Source: an uncultured virus (IMG/VR IMGVR_UViG_3300037137_000232)
Lineage: Duplodnaviria > Heunggongvirae > Uroviricota > Caudoviricetes
IMG/VR virus record: IMGVR_UViG_3300037137_000232
DNA: 64,000 nt
Strand: one strand, 5' to 3'
Part shown: in pieces, positions 1-64,000 of the stretch
Layout: each line of letters begins with the position of its first letter
Numbering within the stretch: position 1 is the stretch's first letter
Notes under the pieces: generated by a model
Databases searched by the model: none
Told to the model about the DNA's origin: nothing
What the model saw: only the letters and a program-made list of their open reading frames with translations
Position numbers and translations under genes: made by a program

Positions 1-76
1 GCGCAAGGATTCGATTCGCGCGCAGGTCTGTCACGACTTCGCGGTCAAGTTGACCGCCGCGTCCTAATCTAACGGG

Positions 77-100
77 GCGGTCGGGTGAAAACCCGACCGC
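77..100 (+). other. 10-bp stem hairpin with GAAA tetraloop
   Basis: GCGGTCGGGT-GAAA-ACCCGACCGC; no U-tract. Confidence 0.6.
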
Positions 101-107
101 GCGCATC

Positions 108-314
108 ATGGGCATCAGTGTGATGCATTACCAGTTAGACTGTGGGGAGAAAGACGCAAACACGCGACACACTACGCGCGTACAAGCCGCGATTGTGCGG
201 CATGCACATCACGAGATGACACTGCCGGAATACGTGGCAGAAATCGAACAGGCAGACATTGAGCACACTAACCTGATCGGCGACATGATCCGCCTCGTGC
301 TTCGCGCGCTTTGA
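108..314 (+). CDS. hypothetical protein
   Basis: 68-aa ORF followed directly by a terminator; start uncertain. Confidence 0.5.
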   Translation: MGISVMHYQLDCGEKDANTRHTTRVQAAIVRHAHHEMTLPEYVAEIEQADIEHTNLIGDMIRLVLRAL

Positions 315-320
315 TGTACT

Positions 321-355
321 GGCCACAACCCTTCGGGGTTGTGGCCTTTTTTTTT
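321..355 (+). terminator. Rho-independent terminator
   Basis: GGCCACAACCC-TTCG-GGGTTGTGGCC followed by T9. Confidence 0.92.
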
Positions 356-369
356 GTGCTCTCGACCCG

Positions 370-393
370 GACATCTGAGCATGCTCAGATGTC
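370..393. repeat. Palindrome copy 1 (24 bp, perfect)
   Basis: GACATCTGAGCATGCTCAGATGTC. Confidence 0.97.
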
Positions 394-500
394 GCGTACC
401 TTCGCGGTACTGTAGTAATCATGGTCTGTCATACATGTGCAGCAGGCAATACGCGCAATACGTACGCAGTAGCAACAACTCGCCTACCTCACATCCATCG

Positions 501-547
501 CGGGACTGTAGTAATACTGATGTAGCAGCATCTGAGCATGCTCAGAT
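501..547 (+). repeat. Motif variant CGGGACTGTAGT (501-512) plus palindrome copy 2 (530-547)
   Basis: ATCTGAGCATGCTCAGAT downstream of the motif. Confidence 0.95.
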
Positions 548-764
548 CACGTAGCAGGAACGGCAATACGTGTGTACCAGACAATATGCCTGTTTTCAGG
601 GTCAAGTCCTTGATTATGCTCCTATAACACATGACCTATATTTATGTAGGGGTAATACAGTACGGCATAAGTCGTTGAAAACCCTTTCTAATATACCTAC
701 CCATTCATTTAGTATTACTAGTATTAGATTAGACAACATATACCCCTGCTGTTTTTCCGCAACA

Positions 765-776
765 CGAGACTGTAGT
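765..776 (+). repeat. CGAGACTGTAGT motif, no adjacent palindrome
   Basis: Exact 12-mer match to the other copies. Confidence 0.9.
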
Positions 777-1000
777 GTGCGAACGGCATAATACCCAAGC
801 GTAGCAGCACCTCGAATTCCTTCCTACGCATCAAAATACCACCCACGTGGATGTCTCTCCGTGATCCCATACGTGAATAGCATGAAGTGAAAACAACCAA
901 GTCGGTGTAGTTGCTCCCTAAAAGCTCATCATATGTGGGGTAGGTAGTATTCCCAATTTCACACAACAGCCTGCCCCTTATGTACGACGTACGAAACCAC

Positions 1001-1029
1001 TTGCGTTTCAGCTACTTGTCACTTACACT
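1001..1029 (+). promoter_or_regulatory. Putative sigma70 promoter
   Basis: TTGCGT-17 bp-TACACT upstream of the ORF at 1074. Confidence 0.6.
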
Positions 1030-1073
1030 ATGGCCACGTCACCCCCACCAAACAAGAACCACAAGAGATTCGT

Positions 1074-1784
1074 ATGACACCAAAGCCACACGCAACACTC
1101 AGATACACGCAACACGCTTTGTTAACCGAGGTGGTTAAGTTAATCCGCCGCTATGAGAACTCACCTAGCTTCGCCAACTCGAACACTCTACGCACTGCCC
1201 AACGTGCCGTAACGCTACATGCGCGCAAGCTGTCGAAGTGCAGCCCAACCACTGATACTAAGGCCCGGCGCAAGCACGAGCGTGCGCTTTTCTACGCAAC
1301 AGCCAAACGCGACGCACTTGCCAAGCTCTTACGCGACAGTGAACCAACCTTCCGTATTGCGTCGATCACCACTCGCAACCGCCGTCGCGCACCCGGCGAG
1401 GCAGCCAAACTCGCCACCGCACGCTATCGACTCAAGGCAGCCACCATTGCCGTCCACAAGCTGACTAACCTATACACAAGTATCAAGGACGAGTGGAATG
1501 AGGCACGACGCGGCGTTGAGCAGGCCAAAGCCGAGCACGCCATGATCGTGCAGGACAACGAGCAGGCGCTCGCACAGCGCAGGCTTGCGCATGGGCTGAC
1601 TGCACATCGGCCGCGTGGCGCGCGAGCAGCACAGGCAACAGCATGGAAGGCATTGCGTGACGCCCGGTCGTTGGAGTTCGTGCGCGCGGCGCGATGGCGG
1701 CAGGCGTACACCAAGCTCACCACAGCGCGAGGCACGGTAGCGAAGTACCGTGAGCAGATCGAGCAGATCGAAAAATCTTTCTAG
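1074..1784 (+). CDS. Basic Arg/Ala-rich helical (coiled-coil-like) hypothetical protein
   Basis: 236-aa ORF with upstream promoter; very R/K/A-rich. Confidence 0.65.
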   Translation: MTPKPHATLRYTQHALLTEVVKLIRRYENSPSFANSNTLRTAQRAVTLHARKLSKCSPTTDTKARRKHERALFYATAKRDALAKLLRDSEPTFRIASITTRNRRRAPGEAAKLATARYRLKAATIAVHKLTNLYTSIKDEWNEARRGVEQAKAEHAMIVQDNEQALAQRRLAHGLTAHRPRGARAAQATAWKALRDARSLEFVRAARWRQAYTKLTTARGTVAKYREQIEQIEKSF

Positions 1785-1799
1785 TGAGGGCACAATCTA

Positions 1800-1829
1800 T
1801 TGACTCAACCCTACAGGTTGTGAGATAAT
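1800..1829 (+). promoter_or_regulatory. Putative sigma70 promoter (extended -10)
   Basis: TTGACT-18 bp-GATAAT with TG two bases upstream of the -10; palindrome about 30 bp downstream. Confidence 0.7.
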
Positions 1830-1862
1830 AGTAATGCAGTAGGAAATAGGGAGCCACCGGAC

Positions 1863-1880
1863 ATCTGAGCATGCTCAGAT
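1863..1880. repeat. Palindrome copy 3
   Basis: ATCTGAGCATGCTCAGAT, preceded by CCGGAC as in copies 1 and 8. Confidence 0.97.
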
Positions 1881-1981
1881 CGCCCGACTCCGGACAATTT
1901 GCAGATACGAAGTCAGCAGCAGCATCAGCAGGCCGATTGGCCTGCCTAGCAGCAAACGCAGGCGTAGCACGAGCAGGTGCG

Positions 1982-2167
1982 ATGATGAAAGGGCGCAAGT
2001 TAGAATCACTGGCCCGGCGACAAGGGAAACTCGATAGGCGAGCGCAGGTAGAGTTAACAATGCGCTACACTCCGAATCTCGACACCCTACTGACGCCTTC
2101 CCGCACAATTGCGCGACTACGGCATGGACAACGACCCTACCTGCGGGCGCGTGGTGCCAAGCACTGA
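1982..2167 (+). CDS. Small Arg-rich hypothetical protein
   Basis: MMKGRKLESLARRQ...; AGGTG upstream. Confidence 0.5.
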   Translation: MMKGRKLESLARRQGKLDRRAQVELTMRYTPNLDTLLTPSRTIARLRHGQRPYLRARGAKH

Positions 2168-2374
2168 CGGTGGCAGGGGATGCGAGGGCGCGCGATCAGC
2201 GCCGTGACCCGCGATCCTGCCCGGACTAGCGATCCGCAATTCGATCCGCACGCACACGTGCGCACCCTGCGACACGCTCGCCATGGGGCCAATGCCCTAA
2301 ACCAACATGATTGCGACAGCAGCAGGAAGATGAGCACGTGTGTCGTTGCGCCCCGCAGTTAGGGGGCTGCTTGA

Positions 2375-2402
2375 TGTACATCTAAGCATGCTCAGATGTA
2401 CA
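2375..2402. repeat. Palindrome copy 4 (28 bp, one mismatch)
   Basis: TGTACATCTAAGCATGCTCAGATGTACA. Confidence 0.95.
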
Positions 2403-2431
2403 GCTTCGAGCCTCTCAACCTTGGAGATTAC

Positions 2432-2677
2432 ATGATTAACAAACAGCAAGCGATGAGCGCCAAGCATGGCGACATCTTCTACCACCGCACCATGCGCAAC
2501 GCGGACGGCACACCGATGCGTGTGCGTGTGACCGGCCGTTGCAAGACGTGGAAAACCCGACCGGATGATTTCAGGTTGCCGGTGAAGCATGGCATGTACG
2601 ACAGCGGTGAAATCGATATCGGCAACTGTGACTACTGGTGCATGACTGAAGCACAGGTGGTGGTTGAGAGTGACTAG
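2432..2677 (+). CDS. hypothetical early protein
   Basis: GGAG RBS before ATG 2432; MINKQQAM...KTWKTRPDDFRLPVKHG. Confidence 0.75.
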   Translation: MINKQQAMSAKHGDIFYHRTMRNADGTPMRVRVTGRCKTWKTRPDDFRLPVKHGMYDSGEIDIGNCDYWCMTEAQVVVESD

Positions 2678-2739
2678 CACCACCACGACGACATCACCGT
2701 GAAAACGGAAGGCAAGAAGGTTGATTTCGAGGAGATGCG

Positions 2740-2904
2740 ATGAACAACGAAGAGCGGCGTATGTGGGTGTTGAATGACGCTGGATTGTATGAGTGGTGGC
2801 AGCGTACCTGCATGCCCATCACGAAATTCATACAGGACAATCGCGAGCAGATCGACGAGTGCATCAACCGCGAATTGAACAGGAAACCCAAGGAGGGACC
2901 ATGA
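2740..2904 (+). CDS. Small hypothetical protein (54 aa, below the ORF-track cutoff)
   Basis: GAGGAG RBS; MNNEERRMWVLNDAGLYEWWQR...; stop overlaps next ATG (ATGA). Confidence 0.7.
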   Translation: MNNEERRMWVLNDAGLYEWWQRTCMPITKFIQDNREQIDECINRELNRKPKEGP

Positions 2905-2999
2905 AACTCGTGCACTGGGTGGTGGACTGGGCGTATGCGGTCGCGTACGTCGTGGTTGTGAAGGTGGGCGAGTGGCTCGGCTTCTCGGAGGACGAGTAG
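2901..2999 (+). CDS. Small hydrophobic peptide
   Basis: AGGAGG RBS; MKLVHWVVDWAYAVAYVVVVKVGEWLGFSEDE. Confidence 0.55.
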   Translation: MKLVHWVVDWAYAVAYVVVVKVGEWLGFSEDE

Positions 3000-3001
3000 C
3001 G

Positions 3002-3043
3002 CGAGACTGTAGTCGATGTGTGGATGTCTGAGCATGCTCAGAT
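3002..3043 (+). repeat. CGAGACTGTAGT (3002-3013) plus palindrome copy 5 (3027-3042)
   Basis: Lies between stop 2999 and the RBS of 3059. Confidence 0.96.
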
Positions 3044-3058
3044 CAATGAGGAGACGAT

Positions 3059-3424
3059 ATGCGCCGACCAAAGGGTTGGTGGAGGTGGTACTTCACGTGT
3101 GTTGAGAGACTCGCACAACGTGCGTATGAAACCGCGATGATTGTGTCCGACAAAGATGTCAACTTCTCGTTGGAAGCCAAGCGTGATGTGCGCATCCGGC
3201 ATTACTGGCATGAGGCAGGACAGAACGAGAAGGGGCAAGACGTGTTCTACTGCTGGACAATCCGCAGAGATGCGTCCGGGCAGTATCGCACGTGGCGCGA
3301 GGTGCACACGCTGACTGAGATCAAGCGATACGATATTGTGTACAAGCGCACCAAGGCGCAGGCGGCGGAAGTCGCGCGCAAGCGGTACAACGCGTTCATC
3401 GAGATGACCACGAGCCGGAGATAG
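3059..3424 (+). CDS. hypothetical protein
   Basis: GAGGAG RBS; 121 aa. Confidence 0.75.
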   Translation: MRRPKGWWRWYFTCVERLAQRAYETAMIVSDKDVNFSLEAKRDVRIRHYWHEAGQNEKGQDVFYCWTIRRDASGQYRTWREVHTLTEIKRYDIVYKRTKAQAAEVARKRYNAFIEMTTSRR

Positions 3425-3506
3425 TGGATACGATCAATATCACATTCGCACCCGAGCCGGTTGATGCGGATGCAGTGCTGCGTGAGTGGATCGTGAAGGA
3501 GTGGGA

Positions 3507-4448
3507 ATGAACAACGTGCCGGTGTTTACACACATCGACGAGGCATTGAGTCAGTGGGCTGAAGCAACAAGGTTGTACCCACAAGTTCTATACGAGAAGT
3601 ACAAGGCACATCGTGCCAAGTACGGATGTAACGCGGAGACTGCATGTCGGTGGGCGAAGCAGAAGCCGCAGCCGAAATTCATCGACACATTGCCCTATTC
3701 GTATCGACCAACTTACGTGGATGTGCCCGGCATTGGCGCATTGAAATTCGAGTTGAAGGACGACAATGACTATAACTCAGATGACTATGATGAGCAAACA
3801 TTCCAGTGGGTAAAAGGAATGCACGATAACGAAGCTGCTAAACACTGTGGTGCGAAAATGGGTGAAAACATGTACTCACTCAACCATTGGGATCATGGTA
3901 GTGTGGCCGTGCTCTGCTTCGATAAAAAGTCAGGCGGCAGGTTCGAGGATCGCTATAAGTATCACGCAAGGAGTATGAGCAAGCAGGACGCGTACATCGC
4001 AGCGCAAGCATCAATCAAGGATGAATGCGAATATCGGCATCGAGTGGCAGAAGGCGATGTGTCGTGGGTGGGCGCGTGCGTCACGTTGTGGGAACCGGGC
4101 GAACCTGAGGATTTCAACGACCAGATCGAGGACGAGTGGAAAGAAATCGGGCAGGAAGAAGTGTGGGGCTTTGAGTACCCGGACAGCGAGGACTATCTAC
4201 TCGACACCATGAACGAATGGGCTGCGTCTTTGGTAGCAAAGCATTGGCAGCAAAAGTACGGGTGTGAAGCGCCCATGCCCGGCACCCAAGATGTAGTGGT
4301 GGACGCTGCGTGGAAGGCATGGCACACTTCTATGGTGGTGAGTAACAACGACCGCACCATCGCCGATCCTGTGTTCGTCTCAACCTACAAGGAGAAGTTG
4401 AATGCCGAGCGATTTCGTACTTGTCGGCTCGTTCAAGCGAGGGGATGA
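3507..4448 (+). CDS. Acidic hypothetical protein
   Basis: AAGGAG RBS before ATG 3507; about 313 aa. Confidence 0.8.
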   Translation: MNNVPVFTHIDEALSQWAEATRLYPQVLYEKYKAHRAKYGCNAETACRWAKQKPQPKFIDTLPYSYRPTYVDVPGIGALKFELKDDNDYNSDDYDEQTFQWVKGMHDNEAAKHCGAKMGENMYSLNHWDHGSVAVLCFDKKSGGRFEDRYKYHARSMSKQDAYIAAQASIKDECEYRHRVAEGDVSWVGACVTLWEPGEPEDFNDQIEDEWKEIGQEEVWGFEYPDSEDYLLDTMNEWAASLVAKHWQQKYGCEAPMPGTQDVVVDAAWKAWHTSMVVSNNDRTIADPVFVSTYKEKLNAERFRTCRLVQARG

Positions 4449-4635
4449 TGGGCTGTACTATGGCGCAGTAGCGAAGCAGGAAGGCAAGACGATGACTGTG
4501 CTGACTGTCGGTGTTGAACCGAACGAGTTCCTGATTCTTGAATGGATCAGGGATACCATCAAGATCATGCGCTCATCCGGACAGGATGATGTGCAGGCAC
4601 CCGACATGGTAGATCGTGCCGGGCATGTGCACTGA
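4402..4635 (+). CDS. hypothetical protein
   Basis: AAGGAG RBS; 77 aa. Confidence 0.65.
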   Translation: MPSDFVLVGSFKRGDDGLYYGAVAKQEGKTMTVLTVGVEPNEFLILEWIRDTIKIMRSSGQDDVQAPDMVDRAGHVH

Positions 4636-4664
4636 CCTATGCGCGGGGGTTGTCCGCGTGGGGA

Positions 4665-4765
4665 TTCGCCGTCCTCGTGGAACACAGGAACCATGATCTA
4701 GTGTAAGCCACACAGATGAGCCTGCGGGTGTACCACGTACCATGGCAGGGACGAAAAACGGCGAA
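4665..4765 (+). ncRNA. Putative structured RNA, hammerhead-like three-way junction (non-canonical core)
   Basis: TTCGCCGT/ACGGCGAA closing stem, GTC, GTGG/CCAC stem, CAGATGAG, CCTGC/GCAGG stem, CGAAAAAC. Confidence 0.35.
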
Positions 4766-4808
4766 CATGGGGGTGGGAGGCAGCAGTACATCGCTGCCGA
4801 AACCAAAT

Positions 4809-4820
4809 CGAGACTGTAGT
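4809..4820 (+). repeat. CGAGACTGTAGT motif
   Basis: Exact match. Confidence 0.9.
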
Positions 4821-4828
4821 TTGTTCAA

Positions 4829-4994
4829 TGTTGGGTGCGTGTGTGGAGTTCGTCTGCTGCCAAGATTCAGGCGAGCCGTTGAGCGTACGACTGGTTAGTA
4901 CAGAACATCGTAGTCGAGGCTTGGGGGCGAACATAACGGGGCGTCCAATCAGGCATAGAGCGTTGCAACGCCCACAAGCATACGTTACCCAACA
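4829..4994 (+). ncRNA. Putative multibranch structured ncRNA
   Basis: Nested complementary segments TGTTGGGT/ACCCAACA, GCGTGTG/CATACGT, GTTCGTC/GGCGAAC, CCAAG/CTTGG, CGACT/AGTCG. Confidence 0.45.
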
Positions 4995-5001
4995 CCCATA
5001 C

Positions 5002-5019
5002 ATCTGAGCATGCTCAGAT
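5002..5019. repeat. Palindrome copy 6
   Basis: ATCTGAGCATGCTCAGAT, 17 bp before ATG 5037. Confidence 0.97.
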
Positions 5020-5036
5020 CAACCAGAGGGGGTGAT

Positions 5037-5429
5037 ATGAATCTCAAGGAAGCCAAGCTGCTCCGTAAGACGGCCATGTCGATGTCGTTACCCGGCGAGC
5101 CGAAGTCGCAGTTGGTAATGTCGAAGCAGCAGTGCAACCCGTGGTACAACTCAGTCACGAAGAAAACCGAGACGCGCACCGCATACTGCGCTGTCAACAA
5201 CCCGCACTCGTTCCGGGGGCGTTACCGCAATCTCAAGAGCGGGCGCAGCATCGACGTGCGGCGCATCGAAGCGGCGGGGCGCGACATCGAAGCGATGAAA
5301 GCGATGCACACCACGACAAGCACGCGCAGCCCGGTGGTGACGGCTATCGAACGCAAGTCGGCATTCGCAGTCTTGCGTGAGAAGGTCAACAAGATCGTCA
5401 AGCGCATGTTCCGACATCAACATCGGTGA
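5037..5429 (+). CDS. Basic hypothetical protein
   Basis: GAGGGGGTG RBS; MNLKEAKLLRK... Confidence 0.7.
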   Translation: MNLKEAKLLRKTAMSMSLPGEPKSQLVMSKQQCNPWYNSVTKKTETRTAYCAVNNPHSFRGRYRNLKSGRSIDVRRIEAAGRDIEAMKAMHTTTSTRSPVVTAIERKSAFAVLREKVNKIVKRMFRHQHR

Positions 5430-5433
5430 CATC

Positions 5434-5757
5434 GTGGTGAAGCGTTTCAACCCGAAGGATTTCGGGTTGCCTGTTACCTTACCCAATGCGGATATACCGA
5501 CAGTGCTCCCACTGCCGAAGCTGCCGCATTCACGAAAGGAATTCACAAAGTCTGAAGCAGCGTGGAAAGCGTATGACGCTGCAATGGTGGTCTCTGATGG
5601 AGATCGTGTACTAGCCGACCGTGTGTATCAAGCGGTCATCAACCAAAAGAGGAGTCGAAATGACGACGAGCATTCGCAAGACAGTGATGTTGGGAAGTCT
5701 GTCGATCAGCTTCCCGGCGATGCGCAAGAACGCGAAGGACGTGGCGAGAAAAGCTGA
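5434..5757 (+). CDS. hypothetical protein sharing a motif with 3507-4448
   Basis: AAWKAYDAAMVVSDGDRVLADRVY; start uncertain; 3' end overlaps the next gene. Confidence 0.5.
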   Translation: MVKRFNPKDFGLPVTLPNADIPTVLPLPKLPHSRKEFTKSEAAWKAYDAAMVVSDGDRVLADRVYQAVINQKRSRNDDEHSQDSDVGKSVDQLPGDAQEREGRGEKS

Positions 5758-6565
5758 AGTCGATGCCAATGCGAAGAACGGCACGATTACAGCCGCGAAA
5801 CATCTGATGTCCGGTGTGATAGAGCATGAGGCATGCGCCAAGCGCATCGCGTTGCTGCGTACGTGGTGGGCGTCGGTAAGCCTGCCATGGTTCGACAGCA
5901 AGGGCGCACCGCGTGCCGTCAATGCGCTCGGCGTGACGGATTTGCAGGTGGAGATTGGTGGTCACGTGCGCGAGATCACCGAGTTGTGGAAGGCGTTCAT
6001 GTCGAAGTATCCGGAGCTTCGCGCACATCGGCAGTATGAAATGGGTGCGTTCTTCGATGCGCGCGAGTTTCCATCACCGCAGGAGATGCAGCGTCGGTTC
6101 GCCATTCGCGTGGACTGGTACCCGCTGCCCGACACGCAGGACATCCGTGTGATGGACGGCATCAGCCCGGAAGATGCGAAGCGGCTTGCTGATGACGCAG
6201 CGGAAAGCGAGCGTAAGCGGCTCGCGTTTGCGATGGGTGCGGCGGCGAAGAAGCTGTACAAAGCGGTGAAGAGCATGCACGACACGATGGCTACGCCCAT
6301 CGGCGAGAAGGGTGCGAAGTTCAACGACACCAAGCTCGACAACATCCTCGCCATTGCCGAGTTGATCCCGTCACTCAACTTGACCAATGATCCGAAGCTC
6401 GCAGCACTGGCGAAGGAAGCGAAGAAGCTTGCAACCAAGTCGCCGGGTGAGTTGCGCGAGGATGAGGTGAAGCGCAAGGCGGCGGCGAAGGAAGCCGAAG
6501 GACTCGCAGCCAAGCTCGCCGGGATGTTCACGGCCGACGACGATGCCGATGACGACGAGGCGTGA
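5660..6565 (+). CDS. DUF3150-like protein
   Basis: GAGGAG RBS; SLPWFD, KAFMSKYP, REFPSPQEMQRRF, LIPSLNLTNDPKL resemble DUF3150-type proteins found beside AAA/vWA genes (recalled, not searched). Confidence 0.6.
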   Translation: MTTSIRKTVMLGSLSISFPAMRKNAKDVARKAEVDANAKNGTITAAKHLMSGVIEHEACAKRIALLRTWWASVSLPWFDSKGAPRAVNALGVTDLQVEIGGHVREITELWKAFMSKYPELRAHRQYEMGAFFDAREFPSPQEMQRRFAIRVDWYPLPDTQDIRVMDGISPEDAKRLADDAAESERKRLAFAMGAAAKKLYKAVKSMHDTMATPIGEKGAKFNDTKLDNILAIAELIPSLNLTNDPKLAALAKEAKKLATKSPGELREDEVKRKAAAKEAEGLAAKLAGMFTADDDADDDEA

Positions 6566-6788
6566 GCCAGACGACACGCGATGGATCGGGTACTCGGCGT
6601 GGGCGCAGGACAAGGAAGGTGTGTGGCATCTGGTGTCAGGGTACGGTATCGTTTTGCCGTGCCCCGCATCCTTCACGGTTGATGAATATGGGATGCCTCC
6701 ACTTCATGCGCTAATATGCAGAGTATGTTTGCGCGCACTACCTGATGAAGTGAGTGCGTGGATGCTGCAACGGGAGATGGAATCGTGA
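6543..6788 (+). CDS. Small H-C-CxxC zinc-finger-like protein, paralog 1
   Basis: WAQDKEGVWH...C...CRVC. Confidence 0.6.
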   Translation: MPMTTRREPDDTRWIGYSAWAQDKEGVWHLVSGYGIVLPCPASFTVDEYGMPPLHALICRVCLRALPDEVSAWMLQREMES

Positions 6789-7015
6789 GCAAACTCATTC
6801 CCGGCTTCAAGAGTTCAGTAGCAGAAGGATGGGCGCGCGACCATAACGGTATCTGGCATCGTGTCACTACACGCAACCACCCAGACACAGGCATATGGCG
6901 CATGGAGTGTAGTGGTGGGGTACTTGTGCGCACATTGATGCCATCAGCTAAACCACCGAACGAGTGGTGCGCATTGTGTAAGAAAGTAATCACACGCCGA
7001 GTGGTGGAGGAATGA
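6785..7015 (+). CDS. Zinc-finger-like paralog 2
   Basis: GTG start overlapping the upstream stop; WARDHNGIWH...C...CALC...TRRVVEE. Confidence 0.7.
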   Translation: MSKLIPGFKSSVAEGWARDHNGIWHRVTTRNHPDTGIWRMECSGGVLVRTLMPSAKPPNEWCALCKKVITRRVVEE

Positions 7016-7209
7016 AGGACATTGCGGTAAATGCGGGGGATGGGTGGGTGAAGGGCACAACTACATGGCATGTGTTTACGTCTCAAGGATTTATCCTTTG
7101 TAAAACGAATGTGCCATTGTCGCATGAAGTATGGCCGTGGTTGCCTAAAGGCGCAGTGATCTGCAGGCGTTGCCGTCCTTACTTAACCCGTAAGATTGTG
7201 GAGGAATGA
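7012..7209 (+). CDS. Zinc-finger-like paralog 3
   Basis: GGAGG RBS; WVKGTTTWH...C...CRRC...TRKIVEE. Confidence 0.7.
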   Translation: MKDIAVNAGDGWVKGTTTWHVFTSQGFILCKTNVPLSHEVWPWLPKGAVICRRCRPYLTRKIVEE

Positions 7210-7433
7210 TGAAAATCGCCATCGTACCAGTCTCGATGATGACCGAGCAACTCAAGTTGTGGAGGGCTGAACGTGAAGTCGAAGAAGCTACCGGGGTGTT
7301 GGATCGCCGTGTCGAAGGTAACGCAAAAGCCCGCGCCAATCTCCTCAATCGGCAACGTGATCTCTTCGACTATCAGACCCGCATCGAAACGGCACGTGCC
7401 AACATTGCACGTGTCCTCAGTCGTCATGAGTAA
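7206..7433 (+). CDS. Small coiled-coil hypothetical protein
   Basis: GGAGG RBS, ATGA coupling. Confidence 0.7.
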   Translation: MMKIAIVPVSMMTEQLKLWRAEREVEEATGVLDRRVEGNAKARANLLNRQRDLFDYQTRIETARANIARVLSRHE

Positions 7434-7641
7434 GTACGTGTGGATGAAGTGCAGGACACAGTGGCATGCGTATCGGGTGTGCATGCCGCCGGGGCGGTAC
7501 CAGATCATGTGCCGCCGCACGTACTCGAATGCACCCGAAATGTGGGGGGCAGTGGGAGTACCGATAGATGGGTTCCCGATCTGCCAACGCTGTCGCATTA
7601 ACGTAACTAAGGAGGTTGTGGAAGCAGACACGAGACTGTAG
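7426..7641 (+). CDS. Zinc-finger-like paralog 4
   Basis: WMKCRTQWH...C...CQRC...TKEVVEA. Confidence 0.7.
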   Translation: MSKYVWMKCRTQWHAYRVCMPPGRYQIMCRRTYSNAPEMWGAVGVPIDGFPICQRCRINVTKEVVEADTRL

Positions 7642-7671
7642 TTGTAGCGCATGATCTGAGCATGCTCAGAT
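7631..7671 (+). repeat. CGAGACTGTAGT (7631-7642) plus palindrome copy 7 (7654-7671)
   Basis: The motif supplies the TAG stop of the upstream gene; the palindrome precedes the RBS of the AAA ATPase. Confidence 0.97.
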
Positions 7672-7696
7672 GTCCTAAACCAAACAGGAGAAAGCA

Positions 7697-8824
7697 ATGA
7701 GCACACTGCACATCAAGCAACTTCCGCGAGCAATCGCACTGTCGTATCAAGCAGGCACCAACCTGCTGCTCACGAGCAAGCCTGCGACTGGCAAGTCGGA
7801 GACCACGTTCAAGACGGCGCAGACCATGGCCGAACGGATCGAGGGCTTCGGTTACTGGCCGTTCGATGTGGGCACGGCGAACCCGAACGACGTGGCGGCG
7901 TACATGCCGAACATGGAGACGGGCAAGCTGCAAGTGTTCGCCAACAGTGTGTTGCCGAATGCGTATGACAACCCGGACACCAAGGGCATCGTGTTCATCG
8001 ACGAGGTGATGAACGGCGACCCGGCGACGGTGAAGGTGTTCCAGAAGTACATCAATGGCGAGGACATCAGCGGCAAGCTGCGTAAGCCGGTCGGTGTCAT
8101 CATTATCGCCGCGTCAAATCGGATGATGGACAAAGCCGGTGCGATGCAGCAGTCGCGTGCGTTCATGTCGCGGATCGAGCAGTTGGAAATCTACTCGGAC
8201 GCGGGGCACAATCTGCACTTCATGGACGACGACTCGTGGTGGCCGGTGCTGCGCAAGTTTTTGGAGAAGTTCCCCGACTTGATCGACAACTACGAGACGG
8301 TGTTCAACGTCGATGAGGACAAGAAGAAGCGCACTACCGATGAGGTTGCGGAGCAGGGTGAAGAGGGCAAGCGTGGCGTGTGGGCCAACATGCGCTCATG
8401 GAAGCGCATCAGCAAGTTGGAATACGCGGCGCAGTTGCTGCACATCCCGCTCGATGCGTGCCGGATCACATCGAACGTCGGCAAAGCGGTGGGCACGCAG
8501 TACAACACCTATCGTGCGATGTTCGACAAGATCGCGTCGGTTGAAGAAATTCTGAAAGACCCGAAGGGTGTGGAAATTCCGAAGAAAATCGACGAGTTGT
8601 TCGTCATGGTCTGCATGCTGTCGCAGTTGGTGAAGGCGACGGAGATGAAGCCTGCGGCGACATTCGTTGACCGGCTGCAGGGCGATATGCGTGCGTTGGC
8701 GATCCGTAGGATGGTGAAGCGGTCGCAGAAGAATCGTGCGGAATTCGACATCGGCGCGACGAAGGAATACCACGCGTGGATGAAAGACCCGTCGATCCAA
8801 GACCTGTTCATGGCGGCGAGGTAG
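7697..8824 (+). CDS. MoxR-like AAA+ ATPase
   Basis: Walker A SKPATGKS, Walker B IVFIDE, sensor IIAASNR, Arg finger AFMSRI. Confidence 0.88.
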   Translation: MSTLHIKQLPRAIALSYQAGTNLLLTSKPATGKSETTFKTAQTMAERIEGFGYWPFDVGTANPNDVAAYMPNMETGKLQVFANSVLPNAYDNPDTKGIVFIDEVMNGDPATVKVFQKYINGEDISGKLRKPVGVIIIAASNRMMDKAGAMQQSRAFMSRIEQLEIYSDAGHNLHFMDDDSWWPVLRKFLEKFPDLIDNYETVFNVDEDKKKRTTDEVAEQGEEGKRGVWANMRSWKRISKLEYAAQLLHIPLDACRITSNVGKAVGTQYNTYRAMFDKIASVEEILKDPKGVEIPKKIDELFVMVCMLSQLVKATEMKPAATFVDRLQGDMRALAIRRMVKRSQKNRAEFDIGATKEYHAWMKDPSIQDLFMAAR

Positions 8825-8827
8825 ATC

Positions 8828-8944
8828 ATGGGGTATAAGGTGCGCACAACGAAGCGAGAATGGTATCTCAACGGTGGCTTCGCCAACCCCAAGAATTACC
8901 GCCGCATGCGTGGTGGAGCTTGGACATACTGGTTCATTCTTTAG
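8828..8944 (+). CDS. Small hypothetical peptide (38 aa)
   Basis: MGYKVRTTKREWYLNGGFANPKNYRRMRGGAWTYWFIL fills the gap between AAA and vWA genes; GAGG upstream. Confidence 0.45.
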   Translation: MGYKVRTTKREWYLNGGFANPKNYRRMRGGAWTYWFIL

Positions 8945-8954
8945 GGGGCTAACC

Positions 8955-10298
8955 ATGGCACGTGACACGTGTGTGGCAACAGCCGCTGTCAGGCTGATGC
9001 TGTACTACCCATTCTGGTGTGAGTTGTATTACACCATGAAGATCATCGAGACGCTGCGTGTGCCGACGTTGGCAACTGACGGGCGCAACATGTTCGTCAA
9101 CCCGAAGTTTTGGGACACGCTCACGCTCGACTACCGTGTCTCCGCGCTCGCGCATGAGGTGTGCCACAAGATGTTGCATCACTGCACGCGCGGCCGGGGG
9201 CACGATCCATACTGGGCCAACATCGCCATGGACATCGTGGTCAACACGCTGTTGGCGGCGAACGGGTTCAAGATTCACAAGAACTGGGTGCAGCCCGACC
9301 AGAAGTACGCGGGGTGGACGTACGAGGCTGTCTACCATGATATTACCAAGGACTTGCAGCAGCCCCCGCCGCAGCCGCAGGGGGGTGAAGGTACCACCCC
9401 GCCCCCACAAGAGGACGACGGTGACGAGAAACAGCCCGGCGGTGGTGCCAGAGAGGAGGGCGAGGATGGGGATGAAGAGGGGCAAGAAGGGAAGGGATCG
9501 CCGCAAGAAGAATCGTCGGATGGAGAGGGCGAGGGTGAAGGCGATCCGGAAGGCGAGGGCGATGGTGGCACGGGGTATTGTGACCGGTCGGACATCCCGA
9601 AGAAGTATCAGGGCGCTTGGAAGGATGTGAAGCAGTACATCGGCACGCCCGAACAGGTTGAAGCGTTCGAGGAGAAGATCGAGCAGCAGGTGCAGCAGGC
9701 AATCGCTGCAGCCAAGGCGATGGGTCATGCTCCGGCCGGGATCGAGGCAGCAGTGGTCAAGGCGACGAGAGTGGCCGAAGAGAAGTGGTTCGATCACCTG
9801 CAACGCTACTTCCAGTCGATGCGTCAGGCTGAGTATGACTGGGCGCGCATCAACCGTAGATATGCAGCAATCCATCGGGTTGTGGCTCCGGTGCAGTACA
9901 CCGAGCGGCTTGGCAAGGTGGTGATCTTTGTCGATGCGTCAGGGTCGTGTTGGGACAAGATGATTCAGTCTTGTTTCGCATCGCACATCAACGCGATACT
10001 GGCAGAAGCGCAGCCCGAAGAGACGCATGTCGCGTACTTCGACACCATAGTACACAAGCATGTGATAGTCGATCCGGGCAATATCGAGTTCGAGGAAGCG
10101 CCGAGTGGTGGTGGCGGCACGTCGATCCGTTGGATGGCCGAGTGGCTCGAATCGGAAGGTATCGAACCGGCGGTCGTGATCGTGCTGACCGACATGTACA
10201 TCGACTTTCCGGTGGTCGAGCCGCCGTGTCCGGTAATTTGGGCGAGCATCACACCGAAGTTGGAAGCGCCGTTTGGCGAAACGATTCACGTCAAGTAA
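8955..10298 (+). CDS. Zincin metallopeptidase plus vWA-domain protein (DUF2201-like)
   Basis: TLATDG, LAHEVCH (HExxH), NIAMDIVVN, acidic G/E linker, MIDAS VDASGS, GGGTS, VLTD. Confidence 0.9.
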   Translation: MARDTCVATAAVRLMLYYPFWCELYYTMKIIETLRVPTLATDGRNMFVNPKFWDTLTLDYRVSALAHEVCHKMLHHCTRGRGHDPYWANIAMDIVVNTLLAANGFKIHKNWVQPDQKYAGWTYEAVYHDITKDLQQPPPQPQGGEGTTPPPQEDDGDEKQPGGGAREEGEDGDEEGQEGKGSPQEESSDGEGEGEGDPEGEGDGGTGYCDRSDIPKKYQGAWKDVKQYIGTPEQVEAFEEKIEQQVQQAIAAAKAMGHAPAGIEAAVVKATRVAEEKWFDHLQRYFQSMRQAEYDWARINRRYAAIHRVVAPVQYTERLGKVVIFVDASGSCWDKMIQSCFASHINAILAEAQPEETHVAYFDTIVHKHVIVDPGNIEFEEAPSGGGGTSIRWMAEWLESEGIEPAVVIVLTDMYIDFPVVEPPCPVIWASITPKLEAPFGETIHVK

Positions 10299-10307
10299 GG
10301 AGGCAGA

Positions 10308-10523
10308 ATGAAAACTACTAAAGGAGGTAACGTGGTAGCGAAGAACGCACTACGCACTACGCAGCGCAGGTTCAGCACGGATGAGATGGGGTCTGCTGTT
10401 AAGCAGGTGCAGGAGTTCATCGGTGACGTGCTAACCAAGGGTACCGCTGTTGACATCAGCATTGTCGATGATCGTGGCGGGCAAGGCACCATCAACGTGT
10501 ACGTCACACAACCAAGGGGGTAG
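10308..10523 (+). CDS. hypothetical protein
   Basis: AGGAGG RBS; start may be GTG 10332. Confidence 0.65.
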   Translation: MKTTKGGNVVAKNALRTTQRRFSTDEMGSAVKQVQEFIGDVLTKGTAVDISIVDDRGGQGTINVYVTQPRG

Positions 10524-10525
10524 TC

Positions 10526-11104
10526 ATGGCTGAAAAGAAAGCAGCAAAGCCGAAGTTTGAACGGTATCGCACCGTACAAGGTTCGGTTGGGCAGTTCATC
10601 TCCGATGGGTTCAGCGAGATCGAGGGACTGGGTGAAGAGTTCCGCGAAATCTGCGACAACACGTCGGAGAATCTGCAGCAGACCGATGTGTACAATCGAC
10701 GCGACGAAACGGCGAGTGCGTGCGAAGGCTTGTCCGAGCCGAGCATCAACAGCAGCATTCTCGAAGAACTGGATGCGTCGTACTCGTGCGACATGGGCAA
10801 GACGTATCGTGGTCGGCAGACGCAATCACGGGCATGTCGTGCGAGTAACGCCGCATCAGCTTTGCGCGCGGCGGGTGAGTCGATCCGTGCGTGGCTCGAA
10901 GCCAACGAGGAACTGTCGGATACGGACGACACCGACTCAGCATCATTGCGTGCTCGCGCCGACAAGCTGCAGGAATTGGAAGCAGCAGGCATCAACGCCG
11001 ACGACTACGAGAATGCGCGTGAAGAAGCCGACGAGGTTGCGGATGAGTGCGACAGCATCGCCGACGAGATTGAAGGGATGGACTGGCCGGGGATGTTCGG
11101 ATGA
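10526..11104 (+). CDS. Highly acidic helical protein
   Basis: 192 aa, very D/E-rich. Confidence 0.8.
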   Translation: MAEKKAAKPKFERYRTVQGSVGQFISDGFSEIEGLGEEFREICDNTSENLQQTDVYNRRDETASACEGLSEPSINSSILEELDASYSCDMGKTYRGRQTQSRACRASNAASALRAAGESIRAWLEANEELSDTDDTDSASLRARADKLQELEAAGINADDYENAREEADEVADECDSIADEIEGMDWPGMFG

Positions 11105-11307
11105 AGCTGAAACTCTTTAACGGAACGCTGATCTCCCTGTCATTGCAAGTGATTACAGGTGGGTACGATCCGGAGCAGGGCTGTACCACGTTCGTAGTGC
11201 GTGGTTATGGGGAACAAGCGGGCACACTACAGATGTCCGTGCCCGAAGCAGTGAAGTTTGTCGGCCTGTTGTCGAATCTCCCGAAGGTCGAAAAGGTAGT
11301 GGAGTAG
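11101..11307 (+). CDS. hypothetical protein
   Basis: ATGA coupling. Confidence 0.6.
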   Translation: MKLKLFNGTLISLSLQVITGGYDPEQGCTTFVVRGYGEQAGTLQMSVPEAVKFVGLLSNLPKVEKVVE

Positions 11308-11332
11308 TACAACCAAAACAGGAGAGCACACC

Positions 11333-11653
11333 ATGAAATTGACAGCGACAGCATTCTATTCGGCAGTGACCGACAAGAGATGCAGTATCGACACCGCGCT
11401 TGAAGCGATCCGGCGATGGGGTGTCCCGTTCGATGAGAACGAGATCGGTCATCGCAAGCGTGGTATCGACATCGTGCACTTGGCAGCAGCACAAGCGAAG
11501 TATGCCGAAGAAATGGCGGCTCGTGCCGAACGCAAGAATGCCGAGGCAACGCGCAAGGTGGCACGAATGGTATCAAACGACGTGGTGGTGGAGCGACTGG
11601 ATCGCATCATCGTCCTGCTCGATGCGCTGTACAAGGTTGCCATCAAAACGTGA
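11333..11653 (+). CDS. hypothetical protein
   Basis: AGGAGAG RBS. Confidence 0.75.
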   Translation: MKLTATAFYSAVTDKRCSIDTALEAIRRWGVPFDENEIGHRKRGIDIVHLAAAQAKYAEEMAARAERKNAEATRKVARMVSNDVVVERLDRIIVLLDALYKVAIKT

Positions 11654-11697
11654 CGAGACTGTAGTGACCGGACATCTGAGCATGCTCAGATGTCCGG
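11654..11697 (+). repeat. CGAGACTGTAGT (11654-11665) plus palindrome copy 8 (11668-11697, 30 bp perfect)
   Basis: CCGGACATCTGAGCATGCTCAGATGTCCGG; the motif starts directly after a TGA stop. Confidence 0.98.
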
Positions 11698-11713
11698 GTT
11701 GTCGGGAGATGCA

Positions 11714-11914
11714 ATGAAGAAACATAGCATCAGGATCGTTGAACTAAGGTTGCTGCATTTCAGTGACTGGCGGCTGCTGCCGTGGTACGACAGTGGGCCG
11801 TGTTCGCATGGCTGTTGCATACACCGCGAGTTTACGTGGCTGTTCTTTGCTATCCGTGTCAGCTACGTGACCCCACCCAATCAGGAGAAACTCAATGAGC
11901 AAAAGCTACCATGA
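11714..11914 (+). CDS. hypothetical protein
   Basis: GGGAG RBS; MKKHSIRIVELR... Confidence 0.55.
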   Translation: MKKHSIRIVELRLLHFSDWRLLPWYDSGPCSHGCCIHREFTWLFFAIRVSYVTPPNQEKLNEQKLP

Positions 11915-12680
11915 CTGCGCGGTGGTGTACGCGCATCGACGCAACAAAAAAATCAACGACTGGAAGCCGGTGTCGCACAATCAGTGGCTGAAATACGACT
12001 CGATTTCTGACTGCTATCTGCACAAGCACCACAACACGGTGACGGTGCAGATTTTCCAACACAAGTACGTCATCAACACCGGGGGTTGGGACACGAACAT
12101 AACGTGGGCAAAAATTCATGAATATGCGAAGGTGCAGACTTCTGGTCGTCCGTCTCCGCTGTTCGTGGCTGACAAGTTTGTGGTGTGGGATAACACCAGC
12201 GGTCGGTGCTACACCGAGTTCTATGACGGCATCGAGGTCAGCGTCGATGGGTACCCGCTCGACCCACAACCCGTAGAAGTGCGCCGTGCCATACCGGGAG
12301 CACGGGCTGAATTCTACGCGCTCGCCAAGAAAGTTCGTGCTGCTGTCGCACTAAGGATGGTTGTCGGCGAATTTGATAACGTGCAACATGACGCTCCGGG
12401 TGATGGTGCGACACTTCAGTTGATGCAGGAAATCGCGGCACGAAGCGAAGGATTGTTCGCTGAACATATTTCATTCGGCGAGCTTGCGCCGTTATTCGCG
12501 CAACGTGAAGTGCTTGCATTTGGACGTTCAAAAATCGTCACACACTCGATTTATGAGGAACCAGAACCTACCTCGGTTAAGTCACGACTGAACTCAAGCA
12601 TCAACGCAGCAAAGCGCGCGTGGGAAACTACCAAACCACATGACGAGTTGTACGAAATCACCAAGAGGAGCTACACATGA
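11895..12680 (+). CDS. hypothetical protein
   Basis: AGGAG RBS; 261 aa. Confidence 0.8.
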   Translation: MSKSYHDCAVVYAHRRNKKINDWKPVSHNQWLKYDSISDCYLHKHHNTVTVQIFQHKYVINTGGWDTNITWAKIHEYAKVQTSGRPSPLFVADKFVVWDNTSGRCYTEFYDGIEVSVDGYPLDPQPVEVRRAIPGARAEFYALAKKVRAAVALRMVVGEFDNVQHDAPGDGATLQLMQEIAARSEGLFAEHISFGELAPLFAQREVLAFGRSKIVTHSIYEEPEPTSVKSRLNSSINAAKRAWETTKPHDELYEITKRSYT

Positions 12681-12949
12681 GCAGAACAGTCATTGAGGTT
12701 GCAGAAGAAACACTGCAGCGCGTGATCCGCACCGAGACGCGGCTGATGACGCTCGGCACGAAACTGGGGCACGACCTGAAGGCCGACGAGGACATTGAAG
12801 TGTACGCGGATGATCCGCCACACGTCATCCTCAAGACCCTCGACGTGCCGTACACGAGTGTCATCAAGGCTGCGCGCCGGGCCGGGCTACACGGTGTGAA
12901 GATCGCCGTGTACTTCAACGACAAACTCATCGCAGACATGCCGGTATGA
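12677..12949 (+). CDS. hypothetical protein
   Basis: GAGGAG RBS, ATGA coupling. Confidence 0.75.
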   Translation: MSRTVIEVAEETLQRVIRTETRLMTLGTKLGHDLKADEDIEVYADDPPHVILKTLDVPYTSVIKAARRAGLHGVKIAVYFNDKLIADMPV

Positions 12950-13254
12950 GGTTAAAAAATATCAACGCAAAGGACATAGTGCCGGAGGACACAATCGCAG
13001 CGATTGCGAAGAGCATGAGTGAGTCGCTCGATAACGTGACGTACAAGGTTCTGACGCAGGACATGATGTACAAACAACTAGAAGAGGACAAAATGGCAGA
13101 GCGAGCGTTGTTCGAGGTGTTCCAAGTCAAGAACGGGTTCTTCGCTCGGATGAAGAACGGTGAAATAGTCGTTGCCAACACACTAGCAGGAATATGCGAA
13201 GTGGCGGCAGCGGCGGCAGTGGAAGCAGTCGTTCTTACTGAAACGCGTCCCTAG
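12946..13254 (+). CDS. hypothetical protein
   Basis: ATGA coupling; 102 aa. Confidence 0.65.
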   Translation: MRLKNINAKDIVPEDTIAAIAKSMSESLDNVTYKVLTQDMMYKQLEEDKMAERALFEVFQVKNGFFARMKNGEIVVANTLAGICEVAAAAAVEAVVLTETRP

Positions 13255-13349
13255 AGACAGAGAGCACCGACAAAGGGCGACCCACTGGGGCAGTTAACGG
13301 AGTGGGATGACATCGCCGAGGAGAAGGTAGTATACGTCAAGCCCTGCCC

Positions 13350-13378
13350 TTGACAACTCAACCAGTTTAGTTTACATT
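13350..13378 (+). promoter_or_regulatory. sigma70 promoter for the replication module
   Basis: TTGACA-17 bp-TACATT. Confidence 0.8.
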
Positions 13379-13424
13379 GGTAGTACCGATCCGGCGGCTC
13401 CGGAGACAATGAGAGGAGAATCCC

Positions 13425-13655
13425 ATGAGCACACCAACGCTGAAGAAAACTACCGAGTACAAGAAGGTACTCGCCTACATCGCCAAGTGCATCGAACTGA
13501 AGTACGGCACGATGGCCGAGTACGCGCGCAAGGAGGACGTGTCGCAGCAGTACATCAGCAACGTGATGGGCGGCGGCAAGGCGATCCCCGACTGGATGTA
13601 CAAGCGGTTCAAGATCAAGCACGTCGTGCTTGAACACTGGGAAGTGATGGTGTAA
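13425..13655 (+). CDS. Cro/XRE-like helix-turn-helix protein
   Basis: TMAEYARKEDVSQQYISNVMGG HTH pattern; GAGGAG RBS. Confidence 0.75.
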   Translation: MSTPTLKKTTEYKKVLAYIAKCIELKYGTMAEYARKEDVSQQYISNVMGGGKAIPDWMYKRFKIKHVVLEHWEVMV

Positions 13656-13657
13656 CC

Positions 13658-13870
13658 ATGGAAACCTGTTGCGAACGATTCGCACACGAAACGTACGAAT
13701 TCCAACCTCCGGTGGGTGATGGAATGCTATACCCACCGGGGATGCGCCCAACCGGCCAGATTGAAAGAATAGGTGACAATAATTGGGCAATCAATGGTTG
13801 CTGTGGCGGCGGTTGCTACGTCATTAGAGAAATGAAGTTCTGTCCTTTCTGTGGTACGAAGCTGCCATAA
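13658..13870 (+). CDS. Small Cys-rich (zinc-ribbon) protein
   Basis: CC...CCGGGC...FCPFCGTKL. Confidence 0.65.
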   Translation: METCCERFAHETYEFQPPVGDGMLYPPGMRPTGQIERIGDNNWAINGCCGGGCYVIREMKFCPFCGTKLP

Positions 13871-13965
13871 TGGACGAACCACTGTTCTGGTTTCTTCTTG
13901 GCGTTCTCATCGGCATTATCGTGCTGGTGCTTGAACGCTATTTTTTCGGGGACTCACGGCCATGA
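13870..13965 (+). CDS. Single-TM membrane peptide (31 aa)
   Basis: MDEPLFWFLLGVLIGIIVLVLERYFFGDSRP; TAATG and ATGA couplings. Confidence 0.6.
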   Translation: MDEPLFWFLLGVLIGIIVLVLERYFFGDSRP

Positions 13966-14081
13966 CCAAAAGTGTACTTATCGGTGTTTGTTGGATGTTG
14001 CTTGGTGCTGGTTGTGCGTTCTTGCTGTTGGACTTTGTGTTCCGCACTGGGGTATGGGCTTGCAGGTCGGGGCTTGCATGA
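13962..14081 (+). CDS. Single-TM membrane peptide (39 aa)
   Basis: MTKSVLIGVCWMLLGAGCAFLLLDFVFRTG...; ATGA overlap with the polymerase start. Confidence 0.55.
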   Translation: MTKSVLIGVCWMLLGAGCAFLLLDFVFRTGVWACRSGLA

Positions 14082-15904
14082 AATCTGTAGTGATCGACTT
14101 CGAGACGTACTACGGCGATGACTACACGTTGTCGAAGATGACGACGGAAGCCTATGTCCGTGACCCCCGCTTCGAGACCATCCTGTGTGGCATCAAAGTC
14201 GGCAAGCAACCGGGGTATTGGGTCGATGCCCCGGACGTGCAGGAGGAACTCGACAGCCTCAACCTACAAGAGTGTGCGGTGATCGCTCACCATGCACACT
14301 TCGATGGACTGATACTGAACCACCATTACGGCATCCGACCGAAGCTCTGGATTGACACGCTGTCGATGGCACGTGCTGTTGATGGTGCGAAGGCAGGGCT
14401 GTCGTTGGCGAAGTTGTGCGAGCGCCACGACATTGGCGCGAAAGGTACAGAGGTGGAGCTTGTGCGTGGGATGAAGCACAACGACTTCACCCCTGTAGGT
14501 TTACGCAGATACGGTGGGTACTGCATCAACGACTGCGAGAAGGAATATCTGCTCGCCAAAATTTACGGGCCGCACTTCTGTCTGGAAGAGATCAAGCTGA
14601 TCGACGCCATGATCCGCATGTACACAGAGCCAGTGCTCGAACTCAATGAAGAGTTGCTGCTTGCGTACAAGGAACGACTGCATCTGCGTAAAGTGCAATT
14701 GCTAATCGAGGCCGGGGTGCAGATTGGCGATCTCCGCAGCAGCAATAAGTTCGCTGAGATATTGCGCTTCCACGGCATCGAGCCGGAGATGAAGCACAAC
14801 CCGAAAGGTAAACTGATCTACGCGTTCGCCAAGAAGGATGACTTCATGCTCGAACTAGCCGAGCATGAGGACGAGGCAGTGCAGGCATTGGTTGCCGCCC
14901 GACTGAACGCACGTAGCACAATCAATGAGTCACGCACTGAACGATTGTTGTCGATGGTGCAGAATGGTCGCACATGCGTCTACCTGTCGTACTACGGAGC
15001 AGGTACCGGGCGCGCGTCGGGCGGCGATAAACTCAACTGGCAGAACCTCGAACGTGTCGCGTATGCCGATAAGGCAAAGACAATTCAGACTGCCGGGTTC
15101 ATCCGTATGGCGGTTGAAGCGCCGGATGGATACGTACTCGTAGTGGGTGACTCATCGAACATCGAGTCTCGACAACTCGATTGGTTGAGCGGGCAGGAAG
15201 ATCAGGTTGAAGCCTACCGGTTGTTCGATGCAGGCAAGGGACCGGACATCTACTGCGTCATGGCCGAGAAAATCTACGGCCGAGCGATCAGCAAAAAGAA
15301 AGACCCCATCGAGCGCCAGATGGGTAAGACCGCCAAGCTCGGTCTCGGCTACGGCACCGGGGAGGATAAGCTCGCCACTACTGCGAAGATAGCAGTAGAG
15401 GAAGCGAGGCGGATCAAGAACGTCTACCGGGCTTCGCACAAGCACGTTGTGCAGTTGTGGTACCGCTGCGACGAGGTGCTGCCGCTGATCGCCAATGGTG
15501 CCATAGGCGTCAGTGTCGATTACCGAGGCATCATCAAGACGTGCGAGGATGGCCTGTTGCTGCCGAACGGATTGGTAATCAAGTATCAGGACTTGGAGCT
15601 AGACGACGACCAGTGGACGTACTGGGACGGCCGGGCACGGCAGAAAATATACGGTGCGAAGATGGTGGAAAACATCGTGCAGGCTCTTGCGCGGATCATC
15701 GTCATGGAGCAGAGTCTCATGGTGCCACGGCGGCTCGTGCTGTCAGTACACGATGAGGGGGTGTGGATCACGAAGGATTACAAGGCCGAGAAGGTAAAGG
15801 CCGAAGCGGAGAAGGCACTGCGTACACCACTTTGGTGGTGCCCGGATTTGCCGCTGAACTGCGAAGTGGGTTATCACAAGAGCTACGGGATGGCAAAACA
15901 ATGA
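14078..15904 (+). CDS. DNA polymerase family A with 3'-5' exonuclease
   Basis: IDFETY, HHAHFD, motif A DSSNIESR, motif B RQMGKTAKLGLGYG, ENIVQA, motif C VHDE. Confidence 0.95.
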   Translation: MKSVVIDFETYYGDDYTLSKMTTEAYVRDPRFETILCGIKVGKQPGYWVDAPDVQEELDSLNLQECAVIAHHAHFDGLILNHHYGIRPKLWIDTLSMARAVDGAKAGLSLAKLCERHDIGAKGTEVELVRGMKHNDFTPVGLRRYGGYCINDCEKEYLLAKIYGPHFCLEEIKLIDAMIRMYTEPVLELNEELLLAYKERLHLRKVQLLIEAGVQIGDLRSSNKFAEILRFHGIEPEMKHNPKGKLIYAFAKKDDFMLELAEHEDEAVQALVAARLNARSTINESRTERLLSMVQNGRTCVYLSYYGAGTGRASGGDKLNWQNLERVAYADKAKTIQTAGFIRMAVEAPDGYVLVVGDSSNIESRQLDWLSGQEDQVEAYRLFDAGKGPDIYCVMAEKIYGRAISKKKDPIERQMGKTAKLGLGYGTGEDKLATTAKIAVEEARRIKNVYRASHKHVVQLWYRCDEVLPLIANGAIGVSVDYRGIIKTCEDGLLLPNGLVIKYQDLELDDDQWTYWDGRARQKIYGAKMVENIVQALARIIVMEQSLMVPRRLVLSVHDEGVWITKDYKAEKVKAEAEKALRTPLWWCPDLPLNCEVGYHKSYGMAKQ

Positions 15905-16086
15905 GCGAACACCAGAGCATAGTGGATGCAGTAACGAAGCTGCCAGTGCGTGAGCAGTTGGCAGTAGCGAAGATGGCGCGAGCGATGTACGTCGAGTCAG
16001 TACGCAATACGAAGATCGTGCTCGACCCGCGCCTGTTGCGTCAGATGGACGCCAAAATCAAGGAAACGGAAGCTCAACTCAACTAG
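15901..16086 (+). CDS. hypothetical protein
   Basis: ATGA coupling; MSEHQSIVDAV... Confidence 0.65.
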   Translation: MSEHQSIVDAVTKLPVREQLAVAKMARAMYVESVRNTKIVLDPRLLRQMDAKIKETEAQLN

Positions 16087-16091
16087 GGGGG

Positions 16092-16349
16092 ATGATGTTC
16101 GTTTACGTGGAAAACCTGAAGAATCCGACCGTGCGATTCGAGGTACTTTCATACGACAAGGAGACGAAGGTCGCCAAGTTGTTGGGGGAGTACGGCACGG
16201 AGTTCTCGCGCGAGTTGTCGAAAGAGTCGATGGCGAAGTTCGGCTATCGCATCGTCAAATCTGAGACTGAGCTTCCGCTTAAATCATCGCCAACGACGCC
16301 GCCACCGACCAAGAAGGACAAACAAGTAGTTGTCGAGGAAGAGGAGTAG
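16092..16349 (+). CDS. hypothetical protein (paralog A)
   Basis: EVLSYDKETKV motif. Confidence 0.7.
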   Translation: MMFVYVENLKNPTVRFEVLSYDKETKVAKLLGEYGTEFSRELSKESMAKFGYRIVKSETELPLKSSPTTPPPTKKDKQVVVEEEE

Positions 16350-16350
16350 G

Positions 16351-16548
16351 ATGCGTGTGTTCCTGCTTTGCAACCTAAGTGGGAAGTGGGAGATTCATGC
16401 GGAGGTTCTGTCGTACGACCGTACCACAAACGTAATGCGGGTGAGGCTGAAGTGCGGGATCGAACATGACAGGATTTTTCTCCCGCACTCGAAGTACAAC
16501 CGATCAGACTTCAAGATCGAAACCTTAGAGGATGATGACAATGCCTAG
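16351..16548 (+). CDS. hypothetical protein (paralog B)
   Basis: GAGGAG RBS; EVLSYDRTTNV motif. Confidence 0.65.
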   Translation: MRVFLLCNLSGKWEIHAEVLSYDRTTNVMRVRLKCGIEHDRIFLPHSKYNRSDFKIETLEDDDNA

Positions 16549-16849
16549 CGCACCCGGATACATCCGCAACATCAAGCAGGAAGAAAAAACAGCGAAGGCG
16601 CGTGGAGAGATCGGCGGTCACAACGCACCACACGCCGAACGCATGCGTGCGCGTCGTCTTGCTGTGAAGAAGGGACTCGTCAAGCCGAACGATGGCAAGG
16701 ACGTGGATCACACTCAACCACTGTCGAAAGGTGGTGCACCTACGTCATTGTCAAATCTGCGGGTGGAGTCGGAGCATGCCAACCGAAGCTTCCCACGTAA
16801 CCCGAGTGGTTCAATGATTGCGAACCATGCAAAAACCAAGAAAGGATAA
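16541..16849 (+). CDS. HNH endonuclease-like protein
   Basis: DVDHTQPLSKGG...NLRV...NRS. Confidence 0.8.
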   Translation: MPSAPGYIRNIKQEEKTAKARGEIGGHNAPHAERMRARRLAVKKGLVKPNDGKDVDHTQPLSKGGAPTSLSNLRVESEHANRSFPRNPSGSMIANHAKTKKG

Positions 16850-16851
16850 TC

Positions 16852-17097
16852 ATGCACATCGAAGTGTTTGCGCAACAGAGCAACCGAAGCTATGACGCAC
16901 CGGACTGGTACTGGCACTTTCGCAGCAAAGGTCGCATTACGGCCGACAGCGAAGGCTTCCCTACCAAAGCGCACGCGATGCGCGCAGCAAAAGGATTGGT
17001 ACGCGCAGTGACAAAAAACATGAGCGGCTTCATGCTGCCACGTTTCACGACGCAACCAATGGATCGTAAGGGCGTCGTTAAGATCACATGGCGCTGA
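16852..17097 (+). CDS. YegP/DUF1508-like protein
   Basis: WYWHFRSKGRITADSEGFPTKAHA. Confidence 0.7.
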   Translation: MHIEVFAQQSNRSYDAPDWYWHFRSKGRITADSEGFPTKAHAMRAAKGLVRAVTKNMSGFMLPRFTTQPMDRKGVVKITWR

Positions 17098-17098
17098 C

Positions 17099-17293
17099 AT
17101 GAACGGCGACATGTGTTTCAAGTGTGTGCACTTCGTCGATCTCAGCGAAGGTGACACCTCGCCCGGCATCTGCCGCCGCTTCCCACCCATCGTCGTACCG
17201 AAAGGTCCGGAGCAGTTCTTCACCACATTCCCCCGCGTCAACCGCGACATGCTGTGCGGTGAGTACCACGAGAAAGACAGGATCATCCAGTGA
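17099..17293 (+). CDS. Small Cys-rich protein
   Basis: CFKCVHF...CRRFPP...FP...CGEY. Confidence 0.7.
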   Translation: MNGDMCFKCVHFVDLSEGDTSPGICRRFPPIVVPKGPEQFFTTFPRVNRDMLCGEYHEKDRIIQ

Positions 17294-18000
17294 AACCGCT
17301 GCCATGGTCATTCTCAGCACTGTCGGATTTTCTCAACTGTCCGAAGGCGTACTATCGCAAGCGTGTGGCGAAGGATGTACTCGACCCGCCGAACGATGCC
17401 GGGTTGGCAGGCGACTACGTGCACAGGGCGTTCGAGGATTACCTTAACAACCACACACCACTGCCAACAACCTACCCGGATGACATCAAGGATTGGCCAA
17501 GTGGGTTGAAACCACCGGCAGCGTATGAGGACTACCTGAACGCAATTGCAGCACATCCCGGTCAGATGCTCGTCGAGTGCAAGTACGCTATCACCAAGGA
17601 TATGGTGCCCTGCGAGTTCCTTGCTGATGACGTATGGTGTCGCTGCATCATTGACGTACTGTGCATAGACGGGCAGACAGCGCGAGTGATTGACCACAAG
17701 ACCGGCAAGCGCAAGCACGATACCCGGCAGTTGAAACTGTGCGCACTGATGGTGTTCATTCATCATCCCGAAGTGCAGATCGTGCAGACCGGGTACGCGT
17801 GGCTGAAGGACGAAGCAATCGACCGTGAGACGTACGTGCGTGTGAACGAAGCGGAACTGTGGCAGGAGTTTCTGCCCGATCTGCAGCGATACAAGGAAGC
17901 GTACCGTGCCGAGACTTTCGTTCCACGCCCAAGCGGGTTGTGTAATGGATGGTGCCCGGTGACGGATTGTGAGTTCTGGAAACCAAAGAGGAGTCGATGA
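17290..18000 (+). CDS. PD-(D/E)XK Cas4/RecB-like exonuclease
   Basis: WSFSALSDFLNCP, IIDVL, IDHKTGK, QLKL, CxxxCPxxxC at the C-terminus. Confidence 0.88.
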   Translation: MKPLPWSFSALSDFLNCPKAYYRKRVAKDVLDPPNDAGLAGDYVHRAFEDYLNNHTPLPTTYPDDIKDWPSGLKPPAAYEDYLNAIAAHPGQMLVECKYAITKDMVPCEFLADDVWCRCIIDVLCIDGQTARVIDHKTGKRKHDTRQLKLCALMVFIHHPEVQIVQTGYAWLKDEAIDRETYVRVNEAELWQEFLPDLQRYKEAYRAETFVPRPSGLCNGWCPVTDCEFWKPKRSR

Positions 18001-18362
18001 TGGGTGAAGGATTGCCTCAACCGAAAGTAGTAGCAAATCTTACGAACCGTGGCAAGGTAATCGACGCTGCACTAGATGCTGCATCTGGTGTTGTTAACAA
18101 TGCAGTAGATAACGCTAAGACTAACGCAAAACGATTGGACGAAGGTATGCAGTATCAAAGTACACCTGCTGAAGCAGGGAAGCGCGTAGTAGACGCTGTT
18201 AAAGGTGAACTTACCAGCAAGCCGATCACTGCCGATGAAGCTGCAACGAAGTCAGCGAAGTACGCGAAGGGTCGTGCAGACTTCGAGGCTGAGACGAAGA
18301 AGCAGGGATTGGTCAAGCCGAGTCTGCTCGACCGCGCCAAGAAGCTCGTAGGTCTCGACTAA
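17997..18362 (+). CDS. Ala/Lys-rich hypothetical protein
   Basis: GAGGAG RBS; 121 aa. Confidence 0.7.
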   Translation: MMGEGLPQPKVVANLTNRGKVIDAALDAASGVVNNAVDNAKTNAKRLDEGMQYQSTPAEAGKRVVDAVKGELTSKPITADEAATKSAKYAKGRADFEAETKKQGLVKPSLLDRAKKLVGLD

Positions 18363-18426
18363 GCCGGGATTGTAGTTCCCGTGTACACCCGTTCAGGGTG
18401 AACCGCTGCATTGTTAAGGGGGCACT

Positions 18427-18609
18427 ATGGCTGATGTTAGAGTACGCTGGTTTGGCACGCCTGAATTGCAGTTCAACACGAAACCAAATATCGTGAATAC
18501 ATTCAGTATTCGCGTGCCCGCGCACAACAAGAAAGGTTGGCACTACTACGCAGTTCCTCCTGCGGTAGTAATCGTGCTGTGCTCACTGTACAACGAGATG
18601 AAAAAATGA
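18427..18609 (+). CDS. hypothetical protein
   Basis: 60-aa ORF coupled to the next gene. Confidence 0.5.
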   Translation: MADVRVRWFGTPELQFNTKPNIVNTFSIRVPAHNKKGWHYYAVPPAVVIVLCSLYNEMKK

Positions 18610-18956
18610 CACCCGAAGGCAAAGTCAAGGCGAAGGTGAAGAGCATCATTAAGGCGTACAAACCACACGTCTACTCGCACTGGCCAGTGATGAACGGCAT
18701 GGGCGAACCGACACTGGACTGCACCGGCTGCGTTGACGGTCAGGCATTCTACGTTGAGACGAAGAAAGACGGTGCGCGCATGACGCCGCGACAGGCGCGC
18801 ACCATGACGGACATGATGGATGGTGGTGGAGTTGTGTTCACCATCGTCGGTCGTGATGAGATTGTACTGGCTGAGTTCGATGCGTGGTTGCATGGGCATG
18901 TGACGCACCGTATAGCTAAACTTAACTGGTTGAAGAAGGGTAAGCATGCTTCTTGA
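18606..18956 (+). CDS. VRR-NUC nuclease
   Basis: MTPEGKVKAKV, GEPTLD, YVETK, TPRQ. Confidence 0.85.
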   Translation: MTPEGKVKAKVKSIIKAYKPHVYSHWPVMNGMGEPTLDCTGCVDGQAFYVETKKDGARMTPRQARTMTDMMDGGGVVFTIVGRDEIVLAEFDAWLHGHVTHRIAKLNWLKKGKHAS

Positions 18957-20547
18957 TCGTACTCACAATCGGGTGTTTCTCAAGTCCCGTGATCCGGCAC
19001 TACTCCACAAGGTGTTACCCGGCATGGTTGAGGATGTGGATTGGCGTGGCCACAACATCGCCATCGACCACAACATCGACAGCACGAAGGTGCTGCGCAA
19101 TATGGGTATTCACGTCCCGGCCCCCATTCGCTACGACTACGCGTGGCCGGGATTACACAAACCATTTCGCCACCAGATCGTTACCTCAGAATTCCTGACG
19201 ATCACCCGCAAGGGTTTCGTGCTGAGTGAAATGGGCACATCCAAGACAGCGAGTGTGCTGTGGGCAGCCGACTACCTGATGCAGCAGGGGATCATCCAAC
19301 GTGGTTTAATCATTGCGCCACTATCCACACTTGAGCAGGTGTGGCTGACTGAAGTGTTCAAGTTCGTCATGCACCGCACAGCCGTTGTCCTGCATGGCAG
19401 TGCCGAGCGGCGACTCGAACTGTTCGACGCCAAAGCTGATTTCTACATCATCAACTACGAAGGGCTTGAGATCATCAAACCGGCGCTACGCAAGCGCAAA
19501 GACATCGACCTGTACGTGGTTGACGAAGTGGCCAAGTATCGGAACGCAAGCACCGATCTCTACACAACGCTCACGGATGTGCTGCCGGAGAACAACCCGA
19601 ACATGCGCCTGTGGTTGTTGACCGGCACGCCGTGCCCGAATGCACCGAGCGATGCGTGGTCGCTTGCGCGTCTGGTGAACAAGGCGAAGGTTCCCATGTA
19701 CTTCAGTACGTGGAAACGCAAAACGATGTCGCGTATGTCCACACACAAATGGCGGGCGCGCGAAGGCTCGAAGGAAATGGTGTACGAGGTACTGCAACCT
19801 GCGATTAGGTTCGAGAAGAAAAACTGTCTCGATCTGCCGCCAGTCACGTATGAGTCACGTGACTGTGAACTCACACCGGAGCAGAAGAAAGCGTTCTCAT
19901 TGATGCGTCAGCACATGGTGACGTACGCGGGTGAGCACACAATCGACGCGGTTAACGCAGCCGACAAGATCGGCAAGCTACGACAGATTCTGTGCGGTGC
20001 AATCAAGAATCCGGAAGTCGAGGGTGAGTACATCGAGTTGCCGCACGCGCCCCGACTGCGCGTGCTGTTGGAGTGCATTGAACAGGCAAGTGCAAAGGTA
20101 CTAGTGATCGTGCCGTTCAAAGGCATCACACAGTTTCTCCATAAGGAAGTAGCAAAGTACCACACCTGCGAGATCGTGAATGGTGATGTGTCGATTCCAA
20201 AACGTAATGAATTGTTTCGCAAGTTCAAACAGGAGGACGCACCACGTGTCCTCCTGTGTCACCCAAAGGTCATGGCACACGGTCTGACGCTGACTGAGGC
20301 CGACATGCTGATCTTCTACGCACCGATCTATAGCAACGAAGAGAGTCAGCAAGTAATTGAGCGGATCAATCGACCGGGCCAAACTCGTGCTATGACAATA
20401 ATACGAATGGGCGCGAACGCATTGGAGTGGGAAATCTATCGGCAAGTGGAGGGTAAGCGGGTGTCGCAGCAGAACATTCTTGATCTGTACAAGTACGTGT
20501 TGCAATCTCCCGCGCCCGGCAGTAGGATTGGGGGTTCCAAGCCTTGA
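18946..20547 (+). CDS. SNF2-family helicase
   Basis: EMGTSKT, IIAPLS, INYE, VVDEV, LTGTP, HGLTLT, QVIERINRPGQ. Confidence 0.93.
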   Translation: MLLDRTHNRVFLKSRDPALLHKVLPGMVEDVDWRGHNIAIDHNIDSTKVLRNMGIHVPAPIRYDYAWPGLHKPFRHQIVTSEFLTITRKGFVLSEMGTSKTASVLWAADYLMQQGIIQRGLIIAPLSTLEQVWLTEVFKFVMHRTAVVLHGSAERRLELFDAKADFYIINYEGLEIIKPALRKRKDIDLYVVDEVAKYRNASTDLYTTLTDVLPENNPNMRLWLLTGTPCPNAPSDAWSLARLVNKAKVPMYFSTWKRKTMSRMSTHKWRAREGSKEMVYEVLQPAIRFEKKNCLDLPPVTYESRDCELTPEQKKAFSLMRQHMVTYAGEHTIDAVNAADKIGKLRQILCGAIKNPEVEGEYIELPHAPRLRVLLECIEQASAKVLVIVPFKGITQFLHKEVAKYHTCEIVNGDVSIPKRNELFRKFKQEDAPRVLLCHPKVMAHGLTLTEADMLIFYAPIYSNEESQQVIERINRPGQTRAMTIIRMGANALEWEIYRQVEGKRVSQQNILDLYKYVLQSPAPGSRIGGSKP

Positions 20548-20597
20548 CCCTAGAAGCAAGGCGTAGACATTAGATGTTATAAACCTATAAGGTTGAC

Positions 20598-21026
20598 ATG
20601 AGCACACAAGCACCCATCGAGACAGACCGTCTCGTGCGAACCTTTATCAAGATTCGCGCGGCGCGGGGAGCACTGAAGCGTTCGTATGAAGAAGAGGATG
20701 GCGATCTGCAACTGAAGCTCAAGGCAGTGGAGAACGAACTGCTGCGGCGAGCGCAAGAGCAAAACGTCGAAGGCTTCAAGACTGCGGACGGTACCACCTA
20801 CATCTCGGAAGAGCGGCATGCGTCCATTGCCGATGCTGACGAGTTCACTGAGTTCGTGAAGAAAACGGGTGACGTTTACTTCTACGAGCAACGCCCCTCG
20901 CTCGGTCACATCACGGAGTATCAAGCTGCGCACGATGGTGCGTTGCCGCCGGGAGTGAGGATGTTCCGCGAATTTCGCATGCGTGTGCGTGCGTCCAAAA
21001 AGAAGGGGGTACCCGATGACAATTGA
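20598..21026 (+). CDS. Conserved-type phage replication-region protein
   Basis: Coiled-coil N-terminus, GTTY, LPPGV C-terminal motif. Confidence 0.7.
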   Translation: MSTQAPIETDRLVRTFIKIRAARGALKRSYEEEDGDLQLKLKAVENELLRRAQEQNVEGFKTADGTTYISEERHASIADADEFTEFVKKTGDVYFYEQRPSLGHITEYQAAHDGALPPGVRMFREFRMRVRASKKKGVPDDN

Positions 21027-21570
21027 AGTAATGGTCGATCTCGAAACGATGGGAATCGCTCACGACTCACCCATCGTCTCAATCGGCGCAGTTAAGTTCG
21101 ACCCGTATGGCACCATCGGTGAATTAGGCGACTCGACCAACCCGGAGTATGCGCATTTTCACATGGCAGTCGAGTTCCATTCACTAACCGAAGCCGGGTT
21201 TGTGTTCAATGGCAAGACGGTGGAGTGGTGGCTTAAGCAGTCCGATGCTGCGCGTAAGTCGATCCTTGAAAACCCAGTGTCCGTTGCAGCGGCTTTGTCG
21301 GCGTTCTACCTGTGGTTCGGTGACGACTCGTTGCCGACGTGGGGGAACGGCGCGGGCTTCGATAACGTGATCCTGCGCAATGCGTACCTGAGACTCGGCG
21401 GCACCTGCCCGTACAAGTTCCGGCACGACCGCTGCTACCGCACCATCAATTCGTTGTTCCCTGATTTACCGTATTACCCACCCGTTGTTGCGCATAACGC
21501 ACTCAATGACGCGATGGCGCAAGCAGTGCATTTGCAAAAGATGTTTAACCGTCTCAACTTCAAAGGATAA
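21016..21570 (+). CDS. DEDD 3'-5' exonuclease (DUF5051-like)
   Basis: VMVDLETMG, SIGAV, WGNGAGFDNVIL, RCYRT, HNALNDA. Confidence 0.9.
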   Translation: MTIEVMVDLETMGIAHDSPIVSIGAVKFDPYGTIGELGDSTNPEYAHFHMAVEFHSLTEAGFVFNGKTVEWWLKQSDAARKSILENPVSVAAALSAFYLWFGDDSLPTWGNGAGFDNVILRNAYLRLGGTCPYKFRHDRCYRTINSLFPDLPYYPPVVAHNALNDAMAQAVHLQKMFNRLNFKG

Positions 21571-21572
21571 CC

Positions 21573-22691
21573 ATGGCCACCAACCAAGTTGTGTTGTTCA
21601 AGGACGCGCCAGTTCCGGCACACGTCCAGAAGTTTCAATCCGAGCACGAGAACATTCCGGAGAAAATCCAGATCGACCAGTTGTCGTTTCGTGGCAAGGT
21701 CTGGCGGCAGGTGATCGGCGGTGAAGAGAATGCGCTGCTGAACGCCGAGGAGGAGCCGGTCAGCACTGTGCATGTCGTCGTGCTCAACCACAACAAGTCG
21801 CGCTCGCGTGCCTACTACGAAGGTGCGTATGAAGAAGGCAAGTCGCAGCCGCCTGCATGTTGGTCAATGGACGGCGAGACGCCCGACGACTCGGTGAAGG
21901 AGCCGCAGTCACCGACGTGCGCGAAGTGCAAGTGGTCGGTGAAGGGCAGCAAGATCACACCACAGGGCAAGGAAGTCACAGCATGCTCAGTGTTCAAGCG
22001 CATCGCTGTCATCCCGTTGTCCAACCTCGAAAGCAAGCCGATGTTGCTGCGGCTCGCGCAGACTTCGATGTGGGACAAGAACAACGAGGAGAACGAGGCC
22101 AAGGGTTACTACGCATGGGATCAGTATCTCGACATGCTGCGTACGCGCGGTGCACTGCATACGGGTGTTGTGGCAACGAAGATTCGTTTCGACTCGCGTG
22201 TGGCATATCCGAAGCTCGTATTCGCTGCGTCCCGGTGGTTGGCTGACGAGGAGATGGAAATCGTCGCGCCGCTGTTCGAGTCGGAGGGAGTACAGAAGTT
22301 GCTGAATGCGTCGGAGATCGTGGCAGCGGAGCGCAAAACCACAACCCCGAAGGATGAGGAAGCGGTGCCAGTCGTTGCTACCAAGAAGAAAAAAGCTGCA
22401 CCGGAAGTTGCGGCCGAAGCCGAAGAGACTGACGAAGCGCCACCTCCGGTCGCAAAGAAGAAAGCAGCCGCTGCGCCGCCCCCGGTGGATGAGGACGAAG
22501 AAGCGCCGCCGCCCCCGGCCGCAAAAAAGAAGGCAGCCGCTGCTGCACCCCCGGCTGAAGATGAAGAAGAGGAAGCCCCGCCACCTACGGCAAAGAAGAA
22601 GGCGAATGCTGCAGCAGAACCCGCGACAGCTAAGCCGACGAAAGGCAAGGGTAGCGGACTCAACGATCTGGTCAACGAGTGGGACGACTGA
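21573..22691 (+). CDS. Replication-module protein (possible ssDNA-binding/annealing) with low-complexity tail
   Basis: CWS...CAKCKW...C cluster; repetitive charged C-terminus ending in EWDD. Confidence 0.7.
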   Translation: MATNQVVLFKDAPVPAHVQKFQSEHENIPEKIQIDQLSFRGKVWRQVIGGEENALLNAEEEPVSTVHVVVLNHNKSRSRAYYEGAYEEGKSQPPACWSMDGETPDDSVKEPQSPTCAKCKWSVKGSKITPQGKEVTACSVFKRIAVIPLSNLESKPMLLRLAQTSMWDKNNEENEAKGYYAWDQYLDMLRTRGALHTGVVATKIRFDSRVAYPKLVFAASRWLADEEMEIVAPLFESEGVQKLLNASEIVAAERKTTTPKDEEAVPVVATKKKKAAPEVAAEAEETDEAPPPVAKKKAAAAPPPVDEDEEAPPPPAAKKKAAAAAPPAEDEEEEAPPPTAKKKANAAAEPATAKPTKGKGSGLNDLVNEWDD

Positions 22692-22717
22692 TCTCTCCGC
22701 ACGTTTAGTACGTGTTC

Positions 22718-22739
22718 GCAGGGGGCTACGGCCCCCTGC
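22718..22739 (+). other. GC-rich tetraloop hairpin
   Basis: GCAGGGGGC-TACG-GCCCCCTGC followed by CTTT. Confidence 0.6.
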
Positions 22740-22756
22740 CTTTCGGGGAGATTGAA

Positions 22757-25633
22757 GTGCTGCCGAGTGAGTTTCTAAGAACAGTGTTACCCGATGACGG
22801 GTATCTCATCGCGGCTACTCCACTCCCGAAGAAAGGAACGGGGAACAGTCCGTTCAGTCATCGAGTGTGTGACGATTTGCCCGCACTGCAGGTGCAGTGC
22901 AGAGAGTTAGCAGCGAAGAAAAAGGATGTGTACTTCGCGCTCGCATCGTTTATTGAGAAACGAGTGTGGAGTCCTACCAAGATCAACTACCACACAAAAA
23001 AGCAAGGCGACTGGGTGTATCGCACGCAGTCAAATGTGAAGTCGCTGCGCACGCTATTTCTTGACATAGACGCCGGTGCAGAGAAGAGTTACACATCCCA
23101 AGAGGATGTGATTGAAGCACTCAAGGATTTCTGCAAGATTACCGGAATGCCGAAGCCCACGCTTGTCAACAGTGGCTACGGCATCCATGTGTACTGGACG
23201 CTTACCGACGCCGTACCACGCGCGGAGTGGCGAGCGACAGCCGAAAAGCTGAAGAACGCTTGCGTCGTGCTTAACCTGCACGCCGATCACAACATCACAG
23301 CCGATGAGGCGCGCGTGCTACGCGTGCCGGGTACCAAGAACTTCAAGCGCGGCGGCGAGGTGCCAGTAACAGTCCTGACATCCGCCCCGGCGCACGCGCT
23401 CGCGGCGCTCGACGCCCTGCTTGACACCTTCCTTGTTGGTAAGAACGTACCAGTGGCAGCTACGAGGCCCGCTGTGGGGCTTCCGGCGAGGAAGGGACTC
23501 CCCACAGGCGTAACTGGCAACCTTGGCGCGACGAACGACCCGCTCAATGGCAATGCGGTGGTGTTCTCCTGTGCTGCCATGAACGGTCTGGTGGCCAACC
23601 GGGGGGCCACGGCCAAGTACCCTATCTGGCTCACCGGTCTGGCCGTCGCACGCTACTGCGCTGATCCGCAGGCCATGCTGCTCGCCGTCAGCGATGGCCA
23701 TCCGGCGTTCAACAAGGCCGAGGCCGAGGCCAAGATGAACAGCATGACAGGTGGCCCGCCAAAGTGTTCGACATTCTGGACAGAGGACCATGATACGTGC
23801 GAGGCATGCCCGCACTGGCGCGAGATTACCACTGTGGCTGAACTCGGTCGGCCGTGGCGCGAGACTCCACCCCCGCCGGTTGCGGGACGTGTGCTGCCTG
23901 CGCCGCCGGAGCCGTACCAACGCAAGCAACAAGCGGACGGCAGTAACATCATCGTGTTCGTAGAGACCGATGCCGATGAGCGCACAGTTGATGTTCCGGT
24001 GTCTCCTTACGACATTTATCCTAGTCGGATTATGGAGCAGGTGAACGACGACAACGAAGCCGACGAGTGCAGCACGTGGATCGTGCACTTGCCACGCAAG
24101 GGCGAAGTCGAGTTCAAGATGCCGCAGTCGCTGTTGAGCGACACACGCAAGCTGCACGCATTCCTGCTGAGTCGCGGATTGCACATTCACGCCAAGGAAG
24201 CAAAAGGAATTCAGCAATTTATGACTGCCTATCTCAAGTCTTTAGCCAAGGTGGTTGATCGTGAGCGGATGTTCGAGCGACTAGGGTGGCATGATCGGCA
24301 CCAGTCCTTTGTGCTGCCTACCGTGATCTTCCATCGTGACGGCACCAGTACCCCGCACACATCGAGCAAGGTGCTTGAAGCGGTGACGAAGAATGCAATC
24401 CACACGTTTGGGTCGAAAGAGTTGTGGCTCGATGCGTTGAAGTTCTACGCATCGGAAGAGTATGTCGCCTATCGCACCTTCTTCTACTTTGCGTGGGGCG
24501 CACCGCTGCTGCACATGACAGGACACAAGGGCATCCTGATCGCAGCATCCGGCGAAACTGGACGCGGCAAGACGACGCTGCTCGAAGCCTGTGCGTCGAT
24601 CTATGGCAATCCATCCGGATTCCTCGTTGGTGGTGGCAAGTACGGAGCTACCATGAACGCGATGTTCCAGATCATCGGCACCTCGCACTCGATCCCGATG
24701 TTTTGGGATGACACCACTGAACGTGACCCGGACGAGATGCGGGAGTTCATGCTGCATATCTCAACCGGCAAGGGTAAGGAACGGATGCACGGCAACGTGC
24801 ATGACGGCAAGGTGGTGACGTGGGAGACCATCGTCCTGTCGAGTGCCAACACTGATGACGTGCATCGTGTGCTGTCCACTGGCAAAGACAGCAACCCACA
24901 CCTGATGCGGTTCATCTCCGTGCCGTTCGACGAGATTGACCGCAGCATTGAGATGAAGCTGAAGGCCGACGCAATGAAGCGCGTACTGGCCGAGAACTAT
25001 GGGTTCGGTGCCGAGTACCTGCAGTACATTACGGAGCACTACGTCGAACTGCAAGCATTCGTCATCAAGCAGATGGAACGCTTCGACCGGCTGCTCAATG
25101 TCACCAGTGACGAGCGACACTGGTCAGCGGCACTTGCTGTTGCATATGTGGGCGGACTCATCGCATTCAAGCTTGGCTTGTCACCATTCAATCCGAAGCT
25201 TGATGAAGAGTGGATGGTCGGGCACGTTGACCGTATGCGCCTGACGTTCAAGCAAGCCTCATCCGGCCCGGTTGATATCCTGAACGAGTTCCTTGAAAGC
25301 CACGTATCGAACACGCTGATCCTGTCGCCGAAGCAATCATCACATGTGGACAACATCGTGAACCGGCCGCATTCGGTGGACGGGCTGCAGATTCGGCATG
25401 AGGTGGACAGCGGCATGGTGTACATCTCCAAGACCGCGATGAACGCGTACTGCACCAAGGCGAAAGCGAACTTCGGCAGGCTTGAAAATGAATTGACTGC
25501 GTGCGGCGTGATCCGACGTAGGAACTGCTACAAGGTGTTGGGCGCTGACACACCGTATGCTATTGGGCAGACACGGTGTTGGGAAGTGGATCGTGGTGTT
25601 CTCGAAACGCTGAAGGGAGGAGGGAAGAAATGA
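22757..25633 (+). CDS. Primase-helicase (N-terminal primase plus DUF927-like P-loop domain)
   Basis: FLDID, NSGYGIHVYW, RVLRVPGTKN, Cys cluster, LGWH, SGETGRGKTT, WDD; start approximate. Confidence 0.88.
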   Translation: MLPSEFLRTVLPDDGYLIAATPLPKKGTGNSPFSHRVCDDLPALQVQCRELAAKKKDVYFALASFIEKRVWSPTKINYHTKKQGDWVYRTQSNVKSLRTLFLDIDAGAEKSYTSQEDVIEALKDFCKITGMPKPTLVNSGYGIHVYWTLTDAVPRAEWRATAEKLKNACVVLNLHADHNITADEARVLRVPGTKNFKRGGEVPVTVLTSAPAHALAALDALLDTFLVGKNVPVAATRPAVGLPARKGLPTGVTGNLGATNDPLNGNAVVFSCAAMNGLVANRGATAKYPIWLTGLAVARYCADPQAMLLAVSDGHPAFNKAEAEAKMNSMTGGPPKCSTFWTEDHDTCEACPHWREITTVAELGRPWRETPPPPVAGRVLPAPPEPYQRKQQADGSNIIVFVETDADERTVDVPVSPYDIYPSRIMEQVNDDNEADECSTWIVHLPRKGEVEFKMPQSLLSDTRKLHAFLLSRGLHIHAKEAKGIQQFMTAYLKSLAKVVDRERMFERLGWHDRHQSFVLPTVIFHRDGTSTPHTSSKVLEAVTKNAIHTFGSKELWLDALKFYASEEYVAYRTFFYFAWGAPLLHMTGHKGILIAASGETGRGKTTLLEACASIYGNPSGFLVGGGKYGATMNAMFQIIGTSHSIPMFWDDTTERDPDEMREFMLHISTGKGKERMHGNVHDGKVVTWETIVLSSANTDDVHRVLSTGKDSNPHLMRFISVPFDEIDRSIEMKLKADAMKRVLAENYGFGAEYLQYITEHYVELQAFVIKQMERFDRLLNVTSDERHWSAALAVAYVGGLIAFKLGLSPFNPKLDEEWMVGHVDRMRLTFKQASSGPVDILNEFLESHVSNTLILSPKQSSHVDNIVNRPHSVDGLQIRHEVDSGMVYISKTAMNAYCTKAKANFGRLENELTACGVIRRRNCYKVLGADTPYAIGQTRCWEVDRGVLETLKGGGKK

Positions 25634-25779
25634 CCGAGATCGAGAAGTTCCGAAGCAAGGTGAACATCGCGCGTGAGATGCAGAACTACGTCGTGCTCAC
25701 CGCGAATGAAGCGCAGGCGATCCTCGACGAGATCGACGGCGTTCCTCCGGCGGTTGAGCAGCAGATGCGCGTGGCATGA
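25630..25779 (+). CDS. hypothetical protein
   Basis: GGAGG RBS, ATGA coupling. Confidence 0.6.
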   Translation: MTEIEKFRSKVNIAREMQNYVVLTANEAQAILDEIDGVPPAVEQQMRVA

Positions 25780-26009
25780 CACCGTTTCCGTTCGATGTTG
25801 AAACGGCAGTGGCGCTCCTCGGTCACAAGGAGGTGCTCAAGATCGAAGCAGAAGCGTGCGCAGCCGCAGAACACGGACTGCCATTACCGCAGTACAAAGC
25901 ATCGGACGGGCTGACGTACTGGAGCCGCGTGCTGCGTGCGATGCGGCATGTGGTGTACTGCAATGCGCACGACCGGCACTCAATGAAAATAAAAAAGGCC
26001 ACCGGGTAA
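25776..26009 (+). CDS. hypothetical protein
   Basis: ATGA coupling; last + strand gene. Confidence 0.6.
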   Translation: MTPFPFDVETAVALLGHKEVLKIEAEACAAAEHGLPLPQYKASDGLTYWSRVLRAMRHVVYCNAHDRHSMKIKKATG

Positions 26010-26029
26010 GGGGGGCAAACCCGGTGGCC
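25991..26029 (-). terminator. Terminator at the convergence of the two arms
   Basis: GGCCACCGGGT...ACCCGGTGGCC with A6 on the left (U-tract on the minus strand). Confidence 0.75.
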
Positions 26030-26055
26030 AAGAGCACACCAACCACAGTGTACGC

Positions 26056-27981
26056 TTACCCTTCTATCGACTCAAGGATACCTGCAAACGTAGTAAGGCC
26101 ACCCATGGCCTGCCCGGCAAGATTGCCCGCGACTTGCGATGCGTGCGCCAGTCCGTTCGCTGCATTGATTGCCGCTTCCATCTGACCACGGAACAGATTC
26201 ATCTGCTCGCGTGCGTACTCGAACATCTGCTGCACCGCGACGTTGAATTCTTGGAAGATAAGATTCGCTCGTGTGCGCCACACTTCCACTTCGATGTTGG
26301 CCTGCTTGATGATCGCATCCGACTCGGCTGAGAATCCGGCGACTTGCCCACGGAACACTTCAATAGCCGCATTCGCCTGCGCTGTGTACACATGCACCTT
26401 GGACTCGTTGGTGGCACTGATCGCTTTGTTGGTGTCAGCCGCTGCTGTAACCTGCGCGGTGTAGGCTTCGACGATGCTGCGATAGCCCTGCACTTGCGCG
26501 ACGTAGCCCTGCACCGAAGCCTCGTATGCCTTGAACTTCCCAAGCTCGCCCTCAACCTGTGCGGTATATCCACGCCACTGCGCCTCATATGCAGATACCA
26601 CGGCCGAGTAGGCGCGAGCGTTCGCCTCGTAGATCGCCACCTGAATCTTCGCCACCTCCAACGGCGCGAGCGCAGCTTCCACTTGCGTCTTGTAACTGTT
26701 GGCAAGTGACTGGTTCACATCAGCCACGGCGCGCAACACGTTGACCATCGCCGTGTTCACTTCCGTCTTGGCAAGTTCGGCTTTGATCTGCGACTCGTAA
26801 ACCCGCACGGTTGCTTCGAGCGCCGCGATCTTGTCGCGGTAGACGGCTGCGTCTGCTGAGTACCCTTCCCACAATGCCTTGTACACCATGACATTCAGGT
26901 TGTAGGCAGCCACGTAGGTGGCAACCATCTCCTTCGCTGAACTGATCGCCTGCTCATCCATTCGCAACGACAGCACCATGAACTTGTCCACCATGTCGAG
27001 CATCTTCTCCTCGACAGCCTCGCCGAGCTTCAACATGAACTGAAAATTCTGCTGCTCAAGCTCGACGTTCTTGGTTGCGATGTCAGTGGAACTTCTCACC
27101 ATGGCATCGCCCATGGCAGTACGTGCCTGTCGCATCGACCCCAGTGCCGCACCCGGCGGAATTGTGTAGCCCTTCTTCGCCAGTGTGTCGAGTGATGTGT
27201 CGATGGCACGTTGGAATTCCACATTGTTCTTATCGCCCGCACGAGCGTAGATCGCGTTCTCGATATTGATCGGAATCCCTACACCACCACCAGTTACGGG
27301 ATCGGTGTATGCCGTGATTGCGTTATTGATGCGTGCTCGCAAGAGCGCAAATTCTGGTGCGTACTTGCTGATGAATGCATCCGCATTGCCGGTGATGAAC
27401 GTAGGCAATAGATTCCTGTGCCCGCTCATCTCTGTGTTGTACACACCCACGAGTGTGGCAGCATCCGGCACCGTGATGTCGTTCGGTCGCCGTCCCTCGA
27501 ACACTGGTTGCGTGATGACTGGTGCAGTCGGAATGGTGACGGTCGGATATGGCAACGTCAATCCCGGCATTGGCAAGTATGCCGGAGCACCCGGTAGCAC
27601 CGGCACAAGTGGAGTGGCTGGTGCTGTTGCAGTGAATGCAGGTGCACCCGGTGGAGTTGACGGCTGAACATAGGTAGGAATCGCACCATAAGACGCAACT
27701 GGCGCACTACCTGTGTTGTTATTCGGAATATTGATTGTGTCCTTCAGTGTCACATCTTTTGGCAACACCGGGTCTTTCGGTAGCGGGGGAAGCGCACCCA
27801 CGTTATTCGGATTGCCGAAGTCGGGAAACTTGATGCTGATCCCGGCCGGATGGTAGTCGAAGATGCCGCTACCTGACAACGCACCGAACGCAGCAAGCAA
27901 GCCCGACTGCGCCATGGATGAGAACTGATCTGCGTAATCCTTGTGGATTTGCAGAATCTCTTGGGGGGTCATCGCGGGCAT
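26056..27981 (-). CDS. Virion structural protein, long helical Ala/Tyr-periodic region
   Basis: 641 aa, Pro-rich N-part then heptad-like repeats; end of the structural arm. Confidence 0.75.
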   Translation of the reverse strand: MPAMTPQEILQIHKDYADQFSSMAQSGLLAAFGALSGSGIFDYHPAGISIKFPDFGNPNNVGALPPLPKDPVLPKDVTLKDTINIPNNNTGSAPVASYGAIPTYVQPSTPPGAPAFTATAPATPLVPVLPGAPAYLPMPGLTLPYPTVTIPTAPVITQPVFEGRRPNDITVPDAATLVGVYNTEMSGHRNLLPTFITGNADAFISKYAPEFALLRARINNAITAYTDPVTGGGVGIPINIENAIYARAGDKNNVEFQRAIDTSLDTLAKKGYTIPPGAALGSMRQARTAMGDAMVRSSTDIATKNVELEQQNFQFMLKLGEAVEEKMLDMVDKFMVLSLRMDEQAISSAKEMVATYVAAYNLNVMVYKALWEGYSADAAVYRDKIAALEATVRVYESQIKAELAKTEVNTAMVNVLRAVADVNQSLANSYKTQVEAALAPLEVAKIQVAIYEANARAYSAVVSAYEAQWRGYTAQVEGELGKFKAYEASVQGYVAQVQGYRSIVEAYTAQVTAAADTNKAISATNESKVHVYTAQANAAIEVFRGQVAGFSAESDAIIKQANIEVEVWRTRANLIFQEFNVAVQQMFEYAREQMNLFRGQMEAAINAANGLAHASQVAGNLAGQAMGGLTTFAGILESIEG

Positions 27982-27983
27982 GA

Positions 27984-29141
27984 TTAGGAACCTCCAACGC
28001 TACGTTGAGTTACGGTGGCTTCAGGCTCCAACGAATCCAACTCGATGTAAGCCCCTGTGGTTGAGAGAAGGCGGAACCCCACGTTACGAGTTCGGATGCC
28101 GTTGCCAAGTTTGCGTTTGTGCGTCATGTGCACTGCACCGCGCGCTTTGGTGTCGTACTCATACGCGAACTCGCGTCCTCGGTCATCGAGCAGCACGATT
28201 TGAATCTCGCCGTCAATGATCCCATCGAGATAGATGTAGGGGATGTGCTTGACGCCGGGGCTGCCGAGATCGTCGAGTCCAGTCTCGAACGACCACTGAA
28301 CTGGTGTAAGCGGTGCAGCAACAATCGCATCAAGATCACCACCCAATAGGTAGAGGTTTCCATCGCTGCCTACTCCGTACGTATCCGAGCCTACATTGGT
28401 GAACTGCACGAATGGAACATTTGTCCATCGAGTCGCGCCGTTGTTGCGGACGTTGAGTACCCATCCCTCGAACGTCAACGGCAGCGCAAGCGTGGCCGCG
28501 ATCTTGGCCATTGGCGCGATCAGGCGCGCGATCCCGTACGGCCCGGCCAGTGGCATTGGCGCAGTCAGCGCCGCCCGCATCGGGTAACTGTATACAGACA
28601 TCGTACCAGACACGACTCCAAGCGGCGGGTTCAGCCGGGCACGGCAGAACTCGGCAACCACGACATGCGCGGTAATGCGCTGCATTGGCGTGACCACAGC
28701 ACCCTTCATGCCCGTGGTCATGGCCAACACTGGCATTGGTGCAACGAGCGCCACTGTCCATCGGCTACCCGTCTTGCCACTGGCCGCGATGGTCTGCATC
28801 GGAGCCGTCATTGCCGCGCGCAGGTAAACCTGAACCGTGCCAGTTGCGGCGATGATCTGCATCGGCGCAGTGAGTTGCGCTGTCATGCCACCTCGGCTAC
28901 TCCCCACTGGCATTGGTGCGGTGAGATCAGCCGAAAACTTCGCACCCAACCGATCCATGGTAAACGTCATGGTTTGCATCGGCGAGGTGAGCACTGCTGT
29001 GCTGTGGCGATACACCATCGCAGCAGCGGTCATCGCAGCGAGCTTGTTTGTCTCGCCACTGTTGGCACCCGTCAACGCTTTGCCGTTCGCCGTCCCTAGT
29101 GCTTCAAGGGGAAGGAACGAGCCACTGCCTTCTGCAGCCAT
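27984..29141 (-). CDS. Virion/tail protein with A-x-L/M-T-A-P-M repeats
   Basis: Repeated LTAPM-like units and a globular C-terminus. Confidence 0.75.
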   Translation of the reverse strand: MAAEGSGSFLPLEALGTANGKALTGANSGETNKLAAMTAAAMVYRHSTAVLTSPMQTMTFTMDRLGAKFSADLTAPMPVGSSRGGMTAQLTAPMQIIAATGTVQVYLRAAMTAPMQTIAASGKTGSRWTVALVAPMPVLAMTTGMKGAVVTPMQRITAHVVVAEFCRARLNPPLGVVSGTMSVYSYPMRAALTAPMPLAGPYGIARLIAPMAKIAATLALPLTFEGWVLNVRNNGATRWTNVPFVQFTNVGSDTYGVGSDGNLYLLGGDLDAIVAAPLTPVQWSFETGLDDLGSPGVKHIPYIYLDGIIDGEIQIVLLDDRGREFAYEYDTKARGAVHMTHKRKLGNGIRTRNVGFRLLSTTGAYIELDSLEPEATVTQRSVGGS

Positions 29142-29142
29142 G

Positions 29143-32079
29143 TCATTTCTCCATCAAGACAATCGGATTCGCAAACCGGATGTGCCATGGATCGCCAGTA
29201 CGAATGTTGCCGGGTGCAGTGGCGTAACCACCTCCCGCCCAACTTGTAGTACGCCAATATCCGTACGTGCTCAACGTGTTGAAGTTTCCTGCCGAACCGG
29301 AGACAGGAGGGTAATCTGTGCCGGTACCGTAGTATCGTGACCATGCTTCTTCTCGATACCACCAATCACGTCCATCCCATGTCATCTTCAAATCAAGGAA
29401 TAAACGTTCCCAGTTGAGATCATTACCTATCTCCTTTATGAACGTCGCCTGCAAGTCTTTCAACTCCATGGGTAGTATGTTTTCCGAGTCAGGTAACGTA
29501 CCGGCAGCAACACCTGCCTTAACCGCAGAATTATACAAATCCATGAAGGATGTGTTTCTCTTTACTGCAGGAGCATCCTTGATGAGAATCTCGAAGTGTA
29601 CTCGGTCGAAGATGACATGATCGACCAATGTCGGGTCGTAGATGCCTAGTGTGTCATGTGTGTAGTCGCTACCACTGCCGCCATTGTATGAGTAGTCACC
29701 CGGCAATCCGTTGCGGTCGTAGACCCATGCATCAGACCAGAATGCGTACGTGCCATTCGGGTGAGTGTAGAACGTGGTGAAGCCGTGCACATTCATGTAT
29801 GTGTCAATCAGAATTGCGTATCTGTTCCATCCCCACTTCGGGTTGTCGCAGAACAATAGGTTGCGAAAGTCGCCATTGTGTGAGAACAACCACTTCTCGG
29901 TATCGTCACCATCAGCAGGATAGCCGGGTGGCGATCCTGTAGTTTTGTAGAGAACATGATCGCCGTAGAAACTCAAGTCGGTGTCGATCACTGCAAACCA
30001 CATGTCGTACCAGAATGTCGATTGGTACGACCACCAGTTGCGGTAGTTGTTGATCGGGGTATCGACATATCCATCCTTCGGAGTTGTTAGTGGGATAAGC
30101 TCACCACCAGTACCGAAGGTTGCAGTAATCGTCGCATACCCATTGAGCGCAGCCTTTGCATTTAGCGCCAGCTTCGCACTGTCAGGTGTGTTCGGTGGAA
30201 ATAAAATCTCCTTACTTATTCCATTGTGAATGATCCACGCGCCGAAATGATGTGTAGTGAATGTCAGAGCAGTTGCACCACCATCTACGTAACGCCTGTC
30301 ATTCGTGTAAAGATCGAGTCGTGTTACAAGCGATAAGGTTGTTAAGTCGATGGCGAGTATCGGCATCGCGGGTATGCTGAAGATCACAACGTCTGGTGGG
30401 AGAGGCACCGCGAGAGTTGGCGAGGTGAGCGTACGGCACACCATGATGTTAACCGTCTGCGTTAACTGTCCCTTATTCCCTAGCGGCTTGATCCAACACT
30501 CGACATCGAATTCAACAAGAGTACCAGCAGGTACTGGCAAGTTAATGTTTGAGTTCTTCTTCACGTCGTACCAGACATAGCCAATGAACATAGCGCATCG
30601 GGATGCTGCATCAAGTGCCGTAGACGGACGCCGAAGCTCGTTAACCTTGATGGTTGCCCAATACTGATTCAAGTCAGCCCCGGTCAACGAAATTGTTATC
30701 TCAAGTTCCAACACCCCCGGCGCGATGAAGTATCGTTGTGGATTGTAGACTTGCGGTGAGAATGCTTGTGATGAGTTCGTTGACACACCCATCCATGACT
30801 TGAAGGTATCGAACTTAGTAGTAGTCCATGGGCAATTGACATTCGAGTCTGTCGCCCAAAAGGAAGGATCATTTTTGTATTCAGAACGCTCGAATGCAAT
30901 CGCCGCACATTTGGTGCCGGTGTGGTTGAACTTCCAGTCATACTCCGGTTGATCCACACACCACTTAACCGTGTCGGGTGTGGTTGCATAGTAGTCCTTG
31001 GCTTTTTGCGCAGGCTGAAACGCCCATGATGGAAGTGTCGGCGTGATGCGTGTTACGTATATTTCCGGCACGTTCTGGTTCAGTGGGTTGTTGGTGTCAA
31101 GCGGCCCAATGGCATCAACAGGAAAGATAGCAAACTGGTTGAACGCATCCACATAGATTGCGAACTCACGATCACCGTAGGTTGAACTCGTCACTGTCTG
31201 CTTGCCGTTGGCGCGTGGCCAGTCGGCCGCACCTTGAATGTAAGCAGTACGCACAGGGTCAAGCTTGGTATTGTCCTGATAGGGTATGTCGTAGTTCACG
31301 TCACGCGTGATCGCGTTGGCACTTGGCCCTGACCCGGCATACGGTTGAAATGTATTGACCGGACCATCGGTGTTGCGAAGCATGACACCGGTCCACGGAT
31401 GCGTAGGCGGGTATCCCTCGAAGAGTGTTTCCTTGGCGCGAACACGACCTAGTTTGAATTCTGTGTTGGGATAGGACACTGGCTCATTGACCAGTTGTAC
31501 TTGGTACGGGCGATTTATCAGCGAGAGCTTTGTGCCATCGCTATCACGTTTCTGTTTGAGTATCGTGGATTTTGTTTGCAGTACACCTTTGTCGAGCCGC
31601 ACATTGACACCGACCATGCACCCTTTGTACGTTTGAATACCAACACCATTCTGCGATGTCACATCCAACACAACCGGTTTGCCTGAAGTAGCGAACTCGA
31701 ATGAGAACGCATCAGCCGCCATGATGGTGATGAACACCGACCGACCACGCAACTGAATGTCGATGTCGGCAATGTCTTGGTTGTAGTGTTCATGCCAGTT
31801 GCGCGTGCCTGTCAGATATGCAGTGCGAGCACGTGTACGCGCTCCACCTATGAACACGCCAAGATTCAAATCAAGCAACTTCACATACACGCGCAGTCGA
31901 TAAAGGCTGTTGATCTGCACACCGGGGGTGGACTCGAAGTGATCGAGCCGATCCGCCTGTGTAATGAATGTCTCTTTCTGCCGTTGGTGTAGCTCGAAGA
32001 AACCTTCGCGGTTGGCGTCAGCCTTCTCGCGCCCCACACGGGCGAGGCGCATTTGCTCGATGATGTCGCGTTCGGCCAT
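29143..32079 (-). CDS. Large tail protein
   Basis: 978 aa, beta/aromatic-rich, in the tail block. Confidence 0.7.
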   Translation of the reverse strand: MAERDIIEQMRLARVGREKADANREGFFELHQRQKETFITQADRLDHFESTPGVQINSLYRLRVYVKLLDLNLGVFIGGARTRARTAYLTGTRNWHEHYNQDIADIDIQLRGRSVFITIMAADAFSFEFATSGKPVVLDVTSQNGVGIQTYKGCMVGVNVRLDKGVLQTKSTILKQKRDSDGTKLSLINRPYQVQLVNEPVSYPNTEFKLGRVRAKETLFEGYPPTHPWTGVMLRNTDGPVNTFQPYAGSGPSANAITRDVNYDIPYQDNTKLDPVRTAYIQGAADWPRANGKQTVTSSTYGDREFAIYVDAFNQFAIFPVDAIGPLDTNNPLNQNVPEIYVTRITPTLPSWAFQPAQKAKDYYATTPDTVKWCVDQPEYDWKFNHTGTKCAAIAFERSEYKNDPSFWATDSNVNCPWTTTKFDTFKSWMGVSTNSSQAFSPQVYNPQRYFIAPGVLELEITISLTGADLNQYWATIKVNELRRPSTALDAASRCAMFIGYVWYDVKKNSNINLPVPAGTLVEFDVECWIKPLGNKGQLTQTVNIMVCRTLTSPTLAVPLPPDVVIFSIPAMPILAIDLTTLSLVTRLDLYTNDRRYVDGGATALTFTTHHFGAWIIHNGISKEILFPPNTPDSAKLALNAKAALNGYATITATFGTGGELIPLTTPKDGYVDTPINNYRNWWSYQSTFWYDMWFAVIDTDLSFYGDHVLYKTTGSPPGYPADGDDTEKWLFSHNGDFRNLLFCDNPKWGWNRYAILIDTYMNVHGFTTFYTHPNGTYAFWSDAWVYDRNGLPGDYSYNGGSGSDYTHDTLGIYDPTLVDHVIFDRVHFEILIKDAPAVKRNTSFMDLYNSAVKAGVAAGTLPDSENILPMELKDLQATFIKEIGNDLNWERLFLDLKMTWDGRDWWYREEAWSRYYGTGTDYPPVSGSAGNFNTLSTYGYWRTTSWAGGGYATAPGNIRTGDPWHIRFANPIVLMEK

Positions 32080-32082
32080 TTG

Positions 32083-32110
32083 AAAAAAAGGCGGGGACGA
32101 ACCCCGCCTT
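32083..32110 (-). terminator. Rho-independent terminator
   Basis: On the minus strand AAGGCGGGG-TTCGT-CCCCGCC followed by T7. Confidence 0.8.
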
Positions 32111-32139
32111 CTCCTTACATCGCGGTCAACCCGGAGGAG

Positions 32140-32448
32140 TTAGACCGGGGCACCGAAATTGATCGAACCAGCAACCGCCGTACCGGCGATCACTTCGACC
32201 GTACCGAGTGTCACAAGCGATGTGACACCCGCGCCGAGATCGGCGTCGGCATCGACCGAGACTTGCGCCGAACCGAGCGGGCCAACCGGAGCGATGACAG
32301 CCAACATGCCGTCAGCAGCGGGCGTGATCGAGATGATGTCGGAACGATCCGTCGTCCAGACCGGCGCACCATCGACCAGTGCCGGATTGCCTTTGGCATC
32401 CGTGTAAGACAGCAAAGCGGTGACACTCTTGTCGTCAGGCAGTTGCAT
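32140..32448 (-). CDS. Ig-like beta protein
   Basis: AGGAG RBS before MQLPDDK; DAKGNP...PVWTT pattern. Confidence 0.65.
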   Translation of the reverse strand: MQLPDDKSVTALLSYTDAKGNPALVDGAPVWTTDRSDIISITPAADGMLAVIAPVGPLGSAQVSVDADADLGAGVTSLVTLGTVEVIAGTAVAGSINFGAPV

Positions 32449-32629
32449 GGAAAAATCTCCTGTAAAGGACACAGCGAAGCTACCGAAGAGAAGCCGCACG
32501 GTAGCAAGCGGCAAGAACGGTTTTACACACTCGCAGAGTATCCCTTTCAGGATGTCTCGGAGAGCGCAGTAGTACGATGAATCGTGGCAGTGCCGGTGTT
32601 CTTTCATTTCATCACGCATTCCTCTCATG

Positions 32630-33073
32630 TCAATTTGTCGGCAACGACAGTGTGTACGTGTCTACGGTGTACACCGTAGACGCAGAAAAGCTCAACGAGG
32701 CAAGGTTCAAATCAGCCCCGGCCAGACCGACCGTGCCCTGTACCCGTGCTTCCGTTGTGCTCGACCCACCTGTATCACCCGCAGCCACAAGCCGATAGAA
32801 CGTCGCCGTTCCAGTTCCAACAGCAGCATGACTCCACGTCTCTCCAAGATTTTTCGTGATCGCGCCACTCGCTGCCGCCGCAGCGAATGTAAGCCCAGTC
32901 GCAGTATTGTTGTTGCTATATGCGCACAACAATGTCGCACCACCAACAGACGCATCAGCATCTGCCGGAACTGCACCTGCGTAGACGTTGAGAAAGCTGA
33001 GATTGAAAACCGTCTTGAACGGACTCGTGTCGAGCAGCTTGTTGCGCAGCCCGGTACTGGCTTTGATGGCCAT
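32630..33073 (-). CDS. Virion structural protein (paralog of 33084-33533)
   Basis: STGLRNKLLD...VYAGAVPADAD...ETW...FYRL...GTVG...DLNL. Confidence 0.8.
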   Translation of the reverse strand: MAIKASTGLRNKLLDTSPFKTVFNLSFLNVYAGAVPADADASVGGATLLCAYSNNNTATGLTFAAAAASGAITKNLGETWSHAAVGTGTATFYRLVAAGDTGGSSTTEARVQGTVGLAGADLNLASLSFSASTVYTVDTYTLSLPTN

Positions 33074-33083
33074 GAGCTACTCC

Positions 33084-33533
33084 TTATTGCGCAGGCTGCG
33101 TGATTGTTAAACTATCGCAGGTGTTCACCTGACCGTTGGTGATGTTCAGGTTGGTGAGGTTCAGTTCCGCACCACTCGTACCACACGTGCCATCGAGACG
33201 CGCAGCGGTCGTGGACGAGTTCGTCACCGTGTCGCCGGTCTGCCACAATCGGAACCACCCGGCCACACCATCAGTGAGACCGGTGAAGCGCCATGTCTCG
33301 GCCGCAGCCTTCGATAGTACACCCGCTACGGATGCGTCGAACGTCATGCCGGTGCCCGAACCGTTGACCGACACCGTGCCGAGCAACGTGCCCGTCGCCG
33401 GGTTGTCCGGTGAGGCCGGTTGCGAGCCAGTGTAGATGTTGATGAAGCATGACGCGAACGCGAGTTTGTAGCCGCCGCTACCGCCACCGTCGAGAATCTT
33501 GCCGCGCAATCCTGTCGAAAGTCTGAAGCTCAT
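33084..33533 (-). CDS. Virion structural protein (paralog of 32630-33073)
   Basis: STGLRGKILD...IYTGSQPASPD...ETW...WFRL...GTCG...ELNL. Confidence 0.8.
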   Translation of the reverse strand: MSFRLSTGLRGKILDGGGSGGYKLAFASCFINIYTGSQPASPDNPATGTLLGTVSVNGSGTGMTFDASVAGVLSKAAAETWRFTGLTDGVAGWFRLWQTGDTVTNSSTTAARLDGTCGTSGAELNLTNLNITNGQVNTCDSLTITQPAQ

Positions 33534-34819
33534 GTCCGCTCCTTACGTTGGTTGAACGGCGTACCGCCGCCTTGGGTCACTGTCAAAAGTTGCTTGCTGC
33601 CATTGTGGTAAATGAGTGCTGCAGTTGCGCGGCTGCCGGGTGCCATGGCAACATCCGCTTCGGTTAAGTTCTTGAATGGCGGCACAGTGCAGATGCCACG
33701 CTGTGTCCAGAACCATGCTGTGCCTTCCGGATCGACATCGCCTGCAGTGCCCGGCACAACGCCGTACATGGCGAGGTTCTCGAACTTGTCGTCGTCCGCA
33801 CGCATCCAGATTCCCTTGGACGATCCGACGAGCAACCAGTCAATCACGCGCGAATAGACTTCCTTGGAAATCCACAGCATGAGCGACACACGGCCGGGAA
33901 CCACAATGTAATCTTGGCTCATGTCGAACAAGTGGTAGGCGAATGGTTTGCTGAACCAGATCACCGATGTGTCCGAGTCTGCGAAATACTGCGACACATA
34001 GCAAACGCCTTTGACAAAGCACACCTGCTCAACTCCATCAGGTAATGGTTGTGTGTTCAACGTCGTGAACTCACGCCCACCACGCGCCGGATTGAACGTC
34101 AACGAAACGGTGGAAGCAGCAGAGTTGGAACTGGCGACAAGACGGAACACGGTCCCGTCAGCTTCGGTGGAGTACACGTTGAACTTAGAATAAGCTGTTG
34201 GAACGACAACCCGCACGAGGTTGGTAAGAGAACTTGCGGTGAGTACGAAGATTTCCGAGGGAGCGGACTCTCGTCCATCAGCAGTTTCGTAAGTGACACA
34301 CACTCGGAAGGTAGCGGTGACATACGTCTCCCCCACATTGAACGTGTTCGTGACTGGCGCTGCTGCTATCGCAGCCACATCCGACAGCACGGGCGGCATG
34401 ATCCGCCACGGCAGGTAATCGTAGTTGCGTGCGATCCCGGCATCCACGCCGTTCACGAAATACGCATCCCTATTGGTTGTGTCCCATGCGTAGGGATGAT
34501 TCGATAACCCAGTGATGAGCACCTTCTTGTCGGTGGGCGACTCGACGTACTGCAACGCACCGTTGTCGATCACGTATAGATGCCCGACATTGCCGTAGGC
34601 CGACCACACGGTACCGGTGCTGAGATAGGGGGAGTACCCGTCGCGGCGCGTGACCTTCTTCGTGTCCGAGATGAACACATTGTCGCCGACGTACAACGCT
34701 TTGAGACCGATGTCCTTACGCGAGCGTGTGTTGACCACGCCGGTAAAGTCGGCGAACTTCACATCATCGGGCGTGATGCGCGGTTTCTGCTGCTGCCGCC
34801 ACGGGCGAGTGCCTGACAT
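33530..34819 (-). CDS. Tail/virion protein (beta-rich)
   Basis: 429 aa; FTGVVN...DNV...RRDGY N-terminus typical of podovirus tail nozzle-like proteins. Confidence 0.65.
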   Translation of the reverse strand: MSGTRPWRQQQKPRITPDDVKFADFTGVVNTRSRKDIGLKALYVGDNVFISDTKKVTRRDGYSPYLSTGTVWSAYGNVGHLYVIDNGALQYVESPTDKKVLITGLSNHPYAWDTTNRDAYFVNGVDAGIARNYDYLPWRIMPPVLSDVAAIAAAPVTNTFNVGETYVTATFRVCVTYETADGRESAPSEIFVLTASSLTNLVRVVVPTAYSKFNVYSTEADGTVFRLVASSNSAASTVSLTFNPARGGREFTTLNTQPLPDGVEQVCFVKGVCYVSQYFADSDTSVIWFSKPFAYHLFDMSQDYIVVPGRVSLMLWISKEVYSRVIDWLLVGSSKGIWMRADDDKFENLAMYGVVPGTAGDVDPEGTAWFWTQRGICTVPPFKNLTEADVAMAPGSRATAALIYHNGSKQLLTVTQGGGTPFNQRKERT

Positions 34820-34893
34820 AGCGGGGTTCCTCTTGGGTTATGCGGCGCAGTCTGCATCATCCCCGCCCGGTGTGCAATCTGCTGTAAGCACTG

Positions 34894-37800
34894 TTAGGTA
34901 AACTCGTCTGTTACCTCTTGCTCAACAAACTGATTTACATCAGCACTGGTGAACCAGAGATCGTGATCGAGCCGCTCTTTCTGGAATCGCTGCGTTACAT
35001 CACCAACGTATCCCTTCATGGCTAAACCTAATGGGTAGAGGGTGCAACTATGTGTGTGTCCGAGCACACCCGGCACCATCGTCCCTGATCTACCAGTCAG
35101 GAAAATGTTGGTGAGAACCGTCAACGTACCTTCGGCAGTAACTGCCTGCTGTCCCGTAGGGGTTACGACCAGAAGTGGGATGAACCCGCCCGACCGGGTG
35201 CTTGCGGCTGCGCCTGCCAGACCACAGGTAAGCACTGGTACGAGCGTACCAATACCCGCTGTAACGCCCTGACCAATCATCCCCCCACCCTCGGCAGTCA
35301 CCGGGGAGATCGCCCCACCCGTCCCGGTAGCCGACTGTCCAGTGAAGGCTGTGGTCTCGCTTGTGGAGGGTGCCAACAGCCCGGCTCCGGCGGTCATTGC
35401 CTGCCCGGCCAGAAGTACCCCTGACGCCACCTTGAGCAGCCCGGCCGTGGCCGCAACCGCTGACCCGACGAACACCTTGTCGATAGTCGGAGTCAGCACC
35501 CCCGATGTGATCGTCGCGCGCAGCCCGGCAGGGGTGGGGTAGGCATCCACCTGCCACCCAACATCTCCTCGTCGCACCGTTGCTACCAGACCGGGAAGTT
35601 CTCGATTTAGAAGTGATGCAATGCCGGGAGTACCTGTGACGCGCATTCCTGTAAGAAGCACAAACCACGGCGGTTGAACAATGCCTGCTATACCAGTAGC
35701 TACTTGCCCAACAAGAGCAGCATAGTCAGCCGCAAACAACACACCTTGTGTAGTTGTTGCTGCAAGTCCAACAAGCGCAACAGTTGCGTCTGTACCAAGA
35801 CTGATACCAAGTTGACCAGCAATACAAGTAGCCAGTTGCCCGGTCGGCCATGGACCTGTCATTACTCCTTGAGAAAGTGTCGCACGCTGACCCTGCGGAA
35901 CTAGCGCAGTGCAGTCAAGGTACGATCCATTGATGTAGTCACATGCAACAAAATCTGTGTCGAACGTGTATGCGTAGAGACCAGCACTACCTCGATAGGT
36001 AAGTTGGTACCCGTTATCCACAACATCAATGACAGGATCAACTGCGGTACCGAGATAGCATCGAATCCTAGTCGGGAAAATTCCTTGGACTTCAATTGCG
36101 CAAACACCAAGCCCAATACCCGCTGCCGGATAAACACCAAGAATTACTGAAAAATCAACTCCTCTTTTTTTAAGAACCCACTGTGTGTCTATGCGATTCC
36201 AACCAAAGAAAAAACCAGTCGTAGTAACTACACCGGGACCAGCTTCAGTAAAACTAGCTTGCTCCAATACACGCGCACCAATAGCCATTTGCGGCGTACC
36301 GGCATAGTCCTGTGTTGTGCTACCGACTGAAATTTTCCCATCAACACGATAGTCAAGTGATGGCGGTATGCCGCTCGCCCAATATCCTTCATCATCACCA
36401 CCACCACTATTGTTGTGCTGTGTTACTGCATTTCCAGCACCATTAATCTCAAGTGTATTGCCATGCACACCAGAAAGTGTCCACGTTGCTCCAACTTCAC
36501 CTGTATGCGAAGTAAGTGTTACCCCCGATGTGTCATTGAAGTTGTCAAGAACAAACACAATGCGCGGCGGCTCAAGCAAGCCACGTGCACTCATTAGTTT
36601 CTTGCCAACAAGCCAAACATGAGCATCGTTATTGACAAGTGGAAATGGAGAGTCCGCTCCCGATGCAGTCGTAGCTCGAAGCCCCGTGAGAGCGACATTT
36701 GGTGTGATGTTAACGCCAACACGACCAAGTAGAACTTTCGCAGCAACCGTGAATATCTGACGCTGCGTAGCCCAAAAATTCATCCAAATGGTTACGTTAG
36801 CCGCGCTTGCATCAGTAATTGGATTAGCTGGTGCACGCGCTGAAAACAACCACGAATCTTTCCCACCACCATAACCAGACCAACGATCTGCATCGGATGC
36901 GAAAATGTTAAAGGGTGCAGTGAACTCCACAAAACCAGTTGGAACAACACTCCACGTTGAGCTACTACTAACAGCATCGTTGACAGTGAGCGTATCACCA
37001 TCATCCGCAAAAACGTGATAGACCTCATCACCACGAATTTCCAATGTCTCCCAACCAGCAAAGACACTAGAAGGAGCAGTCTTAGTACTAAGTGTCGGCG
37101 TAGTACGTATACCACTTGTCCATGAAAGTTTAACCACACAACCTTCGAGCAGGAACTGAGTTAAACTCGTTCCATCAGAAATCTTTGCTACTTCAGCAAG
37201 ACTACGTTCCTGCGCTTGCGAAATTCGATATTGTGGTTTTCCGTAAGAAATTGCTGTTGGAGCAACAACTGAAGAGCTACTGAGAACGGTACGCGAAGCA
37301 GCATCAATCGCTGTAACAACAATCTTCTTTGCCCCAAGCGAAGTGCTGGTATACACCGCATATACGATGTCACCATAGCCAGACGGTACTGCGCAAAAGC
37401 CAGTGCCAGTAGCCCGAAGAATAGAAACTCCGGAGACTGATGTAACAAGAGTCTCTGGCGACCATGCTGTATCAAGTACCGTAACTGGATAAAGACCATG
37501 CTCGACACCAGTCCGAAAAGCGAATCCTGTTACATCAGTGGAACTTTCTGCAACAATTTGGTCTTTACCAAATAGACCAAGATTCAAGTACAACCGTTGG
37601 AAATCAAGAAGTACAACAACTGCTTCAGTTGGATCACGTGTTAGTACACCAGCAGTTGCTGTGATTTTTATTCCATTCGGACTTTCATTTGAGATAACCG
37701 GTGTTACGCTTGGAGCATTTAGTTGGCAAGTAGCTCTCATCCCAACCAATTCAGTATTAGGAACAGTAACCGCCGTGTTAATACGACGTGAATAAAAAAC

Positions 37801-38997
37801 CAATGCTGTGTCACTCGACAGCGCATAAATACCAAGTGGCTTACCATTCTGCCGCCCAGTGGAAATACGAAAAGCTAAACCACCGTAGCCGGCGTGTTGA
37901 GTACCGGGTTGCCACGCCATCCATGTCTCATTGAGATGGTATGAAATACGAGGCCATGCGGCGTGGAAATTTCCATTTGGATCGACCGAAATAAACCCAC
38001 CGCGATCTTCAGTCTGTACGTACTTGTAGAAAGGGCCAGAGTGAGGATTCGTAGAAACATACGCTCCTTGCTCAAATCCATTCGGGAAAAACCACGCACC
38101 TTTACTCGCTGCTGAAATCAGCGTATCGAAGTTCGCAAGTGGATTACCATCATCTGTTGGTGGATATGTTTGGTGTATTTTTTGATCGAGCCACAACTGA
38201 GGAGTTCGGGCTGCATCGTCATTAGTTAAGAACGCGGGAGAACCAACGATATAATTCAACTTCTCACCTGCACTTGATAGTCCTTGTGTAGACGGCAAGA
38301 ACGAATTACGCAAACGACCAAGCGGAACACCAGCAAGTAAATTCTGTTGTAGCAACGAAAGAGACGGAGCAAGTGCTCCCGAACTCGTACCTGTAAGCCA
38401 ACCAATTTCAAGTTGTTGAACCGGTTTTCCCAAACTTGTTGCCGCAATCCAGTGGCTCAGTCCAACAGTTACACCAGTCGATGTTACTTCAATTGTCGGA
38501 CCTTGAATCGCATTAGCACGAAGCCCAACAAGTTCCGTAGCTGGTACAAGAGACCCTTGCGTCGTCGTAATAAGTAATCCAAGCGGATTACCATAAACAT
38601 CACCAAGCCCAACGACACCCGGATTCGTTGTGGCTACTAAACCATTCAGTGTCCAATAAACAAATCCAGCGGCAGTCGCCGAAACTTGCCCAGTTAAAAT
38701 AACTGCGAGATTTGGAACGAGTAAACCACCAGTACCTGTACATGCCTGCCCCGTAATAGATGGGCCAGTCGCAGCAAAAATAAGCCCCTGCGTACCAGTG
38801 CATGCCTGCCCGGTAAGGACTACAGCTAAATTGGGAGTGAGAACACCACCAGTGAGCGTTACTCGCTGGCCCGAAAGAAAACCAGTTACACCACCAACAT
38901 CGCTGAACTCAAGAGAGACGCTGCTGCCAGTCGGTGCGGCATAGCCGCTGCCGAACTCAAGAGTTACTGCGCTCCCGGCAGGTGGTGTATACGCCAT
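34894..38997 (-). CDS. Tail fibre / receptor-binding-like protein
   Basis: 1367 aa; LTGQ/LxATxxxG repeats at both ends and a central non-repetitive region. Confidence 0.7.
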   Translation of the reverse strand: MAYTPPAGSAVTLEFGSGYAAPTGSSVSLEFSDVGGVTGFLSGQRVTLTGGVLTPNLAVVLTGQACTGTQGLIFAATGPSITGQACTGTGGLLVPNLAVILTGQVSATAAGFVYWTLNGLVATTNPGVVGLGDVYGNPLGLLITTTQGSLVPATELVGLRANAIQGPTIEVTSTGVTVGLSHWIAATSLGKPVQQLEIGWLTGTSSGALAPSLSLLQQNLLAGVPLGRLRNSFLPSTQGLSSAGEKLNYIVGSPAFLTNDDAARTPQLWLDQKIHQTYPPTDDGNPLANFDTLISAASKGAWFFPNGFEQGAYVSTNPHSGPFYKYVQTEDRGGFISVDPNGNFHAAWPRISYHLNETWMAWQPGTQHAGYGGLAFRISTGRQNGKPLGIYALSSDTALVFYSRRINTAVTVPNTELVGMRATCQLNAPSVTPVISNESPNGIKITATAGVLTRDPTEAVVVLLDFQRLYLNLGLFGKDQIVAESSTDVTGFAFRTGVEHGLYPVTVLDTAWSPETLVTSVSGVSILRATGTGFCAVPSGYGDIVYAVYTSTSLGAKKIVVTAIDAASRTVLSSSSVVAPTAISYGKPQYRISQAQERSLAEVAKISDGTSLTQFLLEGCVVKLSWTSGIRTTPTLSTKTAPSSVFAGWETLEIRGDEVYHVFADDGDTLTVNDAVSSSSTWSVVPTGFVEFTAPFNIFASDADRWSGYGGGKDSWLFSARAPANPITDASAANVTIWMNFWATQRQIFTVAAKVLLGRVGVNITPNVALTGLRATTASGADSPFPLVNNDAHVWLVGKKLMSARGLLEPPRIVFVLDNFNDTSGVTLTSHTGEVGATWTLSGVHGNTLEINGAGNAVTQHNNSGGGDDEGYWASGIPPSLDYRVDGKISVGSTTQDYAGTPQMAIGARVLEQASFTEAGPGVVTTTGFFFGWNRIDTQWVLKKRGVDFSVILGVYPAAGIGLGVCAIEVQGIFPTRIRCYLGTAVDPVIDVVDNGYQLTYRGSAGLYAYTFDTDFVACDYINGSYLDCTALVPQGQRATLSQGVMTGPWPTGQLATCIAGQLGISLGTDATVALVGLAATTTQGVLFAADYAALVGQVATGIAGIVQPPWFVLLTGMRVTGTPGIASLLNRELPGLVATVRRGDVGWQVDAYPTPAGLRATITSGVLTPTIDKVFVGSAVAATAGLLKVASGVLLAGQAMTAGAGLLAPSTSETTAFTGQSATGTGGAISPVTAEGGGMIGQGVTAGIGTLVPVLTCGLAGAAASTRSGGFIPLLVVTPTGQQAVTAEGTLTVLTNIFLTGRSGTMVPGVLGHTHSCTLYPLGLAMKGYVGDVTQRFQKERLDHDLWFTSADVNQFVEQEVTDEFT

Positions 38998-38998
38998 G

Positions 38999-39424
38999 TC
39001 ATCTGGTTATGGTCAATAACCCAAAACGAACAGAAGCTGAGAGGGTGGTGAGATACGGTCCTTGCACAGCATCAACAATGGAGTAGATGACACCTTGATC
39101 TGTCTGCGTCTGGTCGATACCGATCACGATGTACTTCCCCTGAGCTAAACCGGGAAAGTTGTAGATACCATTTGCTAGTGTCTTGTACTCCCGCATCACG
39201 AACGGCGCAGTCTGCTTCATCAAGTACACCGTACGCTGCACCGGCACACCGAGCTTCACTGTCACGCCATCAATCTTGTATGTTCCTCCATACCATGCTA
39301 TCTGCCCTGACCGACGTGGAGTTTGAACATGTTTAATTGGAGAAGGACCAACGGTGATCCCTAGCCCTCCATGCCTAAGTACGGGGGCTTGCCCGATGTG
39401 AAAACCACTGGTAGCACCAGCCAT
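38999..39424 (-). CDS. Tail-associated beta-sandwich protein
   Basis: VPVQRTVYL...ANGIYNFPGL...YIVIGID. Confidence 0.65.
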   Translation of the reverse strand: MAGATSGFHIGQAPVLRHGGLGITVGPSPIKHVQTPRRSGQIAWYGGTYKIDGVTVKLGVPVQRTVYLMKQTAPFVMREYKTLANGIYNFPGLAQGKYIVIGIDQTQTDQGVIYSIVDAVQGPYLTTLSASVRFGLLTITR

Positions 39425-39427
39425 GAC

Positions 39428-40621
39428 TTACCACCACGGACCAGTAATGTCGATGAGACACTGACCAGCAATTGCAGAACTGTCAATGTTAACCGCCATG
39501 AGTGATATTCCGCTCATGCCAACAATACCTGTGCTCACATCGTAATTCGAGAACGGCTTGAAATGAATTGGTGCGTAAAGACCGGGAATGCGGCCACGGG
39601 TAGATTGAAACGCAGAAATAAATTCCAACACACTAATCGAGTCAACAACCAATCCACCACCATCGGCAGCATTAGGGTAAGTCACAGCCCCGTTAATTGC
39701 ACTCGCTCCAATTAACCCACTAGCTGCTGCATAAACTCTAGCTCCTGAACCAGCAGCTACTGCACCAACAGCTTGTGTGTATGACCTAGCTAAATGAAAA
39801 CTAGCTGTAGGAACAGCAGTAGCTGTGGCACCAGCCAAAAGGGCCATCCCTGCAATCTGCGCATTCGTCACAACGTTTACAGTTGTGCATCCACCGCAGA
39901 ACGAATTCCCTCCATCACCTGACTTATACGAAATGAAATGCCCAAAACCACACAGATACTCCACATTCGTATTCACAACAGGAATGAAAAGCATTGTTCC
40001 ATCATCAGCTTCCAGTGTCCACGCGCGGGCTGTCGCATCTGATGTAGCCGATTTCTCTACGTAGTTTCCATCTGTCCGTTGTGCTACAGTAGGAAACGGA
40101 TTCGTTCCCGTGTCCACATCCGACATGGTTTCAAAACCACGGAACGTCGCTTCCTTCGCACCACCCGTCGTCGTACCATCATCCAACACACGCAGATAGA
40201 ACTGGTTCGTACCTACGTTACCCGGCCGAAACGCCGCCTTGTTCGTACCAGTGAACGGCTTCGTCCATCCAGCAGGTGCACGTCGCGCCAATGGTGAACC
40301 CGTAGCAGGAGTAGCTGGCGTGCCAGACACAGTATAGTCAAACGTGTTCGACGTAACGTTTGAGACCTGAGCAACGATGTTGTACTCCGACTGCGTTGCC
40401 CCGGACATTGAGTTGTACCAACCATTCTGCAAACCGTGTGCAGTCACTGTCGCCGTGGCTGTAGAACCTGAACGCGTAATCGACGCAGCAATCTGTGTCC
40501 CTCCATTGACCAGTACAGCATCGAGAAGGGCGACAAGAGCGCCTACTTGTCCTGAGAGAACTGGCCACGCAGATACACCAGTATCCGTACTTTTTGCGGT
40601 AACAACTACGCCACCAGCCAT
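39428..40621 (-). CDS. Tail structural protein
   Basis: PVLSGQVGALVALLDAVLVNG, ITRSGSTATAT...HGL, PAGWTKPF. Confidence 0.7.
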   Translation of the reverse strand: MAGGVVVTAKSTDTGVSAWPVLSGQVGALVALLDAVLVNGGTQIAASITRSGSTATATVTAHGLQNGWYNSMSGATQSEYNIVAQVSNVTSNTFDYTVSGTPATPATGSPLARRAPAGWTKPFTGTNKAAFRPGNVGTNQFYLRVLDDGTTTGGAKEATFRGFETMSDVDTGTNPFPTVAQRTDGNYVEKSATSDATARAWTLEADDGTMLFIPVVNTNVEYLCGFGHFISYKSGDGGNSFCGGCTTVNVVTNAQIAGMALLAGATATAVPTASFHLARSYTQAVGAVAAGSGARVYAAASGLIGASAINGAVTYPNAADGGGLVVDSISVLEFISAFQSTRGRIPGLYAPIHFKPFSNYDVSTGIVGMSGISLMAVNIDSSAIAGQCLIDITGPWW

Positions 40622-40634
40622 GATATGTCTCCTG

Positions 40635-41480
40635 CTACAATGAAGCTACAAGTTCAGGAACAACTGTTTGCGTTACACGCTCATCCGGATACGTAGTAAG
40701 CACTATTTCTGTCAGATCGGTAGGTACGAAAAGATCAGTCACAGTCAGTATGTTAAACAACTCTACGGATTGAGCAGTGAAGAATACATCAGCCGTATCA
40801 CCTGTCGGCCATGTGAATGCTCCTTGTCCGACAATGAGTTGAATTCCGGAAAGCGCCTGCGTGATGTTACCGCCAATCACCGCAGTAAGCGACCCGATAG
40901 CGGCAGTAGCAGGCAACCCCGTAAGGCTGATCGTTGCACTGATGCTAGGTACGAGCGTACCTTGCGTAGCTGCCGCCGCCTGCCCAACGAGCGGAATATC
41001 GAGTACCGCCTTCAGCGTGCCGCCAGTACCCGTTGCAGCCAGTCCAGTGAGCGCAATGAAGGTACCAGAGACCGGCGTCAGCGTGCCCTGCGCCGTTGTG
41101 GCAGCCTGCCCGGTGAGCGCAAGGTCAATGGCGGGTGTCAGCGCCCCACCGACCCCAGTCGCAGCCTGCCCAACGGGCACTACTAAGATATTAGGAGTAA
41201 GGACACCACCGGCACTGGTGGTGGCTAGACCGGTCAGCGCCTGATTGACGCCGAACTCGAAAATACCCTGCCCGGTAGTGGCACGCAACCCGGCCAGTGC
41301 CGCCTGCGCGCTGACTGCTGTCGTGCCATACAACCTTACATCGTTGCCCGCCTCCGGTCCATGAAGCGTGACCGTTACGGACGTGCTAGGTGATTCCGCA
41401 GCCCCTGCAAGAAGCTGAATACCGTTGCCACTCTGCGGCGTCCGCAGGATGACATTCGCGGTGCCTACGGGCAGGGGCAC
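40635..41480 (-). CDS. Repeat fibre protein
   Basis: Multiple ALTG(L/Q)AATxxxGxLT repeats. Confidence 0.75.
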   Translation of the reverse strand: MPLPVGTANVILRTPQSGNGIQLLAGAAESPSTSVTVTLHGPEAGNDVRLYGTTAVSAQAALAGLRATTGQGIFEFGVNQALTGLATTSAGGVLTPNILVVPVGQAATGVGGALTPAIDLALTGQAATTAQGTLTPVSGTFIALTGLAATGTGGTLKAVLDIPLVGQAAAATQGTLVPSISATISLTGLPATAAIGSLTAVIGGNITQALSGIQLIVGQGAFTWPTGDTADVFFTAQSVELFNILTVTDLFVPTDLTEIVLTTYPDERVTQTVVPELVASL

Positions 41481-41486
41481 GGTGCG

Positions 41487-42014
41487 TCACCACGGTGCAG
41501 TAACAGGCTGCAGCGTATTGACTGTTGCACCTATGAGTGTGTTCGGCCCGTAGTTAGCAACAGCGTAGTGATTCTGCGCAAGGTACGGTGTTGGCGCGGA
41601 ATAGATGCCGTTCACATCTGACTGCACCCGCGACACAAACACATCCGTAGTGGTTAAGAATAGTTCAACCACAACAGATTGCAGTGGCGTGCTTGCACCG
41701 TCTACACACAACCCTTTGATGAAGTACGGCCGGTACGTGCCACCAAACACATCCATGTACGGCTCAAACTGCGAATTTGCATTCGCTCCATCCTGCCCTT
41801 GCAAGTACATCTGTGTGTTCGGATCACCACCTACGCCACGCGACGACGGCCACGCGCCGAAGTAACCATACCCGTCGATATTCGACGCCGGGGTTCGCAG
41901 CCGATAGTTCCAATCATAACGCGGCGTACTCAGATCGGTTTTCTCTTCATCAAAGATACCGAGCATCGCACCATAGATGCCTGCAATCGCTGCAGTCCAG
42001 AGCATTTGGCTCAT
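41487..42014 (-). CDS. Tail-associated protein
   Basis: C-terminal VVELF...SDVNGIYS beta-sandwich. Confidence 0.65.
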   Translation of the reverse strand: MSQMLWTAAIAGIYGAMLGIFDEEKTDLSTPRYDWNYRLRTPASNIDGYGYFGAWPSSRGVGGDPNTQMYLQGQDGANANSQFEPYMDVFGGTYRPYFIKGLCVDGASTPLQSVVVELFLTTTDVFVSRVQSDVNGIYSAPTPYLAQNHYAVANYGPNTLIGATVNTLQPVTAPW

Positions 42015-42015
42015 A

Positions 42016-42267
42016 TCACACCACCAGTTTCATGTCAGCCAACGGAGTGTCACACGCCGGAGTGATGACAACTTTTCCGGCATCAAGGCGCATGTGATGC
42101 TTACGCAACGTGTCCTTCGCCTGATCGAGCATGGCGAGAGCGTAAACAAGATTGTTAATTGACCCTGCTACGCTCATCGCTCCGTTTCTTCGCACCGAGA
42201 TTTCAAGCACAGCAACTTTCTCATCGCCGTACAGATCATCCGGATCGCGCGAATAATCATTGCTCAT
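42016..42267 (-). CDS. hypothetical protein
   Basis: 83 aa, tightly packed in the operon. Confidence 0.65.
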   Translation of the reverse strand: MSNDYSRDPDDLYGDEKVAVLEISVRRNGAMSVAGSINNLVYALAMLDQAKDTLRKHHMRLDAGKVVITPACDTPLADMKLVV

Positions 42268-42270
42268 GGC

Positions 42271-42705
42271 TTACTCGTCGATGACGGCCCAAATTGCCGC
42301 GTTCGCCGCTGACGCCGCAATGTTCCACTGCACAACACCCTTCGACGTTGGCAACGTAAGACCACGCGGGAACGTCCAGATAATGCCTGAACCGATGGTT
42401 GCCGGGAGATAACACCGACGCAAAAACACTGTCGGTACTGTAGGTGCGGTACCCCATGCCACCGCCGTACCCGTCTGCGCCGCCGGATCAGCCGGATTCT
42501 CCGCTTGGAACAGAACAGGAGTCGTCTGCGCTACCGAACCATCATTACCCGGTCGGCCAAGACCATACGTGCTCGCCGTCGCTGCACCGAGATTGATACC
42601 GTACTCCATCAACTTCGGTGAGTTAACCGATGACGCCTTGATGTCGAACGACGGAACCGTAGTCGTCACAACAGTGGTGTTGTTACCTTGAGAATAGATG
42701 GCCAT
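42271..42705 (-). CDS. Virion structural protein
   Basis: AAGGAG RBS; T/A/G-rich. Confidence 0.75.
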   Translation of the reverse strand: MAIYSQGNNTTVVTTTVPSFDIKASSVNSPKLMEYGINLGAATASTYGLGRPGNDGSVAQTTPVLFQAENPADPAAQTGTAVAWGTAPTVPTVFLRRCYLPATIGSGIIWTFPRGLTLPTSKGVVQWNIAASAANAAIWAVIDE

Positions 42706-42730
42706 GCCTATCTCCTTCGTGAATTGAATG

Positions 42731-43183
42731 TTACGCGATCTGAATCAACGCCGTCGTTGGGCCGTTTGTCGGCATCGTCAACGTGAAGTTACCCGCCGTC
42801 ACCGTCTGTGACGAGAAGGTATACGAACCGACAGATTTGTTCGAGCGCGTCGTGTTGTACAGCAACGCGCAATCTGTAGTGAATGTCACTGTCGTCCATG
42901 ATACCGACGCACTTGGTGTCCAGTATGCGGTCGTACCCGAACTCGTCGGAACTGTCGCATTCGTTACTGCCGTACCACCTGCTGTGTAGTTCGCCGAGGA
43001 TACTTCACCCGACGATGTATACACAGTAGTGGACGGCCCAATGGTTGCAGTCGTCTGGTACAACGCAAACTTGAACGAATCGGCAGCCGTCGAGCCACGC
43101 GTGGCGCTCGACACACCGAAGTTGTGGTCGGCTACCATAAGCTCAACCTTGAACGAAGTGCAAAGTCCCGCAGAGTTTGCCAT
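42731..43183 (-). CDS. Virion structural protein (paralog of 43455-43880)
   Basis: CTSFKVEL...HNF...FKFALY...NYTAGG...LLYN...QTVTAGNFT. Confidence 0.8.
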   Translation of the reverse strand: MANSAGLCTSFKVELMVADHNFGVSSATRGSTAADSFKFALYQTTATIGPSTTVYTSSGEVSSANYTAGGTAVTNATVPTSSGTTAYWTPSASVSWTTVTFTTDCALLYNTTRSNKSVGSYTFSSQTVTAGNFTLTMPTNGPTTALIQIA

Positions 43184-43192
43184 GATTTACTC

Positions 43193-43435
43193 CTAGATTC
43201 CGGACGCGGTACCTGCACCTTGTCCATGCTTCACTGTGACCCAAACGTCCCTGCGCACGATGGTCTCAACTGCTTCAGGATGCTCAGTGCCAATGTAGAC
43301 ACATTCACGCGCCCACACCCACACATCCGCTGTTTCTTCCTTCTGTTCCACTGTGATACGCAAGTCCGCTTGCCGAATACCACCCAATGTGGTGTGTACT
43401 TCACCGTTGCTCATCACCACCAAGCTTTGATCCAT
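43193..43435 (-). CDS. hypothetical protein
   Basis: GGAGAGG RBS; 80 aa. Confidence 0.65.
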   Translation of the reverse strand: MDQSLVVMSNGEVHTTLGGIRQADLRITVEQKEETADVWVWARECVYIGTEHPEAVETIVRRDVWVTVKHGQGAGTASGI

Positions 43436-43454
43436 TTGCCTCTCCCGTGTCGCA

Positions 43455-43880
43455 CTACATGAGCCGCAATAACGCGGTTGTTGCTGTCACGGAAGGAAGA
43501 TTAATTACAAAATTTCCCGCCGTCACAGTCTGTGTTCCGCCGAAGTCTAGCACTGCGACAGCCTTGTTGCCAGAGGACGTGTTATAGATCAACGCCTGAC
43601 TGGCCGAGAAGGTGGCTGATGTCCACGTGGGGTTCGCACTGAAAGTGACCATAGCAGTCGTACCAGAGATGCTAGGATCGACGTTCGTAAGTGTCGTGCC
43701 ACCCGCAACATAATTCGTGCCAGATGATTCGTTGGTCGCTGAGTAAACCGTTGTGGTTTCATCGAGTGTAGCAGCAGCAGTATATAAAGCCATCTTGAAA
43801 GCATGTCCACCCGCTGCCGCAAAATTGTGTGTAGCAGTGAACAACTCTTTCTTGAAGCTCGTACACACTGCCTGCGTCAT
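43455..43880 (-). CDS. Virion structural protein (paralog of 42731-43183)
   Basis: CTSFKKEL...HNF...FKMALY...NYVAGG...LIYN...QTVTAGNFV. Confidence 0.8.
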   Translation of the reverse strand: MTQAVCTSFKKELFTATHNFAAAGGHAFKMALYTAAATLDETTTVYSATNESSGTNYVAGGTTLTNVDPSISGTTAMVTFSANPTWTSATFSASQALIYNTSSGNKAVAVLDFGGTQTVTAGNFVINLPSVTATTALLRLM

Positions 43881-44476
43881 GTCGTCACTTCCTTTGTGAC
43901 TACCACCGTACCCTTGAATATCTTTGTAACAACCCCGGTGGGTGACACCATTTCAAAATCGTACGTTCCGGTCGTCCACGTCCACCCGGCGGTGACGACG
44001 GCGCTGATTGTGACCGTGATCGTGTGATTCACATTGTCGAGCACGATGTCGGTCGGACTGACGAGTGCCTGCAGTATCGCGCCACCAACGCGATCCTTGA
44101 TTGTCATCCGCGCGGTGTAGCTCGTCATGTCCACCGGAGTGTAGAACTGCAGGTACCCCCCACTCGTGTACGCATTGAAATCGGCGCTGTTGGTCTTGTT
44201 GAACGAGATGTGATCGACATCGACCACCGTCACCTGCTGAAAATCGGAATCACGTGGTGGATCGTTCGCGGCATTGATCTGCTTCATGCCACGCACGCTC
44301 ACCACACACGCACGCCATCCAGCCTTCAGCCCATGCGCAATGGCCGTAACGACAGCGGGAGCCGCTGTCGTAATCCCTGTAATTGCTTTGTAGATGAACG
44401 GCGGCGACTCCCACCGAACGACACGTGTGAACGTATCACCCTGCAGGATTGACAGATTGAGCTTCTTGGCCATCAT
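43877..44476 (-). CDS. Virion protein (baseplate-upper-like fold with inserted ITGITxAxPAVVT..HGL domain)
   Basis: QGDTF...PVDMTSYTARMTIK...GTYDFEM. Confidence 0.65.
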   Translation of the reverse strand: MMAKKLNLSILQGDTFTRVVRWESPPFIYKAITGITTAAPAVVTAIAHGLKAGWRACVVSVRGMKQINAANDPPRDSDFQQVTVVDVDHISFNKTNSADFNAYTSGGYLQFYTPVDMTSYTARMTIKDRVGGAILQALVSPTDIVLDNVNHTITVTISAVVTAGWTWTTGTYDFEMVSPTGVVTKIFKGTVVVTKEVTT

Positions 44477-44482
44477 CTACTC

Positions 44483-44680
44483 CTACCCGAAGAACGGGTT
44501 GATCGGATTTGTGTCTGCTGCAACTGCCGCATTGGAAAGCTCGGTGTTCTTGGCAAGAAGCGCATTCACCAACGGATCATCAGCACTTGGTGTGTACGTG
44601 AACTCAATGTCGTGATGACCCTCGAATTCCACGTACACACTTATACGTACTGCAACACTGTCGATCCGAAAGCCCATCAC
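44483..44680 (-). CDS. hypothetical protein
   Basis: 65 aa after the lysin. Confidence 0.5.
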   Translation of the reverse strand: MMGFRIDSVAVRISVYVEFEGHHDIEFTYTPSADDPLVNALLAKNTELSNAAVAADTNPINPFFG

Positions 44681-45834
44681 ACACCGTCCTTTCCAATTGC
44701 GCTTAATTCGGTCTTACGTTGCGACCCATAGCTGGTGCCAAACCACACACCAACGATACCACCGAATACGAAACCTATGATAAGGTTCAGTGCGCCCGTA
44801 CGCGTGTTCGGGTCGAAGCCAATCTTCTGGTACCACACCATCTTGGCGATATCCTCAACAGTTGACTTTGCATCCGGCGCGACAGTAAACAAAATCGACG
44901 CTACGATCATGTACATCATGGGGAAGAACAGCACGGAAATCCAGAACGTCGGATTGAGCCAAAATCCTTTATCCCCAACTTGAATCGCAGTACCAAATTC
45001 GCGCGCTGCTTTAACACCACCACCGATTTCCAAAACACCGATGATGTCTGGATGCGTCACCACTGCTTCCTGCACCTTTTTCGCCAGTTCAGGATTATTC
45101 TGCAAAGCATCCACAGTCGCACCAACATTTGCTGCCGTGGCTTGTTGCCCTGCTTGGATAACACCAGCAGCCTGTGCTGCGACATTGAGTACCGTCTGCG
45201 CAATTTGCGCGTCCTTGGCTGTACTCTTCGAGTCTGGTTTGACGAGCGACATGATCTGCGGAATGTACTGCGCGAGTAACGGCAGCAATGTGAGCGCGAT
45301 GCCCATGGGTTTCTCCTCCGTTGATTGTAATTCTACTGACTCATCCACGATGGGTGCGACCGGTTGCGTAGCCGCCACTCCACCATATTCCTCGAACACC
45401 TGCAAGGCTTGCTTGTCAGTGTAGCCCGTATTCTCCGACCCACCCGGCAGTGATGACCACTCTAGACGGCACTTTCGACACGCCGTTGCGACATCACCAT
45501 CAATGACATCCTGTAGCGCACCACGGTCACTAGTACCAACAACAGCACCAAAGTCTTGCGCATACGGACTGAAATCTCCACAATCCTTTGGGTAGCGTTC
45601 CGCTATCCGCTGCCACGTTGTACCAAGGTCTTGGTAAGCACCGGCCGCGCGGGAACCTTGCGTGGTTGGGACACCGTAATACGGATGCGCAGCGAGGCTC
45701 GTGAGATCGGGTCGGCCATTGACGCGGTGGTACGCACGATTCGTGTGATCTGTTTCACGATGCCGAATAACCTGAAGCCACGCCTTGACATTGGCATTCC
45801 CCAGTGCTGTGACAATCGTCTCACGTGGAATCAT
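44677..45834 (-). CDS. Lambda-R-like lysozyme (GH104) fused to a holin-like membrane domain
   Basis: AWLQVIRHRET, AAGAYQ, DFSPYAQD, EWSSLPG; C-terminal TM helices and GVWFGTSYGSQRK. Confidence 0.85.
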   Translation of the reverse strand: MIPRETIVTALGNANVKAWLQVIRHRETDHTNRAYHRVNGRPDLTSLAAHPYYGVPTTQGSRAAGAYQDLGTTWQRIAERYPKDCGDFSPYAQDFGAVVGTSDRGALQDVIDGDVATACRKCRLEWSSLPGGSENTGYTDKQALQVFEEYGGVAATQPVAPIVDESVELQSTEEKPMGIALTLLPLLAQYIPQIMSLVKPDSKSTAKDAQIAQTVLNVAAQAAGVIQAGQQATAANVGATVDALQNNPELAKKVQEAVVTHPDIIGVLEIGGGVKAAREFGTAIQVGDKGFWLNPTFWISVLFFPMMYMIVASILFTVAPDAKSTVEDIAKMVWYQKIGFDPNTRTGALNLIIGFVFGGIVGVWFGTSYGSQRKTELSAIGKDGV

Positions 45835-45844
45835 TTATTCGCCT

Positions 45845-46120
45845 TTACGCTGCCGGTTTGATTGAGTACCCATGTTTACTAATGCACGTGGACTCAATCC
45901 AGATAACTCGTTTGTCTAGTGCATGCTGCATTTCTCGAAGCTTGCTGACCTCCGAAGCCAAAAGATCACGAATCGCTTCAAGAGCCGTATCTTGTCTGCC
46001 CATTCGCTTAACGAATTGACGTATAAAATATAACGCCAAAGATAAAGTCATCCCACCAATGGCAATGAGTAACCAAATAGCGAAATGCAAAAGTTCAAGC
46101 GCATGTTGTTCCACTTTCAA
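45845..46120 (-). CDS. Membrane protein with coiled coil (holin/antiholin candidate)
   Basis: One TM helix, adjacent to the lysin. Confidence 0.6.
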   Translation of the reverse strand: MKVEQHALELLHFAIWLLIAIGGMTLSLALYFIRQFVKRMGRQDTALEAIRDLLASEVSKLREMQHALDKRVIWIESTCISKHGYSIKPAA

Positions 46121-46127
46121 ACCCCTC

Positions 46128-49100
46128 TCATTTTATATTAGCAAATGAATAGCGATCCAGTTGAGGAAGATAACGTGGCAACGCGGGAATGTCGGATTCA
46201 GTAGCACCTGCAATTGCACGTTGCTTGGCACGCAACATCATCCCCGCAGCGGGGTCAATATGCAATGCCGGGTTCTGCATATTGAACAGCATCACAGCCT
46301 GCAACTCTTTCGTTGTATCTTCGCCATTCTCCTGTGCGCGGTAAAAGTTGTTTGAGAGGACAGTTTTTTGTTGTTTCAACAACCCAATACGTTGTTGAAA
46401 CGCGAAGTTCACTTCAGACTGCTCGGCCTTCACTGACGGAGTAAACCCAAATGCTTGCGACACCGTAGCCCACGGTGTGACTTCGATAGGCAGCCGATTG
46501 CCTGTGGATGTGGTGTACCCCTGCTCCTGCATCTTTTCGGCCTTGACCGGCCCCTTTAACGCAAGCGGGAGCATGTCGATCAGACCATCCATGACCTGAC
46601 CATCCATCATTTTTCCAAGTCCTACGAATGCTGAAGTACCGGCACTCACTGCCGGGCCAAGCAAATTGAATGCACCACTTTCCATTTTGTTCTTAATGTC
46701 ACGGCGATCCGCCATGAATCTCGAACCCGGCAGAAGGTCTTGCAACCCCATGCGCCCACCTGTATCGAAGCCGAGCACTGCGCGCGGTACACCATGCGCG
46801 ATGCCTTCTGCCAGTTCTTTCCCGAATACGTCGGCAAGCCACCCACGATATGCCGTCTTACTATCAGTTGGGTTGTTCCCATCACTGGCAAGATCGGACA
46901 CCCTATCCACCAGAGCACTGATCGCAGTAGCCAATGGCAGCCCCAACGTACCGGCAATGATGCTCGTGGTGGTGAGCACACCAGCAAGCGCCTTGAACCC
47001 TGCTACACGGTCCTCATGGCTCGCGTGAGGAGACACTGCATCAGCAGTCAGTCGAATCAGCAACTCCATCGTCTGAAACGAATACTGTTGGAACGACGCG
47101 AGCAACGGTGTTACTTTCCCTGCCAAACCATGACGACCAAGCGCACGCGCGGTGTTATTGTCGTTGTAGTTGAACTGTGTTTCGCGCACAGTGTCGATGG
47201 CGTAACGCGAAGCAAATTCATCCGTCTTACCACGCCGAATCGCCAAGTTGTACGCCGTCAACCCGGCGGTCAACCTGTTAATCACTTCAGTGTAGTGACT
47301 CCCCGCACTCAACATCTTGGTCGCAACCATCTGCCGTGAGTCAACACCTGATGCCATGCGACCAAGCTCGTGGCCTTGCGTCGTATCAAGCTGTCCGGAA
47401 TCGAGCAGCTTCTGCACGAACGCACGTTCCTGCGGCAACAACCCGGACTTCTCAAGCGGAAGTGATAAGTCAAGCACACCGCGAATTGCACCGTGCATGC
47501 CACCGAGTTCCTGCCCTTGGTTCCATCCAGACTCAATGGCGCTCTTCACCAACTTGAATGACTTGGCGCTCGACACACCCATCTCTTTCGCGGTGGCAAT
47601 GAACCCATACCGACTGCCGATCACTGGTAATGTCAAGTGATACGGTTGCACCATGTTCGTCAACCAGAACGCCGGGCTGAATGCGAGAAAATAGTTGAAT
47701 CCGAACGACTTCAATACGTCGATATTCGGTGATACCACAGGACTCATGCTGTTCGAGAAACGACGGCTCATCTCCGTCATCACCTCTTCCGCATAATCCG
47801 CATGCTCCGGTCCACCTACGCCCACTTCACGTAGCTTGTCGATTGTCTGCTTCATCGAACCGAATGCTTCATCGTACTTCGGCATCGCATACCCATTGGC
47901 AACCATCGACGCCATGCCCTCCGCACGCTTGGAGAAGTTGCGCACGAAGTCCGCATCTGCGCCGGGTACGCCTGTACCCTTACGTTGTGCGAGCGCCTTT
48001 TGCGCCGACGAATCCGGAAGCGCATCGAGATACTGACGCTTCAAGTACGCACGCATGTCGGCTTTATCTTTACCCGCAAATTGCGGATCAGAGTCGATAC
48101 GTGCCAACAGGTTGTGCACGAATTTCGGCACACCCTGCATGTGGTTCATTGAGTCGGAATCATGCAAACTGCCTGCACGCAAGAACTCCTGCGGAACGCT
48201 GTTGGGCATAGCGAGCAACTTGGCATACGCAGCACTCCGTTGTGCCGGATTCTCGAATCGCAGCATCACGGTGCGATCAGCATTCGGTAGGTTAATGACC
48301 TTACCGAATGGCTGAATTGCCTGTTGCATGGCTCCCCAATGCTGTGCTCCATCCGCAACTTTGTACGAGATGAAGTATTCACCAGAGCGACCCAAGTGCA
48401 TATACGGGTTGCTGACAGCCGTCAAATAATACTTCTCGATGTCACGCACACTCGCGCGCAAATTTCCTTTGTCGCCTTGCACCGCCATCGCGTCAGTCAG
48501 CGTCTTGCGCACAAGCTTGTCGAGATTATCCGAATACGGATCGAAGTAATAATCAGGACGCGAGTTCGTACCTTCACCCAACGCTTTATTGCCGATGGCA
48601 AGAACGTCAATCATCTTCTGCAGTTGCGGCGACTTATCGGAGTAGATGCGCAACGTGTCACGTAGCATCATCGCCGTGTGTTGGATGTAGTTCTTCCGAA
48701 ACACACGGAACGACTCCTCGAACGGTTTCCGAAACTCTTCAGGCAACTGCTTATACTCTGCGATTCGTTGGGCGATGTACCCCTTGTTCGATGGGTCGAT
48801 CTTCGGATTCAAGTGCATGTTCTCGCCGTAACTCTTCGAGAAATCTACACCCAATGTAGTTGAATCATACGCGAACTCCATCAACTGCCTATTCATACTT
48901 TCGCGTCGTGACGCGGGCAGCTTTGACAATGCCAGTTGCAGCGGCATCGTCACTGCGTTGCTAAACTCAAGTTGTTTCGTCTGACGCATCATTCCCTTGA
49001 TGTCATCAGCATTCATGTACGCGTGCATGCCCGGCACAAGTGTGCGTAGTGCAGGAACCTTGTCCACCCACTTTGCCATGTTGAACGTCGTAGACGCCTG

Positions 49101-52100
49101 CCACAAGAACGCACGAGTCTTGCCACCAAGCGTACCGAGAGACGCATGATTCGCAATAAGTTCATCCCACTTGCTCACCAGTGCGCGCCCTGCAGAATCA
49201 GTCTGTGCTGCCGCACCAGTAGCCGAATGATCGTACGACAAACCTTCAGCCGCGCCAAAACGTGAGTCACCCAAGAACGACTTCGAGATCGAGACCGCCT
49301 TGTTCAACGCGTTGGTGTCGTATGGTGAGAAGCCAAGCAGTTCGCGCACCCAATCAACGAATTTACGCAATCCGCTACGCGCATCGTAGGACTGAGTATC
49401 AAGCCACGCTTGAAACTTCTCGTTCGACAGTGCTTCAGCAACGAATTCCTTTTCATTCGCGAACGCCTTATCAAAACCTGAACCACGCTTCTTCATCTCA
49501 GCCATGAACGAGCGCAGATCGGTCAGCGAAGCCATGGCTGCCTTTTCTTCGGCAGTGTGCTGCCCGACTACCTTCTTCAGCGCAGCTTCTGCCAACAGAA
49601 TCTTGCTCACCGTCGCTGCATGCGTCGTCTCGTGCACAATCGTGTGCGGATTCTCACCACCCGTGTAGATGTTAACCGTGTCAGTCTTGTGGTTGTACCG
49701 ACCATAAACACGATCCCCATTGGCATCAGTAGCAGCTTCGTCAAGCACTTTGACTTTTGTTTTCAGATCGAGAAGCTGCAATGACGAAGCCATATACCGC
49801 ATCCAGTCCGATGTCGCAGTATCGGCCAGATGCGACAACGTACCGCTAAGATCACCTCCCTTCAGAACTTCAGCAATGGCAGGTGAGTAGCTATAGTTCG
49901 GAAGTTGCGACTGCGCATACTCGAACCCCGGATCAAGCTTGGCCAAACGCGTTATTTCCGCAAGTGCTGCAGCATCAATCACAACCTTATTAGGTGGAAT
50001 ACCTTTCTCGGCTGACACACGCATACGATATGCCTGCTCATACCTATTCATCAAATCTTCAGTGGTAGCCTGCGCCTTTTCACGCACACTCGCATTCACA
50101 TCGTAAATGCGTTCCAACTGCGCGACTCTACCTTCACGAATGGGTTTACCTTGTGCGTCAGGGATAGGACGCCCCAATGCGTCTGTCACAATCCGCCCAC
50201 TGCTCTCAGCCGTGTTTTCCGCAAGTTGTGCGTCTTGTGGTGAATACTGCCGCAGCCAATCAATTGCATCTCGCGCGTTGGCCATCAACATTTTCGGATC
50301 GAGCTTCTCTTGAGAAAGCATCGGGGTAATATGCGCACCGGTTGGTTCCCCGGCAGCCATGTCCTTCGCCTTCATATAGTCCATCACCCACGTGCGATTA
50401 CCCGAACTACCGCGCGATTCATTCGGATCGTAGTGATGAAGCTCGAAATAAAACTTGTAGTTCGGCGTGACGTTGCGTTGTTCCACTTCCGGTACTGTCG
50501 GTCCAATCCTCGCCGCCTTACTGCGCGCAATGTCCTGCTTGCGCATTGGCTTGAAATCGGGCGTCTCGTACGAGACCGGGCCGGACGGCACTGTGCGGGT
50601 GAAATCGCCCCACGGTACACTCTCACCGGTTGAGTGAACAACCACCTCTTTGGGCGCAGCGACCGGCGCTCTGGAAGCCACGGGAGGAGGCATTTTGGCA
50701 ACCTCGGCAACCGGCGCTGCATTGAGCAGTCCTACTACTTCAGGCGTTGCGGCGGGGGCTTTGGCATTCCCCGGTGGGCGTTGCTCAATGACGCCGCCAC
50801 CGCCTGATTCTGCGGGTGCCCCGCCGCCACCATTTCCTTGATGTTCTTCGACACTACCGCTTGGGATGACCCCCTCTGCAACGGCATTTGGCTTCTCCTT
50901 GGTTAACAGGGCTTCTTGCCCTTGCCCCCCGGCTTCGGCATTCCTTTTCCCTTCGGCATTGGCATTGGCATTTTGCTCATTGAAATTCTCCAGTTTTGTA
51001 ACGAGTGCATCCATCGTGTCGCGGCTGACCGTGCCACGCTTCATCGCATCACGCGCAGCGCGCAACGCGTTCAGTTGCTGCATCCACAACTTCTTGCCAT
51101 CAGCAGTCTTGACTGCCATCTCGACACGCTTAAAGTTCTGACCCTTCAGCACAGACACGTCTATACCGGCGTCAGTGGCGGCTTTCTCCCACGTGCGCAT
51201 CAGATCGGAATGTGCAACCGGCGTGTTGCCGTTGATCTTCCCCGCCATGGCGTCGTCGGCGAGTCTGTTCGCGGCTGCAATGCGCGCCTGTGCATCAAGC
51301 AACACCGTATGCTTCGCTGCGGGATTCGTCCCCACCCCGCCGGGTTTCGGCGGCACAGGCTCATGCACAGCCGCAACACGCTGCGCATACGCGGCATCAG
51401 TCTCCAATGCTTTCTTGCCGCCCGCGCGCTCGAACGCTGCTTCCATCGCGGTACCACCACCGCCACCACCGCCACCGGGCGGGGGCTTGCCACCACCCTG
51501 ATCGTCGAGCGGAGACGGACGTTCGCCGGGCTTGCGATTCATTACCGGCATGAGGTCGAGTTCGCCTTGGTTCGGATTCGTGTGTGGGAACGGAAGTGCT
51601 TCACCCACATCGGTTGATCCACCCTGACGTGGCGACGGTTCAAGCTTGAAATTGTCCGGATTGAACGGAGACTCGCGTCCGTGCCAATAGCTGTTATCGA
51701 GCGTGAGTTGGCCCTGCCCTTCGGAGGACGTGGCGGGAGCGGAAGCTTCCGGGGCCATCGTGGACATATCGTTCGGATTACGCCAACGATCCGCTTCCTG
51801 TGGAAGCAGCGAACGCAAGTATCCAACATAGCTTGCGCGCAGCACACCCTCATTCAGTTTAGTCTCGCCCTTCTTGCCAAACGGCAGATTCTGCTGTTTG
51901 ATGAAATCCGTGGTGAACTCCGAGAACGATTGCGCGCCTTTAGGTGGATTGGCAAGCAACACACGATCTTCCGCAGCACGTTGTGCCTTGGCGTTCGCAA
52001 CAGCCATTTTCTGACCTTGCTCCACCTGCTTTTCACGAGCAGCAACCGCTTCCTGCTGCGCTTGCTGATCCTTAATTCGCTGCTTCTCAGCTTCACTATG

Positions 52101-53198
52101 GTTCGATGCTTCGAGCGCATTCATCCGCCACTCGCGTGCTTCGTCCTTCCCAACAAGAGGTTCAAGCTGCGGCACCAGTTCACGCGTTGCCGCCTGAATC
52201 TGCAATGGGGTTGATTCCGGATTCTCGGCGATCTTGATAAGCGATGCGTTACGTTGCTGATGCACGTAATGTGTCATAGCACCAATCGGTGCAAGAATGC
52301 CCGTTAACGCAAGCATCGGCCCAATGGACGATGTGGCAGCGTCCCATGGCGAAGTAGATGGCAACCCGGCCTGCCCTTCAAGCGCCGCCGTTCCGGCAGC
52401 TTGGGTCATGCCCGCGCTCACCTGCACACCTGTGTTGGTTGCAAGTTCGCGCGCAAATGACTTGATGAACTCTGGTTCACGTATCTTGGCGAGCGCCTCT
52501 GGCACACCGTACGTGCGGCCGAGCACGCGCGGGATCATGCGCTCCGCACCACTGATGAACCGACCGCCAAGACCCACTCCTACGGTCTGCACGGCAGCCG
52601 TAAGCGCCCCTTCCTGCCGCGCGAGAGTCTTGGCCTCATCCTCGGACTTCCCCGCCGCTTTGGCTCGCTCGTACGCTTCCTGTGCTGCTTGTGTACCAAA
52701 GGCCAATCCGCCGAGCGCACCACCCCCGATGGCTGCTACCCCCGCCGGAGCACCGAGAGCGGCCAGTGCAGGTACCGCCGCCATCGCCCCAAGGGTCGGC
52801 GCAACCATCTCCGCACCCTTAGTAAGCGCCCCCACAACCGCGCCATGTGCGTCAGGGTTCACATCCTCGGCGATCCCCGCCTCGCGGAGCTTGGCACGAC
52901 TTACCAACCCAGTGCCAATATCATGCAGCGTGTCACCGGGTTGCCCGGTGTACTGCATGATCTGCCCGGCCATGGTAGGAATACCCACCGTAGCACCACG
53001 CACCAAACCCGCGCCGATCTCACCCAACGCACCACGCGGTTTATTCTCTAATTCTATTTGCTTATCTATCCACGCTTTCTGTGAATCAGAAAGCTTGTCG
53101 TATGCAGACAACTTTGGAACCGGTGGCTCAACCGGTTTTGGCATTAAGGGGATCGGCATCGACAGATATTGGTCGATGCTTGGCAAGTCCAATGGCAT
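46128..53198 (-). CDS. Large polyvalent virion (ejection) protein with zincin metallopeptidase domain
   Basis: 2356 aa; [12 protein letters not shown]...VHETTH...EFVAEALSN; helical C-terminus resembling large-polyvalent-protein domains. Confidence 0.8.
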
Positions 53199-53199
53199 C

Positions 53200-54285
53200 C
53201 TAGTGCCCCTGTACTTGGTCGAGCCGAGAATTACGTCGTGCTGCTGATGTTGGGTCTTGCGCCTTGAAATCCTCTGCTGTTATATGGACAGGATTACCTA
53301 GCGCATCACGTGTAAACACTGAACCCGGCTGCGACATGTCAGGAACAAGTGGTGCAATTCTTGGCAGTGGTGGGAACCGCGATTCGTGCGCAATACTGCG
53401 CATTGCCTCGGCATTACCTGCTTTCGCTTCTTGCGCGTAGCGTTGTCCCCGCACAATATCTTCAAGATGTGGCAACGCTGCCAACTCATGCCCACGTGCT
53501 TGTGTAGCGATTTCATGCGCACGTAACAGGTTCGACGCAACATTCTGTTCGCCTTCCCGCTGTACACGTTGCGCACCACTCAAAGCCAACGAGGTTGAAG
53601 CTGCGGCATGTTCAGCACCAGAATTTGCTGCCATTACAGAAGTCATGTCACCAATCAGCCGCGCCCTATTACGCAACATCGTACGACCACGCAACCGATC
53701 CACGATACCCGGCGATGCAAGCAGCGGTTGCGCTTCACGTTCGTAGTTGTCGATCATGTTGAACATATGTGGATGGATCATCCCCATCCCACCACCGTAC
53801 GCAGGCGCAGATGTGGGTGCTGCAACTGCACCTTCACCGAAATTCCGCACTCTTGAAAGAAACCCCGGCACTGACGGCAGCGGCGAACCTTTGCGCTGTA
53901 AATCATCAAGACCGGCCGCGCCCATGTTGGTGAACAACGGCGACTGCCCTCTGGCGTCGATTCGTGTCACACCTGACGACACAGTAGGTTGCATTGTGTA
54001 CGGCAATCCGGTTGTGGACACACCACTATCAGAACCTGCAGGCAATCCCGCGATGGAAGGCGCTCCTGCAGCCGCAACACCACGCTCCGTACCCCTCAAC
54101 CCACCGGGTAGTTGAGATGCAGCATCAGCTTTCATACTCACCGCCGCATTCACGGCATTCTGTGTAACCGCAGGTGGTTGTGCCGCAGGTGGCGCAAGCT
54201 CGCCACTTGTATTCATGTTGTCGGGGCTATTACGAAGTGCCCACGTAATAGCATTCAGCCCCGGAACTACATCATAAAAAGCCAT
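53200..54285 (-). CDS. Internal virion/ejection protein candidate
   Basis: 361 aa, A/G-rich, between adaptor and the large protein. Confidence 0.65.
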   Translation of the reverse strand: MAFYDVVPGLNAITWALRNSPDNMNTSGELAPPAAQPPAVTQNAVNAAVSMKADAASQLPGGLRGTERGVAAAGAPSIAGLPAGSDSGVSTTGLPYTMQPTVSSGVTRIDARGQSPLFTNMGAAGLDDLQRKGSPLPSVPGFLSRVRNFGEGAVAAPTSAPAYGGGMGMIHPHMFNMIDNYEREAQPLLASPGIVDRLRGRTMLRNRARLIGDMTSVMAANSGAEHAAASTSLALSGAQRVQREGEQNVASNLLRAHEIATQARGHELAALPHLEDIVRGQRYAQEAKAGNAEAMRSIAHESRFPPLPRIAPLVPDMSQPGSVFTRDALGNPVHITAEDFKAQDPTSAARRNSRLDQVQGH

Positions 54286-54286
54286 G

Positions 54287-55039
54287 TCAGTTGTCCCAAG
54301 TGAACCCGTTTTGACCGAACTCGAATCGTATCGGGGCCGACATCTTCCGGCGAATGTCCCTCAACGCTTCTGCAATCGCATCAGTGAATCGCTTCTCGTG
54401 ATCCGCTGCTGCCGCTGAATGCCCATCAATATCCGACGTGCGCAATGCGCGATACGCTGCCCATTCAAGCATATCTAGTTGATGATCTTCATCAAGCTCA
54501 CAATCCATGTCCATCGTGTCGAGCGTGAAACGGTCGAGCGGCAACCGCGCAACGCGGATGTACACGAGCTTGCCTGCCTCGCTCGCACTCGGAGCCGGGT
54601 ACACCGTGAGCGTCACCGCCTTGGTGTCAACATCCAAAGTTTCGTCCGTAGAGAACGCAATTGGAGTACCGGGATTAAGTTGTGCCGCCGTGGCCGGGTC
54701 GAACCACGCCGGGTCTTGCTTCGAGATCACATTGATTCGCGCGCGACCCACACGCACAAGATCAGCCGTCTGCACGTCATAGCGCCCGGATACCACCGCA
54801 AGCACACTCGAATGCAGCACATACGAAGAGACGCCAGTCGCCAATGTGACTTGCGTCACTTCCGGTGTACTGGCGTCTCGCAGCGAGAGCGTCTTTCGAG
54901 CGAATCGCTGCTGCGCATCGTTAATGTATCGAACTAGCGTTTCATCGGACCAGAGATGATCGTCAGGACCAGAAGCAAGTTCGGCATTGTCGCGGAGCAG
55001 GTTCTCTCGAAGCTCCGACAGGAGTTCTTCGAGGTTCAT
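54287..55039 (-). CDS. Head-tail adaptor / tail tubular A-like protein
   Basis: WSDETLVRYINDAQ...YPAP...LEWAAYRAL. Confidence 0.75.
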   Translation of the reverse strand: MNLEELLSELRENLLRDNAELASGPDDHLWSDETLVRYINDAQQRFARKTLSLRDASTPEVTQVTLATGVSSYVLHSSVLAVVSGRYDVQTADLVRVGRARINVISKQDPAWFDPATAAQLNPGTPIAFSTDETLDVDTKAVTLTVYPAPSASEAGKLVYIRVARLPLDRFTLDTMDMDCELDEDHQLDMLEWAAYRALRTSDIDGHSAAAADHEKRFTDAIAEALRDIRRKMSAPIRFEFGQNGFTWDN

Positions 55040-55045
55040 TGTTCG

Positions 55046-55396
55046 TTACGCCGCAGCCTCAGTGGCCACTTGCGCTTCCGTGAGGACCGTGTAGGGGAAC
55101 CGCAATTTCTTGCGATAGCCGATGACCTGATTCGTGCTCGTGTCGATCTGCGGCACATCCTGTACTGCGTCATTGAGTACATTGACGATACACTCCGGCA
55201 CATGCGCGGGATCGCCCGGCTTCAGTACGAACGTGCGTCCATTGACTGAAATGAATTGCCCGGTCGGTGGAATGTTCTCATTCTCTTCAAGCCGAATCCA
55301 GATACGGCGTTCGGATACTTCCTGCTTCGCGCGGGACTTCAGCGGTTGCACTTCCTCGTCGGTTGCGAGCAGTTCGCCTACGCTTCTCTTGGTCAT
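55046..55396 (-). CDS. hypothetical virion-region protein
   Basis: ISVNG...VPECIVNVLNDA...RFPY. Confidence 0.75.
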   Translation of the reverse strand: MTKRSVGELLATDEEVQPLKSRAKQEVSERRIWIRLEENENIPPTGQFISVNGRTFVLKPGDPAHVPECIVNVLNDAVQDVPQIDTSTNQVIGYRKKLRFPYTVLTEAQVATEAAA

Positions 55397-55398
55397 GG

Positions 55399-55647
55399 TC
55401 AGTCACCCTCTTCGGTTGAACACGCCTCGTCGAACGCATCGGCGGCTTCGGAGTCGTCGGCTTTCAACGTCGGTAAAATTTTGGTGATGAACGCGAGCGC
55501 CGTCTTGTCATCGGAGAACGCGTACTCCTTCCAAGGATTACTGTACATACCCTTGGAACTCTTGTTCTTGGCCATGACCGCCGGATCACAAACCTCGACG
55601 GTATACCCGTTGGCCAATCTTTCCACCCGCATGACGGTCTCGCTCAT
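55399..55647 (-). CDS. hypothetical protein
   Basis: 82 aa; ATGA coupling. Confidence 0.7.
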   Translation of the reverse strand: MSETVMRVERLANGYTVEVCDPAVMAKNKSSKGMYSNPWKEYAFSDDKTALAFITKILPTLKADDSEAADAFDEACSTEEGD

Positions 55648-55814
55648 TTCTTTGCTCCGACCTTGTTGAGCGCGGGATTCTTGCGCTTGGCTGCTGCGGA
55701 CGCACCGCGCGCACCTGCAGCTAGAATAGCACCGGCACGTGCGACAGGGATGCCCTGTCTCGCTGCGATGCCCGCAGCGGCCTTCTTGAACCCCGGATGC
55801 GGCATACCGGCCAT
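55644..55814 (-). CDS. Small basic Ala/Lys-rich protein
   Basis: GAGGGG RBS; MAGMPHPGFKKAAAGIAARQG...KRKNPALNKVG. Confidence 0.7.
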   Translation of the reverse strand: MAGMPHPGFKKAAAGIAARQGIPVARAGAILAAGARGASAAAKRKNPALNKVGAKK

Positions 55815-55833
55815 GGTGTACCCCTCGAACGAC

Positions 55834-55851
55834 AGGGGGCCGAAGCCCCCT
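55834..55851 (-). other. cUUCGg hairpin
   Basis: Minus strand AGGGGGC-TTCG-GCCCCCT. Confidence 0.6.
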
Positions 55852-55857
55852 ACCGTC

Positions 55858-56202
55858 TTAGCCGAATGCGCGCCACGAGAACGACGACGAGACCGCGATG
55901 TCCGCAGCCTTGATCGTGAAACTCGTGCCGAGCGCCGACGTGGGCGCGTTGACCGTAATACCGGAGCCAACGTCGAGCGTGCGCGTGCCTGCTGCGATGG
56001 TGCGAACCGCGCTGTTCGCCGCCATGCCTTCGTACCACTGCAGCGTGATCCGGTTGGTGCGGTCCACCCACTCGATGTACCGAGGAGTGAAGCCGACCGT
56101 GATGGTGGTATCCACCGCGCCACCGGCATCGGTCACGACTTGACCGACACTGAGGTCGATGATCCCACCCGCTTGCGTTTGCGAATTGGTTGTCAGGGCC
56201 AT
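55858..56202 (-). CDS. Capsid-associated protein
   Basis: AAGGA RBS; VGFTPRYI...WYEGMA. Confidence 0.75.
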   Translation of the reverse strand: MALTTNSQTQAGGIIDLSVGQVVTDAGGAVDTTITVGFTPRYIEWVDRTNRITLQWYEGMAANSAVRTIAAGTRTLDVGSGITVNAPTSALGTSFTIKAADIAVSSSFSWRAFG

Positions 56203-56236
56203 GATGTTTCCTTGAAAGGTTGAATGTTGGGTTGGG

Positions 56237-56626
56237 TTACGCGGTCAGGATCGAGTTCCACGTGCCGCTGACCGCGCAGAAAAAGATCGCAGTCTTGTTC
56301 GCCGCCATGGCGAACGCGGTGTTGGCCGACAACGCGTTGATTGCGTCACCAAGCGAAGGGAACACGTTCATCGAATTGGCCCCAGCCGCGTTGATGACAA
56401 TGACGGGAAAGCAACCTGCAACAGCGAGCGGCAGCTTCACCGAATCCGCTGCCGTGGCTACCGTCACCACACGATTGACATGCTTCGTGAACGCGATTGC
56501 GTTGGCCTGACCACCACCCGCGAGTGCCACAATCGCATTCGTAGGATCGGTTTGGTCAAGTTGCATTTGCTTGTCGGCATAATCCACCGACCGGGCATTG
56601 ACATCAGCGGGAGTCATAATGGGCAT
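56237..56626 (-). CDS. Capsid decoration-like protein
   Basis: AGGGQANA...DSVKLP...VFPSLGDAIN. Confidence 0.7.
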   Translation of the reverse strand: MPIMTPADVNARSVDYADKQMQLDQTDPTNAIVALAGGGQANAIAFTKHVNRVVTVATAADSVKLPLAVAGCFPVIVINAAGANSMNVFPSLGDAINALSANTAFAMAANKTAIFFCAVSGTWNSILTA

Positions 56627-56649
56627 ATCAATCTCCTTGGTTGAGGACG

Positions 56650-56664
56650 GGGGCCGAAGCCCCC
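56650..56664 (-). other. cUUCGg hairpin after the capsid gene
   Basis: Minus strand GGGGC-TTCG-GCCCC. Confidence 0.6.
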
Positions 56665-56674
56665 ATCAGATTGA

Positions 56675-57706
56675 TTACGCCGTCGCCGCAACTTCACAGC
56701 GCACGAAGAACGCATCCTGCAGGATGACGGCCGACTGCCACGCCTTCCAACCGACCGTTCCACGCTGCGCGAGCGGATCGCCGGGCGCAGGCTTCGGGTT
56801 CACAACCATCGGCGTGATCGAATCCTTGCCCTTCAACGGCACGATCCCGTACGCATTCGCAGCGATGAACAGGATCGGATACACGTCCGCAAGCGTACCG
56901 GACGTACTGCGCATCGTGCCCTTGGCACCACCCGCGTCGGCGAACGGCGCGAAGATCGTGCTCGTCAGGTAACGCACACGCTCCACCGCACCGATTTCGT
57001 TCTCGTACGGCGTGGTCGTACCGTACTGCTTCGGGTTGATGTAGCCCGTCATCGAGCGGATGTCCGTCTCGCAATCCGGGTGGGTGAGTGCGATGAACGC
57101 CGCCTCGACCGGTTCCGTGCGGTAGTCCGGAGTGGACTTGACCACCGACGTAATCATCTTCGCGTTCTGCCGCAGCATCGACGTAGTGATCTGCCGTTGC
57201 AGCGCGAGCACGACGGGCGTGTTGACCGCATTCCGCGCACCACCGTTGGCGTAGAACACGTTCGTTCCGGCCTTCAGGATGTTGAAGCGAATGGTCTCGA
57301 TGGTCATCCCGGCTTGTTCCGCCATGATGCCCGTCGCTTCCGACAGAATCGGATCTTCATGCGTGTCCATCACCACGTCGGTGATCGTCACGTAATCACC
57401 GTACTGGTTCAACTGAACCGTGTAGTCGGCGTTCGCCAAACGATTGCCCGCCGGAGTCACACCTTCCACCAGAGGCGTCAACGCGAGTGGCACGAAGTAG
57501 TTGCCCGCGCCAGAACCGGCCGAACCGGTCGCGCCCTGCAAGAAGTAGCGCCGGAACTTCGCAGTCTTGGTGTTGTTCTGCGGAATGGGATACGACTGCC
57601 CGAACTTTTCGAGCACCATGTACGGCATCGCGCGCGAGAGCAATTCCTTGATGACGTACGCAGCGGTACGGGGAGAAATATCCCCATAGTTGACGACGTT
57701 GGCCAT
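56675..57706 (-). CDS. Major capsid protein, N4-gp56 family
   Basis: KFGQ..IPQN, LVEGVTP, LNQYG, ENEIG, DPLAQRGTVGWK. Confidence 0.92.
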   Translation of the reverse strand: MANVVNYGDISPRTAAYVIKELLSRAMPYMVLEKFGQSYPIPQNNTKTAKFRRYFLQGATGSAGSGAGNYFVPLALTPLVEGVTPAGNRLANADYTVQLNQYGDYVTITDVVMDTHEDPILSEATGIMAEQAGMTIETIRFNILKAGTNVFYANGGARNAVNTPVVLALQRQITTSMLRQNAKMITSVVKSTPDYRTEPVEAAFIALTHPDCETDIRSMTGYINPKQYGTTTPYENEIGAVERVRYLTSTIFAPFADAGGAKGTMRSTSGTLADVYPILFIAANAYGIVPLKGKDSITPMVVNPKPAPGDPLAQRGTVGWKAWQSAVILQDAFFVRCEVAATA

Positions 57707-57738
57707 GATGTTTCCTTGTCAGGTTGAAGTTGAGTCGT

Positions 57739-58692
57739 TTACTTCGCGCCCACCGCTTCATCCCACGCTGCATCGAAATCCGATGCGTCTGCCTGCGGGG
57801 TTGTGGGGGCACTTCGCTTGGAATCGACCACACCTAGCGCCTTGGCCGCTTTCTTGGCTGCCGCTGAGATTTCGGTCACTTTGGGAGTTACCGGAGCTAC
57901 CACTGGCGCTCCTGCTACAACCGGAGCGGCTTTCCGCCCGGTCGCAGTCTTGAATTCACTGATAAGCTCAACCACTTCGGTTGGCTCTCCTGTGTTGATG
58001 ATCTCTTTGGCGATTCGCTGTCTTGCTCCGGTAAGTGATTTGTCCACCCAATCGTGCACGGCATCGTACATCGCATCGTCGTAATCGCCATGCGTACCTT
58101 GGATCACAGCAAGTGCCGCATTCTCAGCCAACGTATCGGCCGCGACCGCTCCACGTTCAGCCATCGGACCATACACGCGGGCAATCTCGGTAAACACATG
58201 GTCAACCAACTGGGTGTACTCCTTGCGCCGACGTAGCGCCTCACCCTTGATGACATCCGGCCACTGCTTCTCGTACTCCGTTAGAAACTCCTGCTCGTCC
58301 GCTGCATAAAGCGGCGGCGTTTCTGCAGCAGGAGCGGCGGGAGCAGTAGGTGCAGCGGGAGTCACTACAACAGGGGGAGCGGCACGTTCGGACTGCAACG
58401 CCTCGAACTTCGCCTTCCAGTCGGTTTCGTCAACAACCGGCTCGACCACTGGTTCCACAACCGCAGTCGGTTCTACCACCGGCTCATCAACAATCGCGCC
58501 TTTCGCGGCAACCGCAGCGTCGTCAACCGGCGTAGTTTCGACCTTTGCTGCCGGTACAACCGGCTTCACTGCGCCATCGTCATCATCCACAGAGGTTGAT
58601 GGTTCGGGAGCAAGCAACGAGTCGAACACTGATGACATCGCGTCGTACGAGGACAGCGGCGTCTCAACCAGTGGCGTTTTCACGGGGTCCAT
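57739..58692 (-). CDS. Scaffolding protein
   Basis: Acidic, Pro/Ala-rich, between portal and capsid; ends DFDAAWDEA. Confidence 0.7.
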   Translation of the reverse strand: MDPVKTPLVETPLSSYDAMSSVFDSLLAPEPSTSVDDDDGAVKPVVPAAKVETTPVDDAAVAAKGAIVDEPVVEPTAVVEPVVEPVVDETDWKAKFEALQSERAAPPVVVTPAAPTAPAAPAAETPPLYAADEQEFLTEYEKQWPDVIKGEALRRRKEYTQLVDHVFTEIARVYGPMAERGAVAADTLAENAALAVIQGTHGDYDDAMYDAVHDWVDKSLTGARQRIAKEIINTGEPTEVVELISEFKTATGRKAAPVVAGAPVVAPVTPKVTEISAAAKKAAKALGVVDSKRSAPTTPQADASDFDAAWDEAVGAK

Positions 58693-58725
58693 GAGAGAGC
58701 CTTATAGGGAAGTTGAAGGTAGTTG

Positions 58726-58959
58726 TCAAACCTTCGTGGTTGCTACTGGGCGATCTTTCAGGTATTTCAGGACGCGCCTGAATGCACGAGCTTCACCCTG
58801 CAACCCCCACACCTCTTCGGAAGAAGCGTCAACCATCTGGTTTTTCACGCGCTCGTAATCATTCTCCATCAGCGCCAAAAGCGCGATTCCGAACCGTTCC
58901 CCCGAACCTGTGCGAAGTGATGCTTGATGCTCTTCCACTTCAAGTTTGGTCAAATTCAT
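58726..58959 (-). CDS. Small portal-adjacent protein
   Basis: LQGEARAFRRVL motif. Confidence 0.75.
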   Translation of the reverse strand: MNLTKLEVEEHQASLRTGSGERFGIALLALMENDYERVKNQMVDASSEEVWGLQGEARAFRRVLKYLKDRPVATTKV

Positions 58960-61133
58960 TTCTTACCCTTTTTGGTTGTGGGTGGTTTCAGCGGCGGTTT
59001 TTCCACTTTTTTCTCGTCAAGGTGCATCTTCGTCACAATGCCATCCGGCAGTTGGTGATCGCCTGCTTTTGCTGCAGCCACATCCTGCGGTGTGACACCT
59101 TGTTCCAACCCGGTGAGGATCGCGTTGTACGTCGCTGCTTCACCCTTCGCAGAATTGGTGTCGGCTGCCGTCAGATTTTTCACAGCCTCGGCAAGCAACT
59201 TGCGAATCGTCGCACGCAGAAGTTCTTCATTCATCGTCTGCTGTGACTGCGCTTGCGCTGCTTGTGCAGCTTCACGCTTCTTCGCTTCATCATCATCCAC
59301 CATGACGGACGGGTCCATATCACGAACAGCGATACGCTCACGCAGCAACTTGCGATGATCGACGTAGAGCTTCTCCTCCGGCGTCAACGTCGCCGCCAGA
59401 TTGTCATAACCAATGCCACGCACTTCCTTGGCGATCAGACTCGTCGATCCCTTGGCAACTGGCTGAAAATCACCCTTGATCGACTGCTTTGCATTGAAGT
59501 ATTTGTTGAACAACACAAGTGAGCCAATTACCGATTCAGTGAACACGTCGAAATTTCGTACCACATCCTTGAAGGGTAACGCTGCCAGACCTTGCAGCAT
59601 GGATGCACCAGCAGCCGTGCGAAACGGCTCACTCGGCCCCTTCTGCATGTCGCCGCCTGTCGCCGGGTTGACGAAGGTCTCGGCATCAGCGAATTCGCGG
59701 AATAGGTTGTTGATCTTCAGCAACTCGTCGATGTGACTATCGAACGTGATGGTGCGTACGGCCGGATACGCAAGAGTCGCGGGGGAATCATCATCACGCG
59801 GCCAGATTTTGTACGCACTCACAGTCGAGACGTCGGCCGTGGGATCGAGCAACGCCTTGTTTACTTCGAGATTGGTACCACACACGACACCTGCGTTGTC
59901 GAGCGCCATGCGCGCTGTCGCCGCCATGCCAAGTTGTGAATCACGCATGATGAACGGTAGACCATTTCCCACCAACGAGGTGTCGTCCTCCTCGAAGATG
60001 AACTGATGGTACGAACTGATCGGGTCGTCCTCACCGACAATTGACCATGGATTGAGCGTGGCGCGAACGACGGTGCTGTCAAGAATCCACACCACCGCAC
60101 TTACCATGTCGGCGAGTTTGTCATCCGGTATCTGAATACCACAACCTTTTAGGTAGTGTCCTGACAGCCCACCGTCCCACACCAAAAGCTCGTACTTGCG
60201 CCCATCCTGAATGGACGTGTTCAACGCCACACCCATCGTGCGCAACTCCTGCTCATGCTGCTTCTGTTTGTAGTTCCCGTTACGGTGCTCCTTGAGATAC
60301 TTCTTGATGACATCACCCATGAACTCGCTGTTGTTGGCGAGCTTGCGCACCTGCGCGCGTGACATCACATAACGGTGGAACTGCCCGTCCATCTGGTGCA
60401 GATACTTCGCGCTCATGTCCGGGTAGTAGTCCCAAATCGGGACGAACTCGAACTGTGGAATCAGAATGGTCTCATCCACCGGAGCCACTTGATTCGACTG
60501 TGGATCGAGCTTCCATCGGCGTTGCTGCCGGGCCTTCGCCATCGGCCCCTTCAGCACGCCCATACCAAACAACACACCCGATGAAAGCACCTTACGGCAC
60601 AACGCGACATAACCCAACATCTTCGCGCCACCCAACTCGGTGAGTTGATCCTCGATCTCAATTTCAAGGTTCGCCGCACGTTTCTTAGCGAATACCATCA
60701 CTGCGTCAGTGATAGACTCATCCGTTATGGGTGTGTTCTGATCCTGCATCAGTTGGTTAAGCACCGACTGCAAGTCCTCCACCGTGAGATTCGGCACTGG
60801 TGACGGCTCGACGCCCCAGTTCTTTTCGCTCGATGGAAACAGTAGATTCATCAACCGTGACACCATCGACACACACTTGATGCGCGTGATGCGTGGGTAC
60901 GCTTTGCTACGATCACTTGGGATCGCAGCAGCGACCGCTGCGTCGTATTGACCGAGAAACTGGCGCAAATTCTGCGTCCATCTCAACTCGGCAATACGAC
61001 GATCACTCTCATACATCGTGAAGTCCGTGCCGAGCTTCACACCAAGCGAGCGAATCTTGTCCGGGTCGGGTCGCAAAGCCAGTTCGGGTGTGACCGCAGA
61101 GGCGTCGGTCGTGGGAAGCTGAGTTTCATCCAT
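58956..61133 (-). CDS. Portal protein
   Basis: 725 aa after the terminase; FGMGVLKGP, WDYYPD, GNGLP, TAAGASML. Confidence 0.88.
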   Translation of the reverse strand: MDETQLPTTDASAVTPELALRPDPDKIRSLGVKLGTDFTMYESDRRIAELRWTQNLRQFLGQYDAAVAAAIPSDRSKAYPRITRIKCVSMVSRLMNLLFPSSEKNWGVEPSPVPNLTVEDLQSVLNQLMQDQNTPITDESITDAVMVFAKKRAANLEIEIEDQLTELGGAKMLGYVALCRKVLSSGVLFGMGVLKGPMAKARQQRRWKLDPQSNQVAPVDETILIPQFEFVPIWDYYPDMSAKYLHQMDGQFHRYVMSRAQVRKLANNSEFMGDVIKKYLKEHRNGNYKQKQHEQELRTMGVALNTSIQDGRKYELLVWDGGLSGHYLKGCGIQIPDDKLADMVSAVVWILDSTVVRATLNPWSIVGEDDPISSYHQFIFEEDDTSLVGNGLPFIMRDSQLGMAATARMALDNAGVVCGTNLEVNKALLDPTADVSTVSAYKIWPRDDDSPATLAYPAVRTITFDSHIDELLKINNLFREFADAETFVNPATGGDMQKGPSEPFRTAAGASMLQGLAALPFKDVVRNFDVFTESVIGSLVLFNKYFNAKQSIKGDFQPVAKGSTSLIAKEVRGIGYDNLAATLTPEEKLYVDHRKLLRERIAVRDMDPSVMVDDDEAKKREAAQAAQAQSQQTMNEELLRATIRKLLAEAVKNLTAADTNSAKGEAATYNAILTGLEQGVTPQDVAAAKAGDHQLPDGIVTKMHLDEKKVEKPPLKPPTTKKGKK

Positions 61134-61148
61134 CTTGTTCTCCGATGA

Positions 61149-62585
61149 TTACCGCATCACGTAGTGATTGATTGCTCTACGCGCGGGACCAACCTTCGCC
61201 TCGTTACGCCGCGCCTCCCGCGCAGCGGAATGCTGAAAATATCGACACAGGTACCCAAATCCATCGCCCGGATGCGAACTCTGGTTCTTCTCCGGCTCTT
61301 CCTTCAACAGTTTACCCCTCCTGTCAGTCTCATAGCGCCACCCACCCTGCAGCGAACGAATCAAATTCTTGCAGCGAGGGTCAATTTGCAGCGCCGGGAT
61401 ACCCTGAACCAGTCGGGTTGAAAAATACTCTATGGCTTCGATGCGTAATGGAAGCCGATTGTTCAATCCATCGGGAAAAGCGACCCGAAAACCCCCTTTT
61501 CGCTTGTCGCGGAGGGTGTCAACGATGGTTCTTTCGTTGTTATTCGACCTCGTATCAGCGGCCGGATCGGGCGCAATTATGAACTCAAAACCGTTAAAAC
61601 GAGCCTTTAGTAGCGGGTTCAAGCGGTCAGTGATGATTCTTTCGGCCCCCATGTCGCGCTGACACAACTCATCGACGACAAGCAAGCGCCCATTCAAGTC
61701 CTGCTGACCGAAAATGAGCGCACTTCCTGACAATCCGGGGTCAAAACCGGCCACCAGAGGCAAATGCGGGTTCGGTTTTAGGTATGTCTGCGCAACGTGA
61801 AGCTGCGCATTGAACGTCGTGATGACGGGAGTACCTGAAAGTGAGTACCCCCACATGCACTTGATGAATTTGTTAACCCACTGGGGTGATTTTCCTATTT
61901 TCAACGACTCGTAATACTTCGCACCCCCCGGCAAATTCTCAATATTCTCCGCATCCGGGCCATCGCCCGCCGGTTGTATCCACAACATGACATTGGCCGC
62001 AATATCCGCATTCTCAAGACCGAGATATTGGTACCACTCATCATCCTCATTGCCCGGATTCGACGAACCCCACATACCCCAGTTGGTCGCACCACCATCA
62101 ACTTTCGACGGATAGCGCCCACATCGCGCAGCAAGAGCTTCTCTAATTTCCGGTGCAATTTCGACAAACTCATCGAAGATTGCGAACGTAATTTCGAGTG
62201 AGAGTACGCGTGCCACGTCATCAGCCGTGTCGAGCGCGCGGAACAGCACCTCACACTCAACGTCCCCGAAACGAAGCATGAAATTCTTGTCGGTCGCACG
62301 CCAGTCCCCCGCAACGCCATCCTTGAACCAGTAGTTCCACGATACAAGCGTCGTATCCTTCAACTGCGGCATCGTGTTACGCACAATCACTGCCCGCGAG
62401 CGCCGGATACCATCGACCGGTGAGCGTTCCTGCTGTGCTGCCATGTACACGAGCTTGAAGAAAATGCCGGTGGTCTTACCTGACCCCACCGGCCCGATGA
62501 TCCAATCGTGAAAAAGTTCCGCCGCCTTGTAGTGCCGAATGAACTTCCGGACTGTGGGCGGCGGGGTGTAGTTGATTGATGCCAT
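61149..62585 (-). CDS. terL: Terminase large subunit
   Basis: GPVGSGKTT, IVRNTMPQLKDTT, FDEF, SSNP, GFDPG, DPA, SHPGD. Confidence 0.93.
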   Translation of the reverse strand: MASINYTPPPTVRKFIRHYKAAELFHDWIIGPVGSGKTTGIFFKLVYMAAQQERSPVDGIRRSRAVIVRNTMPQLKDTTLVSWNYWFKDGVAGDWRATDKNFMLRFGDVECEVLFRALDTADDVARVLSLEITFAIFDEFVEIAPEIREALAARCGRYPSKVDGGATNWGMWGSSNPGNEDDEWYQYLGLENADIAANVMLWIQPAGDGPDAENIENLPGGAKYYESLKIGKSPQWVNKFIKCMWGYSLSGTPVITTFNAQLHVAQTYLKPNPHLPLVAGFDPGLSGSALIFGQQDLNGRLLVVDELCQRDMGAERIITDRLNPLLKARFNGFEFIIAPDPAADTRSNNNERTIVDTLRDKRKGGFRVAFPDGLNNRLPLRIEAIEYFSTRLVQGIPALQIDPRCKNLIRSLQGGWRYETDRRGKLLKEEPEKNQSSHPGDGFGYLCRYFQHSAAREARRNEAKVGPARRAINHYVMR

Positions 62586-62731
62586 CAGTGTGCCTTTGCA
62601 GCAACGATCTTCAGCACCATTTTAGCGAAGTTTTCGACGAGTGTTTCCACCGAAACATCGCCTTGCCCTGCACGGTTGATGCACCACTGCGCAAGTTGCT
62701 CGGCAAGAACAACGATGGATGCCTGTTCCAC
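62585..62731 (-). CDS. hypothetical protein
   Basis: GTG start overlapping the upstream TAG. Confidence 0.5.
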   Translation of the reverse strand: MEQASIVVLAEQLAQWCINRAGQGDVSVETLVENFAKMVLKIVAAKAH

Positions 62732-63015
62732 TAAAAGCTCGTCGGTTGCGCAACCGCGCGGGTTAACTGCATGAAGCCCGTCTGCAGCGTTGTACACGCA
62801 GCGGCGACCCATCGCGTGTCGAGTTTCGGGTTCAGCATCATGCCTTCGACCATGCGGCCGATGTCATTGCCGAGCGCCTTGATCTCGTTCATCAGTGCAA
62901 CTTCTTCAGTATTGAGTTGCCGATATCCCGTGATCTTCGGTTGCACAAAGTACTCGTCAATCTGCTGCTCCACCGACTTCAGCCCTTCCTGTGTTCCATT
63001 CGGTTGTGTGCTCAC
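62731..63015 (-). CDS. acb2: Acb2-like anti-CBASS cyclic-nucleotide sponge
   Basis: KITGYRQLNTEEVALMNEIK...RW...LQTGFMQLTRAVAQPTSF matches the Acb2 family signature as recalled. Confidence 0.85.
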   Translation of the reverse strand: MSTQPNGTQEGLKSVEQQIDEYFVQPKITGYRQLNTEEVALMNEIKALGNDIGRMVEGMMLNPKLDTRWVAAACTTLQTGFMQLTRAVAQPTSF

Positions 63016-63308
63016 AACTTGCTCTCCTCTTGTTCGATCAACTTCTGCAGGTAGTGTCGAGCCTTGTGCAGATCGACCAACCCTCCTTTGCGCCGATAGC
63101 GGGCGATGTACTTCACGACGTTGCCGTCAAGAAAGCCCAACCCCCACGCCAGAATCGCATCCCACGGCTGAATGATCTGCGCCTTGTAGTGATCGCCGCC
63201 TTCCTGAATGTCGTTCGCCGTAAACCTGATCGGTAGTTTACCCTCGAACATCCGATCACCTAAATCGAGTTCCAGTTGCACTGGATCGCCCATTATTTTC
63301 CTCCGCAA
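63012..63308 (-). CDS. DUF3310 family (T7 gp1.7-like nucleotide kinase domain)
   Basis: GGDHYK...GFLDGNVVKYIARYRRKGGLVDLHKARHYL; start may be 63293. Confidence 0.85.
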   Translation of the reverse strand: MRRKIMGDPVQLELDLGDRMFEGKLPIRFTANDIQEGGDHYKAQIIQPWDAILAWGLGFLDGNVVKYIARYRRKGGLVDLHKARHYLQKLIEQEESKL

Positions 63309-63577
63309 GTAATGGTTACATTCGCCGCACTACGCTTCACCACTGGGTTTGCGCAGTCCTTGAACGTCATCCATGGGTCTTTCACCCCCGGACAACGAAT
63401 CAGCACGTCGTTGCCGCGCTTGCTGATTGTGTATCCCGCACACACCTCGCAAAACGTCATCGGACTGGCGTATGCGCTCGCCAGTCCGATGATCGTGATG
63501 AGCACCGCCACCCAAAACCACCAGACTATCGGCAGCGGTGCTCCGTTGACGTGCTTACGCCAACTGACTCGTCTCAC
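63293..63577 (-). CDS. Membrane-anchored Cys-containing protein
   Basis: N-terminal TM/signal segment; start uncertain. Confidence 0.55.
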   Translation of the reverse strand: MRRVSWRKHVNGAPLPIVWWFWVAVLITIIGLASAYASPMTFCEVCAGYTISKRGNDVLIRCPGVKDPWMTFKDCANPVVKRSAANVTITCGGK

Positions 63578-63644
63578 AGCGGCGTCTCACCGGGCGGCAA
63601 CGGTGTGGGTTGTGGCGCAGGTTGATTCTTCATCGTCTCGCCCA

Positions 63645-64000
63645 TCATGCCACCGCACCAGTGAACGGAAAAGGTGGAACGGGCGGCAGTCCCCAGTTCG
63701 CCCGGCGTTCATTGTCCTCGGCAAGTTCCGCAGATGACATGTAGAACCGCTGGTTGTAGAACATGTCAGCCAACCGCGACCAGTTCGCACCATCCGCTGC
63801 GGGTGTGCCGAACTTCGCGTACAGCGGCGCAGTCATGTAAGCCAACGTACCAACCCGATTCTGGTCGCCATGACACTGGTCAGCAACTCGCGAGACGTAC
63901 CCCATCAGGTTCTCACCCAAGTCAGGGCGTGGGTTACTCAACACATGTCCTGTCGCAACCATCATCGCTGTGTTGGCGCAGTCCACACCCACCACCGGGT
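63645..64000 (-). CDS. hypothetical protein, probably truncated by the window edge
   Basis: ORF runs to within a few bases of the window end. Confidence 0.5.
   Translation of the reverse strand, partial: PVVGVDCANTAMMVATGHVLSNPRPDLGENLMGYVSRVADQCHGDQNRVGTLAYMTAPLYAKFGTPAADGANWSRLADMFYNQRFYMSSAELAEDNERRANWGLPPVPPFPFTGAVA

Follow-up and report, generated by a model that had tools for sequence, protein, structure and literature searches.

The window analysed here is a 64,000-nucleotide stretch of the genome of an uncultured, ~65-kb, podovirus-like phage (IMG/VR record IMGVR_UViG_3300037137_000232). Its early arm carries eight copies of one palindrome, none of which overlaps a called gene (0/8). 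A motif scan of the window with the 16-bp core TCTGAGCATGCTCAGA finds exact copies at 374, 531, 1864, 3027, 5003, 7655 and 11675, and an eighth at 2381 that differs by one change, G>A at 2384. With up to three mismatches the core has nine matches against 0.28 expected (shuffle mean); shuffled controls gave at most two, and 0/100 shuffles reach nine. The ninth match (21976, three mismatches), the only one past 11.7 kb, lies inside a gene and does not rise above chance. These results bear out the sequence-only reading from which we started, which had listed eight intergenic copies with a core invariant but for one G>A change and none beyond 11.7 kb. The extents it gave are those of the perfect dyads, with the single mismatch falling within palindrome 4 (Table 1).

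Table 1 Features discussed in the text (window positions)
Feature	Position	Strand	Remarks
First early gene, last 21 codons and stop	2..67	+	Remainder off-window
Intrinsic terminator	321..356	+	Ends first transcription unit
Palindrome 1	370..393	none	24-bp perfect; directly after terminator
Directional motif copy 1	406..416	+	16 nt past palindrome 1
Directional motif copy 2	502..512	+	18 nt ahead of palindrome 2 core
Palindrome 2	530..547	none	18 bp
Directional motif copy 3	766..776	+	No nearby palindrome
Sigma70-type promoter (predicted)	1800..1829	+	TTGACT-18-GATAAT
Palindrome 3	1863..1880	none	34 nt past -10 box; orthologous to L057:692
Palindrome 4	2375..2402	none	One G>A change; ATG at 2432 is 35 nt on
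Directional motif copy 4	3003..3013	+	13 nt ahead of palindrome 5
Palindrome 5	3027..3042	none	ATG at 3059 is 16 nt on
Directional motif copy 5	4810..4820	+	Followed by conserved structured non-coding stretch, then palindrome 6
Palindrome 6	5002..5019	none	ATG at 5037 is 18 nt on; orthologous to L057:4151
Directional motif copy 6	7632..7642	+	12 nt ahead of palindrome 7
Palindrome 7	7654..7671	none	26 nt ahead of MoxR-like ATPase gene; orthologous to L057:6334 and L013:11859
Directional motif copy 7	11655..11665	+	9 nt ahead of palindrome 8
Palindrome 8	11668..11697	none	30-bp perfect; ATG at 11714 is 23 nt on; orthologous to L013:14989
Small XRE/Cro-like helix-turn-helix gene (disfavoured reader)	13425..13655	+	Sigma70 promoter 13350-13378 ahead

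Five of the eight palindromes precede an RBS and start codon; the count agrees with the earlier reading, which had put the distance at 15-30 nt, whereas we measure 16-35 nt. The copy said to lie just past a sigma70 promoter does so, its core at 1864 beginning 34 nt after the -10 box, and a promoter-like site stands at the equivalent place in the relatives L057 (by eye) and L013. Three sites (374, 531, 2381) are without a clear promoter-site-gene layout. The flanks are partly common to the copies. Since the genome runs on for at least 5,310 nt leftward of position 1, and relatives carry a further copy in the region corresponding to this off-window left end, eight is probably a minimum.

The early arm also holds a second, asymmetric element, the 11-bp motif G[AG][GT]ACTGTAGT, which the sequence-only reading does not mention. 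All seven copies are on the + strand, often 9-18 nt ahead of a palindrome, with spacings that range from 9 to 54 nt. The motif (TGTAGT) is probably a promoter element. A phage RNA polymerase was considered as its reader and rejected, with no match in 65 ORFs (PHROGs) or 53 ORFs (Pfam), and the 2356-aa virion protein has no convincing catalytic motif for such an enzyme.

The array is a family-wide feature. Among 91 related loci (each at least 8 kb, near-duplicates included), 37 carry at least five copies of one dyad of their own, compared with 0/91 after shuffling; the other 54 fall below five copies. All copies are confined to the early arm in two complete relatives (G002, 8/8; G012, 7/7), in keeping with the proposal of a dedicated cis-acting system limited to that arm. 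The nearest record to the window, G001, comprises the late arm only, and a one-protein search with the MoxR-like ATPase gave no locus. What differs between relatives is the sequence. The window has TCTGA-GCATGC-TCAGA; L057, L055, L056 and L192 have TCTAG-GCATGC-CTAGA; other versions are CCTAT- (L058), GTTT- (L231) and GTGT- (L199), and G002 has GTGTTA-ACGCGT. The palindrome is invariant within a genome, centre included, while between genomes its changes are mirrored across the dyad, at orthologous positions in the closest relatives. Dozens of versions occur within this one phage family, and phages 70-83% identical in DNA have different ones. Copy number at up to two mismatches reaches 19 in L121 and 16 in L115, some copies lying away from gene starts; G009 has at least two degenerate copies. 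The cultured relatives RHph_TM27A and Rollin have dyads of their own. The exact motif has eight single matches in viral contigs, none an array. A literature search, covering mostly papers outside subscription, found no report on such repeats in this phage group.

Palindromes ahead of an RBS might act as RNA hairpins, that is, as processing, stabilising or translational signals. Every copy folds to a hairpin, five have the start-codon distance given above, and centres are oriented in a few relatives (L132, 7/7; L121, 13 A versus 5 T). However, sense-strand mismatches from 23 genomes or loci comprise 47 G-U and 51 A-C pairs (p=0.76), so there is no G-U excess. Other asymmetric centres occur in both orientations (G011, 8 CA and 6 TG; L094, 4/4; L076, 4/4), and in many lineages centres are self-complementary or 0-1 nt long. 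Sequence, beyond pairing alone, is fixed within a genome, just 2/8 contexts fold better than z=-2, and copies upstream of -35 boxes would lie outside the transcripts of that promoter. Rfam has no match to the palindrome at gathering score. The mismatch patterns are those expected of sites in double-stranded DNA rather than of RNA hairpins, and we regard the hairpin option of the earlier reading as very unlikely. Its option of pure cruciform signals leaves unexplained why each genome shares one sequence that differs from those of other genomes. The palindromes are very probably DNA sites bound by a protein.

That protein could be a host regulator, LexA-like or ParB-like, with versions that differ because hosts differ; loop-less 16-bp dyads are indeed typical of ParB-type sites. 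The 18-bp site, though, has just four single, scattered matches and no array in 185,579 prokaryote genomes, which also tells against a known host repeat. A host reader further sits poorly with different versions in such similar phages and with dozens in one family, and is extremely improbable. Neither the 53 ORFs of the window nor the first-gene proteins gave a ParB match, and ParA-like genes are found among relatives in G003 and G004 only.

The sites could also be recombination points or mobile promoter cassettes whose copies are kept identical by recombination, with no reader at all. Between the 2381 and 3027 sites the genes differ from those of L057, whose block is flanked by two palindromes (by eye), and the partly shared flanks would suit such exchange. 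The 29-30-bp versions with variable spacers in G003 and G004 have a layout that we take to resemble recombinase core sites. Recombination between repeats has been reported for Cluster O mycobacteriophages, in the available text of that report (PMC4351075). Against this, no recombinase matches among the window's ORFs, contigs of four runs (which drop rare forms) show no joint at any palindrome, the gene insertions of L055 are at a distance from palindromes (by eye), and spacers vary between copies within G003 and within G004. Co-variation with the first gene, described below, would also be left unexplained. The recombination points of the earlier reading have little support, and this explanation is most unlikely to be correct.

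The first early gene is a likely reader of the palindromes and the best candidate. Its last codons are at the left edge of the window: of 2119 six-frame segments compared with a profile built from the C-termini of three close relatives, the one at 2..67 scores highest (E=8e-4), but it reaches only E=1.4 against the whole-family first-gene profile. In relatives a hairpin of the same type as the terminator at 321..356 comes after the first gene. A palindrome stands 13-24 nt ahead of the -35 box of the first-gene promoter in L013, L059, L192, L199 and L231, and 37 nt past its -10 box in L019. The window's own first gene being off-window, the evidence for co-variation and for the dimer comes from relatives. 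Across 10 lineages, palindrome similarity follows that of the first-gene N-terminal domain (Mantel rho 0.49, p=0.0007; half-sites set by hand, three from a single site), and the association holds given TerS and TerL (rho 0.48, p=0.002). Without the single-site half-sites rho is 0.32 (p=0.046, n=8). The values for the C-terminal domain, TerS and TerL are 0.07, 0.01 and 0.16. As TerS and TerL were the sole controls, with no other early-arm gene among them, shared early-arm ancestry may underlie the co-variation. The site motif and the first-gene protein thus appear to co-diverge across relatives, as a correlation in a small sample.

Structure prediction points to a dimer. The L192 first-gene protein was modelled as a homodimer through its N-terminal domain with a score of 0.85 (best of three controls, 0.00); the mark was reached by 20/30 solved pairs and 1/23 single chains. 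At least 66% of contacts are shared between runs, and pLDDT is at least 74. One nearly invariant arginine, R112, is absent from the interface residues listed. Searches of Pfam, PHROGs and PDB sequences recognised no DNA-binding family in the first-gene protein, and the L192 gene had no match in a cultured phage. The syntenic first gene of a distant clade (113 relatives) gives a confident two-domain helical model that has no match by fold (the best Z, 7.2, falls among helical bundles), and there is no consistent Pfam family across 87 members. Early profile comparisons of it with the window clade were negative; hhalign links it weakly to the window clade's family (24.7%, 44 C-terminal columns). 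In a protein atlas its nearest named clusters include the phiC31 repressor c family, at 0.76, below the bar. Streptomyces phage phiC31, a temperate siphovirus that encodes an integrase, interleaves repressor-bound inverted repeats with repeated directional promoters in its early region. It has no detectable sequence relationship to the window.

Another phage protein may be the reader, chiefly the XRE/Cro-like helix-turn-helix protein encoded at 13425-13655, which would shut the early arm. It is the only helix-turn-helix candidate recognised in the window, scores 0.95 to an XRE cluster in the atlas and E=0.003 to a PHROG repressor, and is found in G002, G012 and G013; the position of its gene behind the next promoter suits an early-to-middle switch. 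However, no match was found in 8/9 and 3/5 of the records searched, most of which have arrays. The putative recognition helix is near-identical in the window (SQQYISNVM) and G012 (SLQYISNVM), yet their palindromes differ, and the gene's own promoter has no palindrome. We consider this reader improbable. A conserved 301-aa early protein, weighed as a reader and rejected, gave a confident model with no PDB fold match and served as an anchor only. A conserved helix-turn-helix gene ahead of the primase in seven relatives is missing from the window.

Comparable repeats, likewise without an explanation, are already on record for actinophages of Clusters EG, O and K, as described in the available text of those reports. 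In Cluster EG Microbacterium phages an 18-bp dyad recurs 8-10 times within short gaps between the genes of one arm, typically 14-22 bp ahead of start codons, with no repressor or integrase identified (PMC7302621). The layout is that of the window, but sequence and phages are unrelated; all three EG genomes share a single site sequence, whereas here the site varies among close relatives, and the available text proposes no reader and mentions no paired directional motif. Cluster O mycobacteriophages have 17-bp dyads with invariant arms and an orientation-free centre, predicted to bind a dimeric protein, in phages that, like these, are not obviously temperate (PMC4351075). Cluster O has more than 30 copies genome-wide, a third of them in genes and mostly not promoter-linked, in contrast to eight intergenic copies confined to the early arm. 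The window dyad fits the class that EG and O define (multi-copy, intergenic, near start codons, without a recognised repressor), a class by description only.

The SAS/ESAS elements of Cluster K mycobacteriophages combine a short directional motif and an inverted repeat upstream of non-structural genes; their consensus varies by subcluster, as versions do here between groups, and they are proposed to bind a regulator (PMC3203893, PMC11373665, PMC12699233). In the available text, however, SAS is the RBS and follows the repeat, whereas the window's directional motif precedes a perfect palindrome and is not an RBS. ESAS is an imperfect 17-bp inverted repeat that overlaps a SigA promoter, its arms 4-14 bp apart; the window site has no spacer and no conserved RBS motif after it. 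Cluster A mycobacteriophages have many operator/stoperator sites for one phage protein, and site motif and repressor diverge jointly across relatives, setting specificity (PMC6550527). On the same partial account, each genome has 20-30 stoperators, which are asymmetric 13-mers aligned with the direction of transcription and recognised by the helix-turn-helix immunity repressor of temperate phages. The window site is a perfect dyad, and its asymmetric 11-bp motif is a separate element. No integrase or repressor tied to the sites matches among the window ORFs, part of the genome being off-window.

We lean towards a model in which the palindromes are operators for one phage homodimer, most likely the first-gene product, that represses the early arm; operators for a dimeric phage protein fit best among the options of the earlier reading. 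The sites, their positions, lineage-specific sequences and strand symmetry are observed, and the dimer comes from predicted structure. What we infer is that the dimer binds DNA, that the first gene encodes the reader, that the directional motif works as a promoter and that the outcome is repression. Host RNA polymerase would transcribe the first early gene, starting at a sigma70 promoter on the arm's left end. The dimeric product would occupy sites beside that promoter and a short way past other early promoters (the sigma70 one at 1800 and probably also the TGTAGT motif), lowering early-arm expression. For the off-window left end, on a 10,904-nt contig of the assembly, the model predicts a ninth palindrome next to a sigma70 promoter, along with a ~200-aa gene belonging to the L192/L195/L231 family. 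Between lineages, site and protein would change in step, giving each phage lineage a private site.

The same sites and dimer might do another job: activate early promoters; coat, loop or shield early DNA, which may be the first to enter; or mark self against co-infecting relatives. The copy upstream of the first-gene -35 box in five relatives occupies a position also used by activators. The high copy numbers of L121 and L115, partly away from gene starts, and lineage-private sequences that suggest selection on specificity point the same way. Most other copies, however, lie between a promoter-like element and an RBS, the usual place of a repressor site, and activation poorly fits the variable spacing to the directional motif. 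We judge another job unlikely, and repression of early transcription is probably the main effect.

Multi-copy dyads ahead of early genes in actinophage clusters have no assigned reader or function in the available text of those reports (PMC7302621, PMC4351075, PMC11373665). The present analysis names a candidate reader, with natural cognate and non-cognate pairs (for example L192, L231, L199 and G002). If correct, the operator model would add a DNA-binding family without a match in Pfam, PHROGs or PDB sequences, and would show an early gene block held under one switch while the sequence code drifts. More tentatively, and as a possibility we hold less likely, the first gene of this large phage group may encode an unrecognised all-helical dimeric, sequence-specific DNA-binding family that, with its private arrays, forms a fast-evolving self/non-self code over the early arm. 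Such a code would operate even in phages where nothing suggests lysogeny, with a resident phage shutting down newcomers that share its specificity group; others would be spared or escape. The dozens of natural protein-site pairs would then constitute an orthogonal set.

The palindrome array in the early region is real. A motif scan of the window for the 16-bp core found seven exact copies and one with a single change between 374 and 11690, against a mean of 0.28 and a maximum of 2 matches in shuffled sequence. The perfect palindrome extents given by the sequence-only reading were the same when recomputed, and its intergenic placement holds for all copies (0 of 8 overlap a called gene). It had put five copies 15-30 nt ahead of a ribosome-binding site and start codon; all five are so placed, at a slightly wider 16-35 nt. 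The copy described as lying downstream of a sigma70 promoter starts 34 nt after its -10 box. The array does end by 11.7 kb, the further match at 21976 (a ninth, with three mismatches) being at chance level. Searches of viral and prokaryote genome contigs found no array of the exact window palindrome elsewhere. GGATCC and GTCGAC have zero occurrences across all 64 kb, which suggests restriction-site avoidance; GCATGC is not avoided.

Coordinates of features in the window and in related records
Record	Position	Strand	Feature
Window	2-67		Tail of the first gene
Window	406 to 11665	+	Directional motif, 7 copies
Window	1001-1029		Promoter-like TTGCGT-17-TACACT (by eye) before a basic 236-aa gene at 1074; no adjoining palindrome
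Window	1800-1829		Sigma70 promoter upstream of a palindrome
Window; L057; L013	2085-2345; 880-1158; 8180-8385		Second conserved non-coding stretch, between palindromes 3 and 4
Window; L057	4830-4993; 3983-4149		Non-coding stretch, 83% identity, between directional motif 5 and palindrome 6
Window	5660-10298		Trio kept across the family: 301-aa protein, MoxR-like ATPase, VWA-metallopeptidase
Window	46128-53198	-	2356-aa virion protein; C-terminal part DarB-like; HExxH motif near residue 1189
Window	62731-63015	-	94-aa gene; clusters with a G002 protein matching the Acb2/Tad1 hairpin domain (E=1e-18)
G003; G004	6825-7891, 46278-47065; 4715-8281		ParA-like, resolvase, AlpA, TrfA and H-NS-like genes
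G007	6180-61678		Second, genome-wide dyad GTTAGGA-N-TCCTAAC, 7 intergenic copies, beside the early-arm dyad

Relatives were collected through the conserved 301-aa early protein (134 loci, 91 of at least 8 kb). At least five copies of one dyad occur in 37 of the 91, against 0 of 91 after shuffling, in a set that includes near-duplicates and with a shuffle that is a weak null for coding DNA; the other 54 fall below five. The closest relative, L057 (70-83% DNA identity within aligned blocks), carries five copies of TCTAGGCATGCCTAGA, three of them in blocks aligned to window sites 1864, 5003 and 7655, and every copy differs from the window palindrome by a mirrored double change. In the complete genomes G002 and G012 the array numbers 8 and 7 copies, respectively, and every copy lies within the early arm. 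Six other genome records (G003, G004, G006, G007, G008, G010) carry 27-30-bp versions, 5-11 copies in each, that have free spacers and are framed by an outer GACA...TGTC; the longest window copies are flanked by this frame too. One G003 copy lies outside the early arm, before primase. Two cultured distant relatives also carry dyads: Rhizobium phage RHph_TM27A (L011) has GTTACC-N6-GGTAAC in 22 intergenic places over 45 kb, beyond the early arm too, and in Pseudomonas phage Rollin (L009/L010) a 25-bp dyad is repeated five times around the ends of the record. Occasional recombination between copies is probable as a secondary process and may help keep them identical. By eye, one L057 gene block with palindromes at both ends differs from the window, but insertions in the related locus L055 are located away from palindromes, and contigs of four runs contained no joint at a palindrome, although rare forms could escape such contigs.

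The palindromes are better read as double-stranded DNA sites than as RNA hairpins. Across 23 genomes or loci (two loci nearly identical; consensus and thresholds hand-set), mismatched pairs on the sense strand comprise 47 G-U and 51 A-C (p=0.76), beside 70 mismatches of other kinds, while 1,592 pairs are intact. The hairpin option raised earlier is disfavoured by this lack of a G-U excess over A-C and by folding, which is better than z=-2 in only two of eight window contexts. Centres are 0-1 nt long in many lineages; asymmetric centres occur in both orientations in G011, L019, L094 and L076, are skewed in L121, L115 and L131, and are fixed in L132.

The candidate reader is the product of the first early gene. 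Left ends were compared in 44 of 80 terminase-anchored loci with longer upstream flanks, and the common order is small terminase gene, control region, palindrome, sigma70 promoter, first gene (a lysine/alanine-rich product of 190-270 aa), terminator and further palindrome. In L013, L059, L192, L199 and L231 the palindrome is located 13-24 nt upstream of that promoter's -35 box. Six loci (L192, L195, L231, L194, L059, L013) share a G-run/C-run block, then an A-run and short dyad, immediately left of the first palindrome; this conserved stretch ahead of the first gene may be where packaging begins or where the genome ends. Starting from four first-gene proteins, an iterative profile search reached 24 records at convergence, among which 17 sequences are distinct; the best reversed decoy scored E=1.8. 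Comparison with Pfam, PHROGs and PDB sequences recognised no family for the first-gene proteins. In the G003-G010 clade, the gene at the syntenic first position encodes a two-domain helical protein, weakly linked to this family and lacking a fold match; in the atlas the named clusters closest to it are DUF3102 (0.78) and phiC31 repressor c (0.76), both below the bar.

Palindrome similarity tracks the N-terminal domain of the first-gene protein over 10 lineages (rho 0.49, p=0.0007; 0.48 given TerS and TerL, the terminase subunits) and tracks neither the C-terminal domain nor TerS nor TerL. When cases with a single site are excluded, rho is 0.32 (p=0.046, n=8); L195 and L231 were omitted because their terminase is truncated, and an earlier 11-lineage version gave 0.54. 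Modelling of the L192 protein supports a homodimer that forms through residues 13-111, with a score of 0.85 against 0.00 for the best control (contacts agree to at least 66%, pLDDT at least 74); the mark applied is one that 20 of 30 solved pairs reach and that 1 of 23 single chains also reaches. DNA binding is a separate, predicted step. A rival reader is the helix-turn-helix protein encoded at 13425, but a search of 14 records found its gene in just 3, and phages whose palindromes differ have nearly the same putative recognition helix in this protein. We propose that the first gene would be transcribed by the host polymerase, that its dimer would bind next to that gene's promoter and, at the other early promoters, just downstream, and that the bound dimer would turn the early arm down. 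Alternatively, the dimer may act as an activator, coat the DNA or exclude like phages.

The one-way directional motif, G[AG][GT]ACTGTAGT, precedes the palindrome core by 9-18 nt in four copies and by 182 nt in one; another lies 16 nt after. The seven window copies compare with 0.55 expected for a wider pattern. That pattern occurs in G002 (6), L059 (4), L057 (3), L055 (1), L058 (1) and G010 (6, including one end duplicate, one on the opposite strand and one within a gene), whereas scans of G003-G009, G011 and RHph_TM27A gave no match; L019 carries a variant. The motif diverges more slowly than the palindrome. We infer a promoter element, since the motif points in the direction of transcription, is often found after a stop codon and, at 4810, precedes a structured stretch by about 10 nt (two sequences only). 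The two ends of that stretch pair into a long stem, and of its 51 predicted pairs 3 differ between the window and L057 through changes on both sides (two sequences only); it is possibly a leader or small RNA, and Rfam gave no match. The second conserved stretch is 76% identical to L057, with an unconvincing consensus fold.

The + strand of the window is the early/replication arm (MoxR-like ATPase, VWA-metallopeptidase, DNA polymerase A, helicase, primase) and the - strand carries virion genes; no integrase or RNA polymerase was matched among the 65 and 53 window ORFs scanned. The 301-aa protein has no family or fold match. The 94-aa gene likely encodes a nucleotide-signal sponge against CBASS or Thoeris defence, by domain similarity. 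The DNA comes from sediment metagenomes, and the closest cultured phage is Rollin (terminase 46%). A 10,904-nt contig in two runs spans window 1-5594 and extends 5,310 nt left of position 1; a circular genome would measure about 65.7 kb, with about 1.7 kb missing. One distant relative is a provirus within Burkholderia anthina. In G003 and G004 there are genes for ParA-like and for replication or resolvase proteins, so some family members are probably temperate; their gene content suggests phage-plasmids.

A search of main article texts for repeats of this phage group found nothing relevant. In Microbacterium phages of Cluster EG, an 18-bp inverted repeat occurs 8-10 times in intergenic DNA, 14-22 bp ahead of start codons, and the available portion of that report identifies no repressor (PMC7302621). 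The Cluster O dyads (PMC4351075) and Cluster K ESAS (PMC3203893, PMC11373665, PMC12699233) resemble the window palindromes and, in the portions available, are likewise unexplained. Cluster A stoperators co-diverge with their repressor and, unlike the window palindromes, are asymmetric, according to the accessible part of the source (PMC6550527). The array is a variant of a known, unexplained phage repeat type, for which a testable candidate reader is here at hand.
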